DNA of 64,000 nucleotides, from the IMG/VR virus record IMGVR_UViG_3300002131_000090, positions 1-64,000 of that record; one strand, given 5' to 3'. Shown piece after piece: positions 1 through 64,000 of the stretch. The first letter of the stretch is position 1. Each line of letters opens with the position of its first letter. Source of the DNA: a virus. Below the pieces are notes generated by a model, which was not told the DNA's origin, searched no databases, and saw nothing but the letters and a program-made list of their open reading frames with translations. Both the position numbers and the translations under genes were made by a program.

Positions 1-219
1 ATGATGTACAGAGCATACATTACACTAAAGCCTGCACAGTTAGATATAGCCGGCATTGCAGTTACTGGTGCATTACACAGTTTAGGTTTTACTAATGTAA
101 AGGATGCCCGTCTTGGCAAGATATTAGAATACAATGCCGATAGCTTAGAAGAAGCACACGATATTGCTCGATCACAGACTAATGAAATTATGGAAGACTG
201 TAAGGTAGTTGAAGAATGA
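1..219 (+). CDS. purS: PurS-like FGAM synthase small subunit (start at the window edge)
   Basis: ITLKP..LD..G.AV..ALHSLGF..V.D.RLGK...N.IMED pattern and ~72 aa length match PurS. Confidence 0.7.
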   Translation: MMYRAYITLKPAQLDIAGIAVTGALHSLGFTNVKDARLGKILEYNADSLEEAHDIARSQTNEIMEDCKVVEE

Positions 220-1082
220 AACAATATTTAGATGCTCTTGAATACATTTTAGCTAACGGTAAAGACCGAAGTGACAGGACAAATACAGGCACTCGTGGTG
301 TATTTGGTTATCAAATGCGTTTTGATTTGCGTAATGAGTTTCCAGCTGTTACTACAAAGAAACTTGCTTGGAAAAGTGTTGTAAGTGAACTGCTGTGGAT
401 GTTAGAAGGTAGTAGTGACGAACGCAGGCTCGCTGAAATTCACTATGACAAGCCAAGAGAAGAACTAATAGGCAAAACCACTATTTGGACTGCTAATGCT
501 AACGCACAAGGTAAAGACTTAGGGTACGTTAACACCGACACTATCAAAGATTTAGGACCAGTGTACGGTCATCAATGGCGTACTTGGGACGCTCAGTTAG
601 GATACGTTGATCAGATTGCCCAAGTGTTAGAAGGACTTAAACACGACCCTAATGGTAGAAGACATATTGTAAGTGCTTGGAATGCCGATCGTGTTCCTGT
701 AATGGCATTGCCTCCTTGTCACGCATTGTTTCAGTTTCATGTACAAGACGGAGAACTGAGTTGCCAACTTTATCAACGCAGTGCTGATATGTTCCTTGGC
801 GTTCCGTTTAATATTGCTTCGTACAGTTTGCTTACACACATGTTTGCTAAACTATTGGAGTTAAAGGTAGGAGATTTTATTTGGACAGGTGGCGACTGTC
901 ATATCTATCAAAATCATTTTGAAGCAGTTAATCTACAGTTAACAAGAACTCCAGACACAGGACCTCATCTATTGATGCCAGCATTTAACACATTAAAAGA
1001 GTTAACTGCTACCAAGGCAACTGATTATAAACTAATTAACTATAATCCGCAGGAATCAATTAAGGCACCAATGGCTGTATGA
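216..1082 (+). CDS. thyA: Thymidylate synthase
   Basis: DRTNTGT, LGPVYGHQWR, MALPPCH, LYQRSADMFLGVPFNIASY, C-terminal APMAV. Confidence 0.97.
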   Translation: MKQYLDALEYILANGKDRSDRTNTGTRGVFGYQMRFDLRNEFPAVTTKKLAWKSVVSELLWMLEGSSDERRLAEIHYDKPREELIGKTTIWTANANAQGKDLGYVNTDTIKDLGPVYGHQWRTWDAQLGYVDQIAQVLEGLKHDPNGRRHIVSAWNADRVPVMALPPCHALFQFHVQDGELSCQLYQRSADMFLGVPFNIASYSLLTHMFAKLLELKVGDFIWTGGDCHIYQNHFEAVNLQLTRTPDTGPHLLMPAFNTLKELTATKATDYKLINYNPQESIKAPMAV

Positions 1083-1297
1083 TGGGACACGGTTACTACG
1101 GTAATAAAGATCCTAATCAACATAAATTTGAACGTAAGTTTGCTTGGATGCCTGTGGTAACCGGTAGCAAGAAACGTGTGTGGCTAACACACTATTATAT
1201 TAGATACACATTTTACGATAGTGACGTTCCTATACACGGGCTTACTTGGGATTATGTTTTTACTAAAAATGAATACTTATTGGAATTATTAAAATGA
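1079..1297 (+). CDS. Hypothetical phage protein
   Basis: ORF coupled to both neighbours; KFAWMPV...VWL pattern typical of small phage proteins. Confidence 0.6.
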   Translation: MMGHGYYGNKDPNQHKFERKFAWMPVVTGSKKRVWLTHYYIRYTFYDSDVPIHGLTWDYVFTKNEYLLELLK

Positions 1298-1749
1298 AAC
1301 AAAAGTTTATAGATGCTTATATGGACGTTGCAGAACGTTTTGCACAGTTGAGCAGTGCAGTACGATTACAAGTAGGTACTATTGTTGTTAAGGATGATAG
1401 AATTATTAGCATTGGCTACAACGGTATGCCTGCTGGTTGGGATAATGTGTGTGAGGAAAAAGTTTATTGGATTGACGGGTCTCTTGTAGACGATGCTGGC
1501 TATTATGATCTTAAAACTAAGCTAGAGGTACTACACGCAGAAGCAAATGCAATTACTAAACTTGCTCGTAGTAGTGAAAGTGGCGATGGGGCATCTATCT
1601 TTGTTACCCACGCTCCTTGTATAGACTGTGCTAAACTAATCTATCAAAGCGGGATAGCCACTGTGTACTACAAAAATGATTATCGTAGTACACAGGGCCT
1701 TGACTTTTTATCAAAGTCTAATGTTGAGGTTATAAAAATAGGAGACTAA
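1294..1749 (+). CDS. dCMP deaminase
   Basis: IGYNG, HAEANAI and PCIDC zinc motifs. Confidence 0.93.
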   Translation: MKQKFIDAYMDVAERFAQLSSAVRLQVGTIVVKDDRIISIGYNGMPAGWDNVCEEKVYWIDGSLVDDAGYYDLKTKLEVLHAEANAITKLARSSESGDGASIFVTHAPCIDCAKLIYQSGIATVYYKNDYRSTQGLDFLSKSNVEVIKIGD

Positions 1750-1777
1750 TTAAAAGCCCCCTATTTCTAGCCGTTAG

Positions 1778-2518
1778 TTATTCGTCGCCGTAAACTTGAA
1801 GAACATGTTTAACAACTTCATGTCTTTCGATATCCTTGTAATGGAATTTAACAATACTTATTCTACTACTTTTTGAATCTTCTAAATGATTAACAAAATC
1901 TAACAATCCATTATCTTTTAATCTATCAGCCTGATTTAAATCGCCTGTTACAACCATTTTAGATCCCATTCCAATGCGTGTTAACAGCATCTTCATTTGA
2001 TTTGGCGTTGCGTTTTGCATTTCGTCAGCAACGATATAAGCATCTTTGAAAGTTCTACCACGCATATATGCTAGTGGAGATATTTCAATTATACCTTCTT
2101 TAATCATGCCTTCAATTTCGGTAGCATAGAAGTACTCACGAAATACGTCAAATATTGGTCTTGTCCATGGTGCCATTTTTTCTTCTAATGTACCTGGTAA
2201 GAAACCTAGATCTTCATCAGCACTCACTGCTGGTCTTGTAACTATAATCTTGTCAACTTCTTTATCAAGAAAAGCCTTTACAGCCACCTGGCAAGCCAAC
2301 ATGGTTTTGCCGGTTCCTGCTGGTCCAATGCCGAAGACTATGTCTCTCTCCGGATTCAGCAGTTCTAAGATGTAGGATTCTTGGCTTTTATTTCTTGGAA
2401 GGATGTCAACATTTCTTGTCTTTTTTGGAAGGAAATTGTTAAATTTTACAACATTATTAGTGTTGTTGTTTGCACTTACATTTGCTTGTTGCCTTTTGGC
2501 AGCTTTAGCTCGACCCAT
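1778..2518 (-). CDS. phoH: PhoH family ATPase
   Basis: GPAGTGKT, LGFLPG, AYMRGRTF, DEMQN, LTRIG, GDLNQ. Confidence 0.95.
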   Translation of the reverse strand: MGRAKAAKRQQANVSANNNTNNVVKFNNFLPKKTRNVDILPRNKSQESYILELLNPERDIVFGIGPAGTGKTMLACQVAVKAFLDKEVDKIIVTRPAVSADEDLGFLPGTLEEKMAPWTRPIFDVFREYFYATEIEGMIKEGIIEISPLAYMRGRTFKDAYIVADEMQNATPNQMKMLLTRIGMGSKMVVTGDLNQADRLKDNGLLDFVNHLEDSKSSRISIVKFHYKDIERHEVVKHVLQVYGDE

Positions 2519-2541
2519 TAAGTTCTCCCTTTACTTGGATG

Positions 2542-2581
2542 GCAGGGTAATGTTTCCTTTGCAGGAAACTTCCTTCCCTGC
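2542..2581 (-). promoter_or_regulatory. Structured phoH 5' leader (stem, internal loop, stem with GCAA tetraloop)
   Basis: Minus strand GCAGGG-AAGGAA-GTTTCCT-GCAA-AGGAAAC-ATTA-CCCTGC lies between the promoter motif and the phoH Shine-Dalgarno. Confidence 0.55.
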
Positions 2582-2585
2582 AATG

Positions 2586-2593
2586 TATTTAGC
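2586..2593 (-). promoter_or_regulatory. Putative phage late promoter (GCTAAATA) for phoH
   Basis: Resembles the T4 late box TATAAATA; divergent from the copy at 2637. Confidence 0.5.
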
Positions 2594-2636
2594 AACGGCG
2601 GCTCTAATAAAACTACGCATATTGAATACATCTATA

Positions 2637-2644
2637 GATAAATA
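2637..2644 (+). promoter_or_regulatory. Putative phage late promoter (GATAAATA)
   Basis: Same motif recurs just upstream of genes at 12176, 17488, 18556, 42696 and 47521. Confidence 0.6.
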
Positions 2645-2669
2645 AGTATAATAAACTTTAGGAATTAAA

Positions 2670-3188
2670 ATGGCCAACATCCTTGACTCGTTAGACGTAA
2701 TTAAAAACATAGAAAACATATATGGAAGTAACAGTTCTTTTGGAGTATTAAAAGACTTTGAAAGAGTATTAGATGAATTAGACTTGTATGTTTACAAGAA
2801 TTGGGAAGACGGCGAACTTGCTGCTGGACCAGAAATAGACCGTCATTGGATTACATGTAGTTTTATGTGGCCAAGAGAAAAAATGCCAGATCCAATGGGC
2901 GGTAAGCGTCTGTTAGATTATGACTGCAAGGTGCTTTATAAAAAGAATTATCTTATTAAACCTAGACAGATATTAGAGCCAGGTGACATACGTCCTGGTA
3001 CTAAAAAAGGTGTACTAGATCGTCACCCAATATGGATAGTAGAAATCCGTATGCCTAAAAAACTACTAGCAGACTTTTATGGTGCTGACTTGGAAGACCT
3101 AGATGTACAAGAAGATGAACAAAGCACAGGACAAGATATTGCGCCAGAAGCACAAGATCAAGTAGCACCTGCAGGAGTAGAAGCATAA
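2670..3188 (+). CDS. Hypothetical phage protein
   Basis: 172-aa ORF with SD (AGGA) and an acidic tail. Confidence 0.75.
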   Translation: MANILDSLDVIKNIENIYGSNSSFGVLKDFERVLDELDLYVYKNWEDGELAAGPEIDRHWITCSFMWPREKMPDPMGGKRLLDYDCKVLYKKNYLIKPRQILEPGDIRPGTKKGVLDRHPIWIVEIRMPKKLLADFYGADLEDLDVQEDEQSTGQDIAPEAQDQVAPAGVEA

Positions 3189-3907
3189 TGGGACTTAAGA
3201 GCGGAGACTTGAATAATCTAGTCTATAGAATATTTGAAATAGACAGTTACAAAAGTAAAATGGGCAGTGATGCTGATATTACAGTATTAAGTTTCACTGT
3301 TTATCAAAAACAACCTGCTGTTGACTTAGTAAACTTTATTGAAAAGGGTTATAGTTTTGTTTTAGATGCAGACGTATCGCCCGGCGAGCAAGATGACGGA
3401 TCTTATAGAGTATTTGTGGAGATTGAAAGAGATCGTCACGTTCCAGAACAAATTATAGAATTGTTAGATGGCATATCTAAACTTACAGACGAAAACAATT
3501 TTAAATTTAGATATTACAAAGGTTTTAAAAGTCACAAAGTAACATTTGAAAATCTAGAAAAAGAGCTTCCATTAGATCCTGACTCGTATAGTAACACTGT
3601 TACAGAGTCAAATATGAATAATTTTAAAAACTTTTTTAATAAAAGTTATTTAGAAGAAATAGATTTAAATGAAGATCAAGAATTATCCATTAAAAAAGTA
3701 TATGCCGATACAATAGCATTTAAAGTAAAAGACTTTGGTAATACAGAAGAAATATCTGAAAGTATTAAAGATAAAGTTAATATGAATGACTACTCTGAAA
3801 TATTGTTTCTAACTAAATATATTGGCGATTATAATGTTATGAAGTACGGAACTAAGACACTAACATTTGAAAACGAAGGATACACTCTTGTTGTCGAAAG
3901 ATTATAA
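3188..3907 (+). CDS. Hypothetical phage protein
   Basis: 239-aa ORF, TAATG-coupled to the upstream gene. Confidence 0.75.
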   Translation: MGLKSGDLNNLVYRIFEIDSYKSKMGSDADITVLSFTVYQKQPAVDLVNFIEKGYSFVLDADVSPGEQDDGSYRVFVEIERDRHVPEQIIELLDGISKLTDENNFKFRYYKGFKSHKVTFENLEKELPLDPDSYSNTVTESNMNNFKNFFNKSYLEEIDLNEDQELSIKKVYADTIAFKVKDFGNTEEISESIKDKVNMNDYSEILFLTKYIGDYNVMKYGTKTLTFENEGYTLVVERL

Positions 3908-4061
3908 GATAGAATATTGTCAAAATTGCGGAAACCGTTCACATTGCCGTCTTCCGTATTATAACGAACTACAAAACTATGACGAACCCCCAAGCAGTAT
4001 GAAAGTATGCGATCATTGCCGTTGCGGCAGCTGCACTACATCAGAAAAGGATAGAAAATAA
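3867..4061 (+). CDS. Small Cys-rich putative zinc-binding protein (start uncertain)
   Basis: CQNC..HC...CDHCRCGSC; stop coupled to the endolysin start. Confidence 0.5.
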   Translation: MKTKDTLLLSKDYKIEYCQNCGNRSHCRLPYYNELQNYDEPPSSMKVCDHCRCGSCTTSEKDRK

Positions 4062-4936
4062 TGAGCTTCGAACTAAAAAAAGAACATCTAGCAAAATTAA
4101 TTCCAGGTAACAAAAATGTTGACGCATGGCATGCGGCACTAGTAGACGTATTACCTAAATATGGTATTAATACAGAAAGACGTATGGCACACTTTATTAG
4201 TCAAACATCGCACGAATCAAACAACTTTAACTCACTTGAAGAAAATCTAAACTACAGTGAAAAATCACTACTTGCTGTATTTGGTCGTTACTTTGGTGCG
4301 GCGCCGAAAGCAAGTGCTGCCGAGTATGCTCGTAATCCAGAAAAGATTGCTAATCGTGTTTACAACGATGAGTTCCGTAAGTACAAAATGGGCAACACTA
4401 AACCAGGTGATGGTTGGAGATTCCGAGGACGTGGTCTAAAGCAACTTACTGGTCGTGAAAACTACACTGGCTTTGGTAAGTTTGTAAACATGACAGCAGA
4501 ACAAGCCGCAGACTATGTAGCAACTCCTAAAGGTGCTGTTGAATCAGCTTGCTGGTTCTGGGACACTAAGAAACTTAACAACATTGCTGACACAGATGAT
4601 GTTACAAAAATGACTAAAATCATCAACGGTGGCAACATTGGTCTTGCTGATCGTCAATCACGTTATAAGAAAGCAATGGAAGTCTTTGGTAATCCAGTAA
4701 GTATTTCAGAAGCAACTGATAATGATGATAATGACATGGATCTAAGCGACATTGGTACATTACGCAAGGGTTCTAAAGGCGACGGCGTTAAAATGATGCA
4801 AGAAGCATTAGGCGTCGGAGCAGATGGATCATTTGGTCCGGGTACAGAACGTGCATTAAAAGCATGGCAAACTAAAAACGGCTTAACAGCAGACGGTATT
4901 GCTGGGCCAATGACATTAGCTAAATTGTTGGATTAA
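4061..4936 (+). CDS. Endolysin, GH19-like with C-terminal peptidoglycan-binding domain
   Basis: AHFISQTSHES, EENLNYS, FRGRGLKQLTGRENY, INGG; C-terminal LRKGSKG..V...Q...DG.FGPGT...DGIAGPMT. Confidence 0.93.
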   Translation: MSFELKKEHLAKLIPGNKNVDAWHAALVDVLPKYGINTERRMAHFISQTSHESNNFNSLEENLNYSEKSLLAVFGRYFGAAPKASAAEYARNPEKIANRVYNDEFRKYKMGNTKPGDGWRFRGRGLKQLTGRENYTGFGKFVNMTAEQAADYVATPKGAVESACWFWDTKKLNNIADTDDVTKMTKIINGGNIGLADRQSRYKKAMEVFGNPVSISEATDNDDNDMDLSDIGTLRKGSKGDGVKMMQEALGVGADGSFGPGTERALKAWQTKNGLTADGIAGPMTLAKLLD

Positions 4937-4938
4937 TT

Positions 4939-5139
4939 ATGTTTAGTAAGGAGAGTAATCAGCACTTAACTGATGTTAATATGACAAGATGGCAACACTT
5001 CAAGTTTGCTTGTAGTTTTTTAATTGAACTTAAGAAAGCCGAACTTGCTCTTCTTATACATATGTTTATACCAAAGTATTTTGAAACTTATGCTAGTGAT
5101 AAAATAAAATCATTAGTTAAAAAATTAGAGGATCACTAA
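4939..5139 (+). CDS. Hypothetical protein in the lysis cassette
   Basis: HL..VNMT.WQHFKFA...IH..IP..F...AS pattern. Confidence 0.6.
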   Translation: MFSKESNQHLTDVNMTRWQHFKFACSFLIELKKAELALLIHMFIPKYFETYASDKIKSLVKKLEDH

Positions 5140-5627
5140 TGAGACTAGCAGGTATTCTACTTATTGTTATAGGTGTAATGGGCGCAGGCGGTTATTGGTA
5201 TTATAACGATACACAGGCACGCTTGTCTATTCTTACAGCTAATAATGCTAAGTTAGAAACTGCTGTTCAGCTTAACGAAGATACTATAAAAACAATGGCA
5301 GCAAATTTTGCAGCAGCAAACGCACAACTTACAAAAGTTAATGAAGAATTTGCTGTCATTCGAAGACAAAATCAAGTATTAGCAGATAAACTTGCTAGAC
5401 ACGACTTAGGTGTGCTAGGGGCAGGCAAACCTGGACTTGTAGAACGAGTAATTAATAATGCTACTGAGAAAGTAGGAAGGTGTTTTGAACTATTAAGTGG
5501 AGCACCATTAACAGATTCAGAAAGGAATGCAACAAATGCAGATGCGTTCAATAGCGAGTGTCCTTGGTATTATGACACTCTCGTTGTTCCTGGCAGGGTG
5601 TTCATCGAGAATGCCCCAGCCAATTGA
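5139..5627 (+). CDS. Putative inner-membrane spanin (Rz-like)
   Basis: N-terminal TM helix followed by coiled coil; 3' end overlapped by a lipoprotein gene. Confidence 0.7.
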   Translation: MRLAGILLIVIGVMGAGGYWYYNDTQARLSILTANNAKLETAVQLNEDTIKTMAANFAAANAQLTKVNEEFAVIRRQNQVLADKLARHDLGVLGAGKPGLVERVINNATEKVGRCFELLSGAPLTDSERNATNADAFNSECPWYYDTLVVPGRVFIENAPAN

Positions 5628-5931
5628 GATAACAACAAAACCAATAGATAAACCAGAGCTAGTATTACCCAACGCAAGTGAACTTAACATGCGTGAAGTT
5701 AAATGGGTATTAGTTACTCCTGATAACTACGAGAAAGTATTTGCCGAGTTAGGTAAAGACGGGCGTCCGGTTGTATTGTTTGGGTTGACCGATAAAGGGT
5801 ATGAAAACTTAGGTCTTAACCTGAGCGATCTTCGTGCGTATATACAGCAACAGCAATCAATTATGGCAGCATACGAAGCATACTATAAATCAGCAGAAGA
5901 AGCAATGACCGATGCTGTTGTATCAAACTAA
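5542..5931 (+). CDS. Putative outer-membrane spanin (Rz1-like lipoprotein)
   Basis: Signal peptide with LAGC lipobox, Pro-rich segment, overlaps the i-spanin gene; start could be 5527-5542. Confidence 0.72.
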   Translation: MRSIASVLGIMTLSLFLAGCSSRMPQPIEITTKPIDKPELVLPNASELNMREVKWVLVTPDNYEKVFAELGKDGRPVVLFGLTDKGYENLGLNLSDLRAYIQQQQSIMAAYEAYYKSAEEAMTDAVVSN

Positions 5932-5942
5932 ATAACTAAATA
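5927..5942 (+). promoter_or_regulatory. Tandem late-promoter-like motif (ACTAAATA x2)
   Basis: Two adjacent copies upstream of the holin-like gene. Confidence 0.4.
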
Positions 5943-5958
5943 GTAGTGAGGGCATATT

Positions 5959-6255
5959 ATGTTAGAAATGATTAATAGAATATTTGGAGATACACTCTGG
6001 ATATATACGGCAATACTAGGATCACTCGCTGGTGCAGCATTCCTGGCATACTTCAAAGACACTCGTGCAGGACTTTGGTGCTATGCAAAGTTAGATAAAT
6101 TTTTAGATTACTTAGTTAATCGTTGGGGTCTAACTTGGTTTGAACAACCAACTGATGCTTGGCGTACAAAATACCCTCATGTTACTAAAAAAATAGACGA
6201 GCTCGAAGCACGTCTAGCCAAATTAGAGGGAAAAAAGAATGGCAAGAGCACCTAA
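5959..6255 (+). CDS. Membrane protein, holin/antiholin candidate
   Basis: One N-terminal TM helix, charged C-terminus, located in the lysis cassette. Confidence 0.5.
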   Translation: MLEMINRIFGDTLWIYTAILGSLAGAAFLAYFKDTRAGLWCYAKLDKFLDYLVNRWGLTWFEQPTDAWRTKYPHVTKKIDELEARLAKLEGKKNGKST

Positions 6256-6589
6256 AACACTAGAAAATGGTTCTAAATATGAAAAGTTTGATGCTGACGG
6301 CGATGGTATTATAACAGACGATGAACTAAAAATGGCAGAAGAAATAAACCGTATTGAGTTTGAAAGAGTACAAATGGAGAATCAAGACAAGCGTGAAGAT
6401 GCACAACGTGGCATGGCTTGGTTTGCACTATTTGGTATGCTATTATACCCTATTTCTGTAGTAGTTGCATCATGGCTAGGATTAGAAAGCGGTGCAAGTG
6501 TACTAGGCGATATGGCTCCTACATACTTTGTATCTGTTGCAGCTATCGTAGCAGCATTTTACGGTTCACAGGCTTACACAAGCAAGTAA
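6239..6589 (+). CDS. Two-TM membrane protein with EF-hand-like loop, holin candidate
   Basis: DADGDGIITDDE loop followed by two hydrophobic helices. Confidence 0.55.
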   Translation: MARAPKTLENGSKYEKFDADGDGIITDDELKMAEEINRIEFERVQMENQDKREDAQRGMAWFALFGMLLYPISVVVASWLGLESGASVLGDMAPTYFVSVAAIVAAFYGSQAYTSK

Positions 6590-6606
6590 TCATTAATAAA
6601 AGAACA

Positions 6607-6643
6607 TAATAGTCCATGCGATAAGTAATTACATGGACTATTA
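6607..6643 (+). promoter_or_regulatory. Hairpin masking the dnaJ start codon, with a late promoter (GATAAGTA) in its loop
   Basis: Perfect 12-bp inverted repeat TAATAGTCCATG / CATGGACTATTA; ATG 6633 lies in the 3' arm. Confidence 0.7.
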
Positions 6644-7454
6644 CAATATACTTGGTGTTTCTAAAAACGCTTCAGAACAACAGCTTAAATTAGCATATCG
6701 TAAACTTGCGATGACTTATCATCCTGATCGCACAGGCGGCGACGATACAAAATTTAAACAAATCAACGAAGCGTATAATACGTTAAAAGATCCTGCTACA
6801 AGACAGCAGTATGACAATCCTCAGCCACAACAGTTTCATTATAATACCGGAAATATGCCTAATAATCTTAATGATATGTTTGAAAATATATTTAGACAAC
6901 GTCATGAGCAACACATTCGTAATAAGGATTTAAAAGTTGCTATTACAATAAAATTAGAAGATGTATTAACTAATAAAGATATAATCATAGACTATAATTT
7001 GCTCAATGGTCAACAAACTACAGCTACCATACGTATAAATGCCGGAGTACAGCACGGTGAAACAATACGTTTTAAGGGGCTAGGCGACAATGCAAGGCAA
7101 GGATTACATCGAGGTGACTTAATTGTTTTAGTAAAAATAGCAAGACACTCTATTTTTGAAAGAGATGGTAGACATTTACGTTTAACTCAAGAAGTTAGTA
7201 TACTTGATTTAATCTTAGGTACAAAAGTTAATATAAAAACATTGACAGGTAACACAGTTAGTGTTAATATACCTAAAGCGACTCAATCAGGAACAATACT
7301 GAGTATATCTAATAACGGGTTACCAGATCCAAAAACAGGATTAACCGGACATCTTTATTTAACAATAAAAGGTATAACTCCTAAAATTGAAGATCTTAAT
7401 ATTATAGAGCAAGTACAGAAAATAAAAGATGCAATCAATAATAGAACGCCTTAA
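6633..7454 (+). CDS. dnaJ: DnaJ-class co-chaperone (J domain plus C-terminal domain, no zinc finger)
   Basis: DYYNILGV, HPD motif, GDL, DLILG. Confidence 0.9.
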   Translation: MDYYNILGVSKNASEQQLKLAYRKLAMTYHPDRTGGDDTKFKQINEAYNTLKDPATRQQYDNPQPQQFHYNTGNMPNNLNDMFENIFRQRHEQHIRNKDLKVAITIKLEDVLTNKDIIIDYNLLNGQQTTATIRINAGVQHGETIRFKGLGDNARQGLHRGDLIVLVKIARHSIFERDGRHLRLTQEVSILDLILGTKVNIKTLTGNTVSVNIPKATQSGTILSISNNGLPDPKTGLTGHLYLTIKGITPKIEDLNIIEQVQKIKDAINNRTP

Positions 7455-8733
7455 AAAACACGGTATTAATACCGACACATTCTGTTTTGCTCCATATGTA
7501 AATGTCGACCTAGATCAGTCTGGTGAAGTTTATAGTTGTTATAGAGGCAAAGACCCGTTAAGTAACTGGAAAGAATTACCGCTTGATGTTGAATTTAATA
7601 ATGAAAATTATAGAAATCTAAGACAAGGGTTATTTAATGGGCAAAAATCCAGTAACTGCAATGCATGTTGGGACGCTGAAGAACATAATAGTGCATCGCC
7701 AAGACAAATGTTTCTTGAACAGATGTCTAAATATTCAGATGATACAATAGAAGAAGTTATATCAAGTATAAAAAACAATCCTAAACAAGGTAATATTAAC
7801 GATCTAATTCGAGGAGAAATAAGAACCTCTTCGTTATGTAATTTAAAATGCTTACATTGTGGGCCACATTCGTCAACTCAATGGATTGCTCAATTAAAAG
7901 ATAAAGAAATATTTGATACTTTTAAAGAAACAGTAGGCGGATTAGATAGTACAATTACTAACGAAAACATACATGAAGTATTTAAACATACTCTAAATTC
8001 TATTTCTCCTTACACAACCAACATTAAAAAAGTTTTATCAAATACCAAAATACTACAATTTGCCGGCGGCGAACCGTTAATGGACCCTGACCATTTAAGC
8101 TGGCTAGACTATTTTGTTAATGTATCAAAAACTTCTAAAGACATTAGTTTACATTACAATACTAATCTTAATATTAATAATATTGAAAAATATTTTGAAC
8201 ATTGGAAGCAGTTTAATAATGTTATAATTAGAATAAGTATTGACAGTTCTCCAAGTTCATACGAATATTTTAGAAGAGGCGGAGATATTTTTTTAATAGA
8301 AACAAATATTAAAAAAATACAAAAAGAATTTGGTAACAAAATAACATTACAAGGATCAATAACATTTAATATGTTTGCCGCAATGGAATGGAAAGAAATT
8401 ACACATTGGTGGAATGTACATAATTTAGATTTTCATACTAGTTTAGTACGCAAACACCCTACGTCTGCAATATATTTACCAGATGACATTAAACGTGAAT
8501 GCCAGGAGGAAATGCAATGGTGTATAGATAACATATACGCATTTGTTGAATCTAATTTGCATAAAGAAAAATTTATAGATTATACAAACGATTGCATGAA
8601 CTATATGATGAACTCTACTAAGATAGGAAATTGTATGTCTGAAAAATCTATATCATATTTAAAAATGCTTGATAGAAAGTCAAATTTAAATATGTTAACC
8701 TATTACCCAAGATTAAAGGAATATTATAAATGA
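7429..8733 (+). CDS. Radical SAM protein with N-terminal auxiliary Cys cluster
   Basis: CNLKCLHC, AGGEPL, YNTN, SID; N-terminal C..P...SC...CNACW. Confidence 0.88.
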   Translation: MQSIIERLKKHGINTDTFCFAPYVNVDLDQSGEVYSCYRGKDPLSNWKELPLDVEFNNENYRNLRQGLFNGQKSSNCNACWDAEEHNSASPRQMFLEQMSKYSDDTIEEVISSIKNNPKQGNINDLIRGEIRTSSLCNLKCLHCGPHSSTQWIAQLKDKEIFDTFKETVGGLDSTITNENIHEVFKHTLNSISPYTTNIKKVLSNTKILQFAGGEPLMDPDHLSWLDYFVNVSKTSKDISLHYNTNLNINNIEKYFEHWKQFNNVIIRISIDSSPSSYEYFRRGGDIFLIETNIKKIQKEFGNKITLQGSITFNMFAAMEWKEITHWWNVHNLDFHTSLVRKHPTSAIYLPDDIKRECQEEMQWCIDNIYAFVESNLHKEKFIDYTNDCMNYMMNSTKIGNCMSEKSISYLKMLDRKSNLNMLTYYPRLKEYYK

Positions 8734-9263
8734 TGGAATTAATACTAGCACCTAACCATATGTTAGAACATCCAGTAACAATGTTTGACTTTGAACGTAT
8801 GCATCCTGCGCCATTTGCCGAAGATATGCGTGACTTAATGTACAAGCATGGCGGATTAGGAATAAGTGCAAATCAAGTTGGTGTGCCTTTTCAAATATTT
8901 GTAATGAAACCGGTGTTAAATAAAAAATTTAATGCAGTAGGCGAAGTTACAGTTGTAATTAATCCAGTAATTAAAGGCATAAGCGAAGAAAAAGAGCTAG
9001 GTCCCGAAGGCTGTTTAAGTCATCCTGGATTAATTCTTAATGTAAAACGTCCAATTAGTTGTATTGTTGAATTTGATACATTGACAAGTGACTATAAACA
9101 TGTTATACATGTAGATACAAAGTTCGATGATATTGATGCTAGAATATTTTTACACGAATACGACCATCTACACGGCATACAATTTATCGACAGAGTAAGT
9201 AAGTTAAAGCTACAGTTAGCAGAAAAGAAAAGAGTTAAAAGGACAAAAAATGGTAGAACCTAG
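8730..9263 (+). CDS. def: Peptide deformylase
   Basis: GLGISANQVG, EGCLS, HEYDHLHG. Confidence 0.95.
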   Translation: MMELILAPNHMLEHPVTMFDFERMHPAPFAEDMRDLMYKHGGLGISANQVGVPFQIFVMKPVLNKKFNAVGEVTVVINPVIKGISEEKELGPEGCLSHPGLILNVKRPISCIVEFDTLTSDYKHVIHVDTKFDDIDARIFLHEYDHLHGIQFIDRVSKLKLQLAEKKRVKRTKNGRT

Positions 9264-11499
9264 TACAGCATTACAAGTAGTATTTGACAAAGCAGTTAGT
9301 GATGCAAAAAAACTACAACACGAATACGTTACATTAGAGCATCTCTTATATGCAATGTTGTGTGAAGAATCTTTTGAAAATATCATTGTAGGCTATGGAG
9401 CAGATCCAGAGCTTATGAAAAAGAATTTAGAAAACTATTTAAAAACTAAACTAGAACAAGTTAAAACAGATTTAGTAAAGTTTAAACCAAAAAAAACTGC
9501 AACTGTAGAACGTGTACTAAGTAGAGCATTTACACAGGTACTATTTCAAGGAAGAAACGCTATCGAAGTAAGTGATGTGTTTATTAGTATTTTAAGTGAA
9601 AAAAGGTCTTATGCATTCTTTATCACAACACAATCTAATATCAATAAAGATACCTTTGTTTCATATATGAGTGCAGAGCTTGACGATGTTGTTGATGAAG
9701 AAGAAACTGAAAATCAAGGTGTTGCTAACAAAGCATTGAGAACGTTTACAGCTGATTTAAATCATGATGTTAAAAAAGGCAAAATTGATCCTGTTATTGG
9801 GCGAGATGAAGAGATTGAACAACTTGCATTAGCACTTGGTCGCAGATCAAAAAGCAATGTGCTTATGGTAGGCGATCCAGGTGTTGGTAAAACTGCTATT
9901 GCAGAAGGGCTTGCTTATCGTATTGTTAATAAACAAGTACCTAAGTTTTTACAAGAATATAATGTATATAGTTTAGATATCGGTAGTATGCTTGCTGGTA
10001 GTAAATATCGTGGTGATTTTGAAGAACGTTTTAAACTTGTACTGCAAGCACTACAGAAAAAAGGCAAGACTATTATGTTTATCGACGAAGCACACATGAT
10101 CAGTGGCGCTGGCGCAGGTGGCTCTGGTAATAGCAACGACCTTGCTAACATGCTAAAACCAGCTCTAGCAAAAGGCAACATCAAAGTTGTTGCATCAACT
10201 ACTTGGGAAGAATATCGCAAGTTTTTTGAAAAGGATCGTGCGCTTATGCGTCGATTCCAACGTGTAACAATTGACGAACCTACTCCGGTAATGTCAGTTG
10301 AAATCTTGCAAGGCATTAGAAAGTATTATGAAGAATTTCATGGTGTAGAAATTACAGATGAAGCAATTGATACTGCTGTTAAACTGAGTGTTAAATATCA
10401 AACTGACAAAAAACTTCCTGATAAAGCAATTGATCTTATTGATCTTGCGTGTTCAAGATTTAAAGTTCGCGATATTGAAGAAAACAAAATTATCAATGAA
10501 GCTAGTATTCAATTTGAACTTAGTAAGATTGTTAATATTCCCGAAGAACAAGTTGCCGAAAGAGAAACTGAAAATCTTATTAATCTAGAAAAAAATCTCA
10601 AAGGCAGTGTATACGGACAGGATACTGCAATTGAATCAATTGTTGATAAAATTCTTGTAGCACAAGCAGGACTCAAAGCTGAAAATAAACCGATTGGTAG
10701 TTTTGTGTTTATGGGCCCAACAGGAACAGGTAAAACCGAAACTGCAAAACAACTTGCAACACATCTTGGTGTAAGTCTTGTACGCTTTGACATGTCAGAG
10801 TACCAAGAGAAACACAGTGTTTCTAAATTTATTGGTGCACCTCCTGGATATGTTGGGTTTGATGATGATGCAGGTCAACTTATTATTAAATTACAGCAAA
10901 ATCCTAACTGTGTTCTATTACTTGACGAGATTGAAAAAGCACACCCTGATGTAAGTGCTGTTCTACTACAACTTATGGACAATGGTAAGATTACAGGAAG
11001 TAATGGTAAAGAAGGTGATGCACGTAACTGTGTACTAATCCTTACTACTAACTTAGGTGCTAGAGAGGCCGAGAAGAATAGTATTGGATTCGGTGAGACC
11101 TTTGAAAAAGACTATGAAGACGGGGAATTGAAAAAATACTTCTCTCCTGAATTTAGAAACAGACTAGATGGTATTATTACATTTGGTAAACTTGATAAAA
11201 ATACAATGATGAAAATTGTTGGTAAGTTCCTTAAGGAACTTAAAGATCAAGTTGTCAGTAAAAATATTAAAGTTAAAGTTTCAAACGAAGCTCTTGACTA
11301 TTTGGTAGACAAGGGGTTTGATCCTAAAATGGGAGCAAGACCTCTACAAAGACTTATTGATAAAGAAATTAAACAGCCTTTGTCAAGACTGATGTTGTTC
11401 GGATCTCTTAAAAGTGGAGGTGAAGTTTGTGTAAATATTAATAACGAAAACAAACTAGTACTGGAAACCGAACCGCATGAGCAAACTCAGACTTTGTGA
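9250..11499 (+). CDS. clpA: ClpA-type AAA+ unfoldase
   Basis: Clp N-domain, GDPGVGKT and [18 protein letters not shown] loop, MGARPL; no ClpB middle domain. Confidence 0.92.
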
Positions 11500-12184
11500 G
11501 TCAAAAAAACTACATTACGGAAAATACCTGTATAAACTAAAGATAATAACTCCTTTAGCAGGTATTTTCCGCACCGATCTTCAAAAGAATAAAAATGGGA
11601 CACTTGCCTATGCCAAAGAACGAATTGATAGCTATTATAACGATTCACGAAATGGCGAACAGGCAACTATTAAAAAATTTAGAGCAAGTATAGTTATATC
11701 AACCGACGAACTGCTTGATGCTAATAGCATATACACCGCTTTACGCAATTCGTTAGGTCACTTAATACGATGTGAATACAATACTTTAATAATATATACA
11801 AATCACAAAGACATCCTTATTAAGTTATCTAAAAAATTAAAAACTAATAGTGTAGAATTTTGGGAACCAGACGATAGTGTTGTTGAATTTTTAAAAAATA
11901 ATGCAAACACTATTATAGTTGATAAGCTACCTCGCTTTCCTTACAAGATTACATTTGGAAGAAAAGCACCAAAACCCGAATTTCGAGTTTGGTTACTAAA
12001 CAATCGTAATAAAGTACAAGTAGGTCCAATATTAATGAAGAATTTGAGTAATGAATACTCGTATATACAAGGACAATATATATATGTACGTGACGAAAAT
12101 GTTATTTTTCTATTACAACTGATGATAGGTGATAATATTAGCAGAATAGATAAACTTGTATGTAAAGCAAATATAGATAAATAG
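11477..12184 (+). CDS. Hypothetical phage protein
   Basis: 235-aa ORF overlapping the clpA stop. Confidence 0.7.
   Translation: MSKLRLCESKKLHYGKYLYKLKIITPLAGIFRTDLQKNKNGTLAYAKERIDSYYNDSRNGEQATIKKFRASIVISTDELLDANSIYTALRNSLGHLIRCEYNTLIIYTNHKDILIKLSKKLKTNSVEFWEPDDSVVEFLKNNANTIIVDKLPRFPYKITFGRKAPKPEFRVWLLNNRNKVQVGPILMKNLSNEYSYIQGQYIYVRDENVIFLLQLMIGDNISRIDKLVCKANIDK
12176..12183 (+). promoter_or_regulatory. Putative late promoter, leaderless type
   Basis: GATAAATA + 5 nt + ATG 12189, no SD. Confidence 0.6.
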
Positions 12185-12188
12185 TTAC

Positions 12189-12554
12189 ATGTCATACAAT
12201 AGCGAAATAATTTTATCAATTCAAACACACCCAGGAGACAGCACCGAAACTGTTGTCACTGGAACTGCCTTTAAAGGTGATGGATACTACAGTCGTAGTG
12301 ATGGGTTTCATACTGTCCAATATAATGTAGTAGGGTTCATAGGAACTATCAACATGCAAGCAACACTGTCTACAACACCAGTTGAGGCAGATTGGTTTAC
12401 CGTTACTAGTGCAGTACACACAAGTACAGCGGCTGATAGTGCCAACAGTGATGGTTCATTTATTAAAAACTTTACTGGAAATTATATATGGGTTAGAGCT
12501 GTTGTAAGTAATTGGACAGACGGCTCGGTTACTAGTATATTATTAAATCATTAG
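12189..12554 (+). CDS. Hypothetical, probable virion beta-rich protein
   Basis: Thr/Ser/Gly-rich; NFTGNYIWVRA; preceded by late promoter. Confidence 0.65.
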   Translation: MSYNSEIILSIQTHPGDSTETVVTGTAFKGDGYYSRSDGFHTVQYNVVGFIGTINMQATLSTTPVEADWFTVTSAVHTSTAADSANSDGSFIKNFTGNYIWVRAVVSNWTDGSVTSILLNH

Positions 12555-12562
12555 GATATAAA

Positions 12563-13126
12563 ATGGAACACTTTGTAAATATAATAATGGAAAAGAACGA
12601 AACCCTAGTCGAAGGACTAGATCGTTCTATATTTTCAGAACAAGTTATGTTCGAAACTGACCAAGGTGCTACAGTTATACAAATTCCGCTACCTAAACAA
12701 CTCAGTGAAGATGAATCAGACGAATATGCTAGTCGTTTAGCCAACTATATGTTTGAAATGGGCTACAGTGACTTTGATATCGAAATCAGTACCGAAGGCG
12801 AAGAATTAGACGAGGAGACATACGAAGGCGATGACTTCTTTGAAGAATACGATGTTATGTGGTTCAATGAAGACGATGCATTAGACGAAGCAGAATATCA
12901 AGGCCGTAAAGTTTCGCTAGGCAAGCCTATGCAAGGCGATGTAAAGAAGTTTAAAGTATATGTTAAAAAACCAAATGGCAATGTAGTCAAAGTTAACTTT
13001 GGTGATCCTAATATGCGTATTAAGAAATCAAACCCAGCACGTAGAAGAAGTTTCCGTGCAAGACACAATTGTGATAATCCTGGGCCTAGAACATCTGCAA
13101 GATATTGGAGTTGTAGGGCCTGGTGA
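12563..13126 (+). CDS. Probable internal head protein: acidic N-half, basic C-terminal domain
   Basis: LDE|AEYQG boundary, then KKFKVYV...VNFGD...SFRARHNC...ARYWSC. Confidence 0.7.
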   Translation: MEHFVNIIMEKNETLVEGLDRSIFSEQVMFETDQGATVIQIPLPKQLSEDESDEYASRLANYMFEMGYSDFDIEISTEGEELDEETYEGDDFFEEYDVMWFNEDDALDEAEYQGRKVSLGKPMQGDVKKFKVYVKKPNGNVVKVNFGDPNMRIKKSNPARRRSFRARHNCDNPGPRTSARYWSCRAW

Positions 13127-13283
13127 TGTATTATATTATCTATAAAATAACTAACCATATAAATGGAAAATATTACATTAGTAGACACGCTACTAAAGAT
13201 GTAAATGACTCCATGGGTAGTGGTATAGGTAATCATAAAGGGTTCCTTGTAGAACAATTAAGTACTTATAAGAGAGAAGCATA

Positions 13284-13670
13284 ATGGTAAAATCCGTAGC
13301 AGAACAAATTAGAGAAATGGGCGACCGTCTTATGCAAATTCATAACGAAGCGTTAATGAGTGAGCCCAGCAACAACGAACTTGACTGGGACGTTGTTGAG
13401 GATCTTGTAGTCTTCATGAAGAATGACCCAGATTTTTATAGAAATGATGTATATCCATGTATGGTAAATGTTCAAGAAACAGTTAAGCATGGTGGAAAAT
13501 TTAATAAAAAGAGTATGCTACCTATTGTCGAAAAAGCAATAAACGAATATATTAAAAAGTTTGATATTAAAAAACTTCCTGAAGACCTTATGAACAGCAG
13601 TCAAAAGATGGAATGTATTAGTAAAATACTTAATGACGAAAAAGAAAACTTTCGTAAAGGAACTTATTAA
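13284..13670 (+). CDS. Hypothetical phage protein
   Basis: 128-aa ORF; ATTAAGTA motif at 13257 upstream. Confidence 0.7.
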   Translation: MVKSVAEQIREMGDRLMQIHNEALMSEPSNNELDWDVVEDLVVFMKNDPDFYRNDVYPCMVNVQETVKHGGKFNKKSMLPIVEKAINEYIKKFDIKKLPEDLMNSSQKMECISKILNDEKENFRKGTY

Positions 13671-15589
13671 TGCGTTTAAGACAACTGTTTGAGGGTACCG
13701 CAAGACGTATAGTAGCAGTAATGCCGGGTGGATTTCATCCATTTCATCCTGGACATAAAAGTCTATACGATTGGGCTGTGCAAACATTTGGTAAAGACAA
13801 TGTTTATGTTGCTGCAACCGATGATACTGCTGTAAGACCATTTCCGTTTGAAGTTAAGAAACAACTAGCAGCAATGGCCGGTGTGCCTAAAGATAGATTT
13901 ATTCAAGTTAAATCTCCCTTTAATGCAATGAGTTATAATAATCTACTAGAGCCCGATACTGCAATTGTGTTTGTTAGAAGCGTTAAAGATAAGACCGAAC
14001 AACCACTTCCTGATCAAACAAAAAAGAATGGCGAACCAGGATACTTGAAGACATATACTGGAAAAAACTTAGACACAGCTAACCAGTCGGGATATATGGC
14101 ATACGGTCCTACTATTAACTTTGACTTCAGCGGTATGAAATTCAAGAGCGCAGGTGAATTAAGAAATACTTGGCCCGCTATGAGTCCTGAAGATAAACTA
14201 AAAGCTGCTAAACTATTATATGGCAATGGCGCACCTGTAGCAGTTGAATTACTTGACAAAGCATTAGGTGGCGCTGTAGAAGAAGGTACTGCCGATGATA
14301 TAATAGGAAAAGCAGGCACATTAGCAGGCGCAGCAGGGGCGGCCGTTATCAGTAGTGCCGGTGCTGCAAGTAGATTAGCTTGGCAAGGACTTAAATATGT
14401 TATTGCAGGAATTTTAAATATTCATCCAGAGGATGTTGCCTTTGTTAGACAACAACTATCAAAACAAGGCAAAGCCGCCTTATACAACTTGGCAAAAGAT
14501 GGCGGGCGTGTAGAACCAACACTTCAAAAGACTCTCGAACTTACTCCAAGAATGCGAATGGATGCAATAAAAAAACTAATTGGTGATATCGAAGCAAAGG
14601 CGGCTGCTAAAGCTGCGGCTGCTACTGTTAGTCGCACAACTGGAGCAGGGCGCGGTGCTGGCGGCAGAATATTCTCTATAAATGATAATCCCATTCAAAG
14701 TGGGCAAAACGCATTAGGGCAAAAATGGCTCGAAATGTCAAATGAATCAAACCCGTTTACTGATGTAAGTAAGGCCGCAAAGATAGATTTAAAAACTGCT
14801 ATTAAGACTCTTAATCCTAGAGAACAAGAAGTTATACAAATGCGTTTTCAACACGATATGACGTTTGATGCAATAGGAAAAGAGTTGGGTGTTGGTAAAG
14901 ATCGTGTTGCTCAAATACTTGCAAAAATTATTAGAAAATTAAAACACCCAAGCAGAGGCGTTGTAGAACCTACAACAGAAAACTTTGCAGATGGTAGGAA
15001 AAAAGTACAAGAAGCATTAGACACTCCATATCCATACCAATGGCACAAACAAGATGAAGACCATTATGTTGCTAAAGCAGACACACCAGCAGGGCTAATG
15101 CTGATAATGTTTGAATGGATGCAGGGCGATGAGAGTTGGAATATTGATTTTGCAGTAAACGGCAGAATGGGCAAAAGCGGCGCCGGTGATGAGTTTAGTA
15201 TATTTGCTACTGTAATAGCTGTTATCCGTGACTGGGTAAGCAAAGTAGATTTAAGTACAGTTAAACTAATTTCATTCAGCGCAGATAAGTCTGGTGACGC
15301 AGGCACAAGTAGAACAAAACTATACACTCGTTTCGCAAAGCAAATGGCTAGCCAACTTGGATGGAGACTAGAAGTTAATACACGAGATACAGTTGATGAT
15401 TTTTTCAAAATGCATAATCCAGACGTACAAGTTAAAGAAGCAGTAGCAGGACAAGGTATGGAGCCAGAAGACGCTCAGGATGCCGCAGCCGAGTTTTTCA
15501 AAGTTGACCCAGCAGAGTTTGATAAGTTTTTTAGCAGTAGAAACGAATCATCCGAACTAGATAGAATTAAAAAACTTTCAGGAATATAA
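13670..15589 (+). CDS. Multidomain (poly)protein: HxGH nucleotidyltransferase, Ala/Gly-rich segment, sigma70 region-4-like domain, possible GNAT-like domain
   Basis: PGGFHPFHPGH; LNPREQEVIQMRF...RVAQILAKIIRKLKHPSR; N-terminal MRLRQLFE, C-terminal ELDRIKKLSGI. Confidence 0.8.
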   Translation: MRLRQLFEGTARRIVAVMPGGFHPFHPGHKSLYDWAVQTFGKDNVYVAATDDTAVRPFPFEVKKQLAAMAGVPKDRFIQVKSPFNAMSYNNLLEPDTAIVFVRSVKDKTEQPLPDQTKKNGEPGYLKTYTGKNLDTANQSGYMAYGPTINFDFSGMKFKSAGELRNTWPAMSPEDKLKAAKLLYGNGAPVAVELLDKALGGAVEEGTADDIIGKAGTLAGAAGAAVISSAGAASRLAWQGLKYVIAGILNIHPEDVAFVRQQLSKQGKAALYNLAKDGGRVEPTLQKTLELTPRMRMDAIKKLIGDIEAKAAAKAAAATVSRTTGAGRGAGGRIFSINDNPIQSGQNALGQKWLEMSNESNPFTDVSKAAKIDLKTAIKTLNPREQEVIQMRFQHDMTFDAIGKELGVGKDRVAQILAKIIRKLKHPSRGVVEPTTENFADGRKKVQEALDTPYPYQWHKQDEDHYVAKADTPAGLMLIMFEWMQGDESWNIDFAVNGRMGKSGAGDEFSIFATVIAVIRDWVSKVDLSTVKLISFSADKSGDAGTSRTKLYTRFAKQMASQLGWRLEVNTRDTVDDFFKMHNPDVQVKEAVAGQGMEPEDAQDAAAEFFKVDPAEFDKFFSSRNESSELDRIKKLSGI

Positions 15590-15592
15590 GGA

Positions 15593-15778
15593 ATGACGGT
15601 TTTGTTTAGCAAATACGAAGGCTGGAAAAGCAAAGAAGAAATAGCTCATTATATAAAAAAATATAAAGAGCACGAAGCACGTAGAGCAAGCACAGACGAA
15701 CGTAATGCGTATTGGCAACAATACACAGAACGTAAACACTATGTACCGCGATCAAGAGTAAGATTTGAACATGGATGA
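15593..15778 (+). CDS. Hypothetical protein
   Basis: 61-aa ORF with SD, in operon. Confidence 0.55.
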   Translation: MTVLFSKYEGWKSKEEIAHYIKKYKEHEARRASTDERNAYWQQYTERKHYVPRSRVRFEHG

Positions 15779-15986
15779 ATTAGAATACATTAAAAAGCTC
15801 GCAGGAGTAAATGAGTTTAAAGGATACAAAGAGTATACTTTAGAAAACATAAGCGATGCTGCTAATGCTAATCGTAAAAAAGAACGTGAACAAAATATAA
15901 AACCAGGAACAGATGAGTGGTTTAAATTATGGTTCAGCTTGCCAGGCATGACAGGGACAAAAGGATTTCGAGGCCGTAAGAAATGA
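15765..15986 (+). CDS. Hypothetical protein
   Basis: ELEYIKKLAGV motif shared with the end of ORF 13670; IKPGTDEWFKLWF. Confidence 0.7.
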   Translation: MNMDELEYIKKLAGVNEFKGYKEYTLENISDAANANRKKEREQNIKPGTDEWFKLWFSLPGMTGTKGFRGRKK

Positions 15987-16210
15987 AAAAGATTAAAAAG
16001 TTTTTTTGTCGTTTATGGAGAAGTTGGTTTCCACACCACGTATTATATATAACTCATCGTGGCACAGAGTATACTATCTATGTAACTGATTTTAAAAAAC
16101 TTGGTCCAAAGAAAATATCAGGCAAGAACAAAGACGGAGAATATTTTGAATTTATTAGCAATAACCCTATGGATTACTTTTACGAAGAATATAGGGATGA
16201 TCTAAAATGA
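15983..16210 (+). CDS. Hypothetical protein
   Basis: ATGA-coupled on both sides. Confidence 0.6.
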   Translation: MKKIKKFFCRLWRSWFPHHVLYITHRGTEYTIYVTDFKKLGPKKISGKNKDGEYFEFISNNPMDYFYEEYRDDLK

Positions 16211-17499
16211 AAGCAATTGATCTGCTTGAAGAAATAAAATTAGGATTGACTATATTTGATATAGACGATACACTATTCCGTACTACAGCACAAATTAAAG
16301 TTGTTAAAGATGGCCGAGAAATTCGTAGCTTAAACAATCAAGAATTTAATACATATCAATTGCAAGACGGTGAGAGCTTTGACTTTGGCGAATTTAGAAA
16401 TGCCGAAAAGTTTAATAAAGAAAGCATACCAATCAGTCCGATGATTGCTAAACTTAAAGCAATAATTAAAAATGCAGGTGCAAGTAAAGTTATTATGCTT
16501 ACTGCAAGAGCAGACTTTGATAATAAAGATTTGTTTTTAGATACTTTTAGAAAATACGGAGTTGACATGAGCAAGGTTCATGTACACCGTGCAGGTAACT
16601 TGGGTATAGCACCTGCAGAAAGTAAAGCAGTATGGATTAGAAAGTATTTAGATACTGGTAAATTTGGTAGAGTTCGCTTGTATGACGATGCTATGAGCAA
16701 TATTAAAATGTTTATCAATTTACAAAAAGAGTATCCAGGGGTACAATTCTTCCCTTACTTTGTCACACACAAAGGCGGCATTACAACTATTAGAGAAGAA
16801 GTAAACATTGACAATAAAAGTGGCCGTGGGCATGTTCCTAACAACAGCGAAGTAGATTACTTTGGTATGCGTGTTAAAATGAAGCCCAGTACATTTATTA
16901 AACTAGCATCTAAACTAGGTCAAGAACCTTCAGATGAAATGATTGATTATATTAAAAAAGGCGGTGCAATTGCTAGTCCGTTTTTAATTATTAGTACAGA
17001 TGGTACCGATAATCCTGCATCTGTTATTGGCCACGAAGGTCGTAATCGTATGCTGGCAGTTATAAAAGCAGAAGGTGATGTACCAGTAGAAGTACACTTG
17101 TTCTTTAATAGCAATCAAGTTAATCGTGCTAGACATTTGACTCCAGAACTAGTTGGTTCTCTTAAACAAAAACTAATCAGTCAAGATGACAATATAGTCA
17201 ATGGACCGTTATGGGAAGATAGTAGAATTGTAAAAGGTGTTAACACCACGGTTGACGTTGGAACAGACGAGATCAAAACGCAAGCTGCTAAGTTTGGATT
17301 TAACGTAGACAAGGACGGACGTCCACCTACGCTTAGTAAGAATGTAAAAGGCAAGTCAACTAACGTATTGTATAACTTAGGAATGACAGAGAATAGTATT
17401 CCACGTTATACAGCAGCAGAGTGGGCTATTATAGAAGGCGGACACAGTTTAGAAATTCCTGAAGCGAAAACTAAACTGTTTAATTTTGATAAATACTAA
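16207..17499 (+). CDS. Multidomain (poly)protein: HAD phosphatase, ParB/Srx-like domain, small C-terminal modules
   Basis: IFDIDDTLF, LTAR, YDD; SPFLII...VIGHEGRNRM; N-terminal MKAIDLLEE. Confidence 0.75.
   Translation: MKAIDLLEEIKLGLTIFDIDDTLFRTTAQIKVVKDGREIRSLNNQEFNTYQLQDGESFDFGEFRNAEKFNKESIPISPMIAKLKAIIKNAGASKVIMLTARADFDNKDLFLDTFRKYGVDMSKVHVHRAGNLGIAPAESKAVWIRKYLDTGKFGRVRLYDDAMSNIKMFINLQKEYPGVQFFPYFVTHKGGITTIREEVNIDNKSGRGHVPNNSEVDYFGMRVKMKPSTFIKLASKLGQEPSDEMIDYIKKGGAIASPFLIISTDGTDNPASVIGHEGRNRMLAVIKAEGDVPVEVHLFFNSNQVNRARHLTPELVGSLKQKLISQDDNIVNGPLWEDSRIVKGVNTTVDVGTDEIKTQAAKFGFNVDKDGRPPTLSKNVKGKSTNVLYNLGMTENSIPRYTAAEWAIIEGGHSLEIPEAKTKLFNFDKY
17488..17495 (+). promoter_or_regulatory. Putative late promoter, leaderless type
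   Basis: GATAAATA + 5 nt + ATG 17501. Confidence 0.55.
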
Positions 17500-17500
17500 T

Positions 17501-17689
17501 ATGTTGTTAAGAGAATTTAAAAAGTACGATTTTAAAATGTTTACGGCTCGAGTGAAAATTCGCCAGCCCATTTATAGTCAATGGATTCCGGTTCAAGTAA
17601 GTGCTAAAAATAAACAAGAAGCACAAAAGCTACTAAAAGCAATGTATGGCCCAGATACGGTTATAACAAATTTGGTACAACAAAAATGA
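17501..17689 (+). CDS. Small hypothetical protein (MLLREF start)
   Basis: ATG 5 nt after the late motif; V.A.N..EA.KLL.A.YG. Confidence 0.65.
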   Translation: MLLREFKKYDFKMFTARVKIRQPIYSQWIPVQVSAKNKQEAQKLLKAMYGPDTVITNLVQQK

Positions 17690-17967
17690 AAATACTTGAT
17701 ATTACAGAAGCAGCAAAACAAGAGCTACCAAAACAACGTAATCCTGTTGCAGCATATGCACAACGTTCTGGAGCAGGTGCTCACAAAGATCAAAATAAAA
17801 AAACTACTCCGTTGCGTAAAGAAAAACATAAGAAAAAAGATCTAGTATTTGCAGACAGTGTAAATGTTAACTCTCCTAAACAAGCAAGAGGCAGTGACAA
17901 AATGCCTAAGAAGAAACTAGGTAGAACAAAGCATCCGTTAGATGGAAAATTAGTAGGGTCGTCATGA
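17686..17967 (+). CDS. Basic probable internal head protein
   Basis: MKILDITE leader; RNPVA...GAGAHKD. Confidence 0.65.
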   Translation: MKILDITEAAKQELPKQRNPVAAYAQRSGAGAHKDQNKKTTPLRKEKHKKKDLVFADSVNVNSPKQARGSDKMPKKKLGRTKHPLDGKLVGSS

Positions 17968-18560
17968 AAATATATGAAGTAACAGAATATAAACAACCAC
18001 AACTTAACGAAGAACAACTTAATGAATGGCTTTCGTTAGTTGCAGCCGCGGCACGTACATTAGCTCCTTACGTAGGTAGGGGTATTATTTCTGGTTCAAA
18101 GTATGCATGGCAAGGAATGAAATGGACTGGGCGATGGATGAAAGGAAATCCGGGAAAATCTACTAGATTTGCTCTTGGAATTACAGTTGCTCCTGAGATT
18201 TTAGACTTGTTTAGCAACGCTAGAGCTATATTAGGACCGTTAGTAAAATACGGAATTCCAATTGCTATTTTATTAGTTATTATAGTACATGGTAAAAGAC
18301 TATACGATGAATTATTTTCAAAAAATCCCGACGACGTTTCGCCAGAACAATTTCAAGAAATTATGCAAAAATATGCAAATCAAATGCAAGTACAGCAACC
18401 TCAAGCAACCCCAGCAACAGAATCTGCAACAGGAATGGGTACTAGTAGTATTGCAACTGTTTCTAATCCAACAGTTGCTCGTAGTAAAAAGAAAGCAAAG
18501 TCGGTATCAGCATTAGACTCAAATGTCTCTTTGTTTGGTGGCAAGACAATTAAACGATAA
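17964..18560 (+). CDS. Probable internal head protein with hydrophobic segments
   Basis: MKIYEVTE leader, LNE sites, TM-like YGIPIAILLVIIV, TE|SATGMGTSSIA module. Confidence 0.65.
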   Translation: MKIYEVTEYKQPQLNEEQLNEWLSLVAAAARTLAPYVGRGIISGSKYAWQGMKWTGRWMKGNPGKSTRFALGITVAPEILDLFSNARAILGPLVKYGIPIAILLVIIVHGKRLYDELFSKNPDDVSPEQFQEIMQKYANQMQVQQPQATPATESATGMGTSSIATVSNPTVARSKKKAKSVSALDSNVSLFGGKTIKR

Positions 18561-18563
18561 ATA
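18556..18563 (+). promoter_or_regulatory. Putative late promoter (GATAAATA)
   Basis: Overlaps the upstream stop codon, 28 nt before ATG 18591 with GGAG SD. Confidence 0.55.
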
Positions 18564-18590
18564 TACTTAACAAGTATTCCGGAGAATAAG

Positions 18591-19070
18591 ATGACAATTA
18601 AAAAAGCTAAACCAGATTTAAACAAAGACGGCAAGAACGATTTTAAAGATGTGCAAATTGCTCGTAGAAATGCAGCAGCAACAGCAGATAAGAAAAAAGT
18701 TAAAGAAGGTTTGGGCGATATGGCGCATCTTGCTGAGCAAGATCATGAAGTACAAATGGCTCGTGCTGAATTATATAAAATTGCAAAGTATGCTATTAAG
18801 CTACACGACATGCTTAAAACAGTTTCAGAGGCAGAAGGCATTGAAGGTTGGCAACAAGCTAAGATTACCAAAGCAGCAGATTATATTGGTAGTGTGTACC
18901 ATGCAATGGAATACGATCAAATGTCTCCTGCAACAGAAGGTGCAAAAACTTTTAAAACTTCAATGACCGAAGCCGAAGTTACAGCATATAAAACAAAATT
19001 AGCAAAAGCAACAACAAAAATACAAAACGAATTTACTGGTTTACAAAAGGTAAATGCTAAGAATAAATGA
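18591..19070 (+). CDS. Hypothetical, probable head protein
   Basis: DLNKDGKNDFKD; DHEVQMARAELYK...EGWQQAKITKAADY. Confidence 0.7.
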   Translation: MTIKKAKPDLNKDGKNDFKDVQIARRNAAATADKKKVKEGLGDMAHLAEQDHEVQMARAELYKIAKYAIKLHDMLKTVSEAEGIEGWQQAKITKAADYIGSVYHAMEYDQMSPATEGAKTFKTSMTEAEVTAYKTKLAKATTKIQNEFTGLQKVNAKNK

Positions 19071-19663
19071 TAACTGCCGAAGACATCGTCTGGAAAAATA
19101 TTAGCCCAGACGATATTTGGGTAATGGACAAACTTATACTAGCTCGTAAAATGTTTTATAATAGTGGCCCGGTCGGACTTGATGTTCCGCATCCGGGCTT
19201 TTATATTGTTCGACCTTGTGTCAATATGCTGGGACTAGGATTGGGTGCAACAAAGATGTGGCTTGAAAAAGACACTTGCGATTTACCCTACGGTCACTTT
19301 TGGTGCGAATGGTTTGAAGGTAGACATCTTAGTATAGATTATTATCAGGGTAAACAAGTGTTAGCAGTTAAAGGCACAAAACCGTCAACTACATTTACTA
19401 AATGGACACATTGGGTTCGTGTTGCCGATCGTATTAAACTGCCTAGTATATTAAGCGATCTTGCTACCAGACACGAGTGGATCAACTGCGAGTTTATACA
19501 TGGTAAACTTATTGAAGTACATCTACGACACAATGAAGACTTTGACGGCGGTATAATACACTTTATACCTGTATGGAAAGGCGAATCAACTGTTCCTCCT
19601 GAAGGATACACGTATCGAGAATATCCGGATATGCACGGTCGCATAGGTGCTTTTGTTAAATAA
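19067..19663 (+). CDS. Possible minimal ATP-grasp-fold protein
   Basis: DKL, YIVRP..N..G.G.GA, CEWFEG, S.DY, EVHLR pattern resembles ATP-grasp motifs. Confidence 0.45.
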   Translation: MITAEDIVWKNISPDDIWVMDKLILARKMFYNSGPVGLDVPHPGFYIVRPCVNMLGLGLGATKMWLEKDTCDLPYGHFWCEWFEGRHLSIDYYQGKQVLAVKGTKPSTTFTKWTHWVRVADRIKLPSILSDLATRHEWINCEFIHGKLIEVHLRHNEDFDGGIIHFIPVWKGESTVPPEGYTYREYPDMHGRIGAFVK

Positions 19664-19667
19664 ATCA

Positions 19668-19696
19668 TTGACAACTACTAAAATATAATGTATATT
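19668..19696 (+). promoter_or_regulatory. Sigma70-type promoter
   Basis: TTGACA-17-TATATT upstream of the replication genes. Confidence 0.65.
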
Positions 19697-19715
19697 ATAA
19701 AAAAAGGAGTACTAT

Positions 19716-19982
19716 ATGAGCGACCGTGTCTATGGAACAGAAGAAAAAGCAAAACTTGAACGTCTTGTTAAAGAAGCAGTAAGTGTATTGCAAGAAGTTG
19801 AAGATTTACAAGGCGGATTAAAAGATACCATCAAAGCAGTAGCAGATGAACTAAACATTAAACCAAGCCTTATTAATAAAGCAATTAAAATTGCACAAAA
19901 ACGTGACTGGAGTCGTGTACAAGAAGAGTTTGACGACTTAGAAACTCTTGTAGTTACAGTAGGCTACGATACTGATGCATAA
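19716..19982 (+). CDS. dsDNA-binding protein (T4 DsbA / GapR-like)
   Basis: 88-aa helical protein, LKDTIKAVADELNIKPSLINKAIKIA. Confidence 0.6.
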   Translation: MSDRVYGTEEKAKLERLVKEAVSVLQEVEDLQGGLKDTIKAVADELNIKPSLINKAIKIAQKRDWSRVQEEFDDLETLVVTVGYDTDA

Positions 19983-20193
19983 AGATCTGTTAGGTAATAC
20001 TATTACTAATAACTGTAGTGTAGTGTACCCAACACATAACCAATTAGGTGTAGGTACAATACACCATGTTACACCTAAAATGGTATGTATTAATCCAATA
20101 GGAAAACAGTCTATACATAGAAAATATCCATACGAAGTATTAGTAGTCGATGATTCTAAAGTTACACTTTATATTCTTAAAAATAGTAAATAA
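19975..20193 (+). CDS. Hypothetical protein
   Basis: KDLLGN.I...VVY...TPKMV small SH3-like pattern. Confidence 0.6.
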   Translation: MHKDLLGNTITNNCSVVYPTHNQLGVGTIHHVTPKMVCINPIGKQSIHRKYPYEVLVVDDSKVTLYILKNSK

Positions 20194-20230
20194 AAGCAGA
20201 GTCGTTCACTTTAAGAACAGGTTTAAGGTA

Positions 20231-20253
20231 TGCAGGCCACAAGCTGCAAGGAG
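20231..20253 (+). promoter_or_regulatory. Candidate translational operator hairpin of the DNA polymerase gene
   Basis: TGCAG-GCCACAAG-CTGCA directly followed by SD AGGAG. Confidence 0.4.
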
Positions 20254-20259
20254 AACTAA

Positions 20260-22947
20260 ATGCCATATGTAGACGGTTATTTTGACCGAGATGCTGACAC
20301 TATACGTGTTGTAGAACGTAAAGACGGAAAACGATATTTCCAAGACTATCAAGCAAAATATACATTTTATTATGAAGATCAAAAAGGCAAATACAAAAGT
20401 GTCTTTGGAGATCCGCTAAGTCGTATTGTTTGTAAAAATACAAAAGACTTTAGAAAAGAACTTGCTATCAACAAAGGCAAGACTATGTTTGAATCAGACA
20501 TTAATCCAATCTTTCAATGTTTGAGTGAGAACTATATTAACCAAGATGCTCCAAAACTAAACGTAGCATTTTGGGATATCGAGACGGACTACGATCCAGA
20601 GCGTGGATTTGCTCCGACAGACGATCCATTTATGCCCATTACTGCTATTACTGTACACTTACAGTGGCTAGAGTTGCTTATTACACTTGCTGTTCCTCCC
20701 AAAGGATTACCGTTTGAACAAGCACAAGCCATGTGTGATAAGAGGTGGGGCGAGAACTGTATTCTATTTCCTAATGATAAAGAAGGCAATGGCGAACGTG
20801 CCATGCTTCAAATGTTTTTAGACTTAATTGAAGATGCTGATATTCACAGTGGATGGAACAGCGAAGGATATGACGTTCCGTATACAGTTAATCGTATTAA
20901 ACGTGTACTGAGTAATGACGACACAAGACGTTTCTGCTTGTGGGGTCAGTTGCCTAAGAAGCGTGAATATGAAAAATATGGCAAAATGAGTGAAACATAT
21001 GATACTATCGGAAGAGTACATATGGACTATCTTAACCTGTATCGCAAATATACTTACGAAGAACGTCACAGTTATCGACTTGATGCCATTGGCGAAATGG
21101 AAATTGGTGAGAACAAAACAGTTTACGAAGGTACACTAGACCAGTTGTACAACAACGACTTTGAAACGTTTATTGAATACAATAGACAAGACGTTGCGTT
21201 GCTTGACAAGCTGGATAAGAAGCTAAAGTTTATCGATCTTGCTAATGTGCTTGCTCATGAAAATACTGTGCTACTACAAACAACAGCAGGCGCAGTTGCT
21301 CTTACTGAACAAGCTATTATTAACGAAGCACATAGACGTGGCTTCCAAGTTCCTAATCGAAAAAACCACGAAGGCAACACAGCAGCCGCAGGTGCGTATG
21401 TTGCGTTTCCTAAAAAAGGTGTTCATGAATGGATTGGATCAATGGATTTGAACAGTCTGTATCCAAGTGTTATTCGAAGCATGAATATGGCACCAGAGAG
21501 TATTGTAGGACAACTACGACAAGATTTAACTGAAGCAATGCTACATGAAGAAACAGTTCTTAAAAAGAAAAGTTTTGCTGGGGCTTGGGAAGGACGTTTT
21601 GGTACACTCGAATACGAAGCTGTTATAGATCAACGTAAAGATGTAATGCTTAAATTAGATTTTGAAAACGGCGAAAGTCATGCTTTAAGTGCTGCTGAAA
21701 TATATAAACTTATTTTTGATAGTCATAATCCATGGATGCTTAGTGCTAATGGGACAATCTTTACACATGAGTTTGAAGCTGTTATTCCAGGATTGCTAAA
21801 GCGTTGGTATAGCGAACGTAAAGACTTGCAAAAAATGTTGAAGAAGGCAAAGGATGCAAAAAATTCAGCAGAGATTGAATATTGGGATAAACGTCAGTTA
21901 GTTAAAAAGATTAACTTGAACAGTTTATATGGTGCTATTCTTAATCCTGGATGTAGATTCTTTGATAAACGTATTGGTCAATCAACTACGTTAAGCGGTA
22001 GACAAATTGTTAAACACATGAGTGCCGAAGTTAATAATATTATTACAGGCGAATATGATCATGTAGGTAAAGCAGTTATCTACGGTGATACAGACAGTGT
22101 TTATTTTAGTGCGTGGCCGATGCTTAAAGATGATGTTGCAGCAGGTAAAGTTCCGTGGTCAAAAGAAAATGCTATTCAGTTGTATGATCAAATTGCCGAT
22201 AAAGCAAATACTACATTTCCAGATTTTATGATGAGGGCATTTCATTGTCCAAAAAGTCGTAGTGATGTTATTGCCGCTGGTCGTGAAATTGTTGCAGAAA
22301 CTGGATTGTTTATTACTAAGAAACGTTATGCTGCATTGGTTACAGACATCGAAGGGTTTAGAACAGATATAGATGGCAAACCGGGTAAAGTTAAAGCAAT
22401 GGGCTTAGACTTGAAACGTAGTGATACTCCGGTATTCATGCAAAACTTTTTGAAAGACTTGTTGGATATGGTTCTTCAGAAAAAGCCTGAAAAAGAAATA
22501 CTCGATGCTATCAGTGAGTTCCGTAAGTTGTTTAAAGAACGTCCTGGATTTGAAAAAGGCTCGCCAAAACGTGCAAACAAAGTCGGACACTATCGTCGCT
22601 TAGAAGAGAAAGCTGGAAAAGCTAACATGCCCGGACACGTTAGAGCAAGTCTTAACTGGAATACACTCAAGCGTATGAACGGCGACAAGTACTCGCAGGA
22701 GATTGTTGACGGTATGAAAGTTATTGTTTGCAAACTAAAAGCCAATCCACTAGGATATACTAGTGTTGCTTATCCAACAGACGAGCTTCGTATTCCAGAA
22801 TGGTTTAAAGAACTGCCGTTTGATGACGATTCAATGGAAGAAGTTATTATTGATAATAAACTAGACAATCTCATTGGCGTGCTAGACTACGATATCGAAA
22901 GTACTAAACAAAAAACAACATTTAATAACTTATTTGATTGGGGATGA
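20260..22947 (+). CDS. Family B DNA polymerase (gp43-like) with 3'-5' exonuclease
   Basis: DIETD, GWNSEGYD, YNRQD, DLNSLYPS, KINLNSLYG, YGDTDS, KKRY. Confidence 0.97.
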   Translation: MPYVDGYFDRDADTIRVVERKDGKRYFQDYQAKYTFYYEDQKGKYKSVFGDPLSRIVCKNTKDFRKELAINKGKTMFESDINPIFQCLSENYINQDAPKLNVAFWDIETDYDPERGFAPTDDPFMPITAITVHLQWLELLITLAVPPKGLPFEQAQAMCDKRWGENCILFPNDKEGNGERAMLQMFLDLIEDADIHSGWNSEGYDVPYTVNRIKRVLSNDDTRRFCLWGQLPKKREYEKYGKMSETYDTIGRVHMDYLNLYRKYTYEERHSYRLDAIGEMEIGENKTVYEGTLDQLYNNDFETFIEYNRQDVALLDKLDKKLKFIDLANVLAHENTVLLQTTAGAVALTEQAIINEAHRRGFQVPNRKNHEGNTAAAGAYVAFPKKGVHEWIGSMDLNSLYPSVIRSMNMAPESIVGQLRQDLTEAMLHEETVLKKKSFAGAWEGRFGTLEYEAVIDQRKDVMLKLDFENGESHALSAAEIYKLIFDSHNPWMLSANGTIFTHEFEAVIPGLLKRWYSERKDLQKMLKKAKDAKNSAEIEYWDKRQLVKKINLNSLYGAILNPGCRFFDKRIGQSTTLSGRQIVKHMSAEVNNIITGEYDHVGKAVIYGDTDSVYFSAWPMLKDDVAAGKVPWSKENAIQLYDQIADKANTTFPDFMMRAFHCPKSRSDVIAAGREIVAETGLFITKKRYAALVTDIEGFRTDIDGKPGKVKAMGLDLKRSDTPVFMQNFLKDLLDMVLQKKPEKEILDAISEFRKLFKERPGFEKGSPKRANKVGHYRRLEEKAGKANMPGHVRASLNWNTLKRMNGDKYSQEIVDGMKVIVCKLKANPLGYTSVAYPTDELRIPEWFKELPFDDDSMEEVIIDNKLDNLIGVLDYDIESTKQKTTFNNLFDWG

Positions 22948-22948
22948 T

Positions 22949-23083
22949 ATGCGTATATTATTAATATTAATATTATTAACTGGATGTGCTAACATACAAG
23001 ATAACACAACTACAGGTGATAAACTTATTATCAGTGGTGCGTTGCTAACAATGGGTATGTTTATAGGAGCAGTATCAAATTGA
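22949..23083 (+). CDS. Small lipoprotein (44 aa, not in the ORF track)
   Basis: MRILLILILLTGC lipobox, C-terminal hydrophobic helix; fills the gap between neighbours exactly. Confidence 0.65.
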   Translation: MRILLILILLTGCANIQDNTTTGDKLIISGALLTMGMFIGAVSN

Positions 23084-23496
23084 AAGTAGGAATTACATTT
23101 AGTACATTTGATTTATTACATCCTGGGCACATTGGTATGCTACGTGAAGCAAAGGAACACTGCGAATATCTTATTGTAGGGTTACAAACTGACCCTACAA
23201 TTAATAGACCGGACACTAAAAATAAACCTGTACAAACATTAGTTGAAAGATATGCTCAACTCAATGCTGTAAAGTTTATTGATGAAATTGTACCTTACGA
23301 AACCGAACAAGATCTTATTGATATATTGGAGTTATTCCATATTGATGTGAGATTTCTAGGAGAAGAATATAGAGAAAAAGAGTTCTCAGGTAAAGATGTA
23401 TGCCGTAAACGCGGCATCGAATTGCATTTTAATAAACGTGATCATAGATTCAGTAGCAGTGATCTACGTAAGCGAGTAGCAGAGGCCAATAAATGA
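23080..23496 (+). CDS. Cytidylyltransferase (TagD-like)
   Basis: TFDLLHPGH, LIVGLQTDP, RDHRFSSS. Confidence 0.9.
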   Translation: MKVGITFSTFDLLHPGHIGMLREAKEHCEYLIVGLQTDPTINRPDTKNKPVQTLVERYAQLNAVKFIDEIVPYETEQDLIDILELFHIDVRFLGEEYREKEFSGKDVCRKRGIELHFNKRDHRFSSSDLRKRVAEANK

Positions 23497-24203
23497 ATAA
23501 ATTTATATTTGACGTAGACGGAACACTTACACCAAGTAGACAACGCATTGATGCTAAGTTTGAAGAATGGTTTTATCAATTTTGTTGTGACAATGAAGTA
23601 TATCTTGTTACAGGTAGTGATTATCCTAAAACAGTAGAACAACTTGGTGAACGTATTGTACATCGAGTTAAGGCTGTATATAACTGTTCAGGCAACGATG
23701 TGTGGTCACATGGTGAAAATATTAAACGTAATAATTGGACTATGCTAGACGAGCTACGCAAACTATGTGAAAGCTGGTTACATGTGAGTAAATTTCCGTT
23801 GCGTACTGGACTACACTTAGAAGAACGTCCGGGTACAGTAAACTTCAGTATTGTAGGACGTAATGCTACTATGAAAGAACGTCAACTGTATGTTGCACAC
23901 GACGAAGTATACAGAGAACGTGAAAGTATAGCATTACAAATTAACATGATATTTGAGGATGTTACTGCTAAGATTGGTGGTGATACAGGCATTGACATTT
24001 ATCCAACAGGATATGATAAAGGTCAGATTATAAACGATTTTAATTTAAAAGAAGATCGTCTTTATTTCTTTGGTGATAAAACATTACCAGGAGGTAATGA
24101 CGAGCCACTTGCTAAGTTGATTAAACACAGCTATCAAGTCAAAGGATGGCAAGACACATATGAGAGATTAGCATATTTACAGGAGGCAAAGATAACAGCA
24201 TGA
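23493..24203 (+). CDS. HAD-IIB phosphomannomutase-like enzyme
   Basis: FDVDGTLT, VTGSD, NFSIVGR, FFGDK..PGGND. Confidence 0.88.
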   Translation: MNKFIFDVDGTLTPSRQRIDAKFEEWFYQFCCDNEVYLVTGSDYPKTVEQLGERIVHRVKAVYNCSGNDVWSHGENIKRNNWTMLDELRKLCESWLHVSKFPLRTGLHLEERPGTVNFSIVGRNATMKERQLYVAHDEVYRERESIALQINMIFEDVTAKIGGDTGIDIYPTGYDKGQIINDFNLKEDRLYFFGDKTLPGGNDEPLAKLIKHSYQVKGWQDTYERLAYLQEAKITA

Positions 24204-24958
24204 TAATTATAGCAGGATTTGGGTTTGTTGGAAAAGCATATTATAATACATTAAAGCGCAGTACCGATGTAATTGCAGTTGACCCAAAATTTAATGACAC
24301 AAAAATAAAAGATATTAGTCCGTTAAACGGATTAATTGTGTGTGTTCCGACACCGCAAGACGATGATGGCAGTTGCTATATGGGGCATGTATACGATGTA
24401 ATAGCAGACACGCCATTACATGTACCAGTAATGATAAAAAGTACAATTAGTTTAGATGGATGGAAAGAACTAGAATCAAGATTTCCAGAACATGCAATTA
24501 CTTTTAGTCCAGAATTTTTAAGAGCTGCTACTGCAGAAGAAGATGTGCTTAATACTACTCATTCGTTCATTGCTGGCGGTAATACTGATTATTGGCGTGA
24601 TGTATACAGTATTGCATTTCCTGATATTAAAATATCTATTTGTAACCCAGAAGATGCAATTGCTATAAAATATTTTAGAAATAGCTTTCTTGCTACAAAA
24701 TGCAGCTTTTTTAATGAGATATTTATTTTTTGCGAGCAAATGGGACTTAATTACGATACGGTTAGATACGGTGTATCGGTTGATAAACGTATTGGTGAAA
24801 GTCACACATTTATTGAACCACACTCAAGAGGATGGGGAGGATACTGTTTTCCTAAAGATACAGCAGCATTGTTAAAGATGGCAGCAAATAATAATATTAA
24901 TCTAAATACATTAGAAGCAGCAGTTAACTCAAATAAAAATATAAGAAATAACACTTGA
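24200..24958 (+). CDS. UDP-glucose/GDP-mannose dehydrogenase family (short form)
   Basis: GFGFVG, CVPTP, KST, PEFL, KYFRN, GGYCFPKD. Confidence 0.88.
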   Translation: MIIIAGFGFVGKAYYNTLKRSTDVIAVDPKFNDTKIKDISPLNGLIVCVPTPQDDDGSCYMGHVYDVIADTPLHVPVMIKSTISLDGWKELESRFPEHAITFSPEFLRAATAEEDVLNTTHSFIAGGNTDYWRDVYSIAFPDIKISICNPEDAIAIKYFRNSFLATKCSFFNEIFIFCEQMGLNYDTVRYGVSVDKRIGESHTFIEPHSRGWGGYCFPKDTAALLKMAANNNINLNTLEAAVNSNKNIRNNT

Positions 24959-24983
24959 CAAACAATAACCTATATCATATACT
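24955..24983 (+). promoter_or_regulatory. Sigma70-type promoter
   Basis: TTGACA-17-TATACT. Confidence 0.7.
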
Positions 24984-25007
24984 AAACACAGCAATATGGA
25001 GAAATAC

Positions 25008-25736
25008 ATGAAAGACATTCTACAAGACATCGTAAGCCACACACATTCGTTAGGCTTTATTACTACACTTAAAGTTACAGCAGAAGAAGCAACTACAATT
25101 GACTCAATGGCAGATGATCGTAGTATTATTATGACAGCAACTACAAATACCCCAGTTGGAGCATTTGTTGGTGTATTTGGTATGCCAGACTTGGGTAAAC
25201 TTGCCTATCACTTAAAAAATCCAGAGTATCGTGAAAATGCTAAAATTGACGTTATCCAAGCAGAACGCAATGGCGAAACTATTCCAACGCATATTCACTT
25301 TGAAAATGAAGGCGGCGACTTCCAGAATGATTATCGCTTTATGAACAAAGCAATCATTGAAGAAAAACTTAAATCAGTTAAATTTAAAGGCAACAGCTGG
25401 GATGTAGAAATTACGCCAAGTATGGCGGCAATTCAGCGCATGAAACTTATGGCGGGTGCTCATAGTGAAGAAACTGTTTTCCAAGTCAAAACAGAGGACG
25501 GCGATCTTAACTTTTACTTTGGCGACTTGAATACACACGCTGGTAAGTTTACTTTCCAACACGGAATTACTGGTAAACTTACTCACACATGGGCATGGCC
25601 TGTAGCACAAACACTTGCTATTCTAAACTTGGATGGTGATAAAACTGTAAGTATTACAGATCAAGGTGCTATGAAAATCTCAGTAGATTCAGGTATGGCA
25701 AAATACGATTATATCCTTCCGGCGCAACAAAAATAA
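25008..25736 (+). CDS. Probable DNA sliding clamp (gp45/PCNA-like)
   Basis: ~242 aa, two alpha/beta repeats ending G.MKI.V......YDYILPA; near polB; GGAG SD before 25008. Confidence 0.6.
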   Translation: MKDILQDIVSHTHSLGFITTLKVTAEEATTIDSMADDRSIIMTATTNTPVGAFVGVFGMPDLGKLAYHLKNPEYRENAKIDVIQAERNGETIPTHIHFENEGGDFQNDYRFMNKAIIEEKLKSVKFKGNSWDVEITPSMAAIQRMKLMAGAHSEETVFQVKTEDGDLNFYFGDLNTHAGKFTFQHGITGKLTHTWAWPVAQTLAILNLDGDKTVSITDQGAMKISVDSGMAKYDYILPAQQK

Positions 25737-27274
25737 TGAATACTAACCTAACTGAATCACAAAACGACTATGCATTTTTCTTACCTAGTATTAGTGGCTT
25801 CTATGCTACTTTTATTGGGAAGCAACGCTACAGCGAGTATGTTGATCCAGCAAGGGTTCCGGCAGGCATTGGCACTGTAGAAGCAATGAACTTCCTCAAC
25901 GCTAAAGAAGGAGTGTTCCACTATAAGTGGGCACTCTATTCAGCTGGACATGCAGAGCTAGATGTAAACAAGCATAGTGAAAAAGAAGATATGCTTCGTA
26001 ACCGTGATAGAGATAATTCATGGTTGCTAGGCGACTCGGGTGGGTTTCAGATTGCTAAAGGTCTTTGGCCAGGTGATTGGACTGATCCAAACTGTCCACA
26101 TGCTGCTAAAAAGCGTGAACTAGTTGTTAACTGGATGGAAGAATATATGGATTACGGAATGATGTTGGATATTCCAACTTGGACATTCCAAGATCCTAAA
26201 GCAGCAAACGCAGCAAACATTCACAGCTATCAAGATGCTGTAGATGCTACACATATTAATGCTCGTTATTATATGGCTAACCGCCGTGGCAACTTTAAAG
26301 TACTAAATGTTCTACAAGGTAGCAATCATGGTGACGCAGACAGTTGGTATGAAGAATTTAAAGACTATTGTGATCCAGCTAAGTATCCAGACACCCACTT
26401 TAATGGATGGGCAATGGGCGGACAGAACATGTGTGATGTACATTTGATTCTGCGTAGACTTGTACACATGATCCACGATGGATTGCTAGAAGAAGGGTTA
26501 CATGATGTAATGCACTTCCTTGGTACTAGTAAACTAGAGTGGGCTGTACTGCTTACTGACATCCAACGTGCTGTTCGCAAGTATCATAATCCCAACTTTA
26601 TGATCACTTACGATTGTGCATCGCCGTTCCTTGCTACAGCTAATGGACAAATTTATCATAGTATTCGTATTGAAGATCGTGGCAAATGGAGTTACATGAT
26701 GAGTCCTGGAGCAGATTCTTTAAAATATGCTACAGATACACGCAAGTTTAGAGATGCTGTTATTACAGATCGTATTTTAGATGCGTTTGAAGACTCGCCA
26801 ATGAGCGTACACTGCAATATGAATGACATTTGTATCTATAACGAAGGCGATAAAAACAAGGTTGGATCTCCTAAAATTAAAGCAGGCGATATTGATATGG
26901 ATAAACATGGCAATCCTATTTTAGACGAATCTGGTAATACTATCATTCGCAAAAAAGATTCCACTAGTTGGGATAGTTTTAGTTATGCGCTACAAATGGG
27001 GCATAATGTCTGGATGCACATTGAAAGTACACAACGTGCCAACAGAGAATATGATGCCGGTAAGTTTCCGTATATGCTTATTGACGATAAGTGGGGTGTT
27101 AAGTTTAAAGAAGTAGTTGACGAAATCTTTAGTTTAAAAGATAGACAAAAAAGTTTAGACTTAATTGAACAACATGATCGTTTTTGGATGCAAGTTATTG
27201 GTACTAGACTTAACATTGGTAAGAAAACTGTAAACGCCAGTACAAAGTTCAACGAATTATTTGAGGAGAAGTAA
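25736..27274 (+). CDS. TGT-superfamily base-exchange enzyme (DpdA-like 7-deazaguanine insertase)
   Basis: DSGGFQ, MMLD, VLQG, GWAMGG, HFLG, YDCAS; no CxCxxC zinc site; clustered with folE/queD/queE. Confidence 0.82.
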   Translation: MNTNLTESQNDYAFFLPSISGFYATFIGKQRYSEYVDPARVPAGIGTVEAMNFLNAKEGVFHYKWALYSAGHAELDVNKHSEKEDMLRNRDRDNSWLLGDSGGFQIAKGLWPGDWTDPNCPHAAKKRELVVNWMEEYMDYGMMLDIPTWTFQDPKAANAANIHSYQDAVDATHINARYYMANRRGNFKVLNVLQGSNHGDADSWYEEFKDYCDPAKYPDTHFNGWAMGGQNMCDVHLILRRLVHMIHDGLLEEGLHDVMHFLGTSKLEWAVLLTDIQRAVRKYHNPNFMITYDCASPFLATANGQIYHSIRIEDRGKWSYMMSPGADSLKYATDTRKFRDAVITDRILDAFEDSPMSVHCNMNDICIYNEGDKNKVGSPKIKAGDIDMDKHGNPILDESGNTIIRKKDSTSWDSFSYALQMGHNVWMHIESTQRANREYDAGKFPYMLIDDKWGVKFKEVVDEIFSLKDRQKSLDLIEQHDRFWMQVIGTRLNIGKKTVNASTKFNELFEEK

Positions 27275-27484
27275 ATGTCTAATGATAGCCTTAGGGCACA
27301 CCTTGAAGAACTGAAAAGAAAACACAGATTATTAGATAGCGAAGTCGAGGACCTATTACAAAATCGTAACTACGATATTCAAATGCGTAAACTTAAAACA
27401 GAAAAACTTTGGCTTAAGGATGAAATACATAGAATTGAAACACAGCTCGAAACTATGGAGACTAGAATAAATGGACACACATGA
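27275..27484 (+). CDS. DUF465/YdcH-like coiled-coil protein
   Basis: L...H..LD.E......LK..KL.LKDEI. Confidence 0.7.
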   Translation: MSNDSLRAHLEELKRKHRLLDSEVEDLLQNRNYDIQMRKLKTEKLWLKDEIHRIETQLETMETRINGHT

Positions 27485-27644
27485 AAAAGAATTACGTTTA
27501 GACGCACTAAGTATAGCGTTAGAAGATCTCGACAAAATTATTGACAGTATGCAAAAAAACAACTATAGTAAAGAACAAGTTAACGAATATGTTAAAAAAC
27601 GTTGGACTATTTGGAATGAAATATATCAGGTGAGAAAAGCATGA
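27471..27644 (+). CDS. Small hypothetical protein (57 aa, not in the ORF track)
   Basis: MDTHEKELRL...YQVRKA; GGAG SD; ATGA-coupled to the next gene. Confidence 0.6.
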   Translation: MDTHEKELRLDALSIALEDLDKIIDSMQKNNYSKEQVNEYVKKRWTIWNEIYQVRKA

Positions 27645-28165
27645 AACGTGAATATGATAGCGGAACTAAAGAAGATGTACAATACTTTGTTGGTACAGAA
27701 GTTGAACATACTCCGCAGTATGGTAAGAAAACATTGTTTGTAGTTGGTATTAAAACTTCAGACGAAATAAAAGATATGGCAAAGAAAAACGGATGTAAGC
27801 ATATCTATTTGGCTGCTAATATGAGTTTTGATGTTACACACGATTCACAGGAGCAATGGCAACCTTGGGAAGATATGGCATTTCCATTGCTTAGTGATGG
27901 GTTCTGGGTTACACTAGATGTGCCAATCGACCGTGTCGAAGGATTACTCGAAACAGGGTTAACTGAACAAAATCGTTTTATTCCAATGATTTCGGCTAAA
28001 ATTCCGTACATCGATCAACTTGGATATAATGCTTGCTTAAAGATCGACGATAAAGATTTTGATGCTAGTAATCCCGGTGTTTGGGTACATAAGATACATG
28101 ATTTAAAAACAAGAGACTCTTTTACAGATTGGTCTAAATATACCACAGACGAAATTATAGGTTGA
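27641..28165 (+). CDS. Enzyme-like protein of unknown function in the deazaguanine locus
   Basis: 174 aa; G.EVEHTP, TLFVVG, HIY, KIDD.DF...NPGVW. Confidence 0.75.
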   Translation: MKREYDSGTKEDVQYFVGTEVEHTPQYGKKTLFVVGIKTSDEIKDMAKKNGCKHIYLAANMSFDVTHDSQEQWQPWEDMAFPLLSDGFWVTLDVPIDRVEGLLETGLTEQNRFIPMISAKIPYIDQLGYNACLKIDDKDFDASNPGVWVHKIHDLKTRDSFTDWSKYTTDEIIG

Positions 28166-28190
28166 CATTATGACAGAAGAATCGTATTAT
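28162..28190 (+). promoter_or_regulatory. Possible sigma70-type promoter
   Basis: TTGACA-17-TATTAT; shares AGGTTGACATTATGA with the promoter at 44651. Confidence 0.4.
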
Positions 28191-28625
28191 GATTACATGT
28201 TAAGAAGAAGCAAAGAGGAAAATGCTAAATTGACAAACGCAAAACGCAGTATCTGGGTTACATTCCGTAAAGAAGGTATCCATAAGTATCCAGCAGCACT
28301 AACTGATCCTAAACTAGCTACTGGTGACGAGTACGATGTAAGTTTCCTAGGATATCCGCATCGACATATTTTCCATTTTAAAGTTCAGATCGAAGTATTC
28401 CACGACGATCGCGACCTTGAATTTATTCAATTTAAACGTTGGCTAGAAAATCTCTACAAAGGAGATATTCTTCAACTAGATTACAAATCGTGTGAAATGA
28501 TTTCAGATGATTTGTATACACAGATTAATAACAAATACCCAGGCCGATTTGTTATTATTGATGTCGCCGAAGATGGCGAAAATGGCTCTCAAACAATTTA
28601 CCCTAACATTCCAAATAAGGACTAA
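28170..28625 (+). CDS. queD: QueD-like 6-carboxytetrahydropterin synthase (T-fold)
   Basis: EGIH, HRH metal ligands, SCE, VAEDGENG; pathway context. Confidence 0.72.
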   Translation: MTEESYYDYMLRRSKEENAKLTNAKRSIWVTFRKEGIHKYPAALTDPKLATGDEYDVSFLGYPHRHIFHFKVQIEVFHDDRDLEFIQFKRWLENLYKGDILQLDYKSCEMISDDLYTQINNKYPGRFVIIDVAEDGENGSQTIYPNIPNKD

Positions 28626-28630
28626 AAATA

Positions 28631-28831
28631 ATGGCTATTACCAATACAGTGGTTAATAAAATCTTTAACGACCTTGAAGAGTTTTACAATTATTGTCGTT
28701 TTGAAGGTCAAGTCTTCAATGAAGCCGATCTTTACAAATCAGATGCTAGAGCATGGCAGGCTTATACAAAGTATCGCAATTGGCTGAGAGCAAAAGCTCG
28801 AGGTGGTGTAAGGAATAACCGTAATGCGTAA
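28631..28831 (+). CDS. Hypothetical protein
   Basis: IFNDLE.F..YCR.EG..FNEADLY. Confidence 0.65.
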   Translation: MAITNTVVNKIFNDLEEFYNYCRFEGQVFNEADLYKSDARAWQAYTKYRNWLRAKARGGVRNNRNA

Positions 28832-29987
28832 ACTGTTTTACATGGGGCTAGAACCCTATGAAGGCAGGTACACACTACAATTAGAGGAATGGTCTCGTCG
28901 TGCTTTTGCACGTCGAGATATTTCTTGGGTAAATGTACCTGGAAAAACTATCGACAACACTAAAGCAATCAGTGTAGGACAAGTGCTTGATGCACACGGG
29001 CGCAGTTATTTTGCAATGAGTCAGATGATGAACCTTGTGCAAATGATGCGTGAAGGTGAAGTTACAGGCGAAGACGTTGTATTCTTTGAAGATATGTTTC
29101 AACCTGGAATGGAATCACTTCCGTATATTATGGATCAGATTCCAGCAGAGCAACGTCCTAAAGTTTGGATTCGTTGTCTAGCACAAGCTATTGACCCAGA
29201 TGACTTTGTACATGTTTGGGGCATGAGTAAATGGATGAGTTTATATGAAGAAATGTGCAACGAGTTTGTTACTGGTGTATTAGCAAGTAATGAAGAAATG
29301 GTTGCTAACATGAAGATTGCAAACTGGACTGCGCCTATTTATAACGTCAGTGGACTTGCTTTTGATAAAGAAGAAGTACAAGAACGTGTAGGTGTTATTA
29401 AACCGTTCGACCAACGTGCTAAACGTGTAGTATTTGCTGCTCGTTGGGATCAAGAAAAACAACCGGGCTTTTACATGGATTTAGCAGAGCAATATTCTGA
29501 TAAGACAGTGGAGTTTGCTATTGTTCAAGGCGGACCGTTGCGTTCAAACAATCCTAAATACATCGAACGTGCTAGAGCTTTAGAAGCAAAAGGTGTATTA
29601 AAGATCTACGAAGATCAAAAGAAGAACGATTATTATAACATTTTAAATGATAGCCGTGTACTGTTTAATTGTGCATTACAGGATTGGACTAGTAATACTG
29701 TAAGTGAAGCAGATGCACTAGGTGCTAATGCATTGTTTCCAGCATATCGTAGTTTTCCAGAAATTTTTGTAAACGATCATACACGCTTGTATATTCCGTG
29801 GAGTATAGAAGATGCTACAAACAAGTTGAAAGCATTGTTAGAACATCGTCATCCATATGTTGGAAAGATTTCGGATTGGACTAATGGTACTATCGATCGT
29901 TACATTGACATTATGCAAGGTAACGGTGAACAATGGAACCGTAATAGCAATCGCTACAGAGATGAAGTAGCAAAGAGAAAGTATTGA
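28824..29987 (+). CDS. GT-B fold glycosyltransferase
   Basis: VVFAARWDQEKQP, QDWTSNTVSEADALG, P...SFPE (E-x7-E-like region). Confidence 0.82.
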   Translation: MRKLFYMGLEPYEGRYTLQLEEWSRRAFARRDISWVNVPGKTIDNTKAISVGQVLDAHGRSYFAMSQMMNLVQMMREGEVTGEDVVFFEDMFQPGMESLPYIMDQIPAEQRPKVWIRCLAQAIDPDDFVHVWGMSKWMSLYEEMCNEFVTGVLASNEEMVANMKIANWTAPIYNVSGLAFDKEEVQERVGVIKPFDQRAKRVVFAARWDQEKQPGFYMDLAEQYSDKTVEFAIVQGGPLRSNNPKYIERARALEAKGVLKIYEDQKKNDYYNILNDSRVLFNCALQDWTSNTVSEADALGANALFPAYRSFPEIFVNDHTRLYIPWSIEDATNKLKALLEHRHPYVGKISDWTNGTIDRYIDIMQGNGEQWNRNSNRYRDEVAKRKY

Positions 29988-30595
29988 TTATGTGGACTAA
30001 GGATGATATCAAGACTCACTTTATAAATCTAAAAATACCAGATGATGTTATTGTAGATTTTACTAGAAAAGAAAATCCAATACACGGAGCAATAGGTTTT
30101 TGGGCTGAAAGAGAATTTGAAAAGTATAGCAAATTAGACTTCAACAACGGCGAAGGTGTTGATTTACCTAGCGGATTCAATGGCGACTCCAATCCATGGG
30201 AGGTAAAAACCCAAGAAATAAATAGCAATGCTTTTTTAACAATCGGAGCATACTCAAAAAACGCTATAGTAACTTCTAGTGGAAAAGTCTGTTTTAATAA
30301 GTTAACAACTAACTTAATATACATTCAATGGTGCAAAAACCGTGGCATAGTAAAATCAGTAGATTTTATTAACAATAATACAAAGTTTGTAAAAGATGAC
30401 GTTAGCACGTACTTGAAGCTTGCGGCTGCTGAAATTAGTGAAGCTAAAGAACCTCCTAAACACAGAGAATGGTTAAACGGCGATCGTTCTTATCCGTTTG
30501 TTATGGCAAATAAAGGAAAAGGAATGATTCAAGTTAGAATGACTAAGACCCAATTGCTTGGCAGAACGTTAAACACAGGATTTTTATTCGAATGA
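29984..30595 (+). CDS. Putative PD-(D/E)XK endonuclease
   Basis: G..AE...E helix, GVD, WEVKT; ATG start possibly at 29990. Confidence 0.55.
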   Translation: MIMWTKDDIKTHFINLKIPDDVIVDFTRKENPIHGAIGFWAEREFEKYSKLDFNNGEGVDLPSGFNGDSNPWEVKTQEINSNAFLTIGAYSKNAIVTSSGKVCFNKLTTNLIYIQWCKNRGIVKSVDFINNNTKFVKDDVSTYLKLAAAEISEAKEPPKHREWLNGDRSYPFVMANKGKGMIQVRMTKTQLLGRTLNTGFLFE

Positions 30596-31464
30596 AAGTA
30601 TTAGTCACAGGAGCAACCGGCTATGTAGGAAGTCATGTTTGCAGATTACTTAAAGAACACGGGCATTATGTATCCGCTATGGATATTAATCTACATGGCG
30701 AATACAATGACATAAGTGCATATTGCGATGAATTTTTTAAAACAGATGTAACCGAAATAGATTATAATTTTGGTGAATACGATGCTGTTGTGCATTTAGC
30801 AGGACGTAGTATTGTTCCAGTTAGTATGAAAATTCCTACAGAATACTATCGTGTTAATACCATGGGTACTGCTAATTTAATTAATCATGTAAAAACACCG
30901 CATGTATTGTTTGCTAGTACAAGCAGTGCTTGGGAAATGAAGTCACCGTATGCTCGCAGTAAGGTCGGAGCAGAAGATGTAATCAAAGAAAAAGCAGATG
31001 GTTACACTATTTTTAGATTTTTTAATGTATCAGGCACCGATGGAATTCATCGTCAACTGGGTGCGCCTTCGCATCTTATTCGTGTTGCAGCTATGGCAGC
31101 GTCCGGTAAACGTCCTAATATAGAAATATTTGGTGACGACTACGATACTAGAGATGGAACTTGCATACGTGATTACGTTCATGTAGTTGACCTAGCTAAA
31201 GCAATTACTAAAGCTGTAGAAGCAGGACCAGCAAATACTCCGTATGAGTGTCTTGGATCTAACAAAGGATGGACTGTTTTAGAAGTGCTCGATACAATGG
31301 AAAAAGTTACTGGAGTAAAACTTAACAGAGTACTAGCACCACGTAGACAAGGTGATGCAGTTGCAAGTGTAGTTGATAATCTTAGTGATTTTATTAAATT
31401 AGAAAAAACTATCGAAGACATGTGTTTAGATCAATACAAATTGGAAATAGGAAGAAATGGATAA
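30592..31464 (+). CDS. galE: UDP-glucose 4-epimerase-like SDR
   Basis: TGATGYVG, YARSK, FRFFNV, DGTCIRDYVHVVDLA. Confidence 0.9.
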   Translation: MKVLVTGATGYVGSHVCRLLKEHGHYVSAMDINLHGEYNDISAYCDEFFKTDVTEIDYNFGEYDAVVHLAGRSIVPVSMKIPTEYYRVNTMGTANLINHVKTPHVLFASTSSAWEMKSPYARSKVGAEDVIKEKADGYTIFRFFNVSGTDGIHRQLGAPSHLIRVAAMAASGKRPNIEIFGDDYDTRDGTCIRDYVHVVDLAKAITKAVEAGPANTPYECLGSNKGWTVLEVLDTMEKVTGVKLNRVLAPRRQGDAVASVVDNLSDFIKLEKTIEDMCLDQYKLEIGRNG

Positions 31465-31759
31465 AGAAACATACTACGGAGTTAGCGAAGACACTGTTAC
31501 AATAACCCTTGATGCTTACAATACGACGACGATTGATTCAGTTAATTGGTCAGATGCTAATAATGCTGTTTTTAGTATAGACGGCATTACATTAGATAGT
31601 AGTTATGTAGAATTTGAAGATACTATGCCCGAAGTTGCTAAAATAGAAGACATGTGTAAAGAGTATCCAGCATTAGAAAAAGCGTATGAAAATTTTAAAA
31701 CAATGTATAAACTGGTTCACCAAGACTGGGTCGGGAACCAAAAAAAGGAATCTAACTAA
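31457..31759 (+). CDS. Hypothetical protein
   Basis: MC..YPAL.KAYENFK..Y.LV pattern. Confidence 0.65.
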   Translation: MDKETYYGVSEDTVTITLDAYNTTTIDSVNWSDANNAVFSIDGITLDSSYVEFEDTMPEVAKIEDMCKEYPALEKAYENFKTMYKLVHQDWVGNQKKESN

Positions 31760-31941
31760 TGGCTATGAATCATCAACCTAAAAAGAATGCCGACGCAGAT
31801 TTAATTGCAGAGTTTCTAGCAAAAGGCAATGCTGTTACTGTAGGTAAAACTAAACCCATGGCAAATGAATTAGGCATTAGTAACTACACGTGGAATAACA
31901 AACTTACTAAGGCAGAGAAAGGTGCAAAGGACGGAAAATGA
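31759..31941 (+). CDS. Hypothetical protein
   Basis: IAEFLAKG..VT; translationally coupled. Confidence 0.6.
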   Translation: MAMNHQPKKNADADLIAEFLAKGNAVTVGKTKPMANELGISNYTWNNKLTKAEKGAKDGK

Positions 31942-32486
31942 AAAAGAAATACTATAGCTGGAATGATCTAGAACTTGCTGCTAATAAGATTATTATACAA
32001 ATGTATAAAGACGGATGGCAACCGGATTACATTGTAGGTATTACACGAGGTGGGTTGCCGTTGGCAACCGTTCTTAGTCATAAAATTGGGTGTAGAATGG
32101 AAACACTTAAAGTTAAACTACGAGATGCCGAAGATGGCGAAGATTGCGAAAGTAATTGCTGGATGAGTGAAGATGCGTTTGGATATAACTATCCAGAAAA
32201 ATCTGGTGTCACTGGCGCACGTTGGGATATTAAACAACGTAAGAACATTCTCATTGTAGATGACATAAATGATACCGGTGCTACATTCAATTGGATCAAA
32301 CAAGATTGGCAGAGCAGTTGTTTGCCTGATGAAGATAATTGGAATACAGTTTGGGGTAACAATGTACGCTTTGCTGTAATGACAGAAAATTTAGGTAGTA
32401 AGTTTAATGATGTAAACTATTACTACGACGAAGTAAACAAATCAGAAGAAAACATTTGGCTTGTATATCCATATGAGGCAGAGTAA
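31938..32486 (+). CDS. Type I phosphoribosyltransferase (Gpt-like)
   Basis: IVGITRGG, ILIVDDINDTGAT, W.VYPYE. Confidence 0.9.
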   Translation: MKKKYYSWNDLELAANKIIIQMYKDGWQPDYIVGITRGGLPLATVLSHKIGCRMETLKVKLRDAEDGEDCESNCWMSEDAFGYNYPEKSGVTGARWDIKQRKNILIVDDINDTGATFNWIKQDWQSSCLPDEDNWNTVWGNNVRFAVMTENLGSKFNDVNYYYDEVNKSEENIWLVYPYEAE

Positions 32487-32701
32487 TGAGCAATGTTATA
32501 AAATTTGAACCAAAAGAAAAGATGTGGACACTGAAGTTTATTTGTCCACAAGTCGTTAGTGTAAACAAAACTAAGGATGACGATTTTGCTATTGAGTTGA
32601 ATAGAGGCGCAGGCACGGCTTGGGTACCAGCTAAAACTAAAGTAGAAGCAAAACGTAAATTACACGCTGTTATTAAAATTACGGAATGGATTGATGATTA
32701 A
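32486..32701 (+). CDS. Hypothetical protein
   Basis: Coupled small ORF. Confidence 0.6.
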   Translation: MSNVIKFEPKEKMWTLKFICPQVVSVNKTKDDDFAIELNRGAGTAWVPAKTKVEAKRKLHAVIKITEWIDD

Positions 32702-32927
32702 AGATTGGTCCGTTACTGATATTACGAATCATATAAGTAAAATTGCTTGGGCTGAATCAGATAAACACATGGACGGATTTGTCACTTGGGGTTGTAAACA
32801 AGACCTTTATCAAATACTTTGGTTTGTAGAAAACAAACTTAGAAACTGTAGTACTTACGCAGGCGAAGAAGAGTTTGTCGAACAACACAATAAAAAAGAA
32901 ACTTGGAGAATACTAAGTGAGAAATAA
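32691..32927 (+). CDS. Hypothetical protein
   Basis: DGF..WGCKQDLY. Confidence 0.6.
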   Translation: MMIKDWSVTDITNHISKIAWAESDKHMDGFVTWGCKQDLYQILWFVENKLRNCSTYAGEEEFVEQHNKKETWRILSEK

Positions 32928-33099
32928 ATATGCAATCAAAGTATTTCTTGACAAAACTGATTGGATTTATCTAACCGAAGCTGGAGGTACTATGTTTGAA
33001 GTAGTACCTAAGTTATTTAAAACTAGAAAAGAAGCAGAGAAATATTCCGAACTATTTAATAACATAGAAATAGTAAGATATAGAAATAAAAATAATTAA
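32917..33099 (+). CDS. Hypothetical protein
   Basis: Small ORF with GTG start; F.TRKEAE. Confidence 0.55.
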   Translation: MRNKYAIKVFLDKTDWIYLTEAGGTMFEVVPKLFKTRKEAEKYSELFNNIEIVRYRNKNN

Positions 33100-33103
33100 C
33101 CCG

Positions 33104-33132
33104 TTGACAAATAATCTAAATAATGTTACTAT
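33104..33132 (+). promoter_or_regulatory. Sigma70-type promoter of the folE operon
   Basis: TTGACA-17-TACTAT with extended TG. Confidence 0.65.
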
Positions 33133-33174
33133 AAACAATAAGATGACATCCTCGTCTATAACTCGGAGAAGATA

Positions 33175-33858
33175 ATGAAGACAAGTAAAAAAATTAAACA
33201 ACGCATCGAAGCGGCTAAAGGTCGTTATTGGGCAGGCGATAATATTTCGCAATACATTGAAGAAAATGAACTACCAGAACTTATCAACGAACTTGCTAAA
33301 AAGTTTGATGACGTGCTAGATAGTCTTGTAATCGATCGTAAAACAGATCCTAATAGTATGGATACTGGACGTAGACTTGCAAAAATGTATGTTAAAGAAC
33401 TAATGTCAGGACGATACTATCCAATGCCCAATGCAACAGCATTTCCTAATCATGTAGATGATGGGTATGAAGGCATGCTGGTCGTGCGTAGCGAACTTAA
33501 AAGTGTTTGTTCGCATCATCACCAACCAGTAACAGGTGTAGCATATATTGGTATTATTGCAGCAGATAAACTGATTGGTCTTAGCAAGTATACACGCATT
33601 GCACAATGGTGTGCTAGACGTGGTACATTGCAAGAAGAACTATGTAACGACATTGCACGTGAGATTATGTCAGCAACAGGTGCAGCAGATGTAGGTGTTT
33701 ATATTCAAGCTACACATGGTTGCTGCGAGAATCGCGGCATTATGGCACATAGTAGTCTAACACAAACTACTGTACTTAAAGGTGCATTTAAAACTGATCC
33801 AGGTACAAAGAAAGAGTTCTTTGACAATATTAAATTGCAACAGGAGTTTGCACGATGA
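33175..33858 (+). CDS. folE: GTP cyclohydrolase I
   Basis: SVCSHH, IGLSKY.R, LQE, H.C...RG. Confidence 0.95.
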   Translation: MKTSKKIKQRIEAAKGRYWAGDNISQYIEENELPELINELAKKFDDVLDSLVIDRKTDPNSMDTGRRLAKMYVKELMSGRYYPMPNATAFPNHVDDGYEGMLVVRSELKSVCSHHHQPVTGVAYIGIIAADKLIGLSKYTRIAQWCARRGTLQEELCNDIAREIMSATGAADVGVYIQATHGCCENRGIMAHSSLTQTTVLKGAFKTDPGTKKEFFDNIKLQQEFAR

Positions 33859-34010
33859 TGAATATTTTAGACATTAAAAGTAAACGAATTGATAATGTAA
33901 ATCGTATTGTTAAAAATACAACGCCAAACTCTTGGGCACATAAACATTGGTCAACTGTTCTTGCTAGTTTATTACGTGATTGGAAACGATCGGTAGGAGA
34001 AGCAAAATGA
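33855..34010 (+). CDS. Small hypothetical protein (51 aa, not in the ORF track)
   Basis: MMNILDIK...SWAHKHW..VL..L; ATGA-coupled to both folE and queE. Confidence 0.6.
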   Translation: MMNILDIKSKRIDNVNRIVKNTTPNSWAHKHWSTVLASLLRDWKRSVGEAK

Positions 34011-34903
34011 AACTAAGATATAGCGAAGCGTTTTACAGCGTACAAGGCGAAGGTAAGTTTGTAGGAGTACCTAGTGTATTCCTGCGTACCTTTGGTTGTA
34101 ACTTCCGTTGCATGAACTTTGGACTTGGTCGTGATGAGCCTAGTCGTGCAGAAAAACTTGCAAACGGACAAAGATACAATCAAGAAGTAAAAGACTTGCT
34201 GGACGGCGGTATATTAGATCGTGTTGAAAAGTTTGAAGACTTGCCTATTATCCATACAGGCTGTGATACATATGCAAGTATCTATCCCGAGTTTAAACAC
34301 TTGGTACATGATGCTACTATTGATGAAGTAGTAGAACACATTCTGTCGCTTACTCCAGAAGGTAAGTGGACAATGGATAATGGACAGGATGTCCATTTGA
34401 TTTTAACAGGTGGCGAACCTTTACTTGCTTGGCAGCGAATGTATATTGAATTGTTTGAACACCCGCGTATGAAGGATTTAAAAAATGTTACTTTTGAAAC
34501 AAACACTACACAATATTTACACGACGATTTCTTTAAATATCTTAACAATCAAGATAGAATTACAGTTACATGGAGTTGCAGCCCTAAACTCTCCGTATCA
34601 GGAGAAAGTTGGGAAGATGCTATCAAGCCTGGCGTTGCTTTCAACTACAGTCTTGTGGACGGTAGTGACATTTATCTTAAATTTGTTGTTGCTGATCGTG
34701 CAGACATTGAAGAAGCTGGCAGAGCTGTTCAAGCATATCGTGACGAAGGCATTGAGTGTCCGGTATATCTTATGCCGCTTGGAGGACGTTCGGAAGAGTA
34801 TAATCTCAACGTTCGAGAGGTTGCAGAAGTTTGTATGGAAAAAGGATGGCGCTTTACCCCAAGACTCCACATTAGCTTATTCGGAAATGCCTGGGGGACT
34901 TAA
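34007..34903 (+). CDS. queE: 7-carboxy-7-deazaguanine synthase (radical SAM)
   Basis: FYSVQGEG..VG.PSVFLR..GCNFRC ... GCDT, TGGEP, ETN, SPKL, RLH; AGGAG SD before ATG 34007. Confidence 0.92.
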   Translation: MKLRYSEAFYSVQGEGKFVGVPSVFLRTFGCNFRCMNFGLGRDEPSRAEKLANGQRYNQEVKDLLDGGILDRVEKFEDLPIIHTGCDTYASIYPEFKHLVHDATIDEVVEHILSLTPEGKWTMDNGQDVHLILTGGEPLLAWQRMYIELFEHPRMKDLKNVTFETNTTQYLHDDFFKYLNNQDRITVTWSCSPKLSVSGESWEDAIKPGVAFNYSLVDGSDIYLKFVVADRADIEEAGRAVQAYRDEGIECPVYLMPLGGRSEEYNLNVREVAEVCMEKGWRFTPRLHISLFGNAWGT

Positions 34904-34973
34904 ACAAAACGAGCAGTTGCGCAAAGCAATGAAGGCTCCAATAGACTTAGATAAAATTAGAAACGGATTATAA
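34887..34973 (+). CDS. Possible 28-aa peptide bridging queE and metK
   Basis: MPGGLKQ...KIRNGL overlaps the queE end; its stop abuts the metK ATG. Confidence 0.3.
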   Translation: MPGGLKQNEQLRKAMKAPIDLDKIRNGL

Positions 34974-36068
34974 ATGAACTATATTTTTACTAGTGAAAGT
35001 GTTAGCGACGGACACCCAGATAAGATCGCAGACCAAATCTCAGATGCACTCGTTGATGCAGGGTTAAAGGCAGGTGATACTACTACTCGTGTTGCGGTCG
35101 AAACACTTGTAACTACTAACCATGTTACGTTGGCAGGCGAAGTAAAAAACTTTAATGTGAGCAAGGACGAAGTAAAAGAAATTGTACGCAATAAAGTTAA
35201 AGAGATCGGTTATGAACAGGATGGGTTTCATTGGGATAAACTAAACATCTACAATGAAATCCATTCACAAAGTGCTGACATTGCGCTGGGCACTGATGAC
35301 TTTGGTGCTGGAGATCAAGGCATTATGTTTGGATACGCTTGTAATCATACACCCAGTATGATGCCAGCACCTATTCATTATAGTCATGCGATTCTTAAAG
35401 AACTTAAAGCGTCACGTCTACCAGGCAGTGTACTTGGGCCAGATGCTAAGTCTCAAGTAAGTGTTGAGTATAATGGTGCTAGACGCGAAGGTATTGTTAA
35501 CCGTATCGATCAGATTGTTATTAGTACGCAACACACCGAAGGCGATGTAGAAGTAGCAAGAGATTTAGCTCGATCAGTAGCAACAAGTGTATTAGGAGAT
35601 TTAATTGATGACGAAACTGTATGGCACCTTAACCCAACTGGTAACTTTGTTATTGGCGGGCCTGACGGGGATGCGGGCGTTACTGGAAGAAAAATTATTG
35701 TGGATACATACGGCGGTTTTGCCCCTCATGGTGGTGGTGCTTTTAGCGGTAAGGATCCTACAAAAGTAGATCGCAGTGCAGCATACATGGCACGTTGGAT
35801 TGCTAAGAACGTTGTAGCAGATGAAATGGCAGACTGGTGTAACATTCAGTTAAGCTATGCTATTGGTGTTAAACAGCCTACTAGTATTCTTGTTGATAGT
35901 AATGGACACAACCGTAGTATTGAGCGTTTTATTCGTAAAGAGATTGATTTAAGTCCAAAAGGAATCATTGATCGCTTTGACTTGTTTAACTTCCACGAGT
36001 ACAGTAAGAATTGTGTGTATGGACACTTTGGTGACAAACTTGTACCGTGGGAAAGTATTGGATGGTAA
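34974..36068 (+). CDS. metK: S-adenosylmethionine synthetase
   Basis: FTSESV..GHPDK, GAGDQG, TGRKIIVDTYGG, GGGAFSGKD.TKVDRS. Confidence 0.97.
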   Translation: MNYIFTSESVSDGHPDKIADQISDALVDAGLKAGDTTTRVAVETLVTTNHVTLAGEVKNFNVSKDEVKEIVRNKVKEIGYEQDGFHWDKLNIYNEIHSQSADIALGTDDFGAGDQGIMFGYACNHTPSMMPAPIHYSHAILKELKASRLPGSVLGPDAKSQVSVEYNGARREGIVNRIDQIVISTQHTEGDVEVARDLARSVATSVLGDLIDDETVWHLNPTGNFVIGGPDGDAGVTGRKIIVDTYGGFAPHGGGAFSGKDPTKVDRSAAYMARWIAKNVVADEMADWCNIQLSYAIGVKQPTSILVDSNGHNRSIERFIRKEIDLSPKGIIDRFDLFNFHEYSKNCVYGHFGDKLVPWESIGW

Positions 36069-36713
36069 TGAGTCTGCTGATATATCCCACAGGTTCAGGC
36101 GGTCACTTTCTAACTGCACTGTGTGATAATTTTAAAATACCACACACTGTTACTAAAGATAACGAATGGATTATTGATCAGGCATCGGCTTTGTCAGTAA
36201 GCCATTTGTACATTCAGTGTTTTCCATTATCTAAATTTAGACAATTTTTGGATAGTATAGATAATGTATTGGTTATGGATATTGGATCATACCAATATTA
36301 TGTGGAAGAATTAACTGACATTAAACGTGGCAAACATAGTCCCAGTAATTGGATTATGCCACCAGTAAACAGTCGTCGTATCAGCCGTCTTGTCAGCCGT
36401 GAGAACAGGAGGCATTATATTGCTTTCTATAACAGGTTGCAAAGGCTGGGTAAACGTGTTATACTTGTAAATTATAAGAACTTGATTATCAATCAACAGC
36501 ATAATGAAATACAGAAATTTTTTGATTTTGTACATCTAAATGTTGATGACTTTGGTGGGATTGATGCAGTAGCAAGTTTGATTAAGGCGTATCATGACAG
36601 TAACACCAATGTAATGAAAAACAACGGAGCAATAAATTGCTTAAAAAATTAAAAATTGTAACGGGTAACACCCAGTATACAATATAGGAAAGGATTGGAT
36701 GGTAATGAGTCTG
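36050..36713 (+). repeat. 27-bp direct repeat (36050-36076 and 36687-36713) flanking one gene
   Basis: GGAAAG(T/G)ATTGGATGGTAATGAGTCTG, 26/27 identical. Confidence 0.9.
36068..36652 (+). CDS. Hypothetical protein, sulfotransferase-like N-terminal loop
   Basis: YPTGSGGHFL near the N-terminus, V.Y..L near the C-terminus; TAATG-coupled to metK. Confidence 0.5.
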   Translation: MSLLIYPTGSGGHFLTALCDNFKIPHTVTKDNEWIIDQASALSVSHLYIQCFPLSKFRQFLDSIDNVLVMDIGSYQYYVEELTDIKRGKHSPSNWIMPPVNSRRISRLVSRENRRHYIAFYNRLQRLGKRVILVNYKNLIINQQHNEIQKFFDFVHLNVDDFGGIDAVASLIKAYHDSNTNVMKNNGAINCLKN

Positions 36714-37229
36714 ATTAGTTATTTTGAAAATAGTTGGAAACCCAATTACGATAAATTTAAATATAGTGGATGGGCCCTTTTAGATAAAGTGCCAGAAGAC
36801 GCTACTATCCTCGATGTAGGGTGCGGATACAATCTTTTTAAACCGCATTTTAAAGAACGTCTATACGGAATTGACCCAGCAAACGATGCAGCAGATGAAC
36901 GAGTCGGAATTGACGAATTTAACTCTAGTAATCAGTGGGATATAGTTTTTTGCTTAGGTAGTTTAAACTTTGGCAAAGAAGATACAGTTTATAAACAAGT
37001 AGAAAAAACTGTAGCACTTACTAAACTTGGTGGTAAAATCTTTTGGAGATGTAACCCAGGTACAGGAGATCACCCGTGGAAAGGTGTAGAACAAATACAA
37101 TTTTTTCCATGGACTGAAGATTTACATTATACATGGGCAGAAAAACTAGACTGTACAGTTATAGAATGCAAATGGGATACTGGAAATCGAATTTACGCCG
37201 AATGGCAAAAAAATAAAAAGGAAAATTAA
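36705..37229 (+). CDS. Class I SAM-dependent methyltransferase
   Basis: ILDVGCG, GIDP, WDIVFCLGSLNF. Confidence 0.85.
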   Translation: MSLISYFENSWKPNYDKFKYSGWALLDKVPEDATILDVGCGYNLFKPHFKERLYGIDPANDAADERVGIDEFNSSNQWDIVFCLGSLNFGKEDTVYKQVEKTVALTKLGGKIFWRCNPGTGDHPWKGVEQIQFFPWTEDLHYTWAEKLDCTVIECKWDTGNRIYAEWQKNKKEN

Positions 37230-37232
37230 AAA

Positions 37233-38699
37233 ATGGATATAACGACATTGTTTCCGCTGTTTGAACCCACAGTTGGAATAGGAGTTTTATTAGTATATGG
37301 ACTATTTGCATTTGCTATGACTTATTGGTATAGCAAAGGTTACAATTCTGATAAAACTAGTTTCTTAGTTGCAAGACGTGAACTAGGAACTTTTCAAGGT
37401 AGTTTAAGTGTTGCAGCAGCATGGCTCTGGGCACCTGGACTATTTATTAGTACACAACAAGCGTATGTAAACGGACTGGTTGGACTGTTTTGGTTTTGTT
37501 TAGGCAACTTCTTAACACTAGGTGCATTTGCATACTTTGCAAAACTAATAAGAGATAGAGAACCAAATGGGTTTACATTTAGCGGATACTTGCGCACTCG
37601 TATGAGTCCAAGAGTACAATGGCTATTTGTTGTAGAAATGTTGATCCTTGCAGTTTGTGCATTTGCTATTAACTTGATTGCAGGATCAACTACTGTAGCA
37701 ACACTAACTGGTATTAACTATTCGCTTGCAACAGTGCTCATGGCTTCTATTGCAATACTTTATAGTTTCCGTACTGGTCTTAAAGCAACTGTTATTACAG
37801 AAGTTATTAAGATTATAGTTGTATGGACTGGTGTTATTATTCTTGTTCCATGGGCTATTAGTGCAGGCGGCGGCTGGGAGACAGTTGTGGCAGGGCTTGG
37901 CGGTAAGTCAGGTCAGGGTGCAAGTATATTTGGAACACCGTTTTCATGGGGTGTGTTTACTGGCTTTGGCGCGGCAGCGTTCTTAGGACATATGGGCGGA
38001 CCGTGGGGTGATAACAGTTTTTATCAACGTGCATTTAGTATTAAATCTAAAAGCATTATCCCTAGCTACATAATTGCTAGTTTTGTATTCATTGTAATTC
38101 CAATTATGATGGGACTACTAGGGTTCCTAGCAGCAGGCGCCGGACTGGAAATTCCGAACAACATGGTAGGCAATACTAATGCCATTGTTATTGGAACATA
38201 CTTACCAGGTTATGCAGCAATACTATTTGCATTTATGATCTTTGCGGGTCTTGTAAGTATACTTGATAGTCAGTTTGCAAGTGTAGCAAACATGACAGGA
38301 CATGACATTTATAACCAATTCAAACAAGGCAATGACGAAAACGGTGCAGTAACATATGCTCGTTACGGCATGATTGTACTAGTAATTGCAGCACTAATTG
38401 TTGCTAATCTACCAGGAATGAGTATGGTATATTTGTTCTTATTCTTTGCTATACTAAGAGCTGCTGTTTGGCTACCTAGTATGATTGCGTTATTACGCCC
38501 AACTTGGGTTACAGAAGCAGGAATGTTCTGGGGTATACTAATAGCAGCTATTCCAGGAGAATCAATGTACATATATGCTAAACTATATGGCGGCGGGAAT
38601 GATATTGCGTTTGCAGGTACATTGCTTGCTATATTTGGTGCTCCTTTGTTTACTTTGATTTTAAGTAAAAAGGACAGAGGATCAATTGCAGAAGCCTAA
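37233..38699 (+). CDS. Sodium:solute symporter family transporter
   Basis: ~13 TM helices; F.VA.R, S.AA.W.W, GLKA...T, YQR.F, S.LDS. Confidence 0.87.
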   Translation: MDITTLFPLFEPTVGIGVLLVYGLFAFAMTYWYSKGYNSDKTSFLVARRELGTFQGSLSVAAAWLWAPGLFISTQQAYVNGLVGLFWFCLGNFLTLGAFAYFAKLIRDREPNGFTFSGYLRTRMSPRVQWLFVVEMLILAVCAFAINLIAGSTTVATLTGINYSLATVLMASIAILYSFRTGLKATVITEVIKIIVVWTGVIILVPWAISAGGGWETVVAGLGGKSGQGASIFGTPFSWGVFTGFGAAAFLGHMGGPWGDNSFYQRAFSIKSKSIIPSYIIASFVFIVIPIMMGLLGFLAAGAGLEIPNNMVGNTNAIVIGTYLPGYAAILFAFMIFAGLVSILDSQFASVANMTGHDIYNQFKQGNDENGAVTYARYGMIVLVIAALIVANLPGMSMVYLFLFFAILRAAVWLPSMIALLRPTWVTEAGMFWGILIAAIPGESMYIYAKLYGGGNDIAFAGTLLAIFGAPLFTLILSKKDRGSIAEA

Positions 38700-39285
38700 A
38701 TTACTAATAGTTACCGGGCCACAGGGGTCCGGTAACCACTTGTTTAGTAAAATACTAAGCAAGCACCCTTTAGTACAAGGGTGGAGGATGCAGTCTTATT
38801 GGGAAGGGCATCATACAGAACCATTTAATGACTATTGGCAAAACCCAAACAACCTTGCAAACTTTGATTGGACACACCAATACTATTTTACTAGTATTAG
38901 CTGTCCGTATGTTAGAGATAAAAAGTTGCAAACTCCTAAATATCAAGAGTTTATAGAGTGTGCAAGCAAATACGCCGATATTAAAGTTGCTATTATAGGC
39001 AGAGATAAAACCATCTTAAATGTGCAGCAAACAAGAGTACGAAAACAGCCTACTACATCTATTGCATTAGACGCTTTTGAATACTTATTTAGACTAGATC
39101 ATGTGTTTATTTCACAGGAATTATATCAATTGTATGGAAATGCCTATTTACAGTCCGTTAGCAAGCAATTAGATTTTCCTATAGCTTATCAGGCAATTAA
39201 AGAGGACGCAAATTCTAAGTATATAAATACCATAGATGAACAACCACTAGACTTAGAGGTATTTAAAGCATGCAAGGAATCTTGA
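38686..39285 (+). CDS. P-loop sulfotransferase/kinase-like protein
   Basis: LIVTGPQGSGNHLFSKILS.HP, EP, IIGRD. Confidence 0.6.
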   Translation: MQKPKLLIVTGPQGSGNHLFSKILSKHPLVQGWRMQSYWEGHHTEPFNDYWQNPNNLANFDWTHQYYFTSISCPYVRDKKLQTPKYQEFIECASKYADIKVAIIGRDKTILNVQQTRVRKQPTTSIALDAFEYLFRLDHVFISQELYQLYGNAYLQSVSKQLDFPIAYQAIKEDANSKYINTIDEQPLDLEVFKACKES

Positions 39286-39893
39286 ATAACTATATATTAG
39301 TTACTGGCGCCCCAGGTAGTAAATGGAGCAGCGTTGTTAAAAATATTTATTGGAGTAAAGACGTTGATCAGTCTGATTATTCTGAAGAACGAACCTATTG
39401 GCACGACGCTGATACTCCGGGTACACCTCAGCTAATGCATATAGGCGCATACTGGGACCCAGGAATGGAGTTTGCTATATACGACTGGGACAGCCCTTTT
39501 ACAGGTCATGGCACACGAATTATAAAATCACATACTTTTGCTCATCAATTAGAGCATTTTAAAGATCCAGGTTTTATACAAAAACCACAGTTATACCCGA
39601 TAGTTATGGTTTATAGAAATGATTATGAATGTTATGAGTGGTGGAAACTATGTGGAGAGTTTAACATTACTTATCCACTATATGATCTTTACTATAAAAA
39701 TTTAGATAATATGTGGTTAGAAATTCAAAAACAAAATAAAGATATTTTAACATTTTGTAAAAATAACAAAGATAGAATAACAAGAGTACTAGATAATTAC
39801 CATTTAGCAGATACTATAAACATTACTAGAGAAGGTATTAAAACTAGACATGACTATAAAGCAAAGGGTATAGAAGTATATGTATACAAGTAA
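39270..39893 (+). CDS. P-loop sulfotransferase/kinase-like protein
   Basis: ILVTGAPGSKWS, IIKSH, IVMVYR. Confidence 0.6.
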   Translation: MQGILNNYILVTGAPGSKWSSVVKNIYWSKDVDQSDYSEERTYWHDADTPGTPQLMHIGAYWDPGMEFAIYDWDSPFTGHGTRIIKSHTFAHQLEHFKDPGFIQKPQLYPIVMVYRNDYECYEWWKLCGEFNITYPLYDLYYKNLDNMWLEIQKQNKDILTFCKNNKDRITRVLDNYHLADTINITREGIKTRHDYKAKGIEVYVYK

Positions 39894-40530
39894 TTGGGAA
39901 TCAGGTAAAGCACAAAGTGATTATCACTTTGATTGGAAACGACACGAATTAGCAGGACACGATTTTCGTTGGGTTGGACGTTTTAACGGTGAATGGAATG
40001 TTGAATTAGACGAAATTAAAAAACAAGCGCACCCAAAGACTTGGGGGTCAAGAGGTAAGCAATATCACCCAGCTCATCCTGATTTGATTGCAGAAGAAAA
40101 CGATCTTGTTAATGCAGGCATGAGTAAGGACGTAGTTATATTTCGTAAACACTTTGAGTTTGAAGGAATTTGGCGTAATATGATCGATAGTCTCGGAATG
40201 ACTGATACAAAACAAGCATTTCATATACAGTACCCGGGAGAAATGTTAAACTTACATATCGACAAACAATATGAAATGAACGACGATCCTTATAAAGTTG
40301 CTCGCTTTTTTATATTTTTAGAAGACTGGAAACCAGGACAATTTCTGCAAATGGGTACTAGTTTTATGCAATGGCGCAAAGGCGACATTGTATGGTTTGA
40401 TTGGCGTAACATGCCACATGCTAGTGCAAATGCAGGATGGGACCCTCGTTGTCTAATTCAAATTACTGGAACAACGACTCGTATTACCGAAGAATTATTA
40501 TTGGGCAAAGTTAAAATAATTACTTTATAA
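39880..40530 (+). CDS. 2OG-Fe(II) oxygenase-like protein
   Basis: Q.PG....HID, RFFIFL.DW..G, PH.SAN....R. Confidence 0.72.
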   Translation: MYTSNWESGKAQSDYHFDWKRHELAGHDFRWVGRFNGEWNVELDEIKKQAHPKTWGSRGKQYHPAHPDLIAEENDLVNAGMSKDVVIFRKHFEFEGIWRNMIDSLGMTDTKQAFHIQYPGEMLNLHIDKQYEMNDDPYKVARFFIFLEDWKPGQFLQMGTSFMQWRKGDIVWFDWRNMPHASANAGWDPRCLIQITGTTTRITEELLLGKVKIITL

Positions 40531-40535
40531 AACTC

Positions 40536-40564
40536 TTGACAACTAATCAATATTGTATTATAAT
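40536..40564 (+). promoter_or_regulatory. Consensus sigma70 promoter
   Basis: TTGACA-17-TATAAT. Confidence 0.8.
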
Positions 40565-40584
40565 AAAACAAATAGGAGATAGCT

Positions 40585-40989
40585 GTGAAAAATTGGCTTA
40601 AAAAAATAACAGGAATTGCTGTTAAAGAAGAAGCGTTAGCTCAAGAACAAGCAATACTAGAAGAAGAAAAACTTGAACTTCTTCGTAAAAAAGACCCTAA
40701 AGAGTATGCTACTAAAAAAGGAGAACCTTGGGTTAGTGTACTCGACGTTAAACTAAACGACGAAAATGTTCGTAATGGATTTTTTGAATTAGACTGGAAT
40801 GAAATCTTTATAAAGCAATTAATTGCAGCAGGATACGGCGAAGAAGCTGATCCTCAAGAAGAAGTTGTAGATCGTTGGTTTAGAGATATTGTTTATAATA
40901 TGTTAGACGAAGAAGGACTTGACACTTCTAGAGGAAGTGGTTATATTAATGTAGTACCAATCTCAAAAGGCAAAAGCGAAGTATCATGA
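40585..40989 (+). CDS. Hypothetical phage protein
   Basis: AGGAG SD with GTG start; EPWV, GFFELDWN. Confidence 0.75.
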   Translation: MKNWLKKITGIAVKEEALAQEQAILEEEKLELLRKKDPKEYATKKGEPWVSVLDVKLNDENVRNGFFELDWNEIFIKQLIAAGYGEEADPQEEVVDRWFRDIVYNMLDEEGLDTSRGSGYINVVPISKGKSEVS

Positions 40990-41969
40990 GCACTTATATT
41001 TTAGTAGACACAGCAAACACTTTCTTTAGAGCTCGTCACGTAGTACGTGGCGATATCGATACAAAGGTAGGCATGGCACTACACATTACACTAAATAGTG
41101 TAAAGAAAGCATGGACTGACTTTAATGCAGATCATGTTGTATTCTGTTTAGAAGGACGCAGTTGGCGCAAAGACTATTACGAGCCCTACAAACGTAACAG
41201 ACAAGTTGCACGGGACGCTCTTACTGTGCGTGAGCAGGAAGAAGATACAGCGTTCTGGGAAATCTTTGACGAGTTTAAAAACTTTGTATCTGAGAAGACT
41301 AACTGTACTGTTATGCGTCATCCGCAACTAGAAGCAGATGATTTGATTGCAGGTTGGGTACAAGCACATCCTAATGATAATCATGTTATTATTAGTACAG
41401 ACGGTGACTTTGCACAGCTTATTAGTCCTCGTGTACGTCAGTACAACGGTGTTGCTAATATGACTATCACACACGAAGGTTACTTTGACGACAAAGGCAA
41501 GCCTGTAATTGACAAGAAGACTAAAGAAGCAAAGCCTGCGCCTAATCCTGCATTTATGTTGTTTGAGAAATGTATGCGTGGTGATACTAGTGATAATGTC
41601 TTTAGTGCATATCCTGGTGTTAGAACCAAAGGCACTAAGAACAAGATTGGTCTTACAGAAGCATTTGCTGATAAACATACAAAAGGGTTTAGTTGGAACA
41701 ACATGATGCTACAACGTTGGGTAGATCACAACGGGGTCGAACATCGTGTGTTAGACGACTATAATCGTAACGTTGTTTTGTGCGATTTAACTGCGCAACC
41801 TATTGATATTAAAAGTTTAATAAACGAAACTATAAACAATGTAGAATCTAAAGAAATTGCACAAGTTGGAATGAAACTTATGAAATTTTGTGCTAAATGG
41901 GATATGCAACGTATTGCAGATCATGCAGCGCAGTATGCAGAACCGTTAAATGCAAGGTATGTAAAATGA
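40986..41969 (+). CDS. T4 RNase H-like 5'-3' exonuclease
   Basis: LVD..N, WRK..Y..YK.NR, EADD, STDGDF.QL, GDTSDNV. Confidence 0.92.
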   Translation: MSTYILVDTANTFFRARHVVRGDIDTKVGMALHITLNSVKKAWTDFNADHVVFCLEGRSWRKDYYEPYKRNRQVARDALTVREQEEDTAFWEIFDEFKNFVSEKTNCTVMRHPQLEADDLIAGWVQAHPNDNHVIISTDGDFAQLISPRVRQYNGVANMTITHEGYFDDKGKPVIDKKTKEAKPAPNPAFMLFEKCMRGDTSDNVFSAYPGVRTKGTKNKIGLTEAFADKHTKGFSWNNMMLQRWVDHNGVEHRVLDDYNRNVVLCDLTAQPIDIKSLINETINNVESKEIAQVGMKLMKFCAKWDMQRIADHAAQYAEPLNARYVK

Positions 41970-42451
41970 AAGAACAAAAAATTATAGTTAAACCTATATT
42001 AGAGGATAAATTTTGGATTGTAGAAGATTCAGGAGTGCGTATAGGCACACTTAGTAAAGACAATGACACATACGTTTATTCAAGTAAAGGAAAAGTTTCT
42101 TTATATGCAAACGAAAGTCAATTAACTAAGAAGTTTGGAAAAAACTTTCTAACTGCAAAAATTATAAAAAATAACAGCAATAATAGTAATTTTGATGTTA
42201 ACGGGTATACAACTAGATCAAATCCGTATAACAGCATGTATGATATATCTCGAAAGTTACCATTATTCACCAAAAGTCCCAAAAGCACAAGCATTTACTG
42301 TGCAGGGTACTATTTGGTTAAATTTAATGTTAATTGGCTTCGGAGTTTTTGTCCTAAACTAATTACAGTTGAACGTAATGAATATATAGGACCTTTTAAA
42401 ACAGAACTAGAAATGAAAGCAGCACTGAGTAATGTCAATCGATCCAATTAA
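41966..42451 (+). CDS. Hypothetical phage protein
   Basis: ATGA overlap with the RNase H stop; PLFTK..KS....AGYY, FCPK, GPFKT. Confidence 0.7.
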   Translation: MKEQKIIVKPILEDKFWIVEDSGVRIGTLSKDNDTYVYSSKGKVSLYANESQLTKKFGKNFLTAKIIKNNSNNSNFDVNGYTTRSNPYNSMYDISRKLPLFTKSPKSTSIYCAGYYLVKFNVNWLRSFCPKLITVERNEYIGPFKTELEMKAALSNVNRSN

Positions 42452-42677
42452 CACTATACCAATACAGCAATTTATACAACAAGTAAAATCAGCAGACTCA
42501 ACTAATCAAAAAGAAATACGTTTAACTATAGTAGATGCTAAAAATCTTGCATTTACATTAGGAATTGTTATGAGTAGATTACAAGGTGATTTAGAAAAAC
42601 TTGTAAAAGAAAATGCCGGGGCAGGAGTTGACGACTTAATAAAGGTTGAAATAGGATCAACTAGTAGTAACTGGTGA
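42432..42677 (+). CDS. Hypothetical phage protein
   Basis: 81-aa helical ORF. Confidence 0.65.
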   Translation: MSIDPINTIPIQQFIQQVKSADSTNQKEIRLTIVDAKNLAFTLGIVMSRLQGDLEKLVKENAGAGVDDLIKVEIGSTSSNW

Positions 42678-42695
42678 ATTATCTAATCCAAATTT

Positions 42696-42703
42696 GATAA
42701 ATA
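42696..42703 (+). promoter_or_regulatory. Putative late promoter (GATAAATA)
   Basis: Intergenic, 33 nt before ATG 42736. Confidence 0.55.
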
Positions 42704-42735
42704 TATACGTAGTTAATTAAAGGACAACGTATACC

Positions 42736-43023
42736 ATGTCTAGACCAAAACCAAAAGTGTTATTAGAATACACCAATAATCGTAATTATAAAACAGAACA
42801 AGTGTTAGATGCAGAAGCAATATGGGCAGTTTTTTATAAAAAACAGCCGTTCAATCTTAAAAGTTCTAATAGTTTAACAAGTTATCCAGGTCCTAAATAT
42901 AAAAAAACCAGTTTCTCAAATCCAGGTCATGCTATTAACTTGGCTAAAAAATTAAATTCTACATTTAAAACCAAAGACTTCGGTGTGTATAAACTAACTT
43001 CGGGCGAAGAAATACAAGAATAA
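42736..43023 (+). CDS. Basic hypothetical phage protein
   Basis: MSRPKP, KYKK.SFSN.GHA.NLA.KLN. Confidence 0.75.
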   Translation: MSRPKPKVLLEYTNNRNYKTEQVLDAEAIWAVFYKKQPFNLKSSNSLTSYPGPKYKKTSFSNPGHAINLAKKLNSTFKTKDFGVYKLTSGEEIQE

Positions 43024-43397
43024 TGAATAAAATTGTCTATACTAAAGTCTTTTTGAAAGAACTAGATAAAAGTACAAATGATGTAGAAGTAAAAGGGTAT
43101 TTGCCATTATGGTGGCAAAATACTAGAGAGAATGGTGGACTAAGGTTAACCGAAGAAGGATTTAATATAATAAATCAAATTGAGTTAACTATGTATGACA
43201 TTCCGTTTCCGTTAGATATGCCAATCACCTCCCAAGTTATAATATTTTTAGACAAATTTATAGACTGCCCTTACTATGTAACCAAAACTAGTATTTGGGT
43301 TACTGGAGAGAGAAAAGCAGTAGAGTTAACTCTATTTTCAGGAGACATCAGAAAGTATGGGCTTGCAAAAGCATTATCGAGATCAAAAGATATTTAA
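43023..43397 (+). CDS. Hypothetical phage protein
   Basis: WW.N.R..GGLRLT..G; CPYY. Confidence 0.7.
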   Translation: MNKIVYTKVFLKELDKSTNDVEVKGYLPLWWQNTRENGGLRLTEEGFNIINQIELTMYDIPFPLDMPITSQVIIFLDKFIDCPYYVTKTSIWVTGERKAVELTLFSGDIRKYGLAKALSRSKDI

Positions 43398-43431
43398 TTT
43401 AAACTTTTCTGAAAAATAACAAAAAAAACAG

Positions 43432-43476
43432 TTGACATTAACCCTAGATAATGTTATAAACGTACATAGGCACTGA
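43432..43476 (+). promoter_or_regulatory. Sigma70-type promoter with downstream ATAGGCACTGA box
   Basis: TTGACA-17-TATAAA; box also present at 44684. Confidence 0.6.
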
Positions 43477-43500
43477 TTAACAACATAGAAGGAATACAGA

Positions 43501-44586
43501 ATGTCCGACAATACTCGCACCGTTAGTCCGAACAAAGCTAAAAACGCAATTCGTCATGCAATGCTTAAAAAACGTCCACTGTTCCTCTGGGGTCCTCCAG
43601 GAATTGGTAAATCTGATATTGTAGCACAAATCTGCGAGAGCTTTACTAATAGTTATCTTATTGATATTCGTTTGTCGCTTTGGGAGCCTACAGACATTAA
43701 AGGTATTCCGTATTTTGATAGCAACTCGGGTACAATGGTTTGGGGTGCGCCTTCGGAACTTCCTACACAAGAATTTGCAAAACAGTACGATACAATTGTA
43801 CTTTTCCTAGACGAAATGAACTCAGCGGCTCCTGCTGTACAAGCAGCAGCATATCAGTTGATTTTGAATCGTAAAGTTGGCACTTATAAACTGCCAGACA
43901 ATGTAATGATTGTTGCAGCAGGTAACAGAGAAGCAGACAAAGGTGTTACGTATCGTATGCCTGCTCCGTTGTCTAACCGTTTTGTTCACTTAGAACTTTC
44001 TGTAGACTTCGACGATTGGTTTCAATGGAGTATTGACAATAAAATTCACAAGGACGTAGTTGGTTTCTTAACATTTAGTAAGAAAGACCTATACGACTTT
44101 GATCCACGTTCTCCTAGTCGTTCGTTTGCAACTCCACGTAGTTGGTCGTTTGTTAGCGAACTACTTGAAGATGACTTAGACGAAGCTACTACCACTGACC
44201 TAGTTGCAGGTGCAGTAGGTGAAGGGCTTGCGGTTAAGTTTATGGCTCACCGTAAGGTTGCTAGTAGTATGCCAAACCCGTCTGATATTTTAGACGGTAA
44301 GGTAAAAGAGATGAAATCTAAAGAAATCAGTGCCATGTATTCCTTAACGGTTTCGCTTTGCTACGAACTTAAAGAAGCAGCAGATAAAAACGATAAGAAG
44401 TTTGATAACAAAGTACATAACTTCTTACGTTTTGCAATGGATAACTTTGAAACAGAACTAATTGTTATGGGTATTAAACTTGCCCTTACGCAATATGCTC
44501 TGCCAATTGATCCAGATTCCGTTGAATGCTTTGATGAGTTCCATGAGCGCTACGGCAAGTATATTAAAGCAGCTCAAAGTTCTTAA
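43501..44586 (+). CDS. MoxR-type AAA+ ATPase
   Basis: GPPGIGKS, LFLDE, AAGN, PL.NRF, TPRSW. Confidence 0.9.
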   Translation: MSDNTRTVSPNKAKNAIRHAMLKKRPLFLWGPPGIGKSDIVAQICESFTNSYLIDIRLSLWEPTDIKGIPYFDSNSGTMVWGAPSELPTQEFAKQYDTIVLFLDEMNSAAPAVQAAAYQLILNRKVGTYKLPDNVMIVAAGNREADKGVTYRMPAPLSNRFVHLELSVDFDDWFQWSIDNKIHKDVVGFLTFSKKDLYDFDPRSPSRSFATPRSWSFVSELLEDDLDEATTTDLVAGAVGEGLAVKFMAHRKVASSMPNPSDILDGKVKEMKSKEISAMYSLTVSLCYELKEAADKNDKKFDNKVHNFLRFAMDNFETELIVMGIKLALTQYALPIDPDSVECFDEFHERYGKYIKAAQSS

Positions 44587-44603
44587 TATACAGCAGAGTC
44601 ATA

Positions 44604-44638
44604 GGAATAGGCAGCAATTCGGAGATGCTGCCTATTCT
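44604..44638. other. Strong intergenic hairpin (terminator or processing site)
   Basis: GAATAGGCAGCA-9 nt-TGCTGCCTATTC, no clear U-tract. Confidence 0.6.
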
Positions 44639-44650
44639 ACTATTATGAGG

Positions 44651-44694
44651 TTGACATTATGATTAAATATGTTATATTATAGTATAGGCACTGA
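44651..44694 (+). promoter_or_regulatory. Sigma70-type promoter with downstream ATAGGCACTGA box
   Basis: GTTGACATTA...ATGTTATA...ATAGGCACTGA, as at 43431. Confidence 0.55.
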
Positions 44695-44708
44695 AAAAGA
44701 GGTACATT

Positions 44709-45992
44709 ATGTCTGTTAAAAAAACTGCTAGTAAAATTAAAAACTGGGAACCAAATCCTAATCTTACTACAGAAGAACTAGAAACAATGCGTGTAGAAGT
44801 GCTCGATCGTATTGTTATAGCTCGAGTTGGGCTATTGCTTCGTCATCCGTTTTTTGGAAATATGGCAACACGTCTAAAAATACAAGCTGCTGACGAATGG
44901 TGCCCTACTGCTGCGGTAGACGGCCGTACACTTTATTTTAACACTCAATTTTTTAATGCTATGAACAATAAAGAAGTTGAGTTTGTTATTGCTCACGAAA
45001 TTCTGCATTGTGTATTTGATCACTTAGGACGTCGAGATCAGCGTAATCCTAAATTGTATAACATTGCTGCTGACTACATTGTAAACAATCTACTTGTACG
45101 TGATCGAATTGGTGCAAAACCTAAAGTTGTCAATTGTTACCAAGATTTTAAATATGATAAGTGGACTAGTGAAGAAGTATACGAAGACTTGTTTAAACAA
45201 GCAGAAAAAAACGGACAAGACTATCTTGACCAACTAGGCGAAATGCTAGATGAACATTTGGATTTAGAAGGCGATGGCAGCGACGATGGCGATAACAAAG
45301 ATGGCAAAAGTGGCCGTCCCCGTTACAGTAAAGCAGAACTTGATCAGATTAAAGACGAGATCAAAGAAGCTATGTTGAGCGCTGCTCAAGCTGCCGGTGC
45401 AGGTAATACACCTGGTGAGATTGCCCGTATGATTAAAGATCTAACAGAGCCAAAAATGAACTGGCGTGAACTACTACGTCAGCAAATCCAAAGTACTGTA
45501 CGCAACGATTATACATTTAGTCGTCCTAGCCGTAAGGGACAAATGACTGGTGCTATTTTGCCAGGTATGAACTTTGATGAAACTATTGACATTTGCATTG
45601 CACTTGATATGAGCGGATCAATTGGCGACGAGCAAGCACGTGACTTCTTAAGCGAAATTAAAGGCATTATGGACGAATATAAAGACTACAACATTAAATT
45701 GTGGTGCTTTGATACTAAAGTGTATAACGAGCAAGACTTTAGTGCAGACGGCGGCGATGATTTGATGGACTATGAGATCAAAGGCGGCGGTGGCACTGAC
45801 TTTGATGCTAACTGGACATATATGAAAGAAGAAGGCATTGAGCCTAAGAAGTTCATTATGTTTACAGATGGATATCCCTGGAGTAGTTGGGGTGATGAGA
45901 ATTATTGCGACACAATCTTTATTGTCCATAGTCACCCTAACAAAAATCTAGAAGCACCGTTTGGAATGACAGCACACTATGATGCGGCATAG
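44709..45992 (+). CDS. Metallopeptidase-like (HExxH) plus VWA domain protein, MoxR partner
   Basis: TAAVDG, HEILH, DMSGS, GGGGTDF, FTDG. Confidence 0.88.
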   Translation: MSVKKTASKIKNWEPNPNLTTEELETMRVEVLDRIVIARVGLLLRHPFFGNMATRLKIQAADEWCPTAAVDGRTLYFNTQFFNAMNNKEVEFVIAHEILHCVFDHLGRRDQRNPKLYNIAADYIVNNLLVRDRIGAKPKVVNCYQDFKYDKWTSEEVYEDLFKQAEKNGQDYLDQLGEMLDEHLDLEGDGSDDGDNKDGKSGRPRYSKAELDQIKDEIKEAMLSAAQAAGAGNTPGEIARMIKDLTEPKMNWRELLRQQIQSTVRNDYTFSRPSRKGQMTGAILPGMNFDETIDICIALDMSGSIGDEQARDFLSEIKGIMDEYKDYNIKLWCFDTKVYNEQDFSADGGDDLMDYEIKGGGGTDFDANWTYMKEEGIEPKKFIMFTDGYPWSSWGDENYCDTIFIVHSHPNKNLEAPFGMTAHYDAA

Positions 45993-46278
45993 AGAAAAAA
46001 CTATAAACCCATTAAATGTTTTAAAAATAAGGAAGGTAGAGTTCTGTCCTCCTTATTTTGAAACTATAACTATAGAACTAACTTACAATCTATCAAAGGC
46101 ATTAAACGAATGGATATTTGATAATCTTTCAGGAAGATATTATATAGGAGATTCGATAGGATTGCAAGACAATGACTTTGATAAGAAAATACATAGAAAA
46201 ATAAAAGTAGGTTTTGAAAATTCTAAAGAGATGAGTTACTTTATGTTAGCTTGTCCACTTTTGAAATACAACAAATAA
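45979..46278 (+). CDS. Hypothetical phage protein
   Basis: NPLN...R, WI..NL.GRY, GFE...E..YF.L. Confidence 0.7.
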   Translation: MMRHREKTINPLNVLKIRKVEFCPPYFETITIELTYNLSKALNEWIFDNLSGRYYIGDSIGLQDNDFDKKIHRKIKVGFENSKEMSYFMLACPLLKYNK

Positions 46279-46312
46279 AAATAGCATATATAATTTATAA
46301 AAGGAGAAAAGT

Positions 46313-46558
46313 ATGTCTACCCAACCACAACCGGATAACACTAACGAGTTAACAATTCAAGATTTAGCCCTTATGAAAGGTATTATTGATCTTGCAAGTG
46401 AACGCAGTGCGTTTAAACCTGCCGAAATGGCAGCAGTTGGTACAATCTACAATAAACTAACTAACTTTTTAAAAGTTGTAGAAGAGCAATCAAAAGCAGC
46501 ACAAGCAGCACAAGCAGCACAAGTAGAAGATGCAGCACCAGAAAGTGTAGAGGAATAA
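46313..46558 (+). CDS. Hypothetical phage protein
   Basis: L.I.DL.....ID.A..R.AF...E...VG..Y; AGGAG SD; short AAQ x3 repeat. Confidence 0.75.
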   Translation: MSTQPQPDNTNELTIQDLALMKGIIDLASERSAFKPAEMAAVGTIYNKLTNFLKVVEEQSKAAQAAQAAQVEDAAPESVEE

Positions 46559-46559
46559 C

Positions 46560-47195
46560 ATGTCTTTAAAACACGTTGGAAGATTTAAAAATAGCAAAAA
46601 AAGAGTTATTGTAGCATATCGTACTATACCAGGAGACCCTTATAGTGCTCTTGTTGTTGCAACCGAGTCATTGCCTGCTGACGAACACGATTCGTTAATT
46701 AAACTTGTTGAATCAGCTGCTGGGCAAGAAGCAATTGAATTAGCTGATGCAATGTCTAGAACATGGTTTAATGATGGCAGAAATATACTTGCAGGGCTTC
46801 ATAGCACTGGCAAACTTAGAAAAGTAAGTACAAAGGATGTCGAAATGGTTCCTGATTCAAAAACAAACATTGGATTAGATGAACTTAATGAACTTATTGC
46901 AAAACAAAAAGGTATTTCAATAGAAGACCTAGCAATTAAAGCACCTGGTGATACTAGTCCTGCTAAAAAGGTTGAAACAAATGTACAAAATCCAGTAGAT
47001 GCATATACATCTTCTAACATGAATGCAATGGACGAAGTTATTACAACCAGTGAAACTGTATTAGACGACGATTCACTTGCTGCACAATTGCGTAGTCAAG
47101 CAGATGCTATGTTTAAAGAAGCAAAGCGTTTAAGAGAACAAGCAGAAGATCTGGCTCCTACTAAGAAGAAAGCTAAAATTACAGAAGGTGCCTAA
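46560..47195 (+). CDS. Hypothetical phage protein
   Basis: 211-aa ORF; LKHVG start, coiled-coil end. Confidence 0.75.
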   Translation: MSLKHVGRFKNSKKRVIVAYRTIPGDPYSALVVATESLPADEHDSLIKLVESAAGQEAIELADAMSRTWFNDGRNILAGLHSTGKLRKVSTKDVEMVPDSKTNIGLDELNELIAKQKGISIEDLAIKAPGDTSPAKKVETNVQNPVDAYTSSNMNAMDEVITTSETVLDDDSLAAQLRSQADAMFKEAKRLREQAEDLAPTKKKAKITEGA

Positions 47196-47505
47196 AAAGA
47201 AAATAATACTCACTCCAGAACAACAAGAAAGTTGGCACGAAATATTTGACGATATAGAGATGTCTTATCTTCCTATAGAATATATAGACAGATTACTAGT
47301 TAAGTTTAAAGACGGAACCACCTGGGACATTGATATAACTGATAGTAAAAGAAAACAATCGCTCGAGGAAATTGAAGATAGTCTTGAAGAAATGTTTGAA
47401 GAATACGATGAGTTAATTGACGCTTTAGACTTTAGACTAGACATAGATCGTGTAAAACACGACTTGACTAGAAGAGTCTTTAAATTTCTTAAATTAAATA
47501 AGTGA
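47188..47505 (+). CDS. Acidic hypothetical phage protein
   Basis: 105-aa ORF with GTG start. Confidence 0.65.
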   Translation: MPKKKIILTPEQQESWHEIFDDIEMSYLPIEYIDRLLVKFKDGTTWDIDITDSKRKQSLEEIEDSLEEMFEEYDELIDALDFRLDIDRVKHDLTRRVFKFLKLNK

Positions 47506-47559
47506 TAAGTTGACTAGAGTGATAAATATATGTAACAATCACTCTAGGAGACTTATCAC
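47502..47559 (+). promoter_or_regulatory. Long hairpin masking the SD of the tail-fibre-like gene, late promoter at the stem/loop junction
   Basis: GTGATAAGT..CTAGAGTGAT / ATCACTCTAG..ACTTATCAC; GATAAATA at 47521-47528. Confidence 0.75.
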
Positions 47560-49602
47560 ATGACATTGCGACTAAGACGCGGCACAGATGCACAAAGGCT
47601 AAGTATTACACCAGCCGAAGGCGAAGCAATATACACAACCGATACTAAAAAAGTTTATATCGGCGACGGAACCACTGCAGGAGGCATTCTAGTAACTGGT
47701 GGCGGTTCAGGTGGTGGCGGATTAGCTGCTGTTGTAGATGATACAACTCCAGAGCTTGGTGGAGATTTAGATCTAGCTGGATTTGCAGTAATAGGTTCGG
47801 GTGACATAGCAATTACCGGCGATATTAGCGCTCGCTTTATACAAGCCGATTTTAACGGTAATATAGTAGCTGATGATAGTACAATAATCGTTAACATTGC
47901 TACAAGCAATGCTTCATTCAATAACGTAATTGCAAATAATATGACTGTTGTAGATCAAATTGTAGCAGGAAATGTAATTGAAGCGCCTCTCTTTAACGGA
48001 TCGTTTAACGGCGAATTTACTGGTAGTGTTTTTACAGATAACAGTACATTAATTATAGACGGGACAACTGGGGTAATTGATACAACTAGCGGTCTAAATT
48101 ATAATGGATTTATGACTATAGAATCAACTCGAGAGGGTTTAACTTCTACAGTTGAGTTTATTAATACCGGTGAAGCACAAGAAGTAAACTATGTAAGAAC
48201 AGATGCAGGAACGCAATCTGATGTGCGTATCGGATCAACGTCGTTTTTCCAAGTCGACGATACAGGTACTACACAATACGGAGTTATAAGTGGGTGGCAC
48301 TCGGGCATATATTTATTGGCCTCATCTATCGGAGATGACGTTGAAGAAAGCTATGTAAGTTTTATTGATGGCGCGATTGTTGTTGGAGGTTATTATCCAG
48401 ACGCTAAATTAGATGTACGAGGTGATGCTATTATTACTGGCGGACTTACTGCTGATTTAACCGGTAGTGTGTTTGCTGATGACAGTACTCTATTAGTAGA
48501 TGCTGTTAACGGAACAATCAATCTAGAGAATACTTCAATAGAGACATTGCTTGATGTAAATATAGTAAGTCCTACAACAAATCAAGTTTTAAAGTACGAT
48601 GGTGCAAACTGGGTTAATGCTGCGGACGCTGGTGCTGCTAGTGCAATAAGTATTAATGGTGTAACGCAAGCTGCTACAGGCGTAGTTACAACCGATTCAG
48701 CACACGGATTATATGACGGACAATCAGTTACTATTGTTGATGTAGTTGGCATGACAGAACTTAATGGCAATGATTATTATGCCGATGTATTAACTTCGGC
48801 TACATTTGGGTTGTATTCGGATGCTGCATTAACAACTCCAGTAGACACTAGCGGCTTTACACTTTATGATTCAGCCGGTACTGTTACAGGTGGTGCACCA
48901 ACTAATGCACTTACATTAAACAATCAATCAGCAGCATATTATCTAGCATGGACTAACATTACTAGTAAGCCAACAACAATAAGTGGTTACGGAATTAGTG
49001 ACGCAGTTGCAGATTTTGCCGATTTAGGGGCTACTCCAACTACGTTAGCAGGATACGGAATCAGTGATGCAGTAGCATCAAGTTCTATTTCAGTATTTGG
49101 TGCGTCATTAATTGACGATGCCAATGACACAACAGCAAGAACTACACTAGGATTAGGTACAGCAGCAACTACAGCAGCTACTGACTATGCTACAGCAGCA
49201 CAAGGGTCAACAGCCGACACAGCAGTACAACCAGCAGCATTAGGCAACTTTACATTTACAGGTAGTGTATTAGACAGCAGTGATAGTAGTAGTATTACAG
49301 TCACTCCAGCAGTTACAATGAGCAGCGACTTAACTGTCGAAAATGACTTGCGTGTGACAAATACTGTTTATGCTGAAAGATTTGAAAGCACAAGTACTGG
49401 TACTCCAGAAATTGTTGCTGCAGCAAACTTAGACTTAACAGCAGGAAATGCAGTACGTATTACAAGTAGTGTCCTAAGACTGGCTAGTTTTACCAGTGCC
49501 GAACGTGATGCATTAGCAGCACAGAATGGTGATGTTATTTATAATACTTCATTAAACAAATTCCAAGGGTATGAAAACGGTGCTTGGGCTAACTTAATCT
49601 AA
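47560..49602 (+). CDS. Tail-fibre-like virion protein
   Basis: N-terminal LRRGT...EGE..YTTDTKK.YIGDG; GSVFADDST and PTT..GYGISDA repeats; C-terminal G..IYN....KFQGY.NG.W. Confidence 0.8.
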   Translation: MTLRLRRGTDAQRLSITPAEGEAIYTTDTKKVYIGDGTTAGGILVTGGGSGGGGLAAVVDDTTPELGGDLDLAGFAVIGSGDIAITGDISARFIQADFNGNIVADDSTIIVNIATSNASFNNVIANNMTVVDQIVAGNVIEAPLFNGSFNGEFTGSVFTDNSTLIIDGTTGVIDTTSGLNYNGFMTIESTREGLTSTVEFINTGEAQEVNYVRTDAGTQSDVRIGSTSFFQVDDTGTTQYGVISGWHSGIYLLASSIGDDVEESYVSFIDGAIVVGGYYPDAKLDVRGDAIITGGLTADLTGSVFADDSTLLVDAVNGTINLENTSIETLLDVNIVSPTTNQVLKYDGANWVNAADAGAASAISINGVTQAATGVVTTDSAHGLYDGQSVTIVDVVGMTELNGNDYYADVLTSATFGLYSDAALTTPVDTSGFTLYDSAGTVTGGAPTNALTLNNQSAAYYLAWTNITSKPTTISGYGISDAVADFADLGATPTTLAGYGISDAVASSSISVFGASLIDDANDTTARTTLGLGTAATTAATDYATAAQGSTADTAVQPAALGNFTFTGSVLDSSDSSSITVTPAVTMSSDLTVENDLRVTNTVYAERFESTSTGTPEIVAAANLDLTAGNAVRITSSVLRLASFTSAERDALAAQNGDVIYNTSLNKFQGYENGAWANLI

Positions 49603-49612
49603 GGACTAAATC

Positions 49613-52486
49613 ATGGCTGAAAAAGAATATATCGTAAGTTTAAACAAAGACGTTGATTATGATGCATTTTGGAATCAAATCGAAAATGCTAGCGAAGATG
49701 ACGGATTTGTTCCAACTAGACGAGTCGACATTGTTAACAACAGAGATGGCAGTTTAAGAAGCTGCCATTACAGTTTAACAGACGAAGAAGCGGCAACACT
49801 AGCAAATGATCCTAGAGTCTACAGTGTAGAAATTCCACCAGATCAACGTGATGATATAGAAATTGGACACCACGCTGTACAAAGCGGTACTTGGACCAAA
49901 GACGGCACTATAAGAAGTACAGACTTAAACTGGGGCATGATACGAGGGGCTTATAGCGAAGATAAATGGAATGCTGCAACCAGTATTGCTGCTGAGTTTC
50001 CTTATGTATTAACAGGCAAAGGTGTTGACGTTGTTATACAGGACAGCGGACTAAGTGTTGATCATCCTGAATTCCTTATGGAAGATACTGCCGAATATAC
50101 AAGTACAGCAGTAGCAAGCGATAGTTCAAACGGAGCAGTGTTTGATAGAAGTTTAACAGTACACGGTATAAAAATTGTAGTAGCTGGAGCAGTGGGCGGA
50201 CAACTAACAGTTCCAGCTTTTTGGGCAGAAAAAACAGCAAAGGTTATCCAACTGTTAATTAGTCCAACAGGTACACATATTAATCTAACAGATCAAAAAA
50301 AACTGATAGCAACTCTAAAAGGTGACGCTGGCACAACACACGCTGGTGTACCCGCGGCTCAAAGGATTGGCTACGGAGGTGGTGACAGTTACGATCCTAA
50401 TTGGTTAACAGATGATGGTGCGGCACAGTACGCAGGATACACAGACTTTTTAGACAGTCATGCAGTTAATGACATGGTATGGTATTTAAATACATCAGGA
50501 CCATCACCTTCTACTAGTGATAGAGACATTGAAGAAATTATGGAACACTTGTTCCACACAATACATAACTTTGGTATTCCAGGAGCAGTGGGCGATAGTG
50601 CTACACAAGTTCCAATGGACATGCTACTTTTTATTATGCAAGAAAATCCTAGTTTCTCTTGGACAACGACAGCATTACATCTTGCTATGAAAGAAGCTAT
50701 TGACGCAGGGTTATATGACCCTAGTGGATACGCGACAGATTGGGCAACAGATTATGAAGCGGCAGTTGTAGCATATAAAGAGTACACATATTTGGTCAAC
50801 TGGTCAATGTGGGATATGAGTCAATTCTGGGATGGAGGAAGCCTTTCACCTGAATGGGATGACTCATTAAAAACACGAGCAGGTATGAAAGCTAATAACC
50901 CATTAGGTTATGCTTTGTTTATTAAATATTTCCAACCTGTTTTATCAAAACCTAGCTTTACTACACTCCAAGCAATATTTCAAGATAATGATGCTGGCGA
51001 TTCACAGTATCAAATAAGCAATTCTGGGTATTATAGAGTACAACAAATTGATTGGTACGAAGAAAGCAGTATAATCGGCACACAAAACGCTAACCATTAT
51101 AGAGACTATCACGGACACGGATCTCACTGTGCGGGCACTGTAGCGGGTCGTACAATGGGTTGGGCAAAGGATGCTGCTATATACAGTGTGAAAGTTAGCG
51201 GATTAGAAGGCACAGGCGATGCTACAGGTATTAGTATTACTAATTGCTTCGATGTTATTAAACTTTGGCACAGAAATAAACCCATAGATCCAGTAACAGG
51301 ATTTAAACGTCCTACTGTTGTTAATATGAGTTGGGGATATGGATTTTCACCCGGTACAGCAGACCCAACTACAGGTACGTTTAGAGGAACTCCGTGGACA
51401 TACGGACAACCTAGTTTTAGTACATCAAATGAAGTTTGGGCAAACGCAGGTATTCAGCCTGTCCGAGGGTCATCTAGATCGTTTAATAGTCGTGTTGGAT
51501 CAGTTGATATTGATTTAGAAGAATTAATCGACGAGGGTGTACACGTTTGTATTGCTGCCGGCAACAGTTATTATTATATTGCAAGAGAAGGCGACGACGA
51601 CTACGATAACAACGTAGTTGTTAGTGGATCAACACGATATTATCATAGAGGATCGAGCCCATATAGTACCAATGCATTTGCAGTAGGTAATATGGATATA
51701 ACGTATCAAGGTGGACTAGAACACAAAGCCGAGTCAAGTTGCACAGGACCTGGCGTAGACATATATGCTCCGGGTACAAGTATTACCAGTGTAGCCAGCA
51801 CAGACAAAGCAGGTGCTTGCGATTTAACAGATGGCACAGATGCTAGTGTCGCAACTGCAAATAGTCCATTAAATGCGTCTTACAAGCTGATGAAGATATC
51901 TGGTACTAGTATGGCATCGCCTAACGTAGCAGGTATGATTGCTACTATATTAGAAGCTAATCCAGGCATGACACCTGCAGAAATGAAAAAGTTTATACAC
52001 AATAACTCAACCAAAGGGTTGCTGTATGATGAGGCATTTACTATTGATAGACCTATAAATGTTGCTGTTACTAACAACGGAACATCAACTTGGGTTGTAA
52101 CAGGAGACTTTTCAGGCGAAAATGCTACATTTGGATGTCGAATAGGAGATACTATAAACATTATTAACAATGCAAGTTCTGCACATCCATTGTATATAAA
52201 AATATCACAAAATGTACCAGGTACTGGAGCTCAAGCGTTATATGTGACCAATGCAGGGTGCTACGGCGGCGAAATGCTTACGTGGGTTCCGTATGCAGCA
52301 GGTAGTTATTATTTTCAATGCGGAACACACAGTGGTATGATGGGTACAATTGTTGTTTCAGCAAACAATCCAGCTTGGTCAGATCAAGACGCAACCCTTG
52401 GCGGTCCAAATAGAATATTTAAAACACCGTTTAATCGAGATATAACAAGTAAATTTAATGTATCAGGAAACATAGATGTCAAATAA
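49613..52486 (+). CDS. S8 subtilase with large inserted domain and C-terminal cupredoxin-like domain
   Basis: Catalytic triad QDSG / HGSHCAG / GTSMASP; insert carries EHLFHTIH; HP...YYFQCGTHSGMMG. Confidence 0.88.
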   Translation: MAEKEYIVSLNKDVDYDAFWNQIENASEDDGFVPTRRVDIVNNRDGSLRSCHYSLTDEEAATLANDPRVYSVEIPPDQRDDIEIGHHAVQSGTWTKDGTIRSTDLNWGMIRGAYSEDKWNAATSIAAEFPYVLTGKGVDVVIQDSGLSVDHPEFLMEDTAEYTSTAVASDSSNGAVFDRSLTVHGIKIVVAGAVGGQLTVPAFWAEKTAKVIQLLISPTGTHINLTDQKKLIATLKGDAGTTHAGVPAAQRIGYGGGDSYDPNWLTDDGAAQYAGYTDFLDSHAVNDMVWYLNTSGPSPSTSDRDIEEIMEHLFHTIHNFGIPGAVGDSATQVPMDMLLFIMQENPSFSWTTTALHLAMKEAIDAGLYDPSGYATDWATDYEAAVVAYKEYTYLVNWSMWDMSQFWDGGSLSPEWDDSLKTRAGMKANNPLGYALFIKYFQPVLSKPSFTTLQAIFQDNDAGDSQYQISNSGYYRVQQIDWYEESSIIGTQNANHYRDYHGHGSHCAGTVAGRTMGWAKDAAIYSVKVSGLEGTGDATGISITNCFDVIKLWHRNKPIDPVTGFKRPTVVNMSWGYGFSPGTADPTTGTFRGTPWTYGQPSFSTSNEVWANAGIQPVRGSSRSFNSRVGSVDIDLEELIDEGVHVCIAAGNSYYYIAREGDDDYDNNVVVSGSTRYYHRGSSPYSTNAFAVGNMDITYQGGLEHKAESSCTGPGVDIYAPGTSITSVASTDKAGACDLTDGTDASVATANSPLNASYKLMKISGTSMASPNVAGMIATILEANPGMTPAEMKKFIHNNSTKGLLYDEAFTIDRPINVAVTNNGTSTWVVTGDFSGENATFGCRIGDTINIINNASSAHPLYIKISQNVPGTGAQALYVTNAGCYGGEMLTWVPYAAGSYYFQCGTHSGMMGTIVVSANNPAWSDQDATLGGPNRIFKTPFNRDITSKFNVSGNIDVK

Positions 52487-52489
52487 ATA

Positions 52490-52518
52490 TTGACTTTATT
52501 GCTTTATTGCTATATAAT
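52490..52518 (+). promoter_or_regulatory. Sigma70 promoter, probable leaderless transcript
   Basis: TTGACT-17-TATAAT, 6 nt before ATG 52525. Confidence 0.65.
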
Positions 52519-52524
52519 AATAAC

Positions 52525-53409
52525 ATGTTTCAATATACAAAAAATAATCATATAAAATGTTCGTTTTCAAGTGGCATTCTTAACCTTGAACACGGAAAAT
52601 GTAATTCGCATAAATCGTGGCGAGAAGAATGTAAAAGCGTAGCACAAGAGCTTTATGACTTACACGGTAACAAATTAGTTGTTACACTAAGTGGCGGGTT
52701 AGATAGCGAAGTAGTATTACACAGTTTTATTGCTAACGGAATTATTCCAAAGGTAGTTATACTTAGATATGAACGCAATTTAAATCTTCACGATATAAAC
52801 TATGCTTTACGTATATGTGCTGCTAGGCAAATATCACCTAAAATAGTTGACGTAAATGTTTCAGAGTTTTTTAGAACAGACTTATTAAACTATGCTAATA
52901 TTACAAAATGTAGTAGTCCTCAACTAAACTTGTTAATAAATAGTATCGACAATATAGACGGTATTCCTGTTATAGGAGCAGGCGAAAACTATCTTTCTCG
53001 TAAAGAAGGCAAAAAAGAAGTCTACGATTTAGAAGAAGCTAAGATAGCAGCAATTTATAAGTTTTATGAAAATAAACAACGTGAAATAATACCTGCGTTT
53101 TTTCAATATACTCCAGAATTAATGATTAGTTACTTACAAAAAGAAAGTATGTATCGCTGGGTAGAAACTGCTAAACAACAAAAATATATAAACAGTAAAA
53201 AAATTAAACCAAGTATTATTGCTGAAGACTTTGATATTGAACCTAGAGGAAAACTTACAGGGTTTGAACTTATAGACGAACTTGAAAGGCATCAACGATC
53301 TGTGCTAACTAATGAAAATTTAGGTGATGATGGAGAACAATGGACTAATTTTGAAGATTATATTAAAGAATTTGGTGTTGATTTATTAAGAGATATAAAC
53401 TATGTCTAA
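52525..53409 (+). CDS. PP-loop adenine nucleotide alpha-hydrolase (asparagine-synthase-like)
   Basis: LSGGLDSE; C-terminal R.KLTGFE. Confidence 0.72.
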   Translation: MFQYTKNNHIKCSFSSGILNLEHGKCNSHKSWREECKSVAQELYDLHGNKLVVTLSGGLDSEVVLHSFIANGIIPKVVILRYERNLNLHDINYALRICAARQISPKIVDVNVSEFFRTDLLNYANITKCSSPQLNLLINSIDNIDGIPVIGAGENYLSRKEGKKEVYDLEEAKIAAIYKFYENKQREIIPAFFQYTPELMISYLQKESMYRWVETAKQQKYINSKKIKPSIIAEDFDIEPRGKLTGFELIDELERHQRSVLTNENLGDDGEQWTNFEDYIKEFGVDLLRDINYV

Positions 53410-53938
53410 ACACAAACTTATTAAATTTTTAAATAAAAAAAATATTTCATTAGGATTAAGTAACAATACAACCGATCTACGTCCTGTAGAAAATGTAGGA
53501 TATGGAAGATTTGCTACACAAAATATAAACGAAGATGAAATCATTTATCGTGCAGGCGGTATGTGGATAACCGATGAAGAAAGAAATTGTTATGAACAAG
53601 ATTACTTCCATTTAGTTGAAGGATGTTGTTTTTTTCAAGGTGGATTAAAGTATTATCTTAATGGATGTCATAATCATAGTTGTGAACCTAATGCTTACGT
53701 ACAAGAAAATATTATACGTGCATTAAAAGATATTAAGAAAGATGAACAAATTACTATCGACTATGCTAGTTTTATTGATCACGGGTATACTATTTTAGCA
53801 GAGTGTAATTGCGGTAGCAACACATGTAGAAATCACATTACAGGTAATGACTGGCAGTTGTATAATCTACCATTAAAATATAACTATAGGGTTAGCGGTA
53901 GTATACTTAGAAAGTGGCTACTTTCTCAAAAAACTTAA
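53402..53938 (+). CDS. SET-domain methyltransferase with post-SET motif
   Basis: GYG.FA, NHSCEPN, ITIDY, CNCGSNTCR. Confidence 0.9.
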   Translation: MSKHKLIKFLNKKNISLGLSNNTTDLRPVENVGYGRFATQNINEDEIIYRAGGMWITDEERNCYEQDYFHLVEGCCFFQGGLKYYLNGCHNHSCEPNAYVQENIIRALKDIKKDEQITIDYASFIDHGYTILAECNCGSNTCRNHITGNDWQLYNLPLKYNYRVSGSILRKWLLSQKT

Positions 53939-54956
53939 TATAGTTTTTGGCATTGGCTGTAAACATTGGAACAAACAACAATACATCATTATGCTGCCTA
54001 ATTAAGTATCCTTCTTTTTGTAGTTCTCTACGAACATAAATTCCGTCATTAACTTTTATTCCAAAAACTAATCCACGATTAGTATAATCTAAATTGTATT
54101 TTTTTAACTGTGTTATAAATTGCTCCTGTGTATTTTTATTATTAACAGTATTTAATAACTCAATTGTTTTTAGTAAAGTTTGACAAGCAATAGGGTGTCC
54201 AGACATAGTATACCCATGCGAAAAAACACTGTCTGTATTTTTTATATAATTACCTATACTTTCATTTACCATCACAGCACTTAGAGGAAAAAGTCCGTTG
54301 GTTAGTCCTTTACTGGTTATAAGTATATCCGGTTTCCAATCAAAGCTATAGTCTGCTCTTCCAAGGCCGGTTACAGTTTCGTCAAATATTATATTAAAGT
54401 TGTATAGTTTTTTTAACTCAAATAACTGCTGTAACACTTCAGTATCAAACTCTATAACACCTTTTGTGACCATCATTGGTTCTATTAAAACTGCGCTTGT
54501 TTGGTTGTTTACAGCGTCTACAAGCGTCTTGTAGCTATCAAAAACTTGTGCTTGTGTGTTAGATCCATGATAAGCGTCTTTGTACGCTAGTACGTTAGAT
54601 TTACTGTTATAATACTTACTAATATAAATTGCACTATCAATAGCATCGCTGCCACTATGCCCAAAGAATACTCTATTATATCCAAAGTGTTCGCATATTG
54701 TTTTAGCAGCAAGTTCGGTAACATCGGTACTACTCCAAAAATGTGTAGGATAGAAATGTATATCAGTATTAAAAGAATCAGCATAACTAGGATTATTATA
54801 TCCGAAGTTTACATTCCATAATCCACTATTACAATCAAAGTATTGTTTACCGTCTTTATTGTAAACTATATCGTTGTTTCCTGAAACAAATATTTCAGGA
54901 TCTGTAAATCTACTATGATTAGTATACGAGAATATTTGATTAGACATTAAACTCAT
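53907..54956 (-). CDS. Class III PLP aminotransferase (omega-amine/putrescine type), shortened
   Basis: D..SGLW.VN.GY, SGSD, YHG, IEP, DE.VTG.GR, PD.....KG, HGYTMSGHP. Confidence 0.87.
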   Translation of the reverse strand: MSLMSNQIFSYTNHSRFTDPEIFVSGNNDIVYNKDGKQYFDCNSGLWNVNFGYNNPSYADSFNTDIHFYPTHFWSSTDVTELAAKTICEHFGYNRVFFGHSGSDAIDSAIYISKYYNSKSNVLAYKDAYHGSNTQAQVFDSYKTLVDAVNNQTSAVLIEPMMVTKGVIEFDTEVLQQLFELKKLYNFNIIFDETVTGLGRADYSFDWKPDILITSKGLTNGLFPLSAVMVNESIGNYIKNTDSVFSHGYTMSGHPIACQTLLKTIELLNTVNNKNTQEQFITQLKKYNLDYTNRGLVFGIKVNDGIYVRRELQKEGYLIRQHNDVLLFVPMFTANAKNYIKFFEKVATF

Positions 54957-55572
54957 CTATTGTATTTTCAATACAATTTCCTATTAAAAAGATAGTGTCG
55001 CACCCTTCTCCTGTTATAACACTATGCGTATATTTTGGATCAAATATAAATGCATCACCTTCGTTGATTATTAGCTTATTGTTGTCATAGGTAAATTCCG
55101 AATGTTTGTGATTTTTACTAATACATTGAACATATCTCAATGGACTATTTTTATCAACATGCATCGGTGTCTCGTGTGGCCCTTTATGAATACTATACCA
55201 CAGATACATAAAATTACGAGTTTTACAAGTACTATAGTATTTCTTTTTGTCGGCAATACTTTCATGACTAACACTATGAAGAGGCACAGTTTTATATCCG
55301 TTTTCAGCTAATACTGTACCATCGGCTCCTGTATGTAAAGTTGTTGTATATGCTGTTTTACCTAAAAATTTATAACTAGGCGTCCAGATATATTCCGCAG
55401 TGGTATTTTTTTCTTTGATGTTCTGATTCTCATCACTATATATAGTAATCATAATAAAGTCGTGTATTACACTGCTAAAAACTTTGTGCAGCTCATGATT
55501 AATTTGTGTATCAAATACGTGTTTAAAATAGATTGGATCAAACAGCGGCTTAATAAATTTTATATTGTTCAT
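54940..55572 (-). CDS. Cupin / 2OG-Fe(II) oxygenase-like protein
   Basis: P.HVD ... GDA.IFD....HSV. Confidence 0.65.
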   Translation of the reverse strand: MNNIKFIKPLFDPIYFKHVFDTQINHELHKVFSSVIHDFIMITIYSDENQNIKEKNTTAEYIWTPSYKFLGKTAYTTTLHTGADGTVLAENGYKTVPLHSVSHESIADKKKYYSTCKTRNFMYLWYSIHKGPHETPMHVDKNSPLRYVQCISKNHKHSEFTYDNNKLIINEGDAFIFDPKYTHSVITGEGCDTIFLIGNCIENTIDEFNV

Positions 55573-57335
55573 AGTTTAATAGGTACCTGACTATTTCTCT
55601 GATCTCCGTCTATTGGATACATCCAACTAGTGTTGTATGTCATATTTCCTGTAAGATCGTTGTGTTTTATTAATCCGAGGTGATACTTACCGATCCATTC
55701 AATATTTGATTTATAAACATAGTCAGGTACTATTCCAGAACATAGTGCATCTGTAGCTTCATGATGATTTAATCCAAAACTACGGAGTCTCGGATATGCC
55801 CAAAAACTTACATTATAGTCAGCATGTCTTTCAAACTGTGTTCGAGGATGGGTTTCCATTATAGTTTCCCATCTTAACGCAATTTCTTTAGCTTTAGTTA
55901 AATCCATAGTACCGTGTCTCCAATAGTATTCGGGATCCCATCTTACTTCTTGTATTCCAAATTTGTCAGACTTGTCACTAAAAGCATTGCTTGTACGTCC
56001 ACCAGCATCTGATATGAAAAGTATTTCGTATTGTGCTTTATCAATAACTTGTTGATTAAGTAACCAATCAGCAGTATCCATTAAACTTTCTTCAGTTTCG
56101 CCAGGAAGCCCTACTATAAAACTAGTAAGTATAAAGATTTCGTCTCCTGCCGTTTTGCGAATCCACTCTAGTATTCCTTTGATTTTTTCAGGGTCTAAAC
56201 CTTTACCGGCAATTTTTGCTGCTGTATGATTAAATGTTTCAACGCCAAGGAACATACCTCTACATCCCATGTCTAGCATTTTATCTAACATTTGTGGAAA
56301 TTTGTAAAACATATCCGGTCTAGTATAAGCAATCCACTCGATCTTAAACGGCAAGCTACTAATAACATCATGCATCATATTAATTTTTGCCATACTGTCA
56401 TTTACAGTGTCATCAGTTAATTGATATCCTGTAGTACCAAATGTTTTATAATTATAAATTAATTCTCTTCTTAAACATTCAGCACTTTTAATAACTGTTC
56501 CACTATGATCATAGAAACAGAACTTACATCCAAATCTACAACCTTTTGATATTTCTAATGGAAGCCATTCTCCCGGCTGTACACTATCTAACGGTAACCA
56601 TTTTGTTTGTGTAACTATTGCACCTTTACCTGCTAATGCCGGTTCGTTAATAAATGTCACTCCGTCTTTTATGCGTACTTGAGACGGATTTAATTTTCCG
56701 TTTAAAAAGTCAACAATTGTACTTTCGCTATATCCATGAAAAGCATAATCAACATAATCTATCATTGCTTTAGGCAATATCTTACCTATTTTGCTATGTA
56801 CAAAGTGCTGTTTATATATTGTATCTACTAACGCTCCGCCTATTATTATTTTTGCGTTTGGCGCACGACGTTTTAATTCCTTAAACCATTCGCAACATTC
56901 TTCATGACTAAAATGCCATAAATTAAATTTTCCTTGAGTAGGATTAAAAGGATTATTTAAAAACGTTAAACTTAAAGCAACATACTCAGTATCTGGTGTT
57001 ACTAACTGTTCAAAGAAATCAAAGAAGTTATCTAGTTTAGTAAAATAATCAAAAACTATTGCTTCGTACGTTGTGTGTTCTCTAATATTACTAGCTACAG
57101 TATAAGGCCCCATGTACCTAGTCCAGAAGTTGTACTTACTACTACCTAAATATTTGCCACCTACATAGTTAGTATTTTTAACTGATATCTCAAAACCTGT
57201 TTTGCTATTAACATCCTTGAAGGCACTGCGATACATGTCTTCACGTTCATCTTTTTCAAGAAAGTGCGATCTAAATTTTGTACCACCAGTTCCTCTTACA
57301 TCGTAAATGTCACTTAATATTATTATTCTACTCAT
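55569..57335 (-). CDS. Cobalamin-dependent-type radical SAM protein
   Basis: N-terminal B12-binding-like region (G.Y.VA, IIIGG), EISKGCRFGCKFC, DDT, GVET, FIVGLPGET. Confidence 0.87.
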   Translation of the reverse strand: MSRIIILSDIYDVRGTGGTKFRSHFLEKDEREDMYRSAFKDVNSKTGFEISVKNTNYVGGKYLGSSKYNFWTRYMGPYTVASNIREHTTYEAIVFDYFTKLDNFFDFFEQLVTPDTEYVALSLTFLNNPFNPTQGKFNLWHFSHEECCEWFKELKRRAPNAKIIIGGALVDTIYKQHFVHSKIGKILPKAMIDYVDYAFHGYSESTIVDFLNGKLNPSQVRIKDGVTFINEPALAGKGAIVTQTKWLPLDSVQPGEWLPLEISKGCRFGCKFCFYDHSGTVIKSAECLRRELIYNYKTFGTTGYQLTDDTVNDSMAKINMMHDVISSLPFKIEWIAYTRPDMFYKFPQMLDKMLDMGCRGMFLGVETFNHTAAKIAGKGLDPEKIKGILEWIRKTAGDEIFILTSFIVGLPGETEESLMDTADWLLNQQVIDKAQYEILFISDAGGRTSNAFSDKSDKFGIQEVRWDPEYYWRHGTMDLTKAKEIALRWETIMETHPRTQFERHADYNVSFWAYPRLRSFGLNHHEATDALCSGIVPDYVYKSNIEWIGKYHLGLIKHNDLTGNMTYNTSWMYPIDGDQRNSQVPIKL

Positions 57336-58866
57336 ATAAGTTATTTTTCCTCAAGTATTCATTTGCTATTTTTTTATAACTATCAGCGTGTTGTTTAATC
57401 CAAGTAGTATTATACTTATTAGCATTTATTAGTTCATTATGCGTAAATCCTAGGTTACTACATCTACTGTAACCCAAGTAGGATGTCATAATGCGTTTTT
57501 GCCAAGCAGGACTCTTTTGTGCTTCTTCTATAATATTTATCATAGCAGTTTTTGTCATGTCTCCGTTTTGCCATTCCTCGACATATATACCTTTATCATT
57601 AGGCTCAAGTATTACATCGTATCCGTATGTCTTAGGATCCTTTTGTATTTTACTATAATCAATGGTATATGCCTTGTTAGGATCATATCCACCTATGTAC
57701 AACGGAGTTATTTCCCAAGCATTGAGCCAAGGTTGTGATCCAATCCAGTCTACTAACGCTTGGCACGTTTGTAATGTTTCACCTGGCAGTCCTAAAATAA
57801 ATCCGCTGCCCATTACAATACTATCGCCCCAGCTATCTCTACATTTTTGTAAAGCACTTTCAATAATATTTTTACGTGTAACTTTACCTATCAACGGACC
57901 TACAGCATCAGTTACAGTTTCGATACCCCATTGAATACTACGACAACCGCTTTCGGATATCATGTTAATCATTTCAGGTTTTTGATACAGTAAGTCTAAT
58001 CGACCAAATCCTGTCCAAGTAATATCAAATGGTAAGCTAGTAAACACACGATGTATCATAGACATCTTTTCCATATTTTCATTTATTTGAAAATCTGTTA
58101 ACATGTAGTGAGTTGTGCCAAACTTATCGTGGTTTTCTAATAACACGTTGCGTAGATGCGTTTCATCTAATGTCCAACTGTTTACTGCTTTTTTAGGATA
58201 ATCACAAAACGCACACTTAAACGGGCAGCCTCTACTTATTTCTAGTGGTAGTGCTTCACCTGGAAATATAAAGTCGCTTTCGTCCCAATGGATTTTACTA
58301 AACTTAAACTCTTTCTCGGTTATACTTCCGTAATCAGATTCACTCTTAATCTTAAGAGGTACTGTTTTATTACTTTGCAAATCTGTAAGTAATCCAATAA
58401 TACTACGATCGGCCATTCCGCCTACCCAATAATCAACCATTGGATATCTTTTTTGTAGTGCTTGTTTTTGAGCAACTTTTTGTCCACCAACGACAATACG
58501 TATCTGAGGATGTTTATTTTTTGCGTAATCAAACCACTGTGTTATTTCATCTTGCGGAAACGGAAAATATACATTCCACATATTGCTTTTGCGTGTTCTA
58601 CTATCAGCGCTCCAATGTGTTTCCCAGTCTTCCGGCATTAGTGTACTGAAGTGTGTACTACTAAACCCTAGAAATACAGTGTCGTTACTTACATACAAGT
58701 CAATAGCACGTTTAAATCGTTCATAGTTAAAATGACTAAAGAAGTCTATAACTTTAACACAATAACCGTTTTCACGTAATCTACTAGCCACAGTATATGC
58801 GCCGGCATCTCGACCCCAGCCGATACTTCCATTACATTCTGTGAATAGTACTACATCATAATTCAT
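57328..58866 (-). CDS. Cobalamin-dependent-type radical SAM protein
   Basis: GAY.VA..LR..G..V.VID, IVVGG, EISRGCPFKCAFC, GIET, FILGLPGET. Confidence 0.88.
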   Translation of the reverse strand: MNYDVVLFTECNGSIGWGRDAGAYTVASRLRENGYCVKVIDFFSHFNYERFKRAIDLYVSNDTVFLGFSSTHFSTLMPEDWETHWSADSRTRKSNMWNVYFPFPQDEITQWFDYAKNKHPQIRIVVGGQKVAQKQALQKRYPMVDYWVGGMADRSIIGLLTDLQSNKTVPLKIKSESDYGSITEKEFKFSKIHWDESDFIFPGEALPLEISRGCPFKCAFCDYPKKAVNSWTLDETHLRNVLLENHDKFGTTHYMLTDFQINENMEKMSMIHRVFTSLPFDITWTGFGRLDLLYQKPEMINMISESGCRSIQWGIETVTDAVGPLIGKVTRKNIIESALQKCRDSWGDSIVMGSGFILGLPGETLQTCQALVDWIGSQPWLNAWEITPLYIGGYDPNKAYTIDYSKIQKDPKTYGYDVILEPNDKGIYVEEWQNGDMTKTAMINIIEEAQKSPAWQKRIMTSYLGYSRCSNLGFTHNELINANKYNTTWIKQHADSYKKIANEYLRKNNLYE

Positions 58867-59306
58867 AATTCTTTAATCACGTAACAATTTAATTCACTAG
58901 TTTCAGTTTTAAAGAAGTCACTTGTTTGTTCAAACCCGGCATTTAAATAAGTTTTTAACGCTGTTTTTCTCGGTAGACTCCAACAATACTTTTTATTTTC
59001 TTTAACCGCTAACTGTATTGTATATTCCAATAATAGTTTGCCTATATTATTATTTCTATATTCAGGCATTACATACAACCCTCTACTTCTATAATGTATT
59101 CTACTAGTAGCATGTCCACTATTAACACCTACTACAGTGTTATCAATTATATATCCAAAAAACGTAGGGACGTAATTTTTTAATATGCCTTTATATGCAA
59201 TATCATTATAACGCATAGTACTCATAGGCATTATAATAGCACGATTGGGCCAGAGATATTTCTGCCAAAATTCATAAACTGTTTCATAGTCAAGTTCCTT
59301 AATCAT
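58863..59306 (-). CDS. GNAT acetyltransferase
   Basis: LYV.PEYR..NIG..LL; A...Y...GF. Confidence 0.85.
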   Translation of the reverse strand: MIKELDYETVYEFWQKYLWPNRAIIMPMSTMRYNDIAYKGILKNYVPTFFGYIIDNTVVGVNSGHATSRIHYRSRGLYVMPEYRNNNIGKLLLEYTIQLAVKENKKYCWSLPRKTALKTYLNAGFEQTSDFFKTETSELNCYVIKEL

Positions 59307-60300
59307 ATTGATCTCCTACAATAACGTGTTTTGGAACTAGATATTGATAAATTTTATTTGCACCTTGATTAAATGTATTTCCGCTTGCACCTACTCCACT
59401 ATGAGGCATTTCGATCGGAGTAGTCATAGGCTTATTTACAAATATATTTCCCCAACGAGCGTGTTGTGATACAAATCTTTGTGTTTTTAACTCCGTTGTA
59501 TATAGGTGTAACCCTAATCTATTTGGAAGTTGATTTATTTGCTTTATTAACTCTTGTAGATTATCGTATTGACTCATAGTTGCTTCTGGTCTGAAGTGAT
59601 CAATGTTTGTGAGTTGTTGTTCTTTGACACAATTTAGATTTTCAATTAACTGCGCAAACAAATTACGTTTACAAAAAATGTGTTTAGGACTGGTACAATC
59701 GGCGCCGCCATTATATTTAATACTCCAATCTAGGCTGTTAGCAATAAAACTAATATTGCCGTCATTAACAATAGCAACACTTGCTCCACCTATATCAGCA
59801 ATTACATCATTATGATGTTGTTTAAAAAAATCTGCCGTTGTTTTACTACCAGTAATATCAATAAAGTCATATATGCTAAAGTCAACAGTGTCAACTACAT
59901 TAACTTGTACTTTATTTTTCCAATTAGAAAATATAAATGGTACACTTCCTTTGTTTTTAGGATTTAACTTTACATCAATAGTACAACCAGCAGCAATAGC
60001 CGGAGCAATCTTCCACATAGCAATAACTAATGGATAATTCCACGGTACAACTCCTAGACAATGACCTTTTGGCTCATAACGCATGCTACTAGTACAAGTG
60101 TTATAATACTCATCTTGCGGAGGTGCTGTTATTGTTCGGGAAACACCAGCATAAAAATTGCAGATATCAATTGCAGTATTTACATCAAAATCTGCGTTGT
60201 TTTTAAAGTCAGTTGTTTCGAGCTTAACTATTTTTTTAAAGTTATCTTGTATAAACTTAGATAAAGAGAAAAGAGTATTTTGACGATCTTGTGGTTTCAT
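59299..60300 (-). CDS. Aldehyde dehydrogenase, PatD (4-aminobutanal dehydrogenase)-like, shortened
   Basis: PWNYPL..A.WK.APA.AAG, TGS, YNGGADCT, EMPHSG. Confidence 0.8.
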   Translation of the reverse strand: MKPQDRQNTLFSLSKFIQDNFKKIVKLETTDFKNNADFDVNTAIDICNFYAGVSRTITAPPQDEYYNTCTSSMRYEPKGHCLGVVPWNYPLVIAMWKIAPAIAAGCTIDVKLNPKNKGSVPFIFSNWKNKVQVNVVDTVDFSIYDFIDITGSKTTADFFKQHHNDVIADIGGASVAIVNDGNISFIANSLDWSIKYNGGADCTSPKHIFCKRNLFAQLIENLNCVKEQQLTNIDHFRPEATMSQYDNLQELIKQINQLPNRLGLHLYTTELKTQRFVSQHARWGNIFVNKPMTTPIEMPHSGVGASGNTFNQGANKIYQYLVPKHVIVGDQYD

Positions 60301-60305
60301 AACTT

Positions 60306-60334
60306 ACTATACTATACATTTTTACAGTTGTCAA
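60306..60334 (-). promoter_or_regulatory. Sigma70 promoter, probable leaderless transcript
   Basis: Minus strand TTGACA-17-TATAGT, 5 nt before ATG 60300. Confidence 0.65.
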
Positions 60335-60355
60335 GTTTTTAAATAATTATTTGTA

Positions 60356-60928
60356 TCAAAGGATTACTGCAACTAAATGAATTCTATCTTCTTTACTAGC
60401 ATTAAATGCAGTATGAAGTAATACTGTATTTGTCCAATACCAGTTATTTAATTCTAAATATTTTATTTCATTTTCAATAACCATAAAACACCCGTCTTGA
60501 GTCTTAACAGGGTAATGAATTCTGGTTGAATCATCTCTATGCCAGGACAAGCAAGTTTTTGATTTAGATTTCATCAAACGCACTCGACCTAATTTGTACT
60601 TATTACACAATTGCGTATATACATCTTCAAAAAGAGTATTTTTAAACTGAGAACACAATATTGAAAAGTCTTGTTCGGTATATTTTACTTTATATTCTGG
60701 TATTTCAAAAGACTCATTTCCGTATTCATCTGTTATTGTTTTTGAATTATTCCAATCTAACACTAAACTGCCGGTGCCTAGTAAATAGTTGTCAGGATTT
60801 TGTTCTGTAGTATTAATACAAATCTGATTTTCTTTAGTCCATTCTATTGTTTTATTTTCGATAAGTTTGTTGAGTTCGGAATATAAATCGTATATTGGTA
60901 AATTATCTAAATTTTTAAAATTGTTCAT
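60356..60928 (-). CDS. AspH-like 2OG-Fe(II) oxygenase
   Basis: GRVRLM, WHRD, RIHYP..T, HTAFN....RIHLV. Confidence 0.8.
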   Translation of the reverse strand: MNNFKNLDNLPIYDLYSELNKLIENKTIEWTKENQICINTTEQNPDNYLLGTGSLVLDWNNSKTITDEYGNESFEIPEYKVKYTEQDFSILCSQFKNTLFEDVYTQLCNKYKLGRVRLMKSKSKTCLSWHRDDSTRIHYPVKTQDGCFMVIENEIKYLELNNWYWTNTVLLHTAFNASKEDRIHLVAVIL

Positions 60929-60993
60929 CTAACATGTTCTCCGTTAATTTTTTAAATTTTTATTTTTTTATTCTATATAGTTTAGCTATCAAA

Positions 60994-61767
60994 TTACTTT
61001 AAATAATGAGTAATGCAAAGTCTGTTTACATATCCTCGTTTAAATTTATTATACTTCTTGTTATGATCTAATCCAAAAATTACTGTATCACTAGGAATTA
61101 TGCCTAATTCATTGCATATTTCTATTTGCTTTTGTCTATATTTTTTAAATGTATCATCTGGACCTAATGTATTAATCAGATCATAGTGTATTTTAGCACT
61201 GGATAATAGTTGATAATCCCATTCTTTGTACACTGAAACAGGGTATGTGTCTACAGTATAAATTTTACCTACACGATAATATCCAGTACCAAATGTTTTA
61301 CTTAAACTAAATGCAACAGTATGAATATTTTTATAAAGAGTAAAATCAAAATTGACGTTGGAGCAAATACCAAAGAATGCACAATCAACAAATATAGGTT
61401 TATTAAATGTATCAGCATACGCTAATTTTTCGTGAGCACTCATTCCATCAGCACTAAACGGATGGCTTACTATAATACAATCTGCTGCTTTAAGATTTTT
61501 TGTTAGTCGTTTTTTAGGTAATACTACTTCGTGATACGGATATTCGCCTTCAAAAATGCCTATTTTATTATAGATTGCATAAGTTTGATTAAAAGCATCT
61601 GTTATTCCCGAAACTATGTAGCTATCTTTTGGAAGTCCTTGTACTTTAAAATTAGACTTAAATATCCAATTATCAAAGTCTTGAGAAAAATTATGAAAAG
61701 ATTCCATATCATCTTTAAATTTAGCAATAGGTAATGCAGCTTTTGTTATTAGATCTAAATTATACAT
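60994..61767 (-). CDS. Fold-type I PLP-dependent enzyme (decarboxylase/aminotransferase-like), compact
   Basis: VDCAF, FSLSK.F.....RVG. Confidence 0.75.
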   Translation of the reverse strand: MYNLDLITKAALPIAKFKDDMESFHNFSQDFDNWIFKSNFKVQGLPKDSYIVSGITDAFNQTYAIYNKIGIFEGEYPYHEVVLPKKRLTKNLKAADCIIVSHPFSADGMSAHEKLAYADTFNKPIFVDCAFFGICSNVNFDFTLYKNIHTVAFSLSKTFGTGYYRVGKIYTVDTYPVSVYKEWDYQLLSSAKIHYDLINTLGPDDTFKKYRQKQIEICNELGIIPSDTVIFGLDHNKKYNKFKRGYVNRLCITHYLK

Positions 61768-62785
61768 AGCTATCTGGGCCTCCCTTACGTTTTAAATCTA
61801 GTGTTACACAATGTAACCCGCTATCCCAAAAATATTTATGTCTAAAATTAAACGGAATTCCTTCAATGCCATTTGCTTTAAGCTGCGCATATACGTCTGC
61901 ATCATATCCATTGGTAATAACTGTGTGTTCATCAAGACTGATAACATTAATATCAAATACAGTTTCGTCTACGTAACCAATCCAATGCTGTAACCATTCT
62001 TGTACTGTACTTTTATAAAAATGTTGGCTTTTTATTTTGTGAAAATACTCAGGTAATTCTTTTGTTTTAGCTTGAATGACGGTCCACTTTTTCATTGCCT
62101 TAGGAATATGTTTTTTGTTATAGCACATGACTACACCAGGTTTAAGTAATGCTAGTTTACCATCAGCATGTCCTACTGCTGGAATTTCAACCCAATGAAC
62201 ATCTCTATCAATGTTACGTTTAACCCAATCTAATCCAGCCTTTGTTCCTTTGCCCCAAGTTGTATCATCGTTGTATGGTCTTGTATGTAATAAAGTATCG
62301 CCTGCTTTAAGAACACATGCAGCATGGAACATTATTTGACCTTCCATTTTTTTATATTTTCGATAGTAGGAGTTTAGCAAGGGCTTAGGCATATTGATAT
62401 AGTTTCTTCCCTCTGCATATTTTTTAAGCATAATATCTAAGAAGTAATCGTGTTCTGTATAACGATTACAGTCGCCGCCGGCAGTGCCTAATATAGTATT
62501 GCCATAAACAATGTGAAAGTCACGTGGGCAAATAGCAGGATAAGGATAAGCTGACTGCCAGGTTCTGTGCTGTTCTGCTATTAGAGGAAAATCTCGAGGC
62601 CTATGCACTTTAACATCTGCACTTTTAAACAAATTAGATAATTTTTGGAAATCTTCTTCTGTTTCTTCTAATATTTTACCTAATCCATCAACAAATTCTT
62701 GATCGTCAAATTGTTTTAAAACATCTATATTATATGCTTTACCTACAATAACTTCTTCTAGTTTATCCCATTCTGTATAAATCAT
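61760..62785 (-). CDS. Amidinotransferase (glycine/inosamine amidinotransferase family)
   Basis: EWD.LEEVIVG, CPRD, HADG, D.N..SLD, SGLHC.TLDL.R. Confidence 0.88.
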   Translation of the reverse strand: MIYTEWDKLEEVIVGKAYNIDVLKQFDDQEFVDGLGKILEETEEDFQKLSNLFKSADVKVHRPRDFPLIAEQHRTWQSAYPYPAICPRDFHIVYGNTILGTAGGDCNRYTEHDYFLDIMLKKYAEGRNYINMPKPLLNSYYRKYKKMEGQIMFHAACVLKAGDTLLHTRPYNDDTTWGKGTKAGLDWVKRNIDRDVHWVEIPAVGHADGKLALLKPGVVMCYNKKHIPKAMKKWTVIQAKTKELPEYFHKIKSQHFYKSTVQEWLQHWIGYVDETVFDINVISLDEHTVITNGYDADVYAQLKANGIEGIPFNFRHKYFWDSGLHCVTLDLKRKGGPDSYV

Positions 62786-62936
62786 TTATGTTCCTATAAT
62801 TAAATTTATAATAATTGTTAGGCTAATTATTATAATAATTTGTATTTTTTTTAAATAAGTTTTATTGCAGGTTTACGTTTTGTTATTTTACTATCAAAAC
62901 TGCTTACACAACTTTTAGTAATATATAAAAATACCT

Positions 62937-64000
62937 TTATTCTAAATTTTTTGCTACATAGTTTTCTATAAACTGTTTTGTTTTATCTAACAATAATTCA
63001 TCCTTAAAATCTTTTTCGCGGAGTTCTAATAAATCTTTCATATTACAACGTAGTGTTGTACTAAATTCTCCCAGTTGAAATCCTGCAATTTTTCTATATT
63101 TGTAGGATCTATTATTATTATCTTTTGCTATCTTCATTAATTTAGTATGTACTAAGTCACCATTTGTCCAGTTAACAAAGTTATCATCAGTAAACTTGTA
63201 TCCGTATTTTTCATAGTTTTTTTCAAATTCACTTACCCATTGGTGTTTATTAATAACATTAATAGGATTTATATAAAGAGCCCAGTAATACCAACAACTC
63301 ATATCGTTGTCTATCATCCATTGTAAATCTATTTCTTCTTGTTCACCGGACCATCCCGGAAGTCCAACAATCATACCCATCCACCAGTTAGTTTTTCCTT
63401 TCCATCGGGTTTTTAACTCTAATAGAAATTCTTTAGCATACTGGCCGTTCCAACCTTTTCCTATTGCTTTTGAACCTTGTGCTTGAAAACTTTCAATACC
63501 AAAGAATGCGCTGCGTAAACCCGATTCGGGTAGTAAATCTATCATTTCTGGGTATGTTGCTAACAGATCAATTCTTATATAAGCAATGTACTCTAATTCA
63601 AAAGGTAACGATTTGCTAATACGATAAATCATTTGTACTTTATCCAAACTTTCATTAAGTGTATCATCACTAAAGTAATACTTTTTAATACCAAATCTTT
63701 CATAGTTTTGTATTAGTTCAGTTCTTATATCATTTTCACTTCGAATATTAGTTCCTTTTTTACGACCAGTTAACGGAAATTGACAAAACTTACATTTAAA
63801 AATACACCCTCTACTTATTTCAATACTTAGTGTTTCATAGGGTTGAATATAGTCGTCATTGCTATATACTTTTACAAAGTTTTGTATATCAAATTTTGGT
63901 CTTATTTCAATTTGCCTTGACAAACTATCAAGCATTGCTAATGTTTCGTCTTCGGCAAACTGATGTATACGTATCCAATCATTATCCATTATAGGAGACG
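62937..64000 (-). CDS. Cobalamin-type radical SAM protein, N-terminus beyond the window edge
   Basis: EISRGCIFKCKFC, DDT.N, GIES, IVGLP; frame stays open to position 64000. Confidence 0.85.
   Translation of the reverse strand, partial: SPIMDNDWIRIHQFAEDETLAMLDSLSRQIEIRPKFDIQNFVKVYSNDDYIQPYETLSIEISRGCIFKCKFCQFPLTGRKKGTNIRSENDIRTELIQNYERFGIKKYYFSDDTLNESLDKVQMIYRISKSLPFELEYIAYIRIDLLATYPEMIDLLPESGLRSAFFGIESFQAQGSKAIGKGWNGQYAKEFLLELKTRWKGKTNWWMGMIVGLPGWSGEQEEIDLQWMIDNDMSCWYYWALYINPINVINKHQWVSEFEKNYEKYGYKFTDDNFVNWTNGDLVHTKLMKIAKDNNNRSYKYRKIAGFQLGEFSTTLRCNMKDLLELREKDFKDELLLDKTKQFIENYVAKNLE

Follow-up and report, generated by a model that had tools for sequence, protein, structure and literature searches.

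The 12 consecutive enzyme genes at the end of the window (the whole 64,000-nucleotide stretch of viral DNA that was analysed), together with the island to which they belong, most likely build an unusual chemical decoration, and the stretch they occupy is best explained as the distal end of a tailoring island that is hypervariable and linked to fibre genes. A more specific reading, in which a cationic decoration derived from a sugar or an amino acid is made in the cytoplasm, heavily tailored and transferred to virion fibre proteins, is a real possibility, if short of probable, with product and target both putative. The block consists of two units, a conserved module and a separate, variable amidinotransferase/mini-PLP cassette. 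Its carrier is a Baltic giant phage, abundant but not in culture, which belongs to the T4 superfamily, has a genome put at ~350 kb and, by its portal, is related to Atu_ph07, PA5oct and Yen9-04.

Gene content and integrity of the block

All 12 enzyme genes of the original prediction were recovered with their catalytic motifs kept and under purifying selection, and the family calls for each gene agree with the enzyme classes it had named. Two of the ORFs lie on the + strand (52507-53409 and 53402-53938), and the other ten, on the - strand, span 53907 to 64352, so that the final gene overruns the window end by 352 bases. The two upstream genes are of virion type, as had been proposed: a fibre-like protein rich in Thr/Ala/Gly/Ser at the left border (47560..49602, +; Pfam Mtd_N E 5e-11, E1_FCCH E 1.4e-8) and an S8 subtilase-domain protein (49613..52486, +; PF00082 E 1.2e-27; phrog_9158, phrog_3677), the gene of which adjoins the PP-loop gene here and in 6/8 diverged relatives examined. 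A chimeric join, which had been named as a risk, is not the origin of this arrangement, since the same junction and gene order recur in at least six independent assemblies from different samples and studies (99.6-99.99% identity). Nor do the genes scatter independently or lose catalytic residues: the conserved module, which comprises the GNAT, two class-B radical SAM enzymes, the class-III aminotransferase, the SET and PP-loop proteins and usually the mini-ALDH and the AspH-like oxygenases, is syntenic in at least nine diverged phage contigs (46-92% amino acid identity), with dN/dS values of 0.04-0.27. Part of it is also present in Bdellovibrionales MAGs, where the radical SAM, PP-loop and GNAT genes are kept, and the 52 related loci are built of anchors plus variable cassettes.

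Enzymes of the conserved module and the third radical SAM protein

The PP-loop ATP pyrophosphatase (adenylating enzyme; 52507..53409, +; SGGLDS motif) matches the QueC profile only over positions 1-73 (73/210, 24 bits) and scores 21 against a cut-off of 150 for TIGR00364; its assignment as QueC was rejected, since only the ATP-binding third is matched and the QueC Cys motif is absent. Its nearest Atlas clusters are 85-100% viral, pointing to a phage-dominated family, and its orthologs share 55-66% identity in relatives and 31% in Bdellovibrionales (dN/dS 0.23). The gene overlaps by 8 nt, in translational coupling, that of a 178-aa SET-domain methyltransferase (53402..53938, +; PF00856 E 5e-13; orthologs at 53-65% identity), which carries the motifs NHSCEPN, ITIDY and CNCGSNTC, the latter being the post-SET CxCxxxxC, and has MLL1 (E 2e-6) and BurB (E 2e-5) as PDB matches. 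On the opposite strand follows a shortened class-III (omega-type) PLP aminotransferase (53907..54956, -; PF00202 E 1.5e-40; orthologs at 46-68% identity), which keeps DExxTG and the PLP lysine in SKG with ~55 residues fewer than 6io1, and whose best NCBIfam match, the daptide aminotransferase, reaches 162 bits against a cut-off of 450 and barely exceeds ArgD and BioA.

Three class-B-type (B12-domain) radical SAM proteins were identified, all with CxxxCxxC and with the PhpK family as best NCBIfam match, far under its cut-off. The first, a putative C-methyltransferase (55569..57335, -; PF04055 E 9e-16; CRFGCKFC), reaches 94 bits against the TIGR04479 cut-off of 600 and has orthologs at 63-93% identity; the second (57328..58866, -; PF04055 E 4e-12; CPFKCAFC; dN/dS 0.09) is its paralog at 28% identity and has orthologs both in IMG/VR (10 contigs, 68-78%) and in Bdellovibrionales (three MAGs, 46-52%). 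The third, of 471 aa (62937..64000 and on to 64352 outside the window, -; PF04055 E 6e-14; CIFKCKFC), has orthologs at 74-75% identity in the related loci L079, L082, L084 and L087. The PF02310 match, seen in the second protein, is weak (E 0.0024, below the cut-off), so that B12 use by these enzymes is presumed.

Two putative Fe(II)/2OG-type oxygenases accompany them. The 210-aa protein at 54940..55572 (-) appears AspH-like, with a double-stranded beta-helix, by predicted fold only: its AF2 model (pLDDT 82.4) has the human AspH catalytic domain as Foldseek top match (E 7e-5, TM 0.40). HxD...H is conserved in its alignment, and the family is rare, with only 8 matches among 1.84 billion representatives. 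The other oxygenase, of the Asp/Arg-hydroxylase family (60356..60928, -; PF05118 E 8e-8), shows HxD...H in its sequence and has orthologs at 38-54% identity in many relatives. The GNAT N-acetyltransferase (58863..59306, -; PF13508 E 7e-9, PF00583 E 5e-8) shares 49-76% identity with its phage orthologs and 38% with that of Bdellovibrionales. The miniaturised PatD/YdcW-like aldehyde dehydrogenase (59299..60300, -; PF00171 E 1.4e-38) matches PRK13473 and E. coli YdcW (1wnb) best, and its sequence indicates derivation from gamma-aminobutyraldehyde/betaine-aldehyde dehydrogenases by deletion of three segments, ~150 residues in all; the catalytic Cys in GxDCT is kept and ELGG has become DIGG. Its relatives form ~20 clusters of 316-336 aa (57-73% identity), followed by 481-aa cellular enzymes at 25-31%.

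A separable amidinotransferase cassette

The remaining two genes encode a minimal PLP enzyme and an amidinotransferase. The former (60994..61767, -), a 257-aa fold-type-I protein with the motif SLSKxxGxxxxRVG as well as SHPFSADG, VDCAFF and SLSKTFGTGYYRVG, has no match in Pfam or NCBIfam searches and weak PDB matches to ACC synthase across the PLP-Lys region; a contig paralog lies at 69927-70883 (26% identity), and orthologs occur in L071 and L085 (61%). The latter (61760..62785, -), of the pentein superfamily, keeps the C-terminal His-Cys, has no Pfam match, and is recognised by PDB matches to HsvA (9e-20), StrB1 (6e-18), SxtG (4e-17) and AGAT (6e-15; range reported to 1e-14) and by tblastn matches to phage 'glycine amidinotransferase' genes; a contig paralog lies at 72167-73240 (42% identity), and dN/dS is 0.08. 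Its orthologs (61-74% identity) are found in L071-L074 and absent from L075-L087, and the pair is missing from 9 relatives that keep the remaining module, while elsewhere it adjoins the core radical SAM gene. The guanidino chemistry of the original prediction thus holds insofar as the amidinotransferase is real and its catalytic motif kept, but not as a core feature, guanidination being an optional add-on carried by a separate, variable and mobile cassette.

The surrounding island

The view of the block as a 12-gene pathway complete in itself was rejected: the block is the distal end of an island of ~46 kb (52.5-99 kb of the 146.6-kb contig) with radical SAM enzymes and GT-A-fold transferases. 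Of 15 PF04055 matches on the contig, 13 lie at 56-95 kb. Ten contig proteins exceed the NF033640 cut-off of 170 (212-417 bits); in these 'N-terminal twitch' (N_Twi) paralogs a Cys-rich twitch-like domain precedes the CxxxCxxC core. Within the window only the protein at 7429-8733 belongs to this family, the three block enzymes being of class-B type instead; the family has no characterised member, and a literature search gave no paper on it. The island also holds an NDP-sugar epimerase/dehydratase (91.9-92.9 kb of the contig) and an FkbM methyltransferase, a link to sugars. Its conserved anchor family, of ~225 aa and with DxD in every member, folds as GT-A (pLDDT 91), with matches at VIA Z ~10-12 to B4GALNT1, ThuS/SunS, WrtF, PBCV-1 A64R and Mimivirus R699; for the PBCV-1 capsid glycosyltransferase A64R and for R699, Z is 9.6-9.9. 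The island is flanked by the fibre/S8 module on one side and by three Collar-domain fibre paralogs on the other, is co-oriented with the baseplate/fibre block, and has no predicted terminators.

Proposed function and alternative explanations

TM-like segments are present in none of the island proteins, and the enzymes being soluble, the chemistry is placed in the cytoplasm of the infected cell. The original prediction fairly read it as methylation, hydroxylation, transamination, aldehyde oxidation, N-acetylation and amidination, and a substrate of amino-acid, omega-amine or amino-sugar type is likewise a fair reading. We infer the substrate, the order of steps, the transfer and the acceptor as follows. 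The island enzymes would jointly assemble and decorate a non-standard group of sugar or amino-acid origin: the PP-loop enzyme may provide ATP-dependent activation of a carbonyl or carboxylate, the class-B radical SAM enzymes C-methylation, the class-III aminotransferase and the mini-ALDH the interconversion of amine, aldehyde and acid, the two AspH-like oxygenases hydroxylation, the SET protein N- or S-methylation and the GNAT N-acetylation, while in this lineage the swappable cassette would place a guanidino group where a keto or amino function stood. The GT-A-fold transferases would then pass the group to an acceptor, most likely the fibre or other virion-surface proteins of the phage itself, where it would diversify or protect the host-recognition apparatus.

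This reading is favoured by the position of the island between fibre modules and its co-orientation with the baseplate/fibre block, by the anchors and variable cassettes of the related loci with their separable amidinotransferase, by the NDP-sugar, FkbM and GT-A enzymes free of TM segments, and by the description of the same kind of island as a 'host recognition cluster' (HRC; PMC7029224). In the T4-like phage S-SCSM2R, the homologous amidinotransferase lies beside sugar genes and was found, with one 2OG oxygenase, in the purified-virion proteome, although that phage is distant and its authors doubt a structural role (PMC12801897). Against it, the acceptor is only putative, the window has no glycosyltransferase, and its enzymes have no sequence tie to a sugar substrate, their best matches being polyamine/omega-amine enzymes (HsvA, YdcW/PatD, omega-transaminases) or generic families. 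Moreover, the small N_Twi radical SAM cluster of KVP40-like Vibrio phages is not beside annotated fibre genes, the PP-loop/SET pair of L085 and L086 is not followed by the S8 protein, no fibre genes were recognised flanking the partial module of Bdellovibrionales, and the T4 late-promoter word, instead of being enriched, shows depletion.

Remodelling of the host envelope appears unlikely; modified nucleotide-sugars or lipid A/LPS-type groups would then enter host O-antigen, capsule or LPS assembly and change the cell surface, for example excluding superinfecting phages. LpxO, which hydroxylates lipid A, is a member of the AspH family, the GT-A matches extend to GtrB, ArnC and TarP, and a PagP-like gene lies near the radical SAM cluster of Vibrio phage K566. 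The S-SCSM2R amidinotransferase is next to KdsA and KdsB, and the same hypothesis was proposed for the HRC glycosyltransferases (PMC7029224). However, membrane proteins are absent from the island, as are a flippase, a polymerase and a polyprenyl-phosphate transferase; it lies in the structural block of an apparently lytic giant phage, in which altering the surface at a late stage leaves little time, and Bdellovibrionales carry the module outside a phage context. Also unlikely is a RiPP-like or diphthamide-like hypermodification of side chains, in which the SET, AspH-like, GNAT, class-B radical SAM, aminotransferase and PP-loop enzymes would act on residues of virion or host proteins and not on a sugar. 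Methylation of protein residues by class-B radical SAM enzymes is known from MCR and proteusins, and the PP-loop enzyme Dph6 amidates diphthine; the canonical post-SET motif with MLL1 as nearest match, the two AspH-type oxygenases, the daptide (RiPP) match of the aminotransferase and the peptide glycosyltransferases SunS and ThuS among the GT-A matches point in the same direction. Nevertheless, no conserved stand-alone small ORF was found in the island and no RRE or PqqD domain in Pfam scans, the daptide match outscores ArgD and BioA by a narrow margin only, and the amidinotransferase, ALDH and NDP-sugar enzymes suit small substrates better; BurB, a SET enzyme that methylates free methionine (PMC12542666), matches the block protein about as well as MLL1 does.

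A free small metabolite, such as an onium or guanidino acid made from an amino acid and serving as osmolyte, signal or antibiotic-like compound, is quite unlikely. It could follow the logic of bacterial DMSP methylation (SET, PLP decarboxylase, aminotransferase, aldehyde dehydrogenase; PMC12542666), which the SET protein, class-III aminotransferase, BADH/PatD-like ALDH and fold-I PLP enzyme resemble in make-up, or that of carnitine synthesis (SET, 2OG hydroxylase, PLP enzyme, TMABA dehydrogenase, 2OG hydroxylase), in agreement with the 4-trimethylaminobutyraldehyde and betaine-aldehyde dehydrogenases among the PDB matches of the mini-ALDH. The closest match of the amidinotransferase is HsvA, a polyamine enzyme, and the S-SCSM2R authors named their set 'antibiotic synthesis genes' (PMC12801897). 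Yet the ALDH and PLP enzyme are counted as missing from the L085, L086 and Bdellovibrionales versions, no transporter or resistance gene was found, the SET protein resembles BurB no more than it does histone SETs, and the three class-B radical SAM enzymes and the GT-A/N_Twi setting are left unexplained. Attachment to phage DNA, for instance as a cationic base modification against restriction, or to tRNA, an option of the original prediction that gained no support, is very improbable. PP-loop enzymes often act on nucleobases, amino or guanidino groups would neutralise DNA charge, and known thymidine hypermodification pathways use radical SAM, PLP and acetyltransferase enzymes, but QueC identity was rejected for the PP-loop protein, scans of the island showed neither a DNA transglycosylase nor a kinase or a DNA-binding domain, the module is shared with Bdellovibrionales chromosomes, and the island lies among late structural genes with GT-A transferases and an NDP-sugar enzyme.

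Comparison with known systems

Decoration of the virion has a precedent in the PBCV-1 A64R capsid glycosylation and the Mimivirus fibril glycan clusters, where virus-encoded cytoplasmic glycosylation acts on virion surface proteins. There, too, soluble virus-encoded GT-A enzymes and clade-specific rare-sugar pathways decorate the particle, although those are eukaryotic giant viruses with clusters that are not known to include radical SAM enzymes, and virion glycosylation in the phage studied here is putative. The tailoring of aminoglycosides and streptidine employs StrB1, the class-B C-methylases GenK/GenD1, the aminotransferases GenB/NeoB, the twitch dehydrogenase BtrN and the 2OG oxygenase KanJ. 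The same classes occur here, leading there from alcohol through ketone or aldehyde to amine and guanidine, with C-methylation of unactivated carbons, and StrB1 ranks second among the solved structures that match the block amidinotransferase; the block differs in having no resistance or export genes, in miniaturised phage-borne enzymes and in matches at superfamily level. The Bur pathway (BurB/BurI/BurD/BurE = MSMT/SMMDC/DMSPAAT/DMSPADH; PMC12542666) shares a SET methyltransferase, a PLP enzyme, an aminotransferase and an aldehyde dehydrogenase with the block, and BurB (180 aa) aligns through the NHSCxPN, xDY and CxCGxxxCR..ITG segments. However, its E value is no better than that of MLL1, conservation of the four genes as a set does not extend to all relatives, and the class-B radical SAM, PP-loop and GNAT enzymes have no role there.

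The enzyme mix is not untypical for this phage group, contrary to the original prediction: a cyanophage, S-SCSM2R, carries an amidinotransferase/radical SAM/PLP set (PMC12801897), and in marine T4-like phages the fibre-linked islands are hypervariable and hold glycosyltransferases and radical SAM cassettes (PMC7029224). In S-SCSM2R, compared here through its 'antibiotic synthesis genes' and ORF266-269, the amidinotransferase (24% identity to that of the block, E 4e-15) has KdsA, KdsB, a glycosyltransferase and 2OG oxygenases as neighbours; its cluster differs in being small and scattered, free of class-B radical SAM, SET and PP-loop genes, and of putative function. The HRC of pelagimyophages and cyanomyophages (Zaragoza-Solas et al. 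2020, PMC7029224) is described by gene category only, with no pathway, module or product and no mention of a SET/PP-loop/class-B module or a load of 15 radical SAM genes, and the phage studied here, by size and portal, is not a pelagimyophage. Nevertheless, the HRC is of similar kind, a non-syntenic region of 34-45 kb among the structural genes, with tail fibres, many glycosyltransferase/LPS-type genes and radical SAM cassettes that vary between close relatives, in phages in which an Asp/Asn beta-hydroxylase is a core gene.

The Block and the Phage That Carries It

All twelve enzyme ORFs of the original prediction are present between 52507 and 64352, two on the plus strand and ten on the minus strand. 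Within the minus-strand run, neighboring genes overlap by 1–17 nt or are separated, at three places, by gaps of 55–151 nt, without a predicted terminator, and the plus-strand genes for a PP-loop protein (52507–53409) and a SET-domain protein (53402–53938) overlap each other directly 3′ of genes for an Mtd_N fibre-like protein and an S8 subtilase-domain protein. A chimeric join, against which the original prediction had advised a check, does not explain the block: the same order of fibre, S8, PP-loop, SET and enzyme genes recurs, at 99.6–99.99% nucleotide identity, in six contigs that come from separate Baltic Sea studies and JGI samples. In the public assembly collection, letter-for-letter copies of the SET protein occur in 178 blocks and exact proteins of the phage in 87–191 blocks, whereas the 11.5-kb block has no megablast match among 50,697 phage records.

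The contig, a linear IMG/VR record of 146,632 bp whose first 64 kb make up the window, is 41% complete according to CheckV; close relatives reach 343–347 kb, and for one distant relative the genome is complete, 344 kb long and bears terminal repeats. The T4-superfamily markers on the contig (a T4-type DNA polymerase, a gp46-like SbcC, a baseplate hub and a portal 47–51% identical to those of Atu_ph07, PA5oct and fHe-Yen9-04) indicate that the phage is a member of this superfamily. The G+C content of the island part of the window (52000–64000) is 0.30–0.34, against 0.35–0.41 elsewhere. The T4 late-promoter 8-mer TATAAATA is rarer than expected across the entire window (3 matches, 11.7 expected) and has no match ahead of island genes, a sigma-70 scan performed no better than on shuffled sequence, intrinsic terminator-like sites are absent from 52000–64000 (4.1 expected), and no meaningful direct repeats were found at the cassette borders between 52 and 64 kb. 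At the other end of the window, a full-length gene of the thymidylate synthase family lies at 216–1082 (+; 330 bits); its ortholog in one related contig (L035) is less than 10 kb from the island end, so the genomes are mutually rearranged.

Enzymes of the Block

The family assignments originally proposed for the twelve genes all hold, with qualifications, when profile, PDB and fold evidence is considered for each. The PP-loop protein, whose family is phage-dominated, contains SGGLDS, and its match is confined to the ATP-binding third of QueC; its identity as QueC was rejected (TIGR00364 21 bits against a cut-off of 150, profile positions 2–70 only, no C-terminal Cys cluster), and a search for fused forms found none, which is weak evidence. 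The SET protein is canonical, with NHSCxPN, an ELxxDY-type Tyr and the post-SET Cys, and BurB, a SET-type S-methyltransferase acting on free methionine (PMC12542666), aligns with it about as well as MLL1 does; the SET domain is therefore no argument for a protein substrate.

Miniaturization recurs among the remaining enzymes. The class-III aminotransferase (53907–54956) is shortened by about 55–100 residues to 349 aa and retains the PLP lysine. The aldehyde dehydrogenase (mini-ALDH, 59299–60300, 333 aa) lacks three segments of E. coli YdcW, about 150 residues in all, with the catalytic Cys retained and ELGG changed to DIGG. Its relatives form about 20 clusters of 316–336 aa at 57–73% identity, beyond which the matches are 481-aa cellular γ-aminobutyraldehyde/1-pyrroline dehydrogenases at 25–31%, and the short form is a phage speciality; a pattern scan of viral contigs for it gave nothing, although the protein search had yielded these ortholog clusters. 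The third, a protein of 257 aa (60994–61767), has no profile match, and bears the fold-type-I signature SLSKxxGxxxxRVG together with upstream D-x-A-F and H-P-x-S-x-D-G. Conservation of all three across diverged phages suggests active scaffolds of minimal size.

Of the two putative oxygenases of the block, the 190-aa protein (60356–60928) is a member of PF05118, and the 210-aa protein (54940–55572), with only a faint cupin match and only eight relatives among 1.84 billion representatives, has a predicted AspH-like double-stranded β-helix fold (pLDDT 82) with a conserved HxD...H. The 341-aa amidinotransferase (61760–62785) has no match to Pfam PF02274; it aligns with HsvA over residues 2–341 (E 9e-20), as well as with StrB1, SxtG and AGAT, its GLHC corresponding to GSFHC with the catalytic His-Cys kept, and by these alignments it is a genuine amidinotransferase of the pentein superfamily. 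The three class-B-type radical SAM (rSAM) proteins (55569–57335, 57328–58866 and 62937–64352) are paralogs, 26–37% identical, and all have the CxxxCxxC core (PF04055, E 5e-14 to 9e-16). The cobalamin domain PF02310 matches one of the three below the cut-off (E 0.0024), and class-B NCBIfam models reach into their N-terminal domain with scores all far below the cut-offs; cobalamin use by the three is putative. PDB sequence searches with one of them and with the adjoining core rSAM (64352–65464) gave no informative match.

The Larger Island

The twelve genes do not stand as a unit of their own; they form one end of a far larger island, whose minus-strand run extends to about 99 kb of the contig. 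Thirteen of the 15 PF04055 matches on the contig fall at 56–95 kb, and ten proteins exceed the cut-off of NF033640 (212–417 bits against 170), a family defined by an N-terminal twitch domain (hereafter N_Twi) whose nearest Atlas clusters are 90–100% viral and for which no characterized member was found in the literature; the three class-B-type rSAMs of the block are not members. Counted as an eleventh is the N_Twi rSAM at window 7429–8733 (+; 239 bits), about 45 kb from the island amid early-type genes and 43% identical to the island paralog at contig 76989–78308.

The amidinotransferase and the 257-aa PLP enzyme each have a second copy in the island, which further encodes an NDP-sugar epimerase/dehydratase, an FkbM methyltransferase and a P4H-type 2OG oxygenase. 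A conserved family of about 225 aa, with no Pfam match and an invariant DxD, has a predicted GT-A fold (pLDDT 91; Z 10–12 against B4GALNT1, ThuS/SunS, WrtF, PBCV-1 A64R and Mimivirus R699); because IspD-type nucleotidyltransferases share this fold with a similar score, sugar-nucleotide-dependent transferase is the safe label. These GT-A-fold and NDP-sugar genes all lie outside the twelve-gene block. A Pfam search of ten further island proteins (83.8–98 kb) gave no significant family, and TM-like segments are absent from every island protein. The sole plus-strand gene inside the minus-strand island, at contig 65536–66516 (L001:5536–6516 in a later piece of the contig), encodes a 326-aa nitroreductase-family protein (PF00881, E 9e-6) with shorter paralogs in three related contigs (L071, L079 and L084); it is not recognized as BluB, since it matches no NCBIfam model.

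The left border of the island is formed by the Mtd_N fibre and S8 proteins, and the far border by three Collar-domain fibre paralogs followed by a 4639-aa ORF (contig 107141–121060, minus strand; L003:7141 to L004:1060), a 1152-aa ORF and baseplate hub genes, co-oriented with the island. In this one very abundant aquatic phage lineage, genes for soluble tailoring enzymes, 15 radical SAM genes among them, take up about one third of the 146-kb contig.

A Conserved Module and a Guanidination Cassette

Across the 52 IMG/VR loci in which one N_Twi gene has an ortholog or paralog, the anchors are the core rSAM 64352–65464 (62–92% identity), two N_Twi genes, the rSAM 80843–81910, an 89-aa protein and a methyltransferase-like gene; anchor genes are 53–92% identical, and the intervening genes all vary between loci. 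The window genes seemed non-conserved in this sample, and it was searches from the mini-ALDH and a class-B rSAM that revealed a module. In seven related contigs (L075–L077, L079, L082, L084 and L087) the core rSAM is followed in the same order by mini-ALDH, GNAT (58863–59306 in the window), two rSAMs, the AspH-like protein, the class-III aminotransferase, convergent SET and PP-loop genes and the S8 protein, at 48–93% amino-acid identity. The distant L085 and L086 are without the ALDH and the AspH-like protein, and their S8 gene is not adjacent; they retain GNAT, both rSAMs, the aminotransferase, SET and PP-loop at 46–70%. Independent scatter of the genes in relatives is thus not what is seen, six to ten of them staying together across diverged phages and in part in Bdellovibrionales, and the SET and PP-loop genes, in a new finding, are part of the enzyme module and not of the fibre operon. 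Microdiversity across the six near-identical assemblies (11 codon variants, all within one gene) was too small for an estimate of selection, which was therefore measured on divergent orthologs: pairwise dN/dS, a rough value given saturated dS, is 0.04–0.27 for 12 of the 13 genes tested, with no value obtainable for the thirteenth, the AspH-like cupin gene.

The amidinotransferase and its companion PLP enzyme are absent from all nine of these module-bearing contigs, occur together beside the core rSAM in L071 and L072, and are represented by an amidinotransferase without nearby rSAMs in L073 and L074. The window therefore resolves into a conserved module and an independent guanidination cassette, with the third class-B rSAM on one side of the insertion and the PF05118 oxygenase on the other. 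The guanidino chemistry originally ascribed to the block is accordingly upheld as regards the enzyme and separated from the module as regards the pathway, and the enzyme list is reduced to testable units: the conserved module, the detachable cassette and the GT-A anchor genes.

Homologs in Bdellovibrionales

When 185,579 species genomes were scanned with an alignment of the class-B rSAM, the best three matches, 46–52% identical over the full length, were in Bdellovibrionales MAGs. Within a few kb of these matches lie PP-loop (31%) and GNAT (38%) homologs and, in one contig, a SET homolog (32%), and the neighbors are cellular (GMP reductase, LRR protein, Ig-domain protein, group II intron). The three MAG contigs (L088, CBDCNX010000002.1; L089; L090) have a GC content of 37–38%, close to the 30–34% of the island, with the four module genes at 31–52%, and in L088 a group II intron reverse transcriptase is beside the rSAM. 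Gene exchange with predatory bacteria, or even a host relationship, could account for the shared genes. A purine reading suggested by the GMP reductase was rejected, no IMPDH/GMPR being found on the phage contig, and this gene is probably a housekeeping neighbor.

Possible Products and Targets

The enzymes of the window are tied to no single substrate. Decoration of virion fibre or surface proteins ranks first among the readings, tentatively, and would proceed by cytoplasmic construction of a tailored glycan-type decoration, for which the GT-A transferases, the NDP-sugar enzyme, the all-soluble proteins, the site between fibre modules and the cassette-wise variation argue. PBCV-1 and Mimivirus follow this logic of cytoplasmic construction. 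In cyanophage S-SCSM2R, a homologous amidinotransferase, which adjoins KdsA, KdsB, a glycosyltransferase and 2OG oxygenases, was detected in purified virions (PMC12801897). A live alternative is that an amino acid gives rise to an onium or guanidino acid, which would stay free or be ligated by the PP-loop enzyme at a later step: the window enzymes match ω-amine and polyamine enzymes best, and the set of SET, PLP enzyme, aminotransferase, ALDH and 2OG enzymes mirrors carnitine synthesis and the bacterial DMSP methylation pathway (PMC12542666), of which four enzyme classes (SET methyltransferase, PLP enzyme, aminotransferase and ALDH) are all in the window, with the 257-aa protein as putative decarboxylase; ALDH and PLP enzyme of this set are absent from L085 and L086. 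Host-envelope remodeling, the published guess for host recognition cluster (HRC) islands (PMC7029224), is rather unlikely here, direct modification of protein side chains is doubtful to a similar degree, and DNA or tRNA modification is very improbable.

Other pathways were considered from gene content. Among 506 small ORFs (20–75 aa) at 52–100.5 kb, no conserved free-standing RiPP precursor was found; the sole conserved small ORF outside a long gene, of 35 aa (contig 82159–82266, minus strand), directly follows a sulfotransferase-like gene, and its matches in 13 relatives are explained by its sequence, a copy of the C-terminal end of that upstream gene's orthologs. A phosphonate pathway (PhpK-like rSAM, cupin, ALDH, GNAT and aminotransferase, by the logic of PhpK, Fom3, HEPD and PhnY) is only remotely conceivable, as PEP mutase (PF13714) is absent from the partial contig and from two distant relatives, one a complete 344-kb genome and the other 93% complete.

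A fuller version of the virion-decoration reading, distinctly unlikely as a whole, has the module (SET, PP-loop, class-III aminotransferase, mini-ALDH, GNAT, AspH-like oxygenases and class-B rSAMs) convert an amino acid, by the logic of DMSP or carnitine synthesis, into a methylated, hydroxylated onium or guanidinium acid, which the PP-loop enzyme would ligate to an rSAM-tailored glycan on the fibres. This class of post-translational virion decoration, undescribed so far, would be one that the phage has in common with the surface apparatus of predatory Bdellovibrionales. If the product decorates fibres, it would add a new layer to host-range determination and to marine phage–host arms races, and new radical-SAM chemistry as well as ALDH and aminotransferase scaffolds of unusually small size could be drawn from it; if it is a free metabolite or a change to the host surface, it would represent a new kind of auxiliary metabolism.

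Comparison with Known Systems

The island is of a kind known in outline, from the HRC of T4-like phages and from S-SCSM2R, of which no instance is characterized. As in the HRC, it lies inside the structural region with tail-fibre genes adjacent, is non-syntenic and cassette-wise variable (52 loci) between conserved flanking modules, and contains sugar genes (GT-A fold with DxD, NDP-sugar epimerase/dehydratase); the HRC paper mentions radical-SAM cassettes (Zaragoza-Solas et al. 2020, PMC7029224), and the S-SCSM2R set was called 'antibiotic synthesis genes' by its authors (PMC12801897). The cultured, KVP40-like Vibrio phage K566 (OZ196521.1, 161548–167037) has three annotated radical SAM genes, N_Twi-related, in a small cluster with hypotheticals, and KVP40-like Vibrio phages may offer a tractable laboratory model for the N_Twi family. 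What is new relative to these systems is that the window divides into a module that is conserved and a cassette that is mobile, together with the miniaturized ALDH and aminotransferase families, the predicted AspH-like fold of the orphan 210-aa protein and the occurrence of part of the module in Bdellovibrionales.
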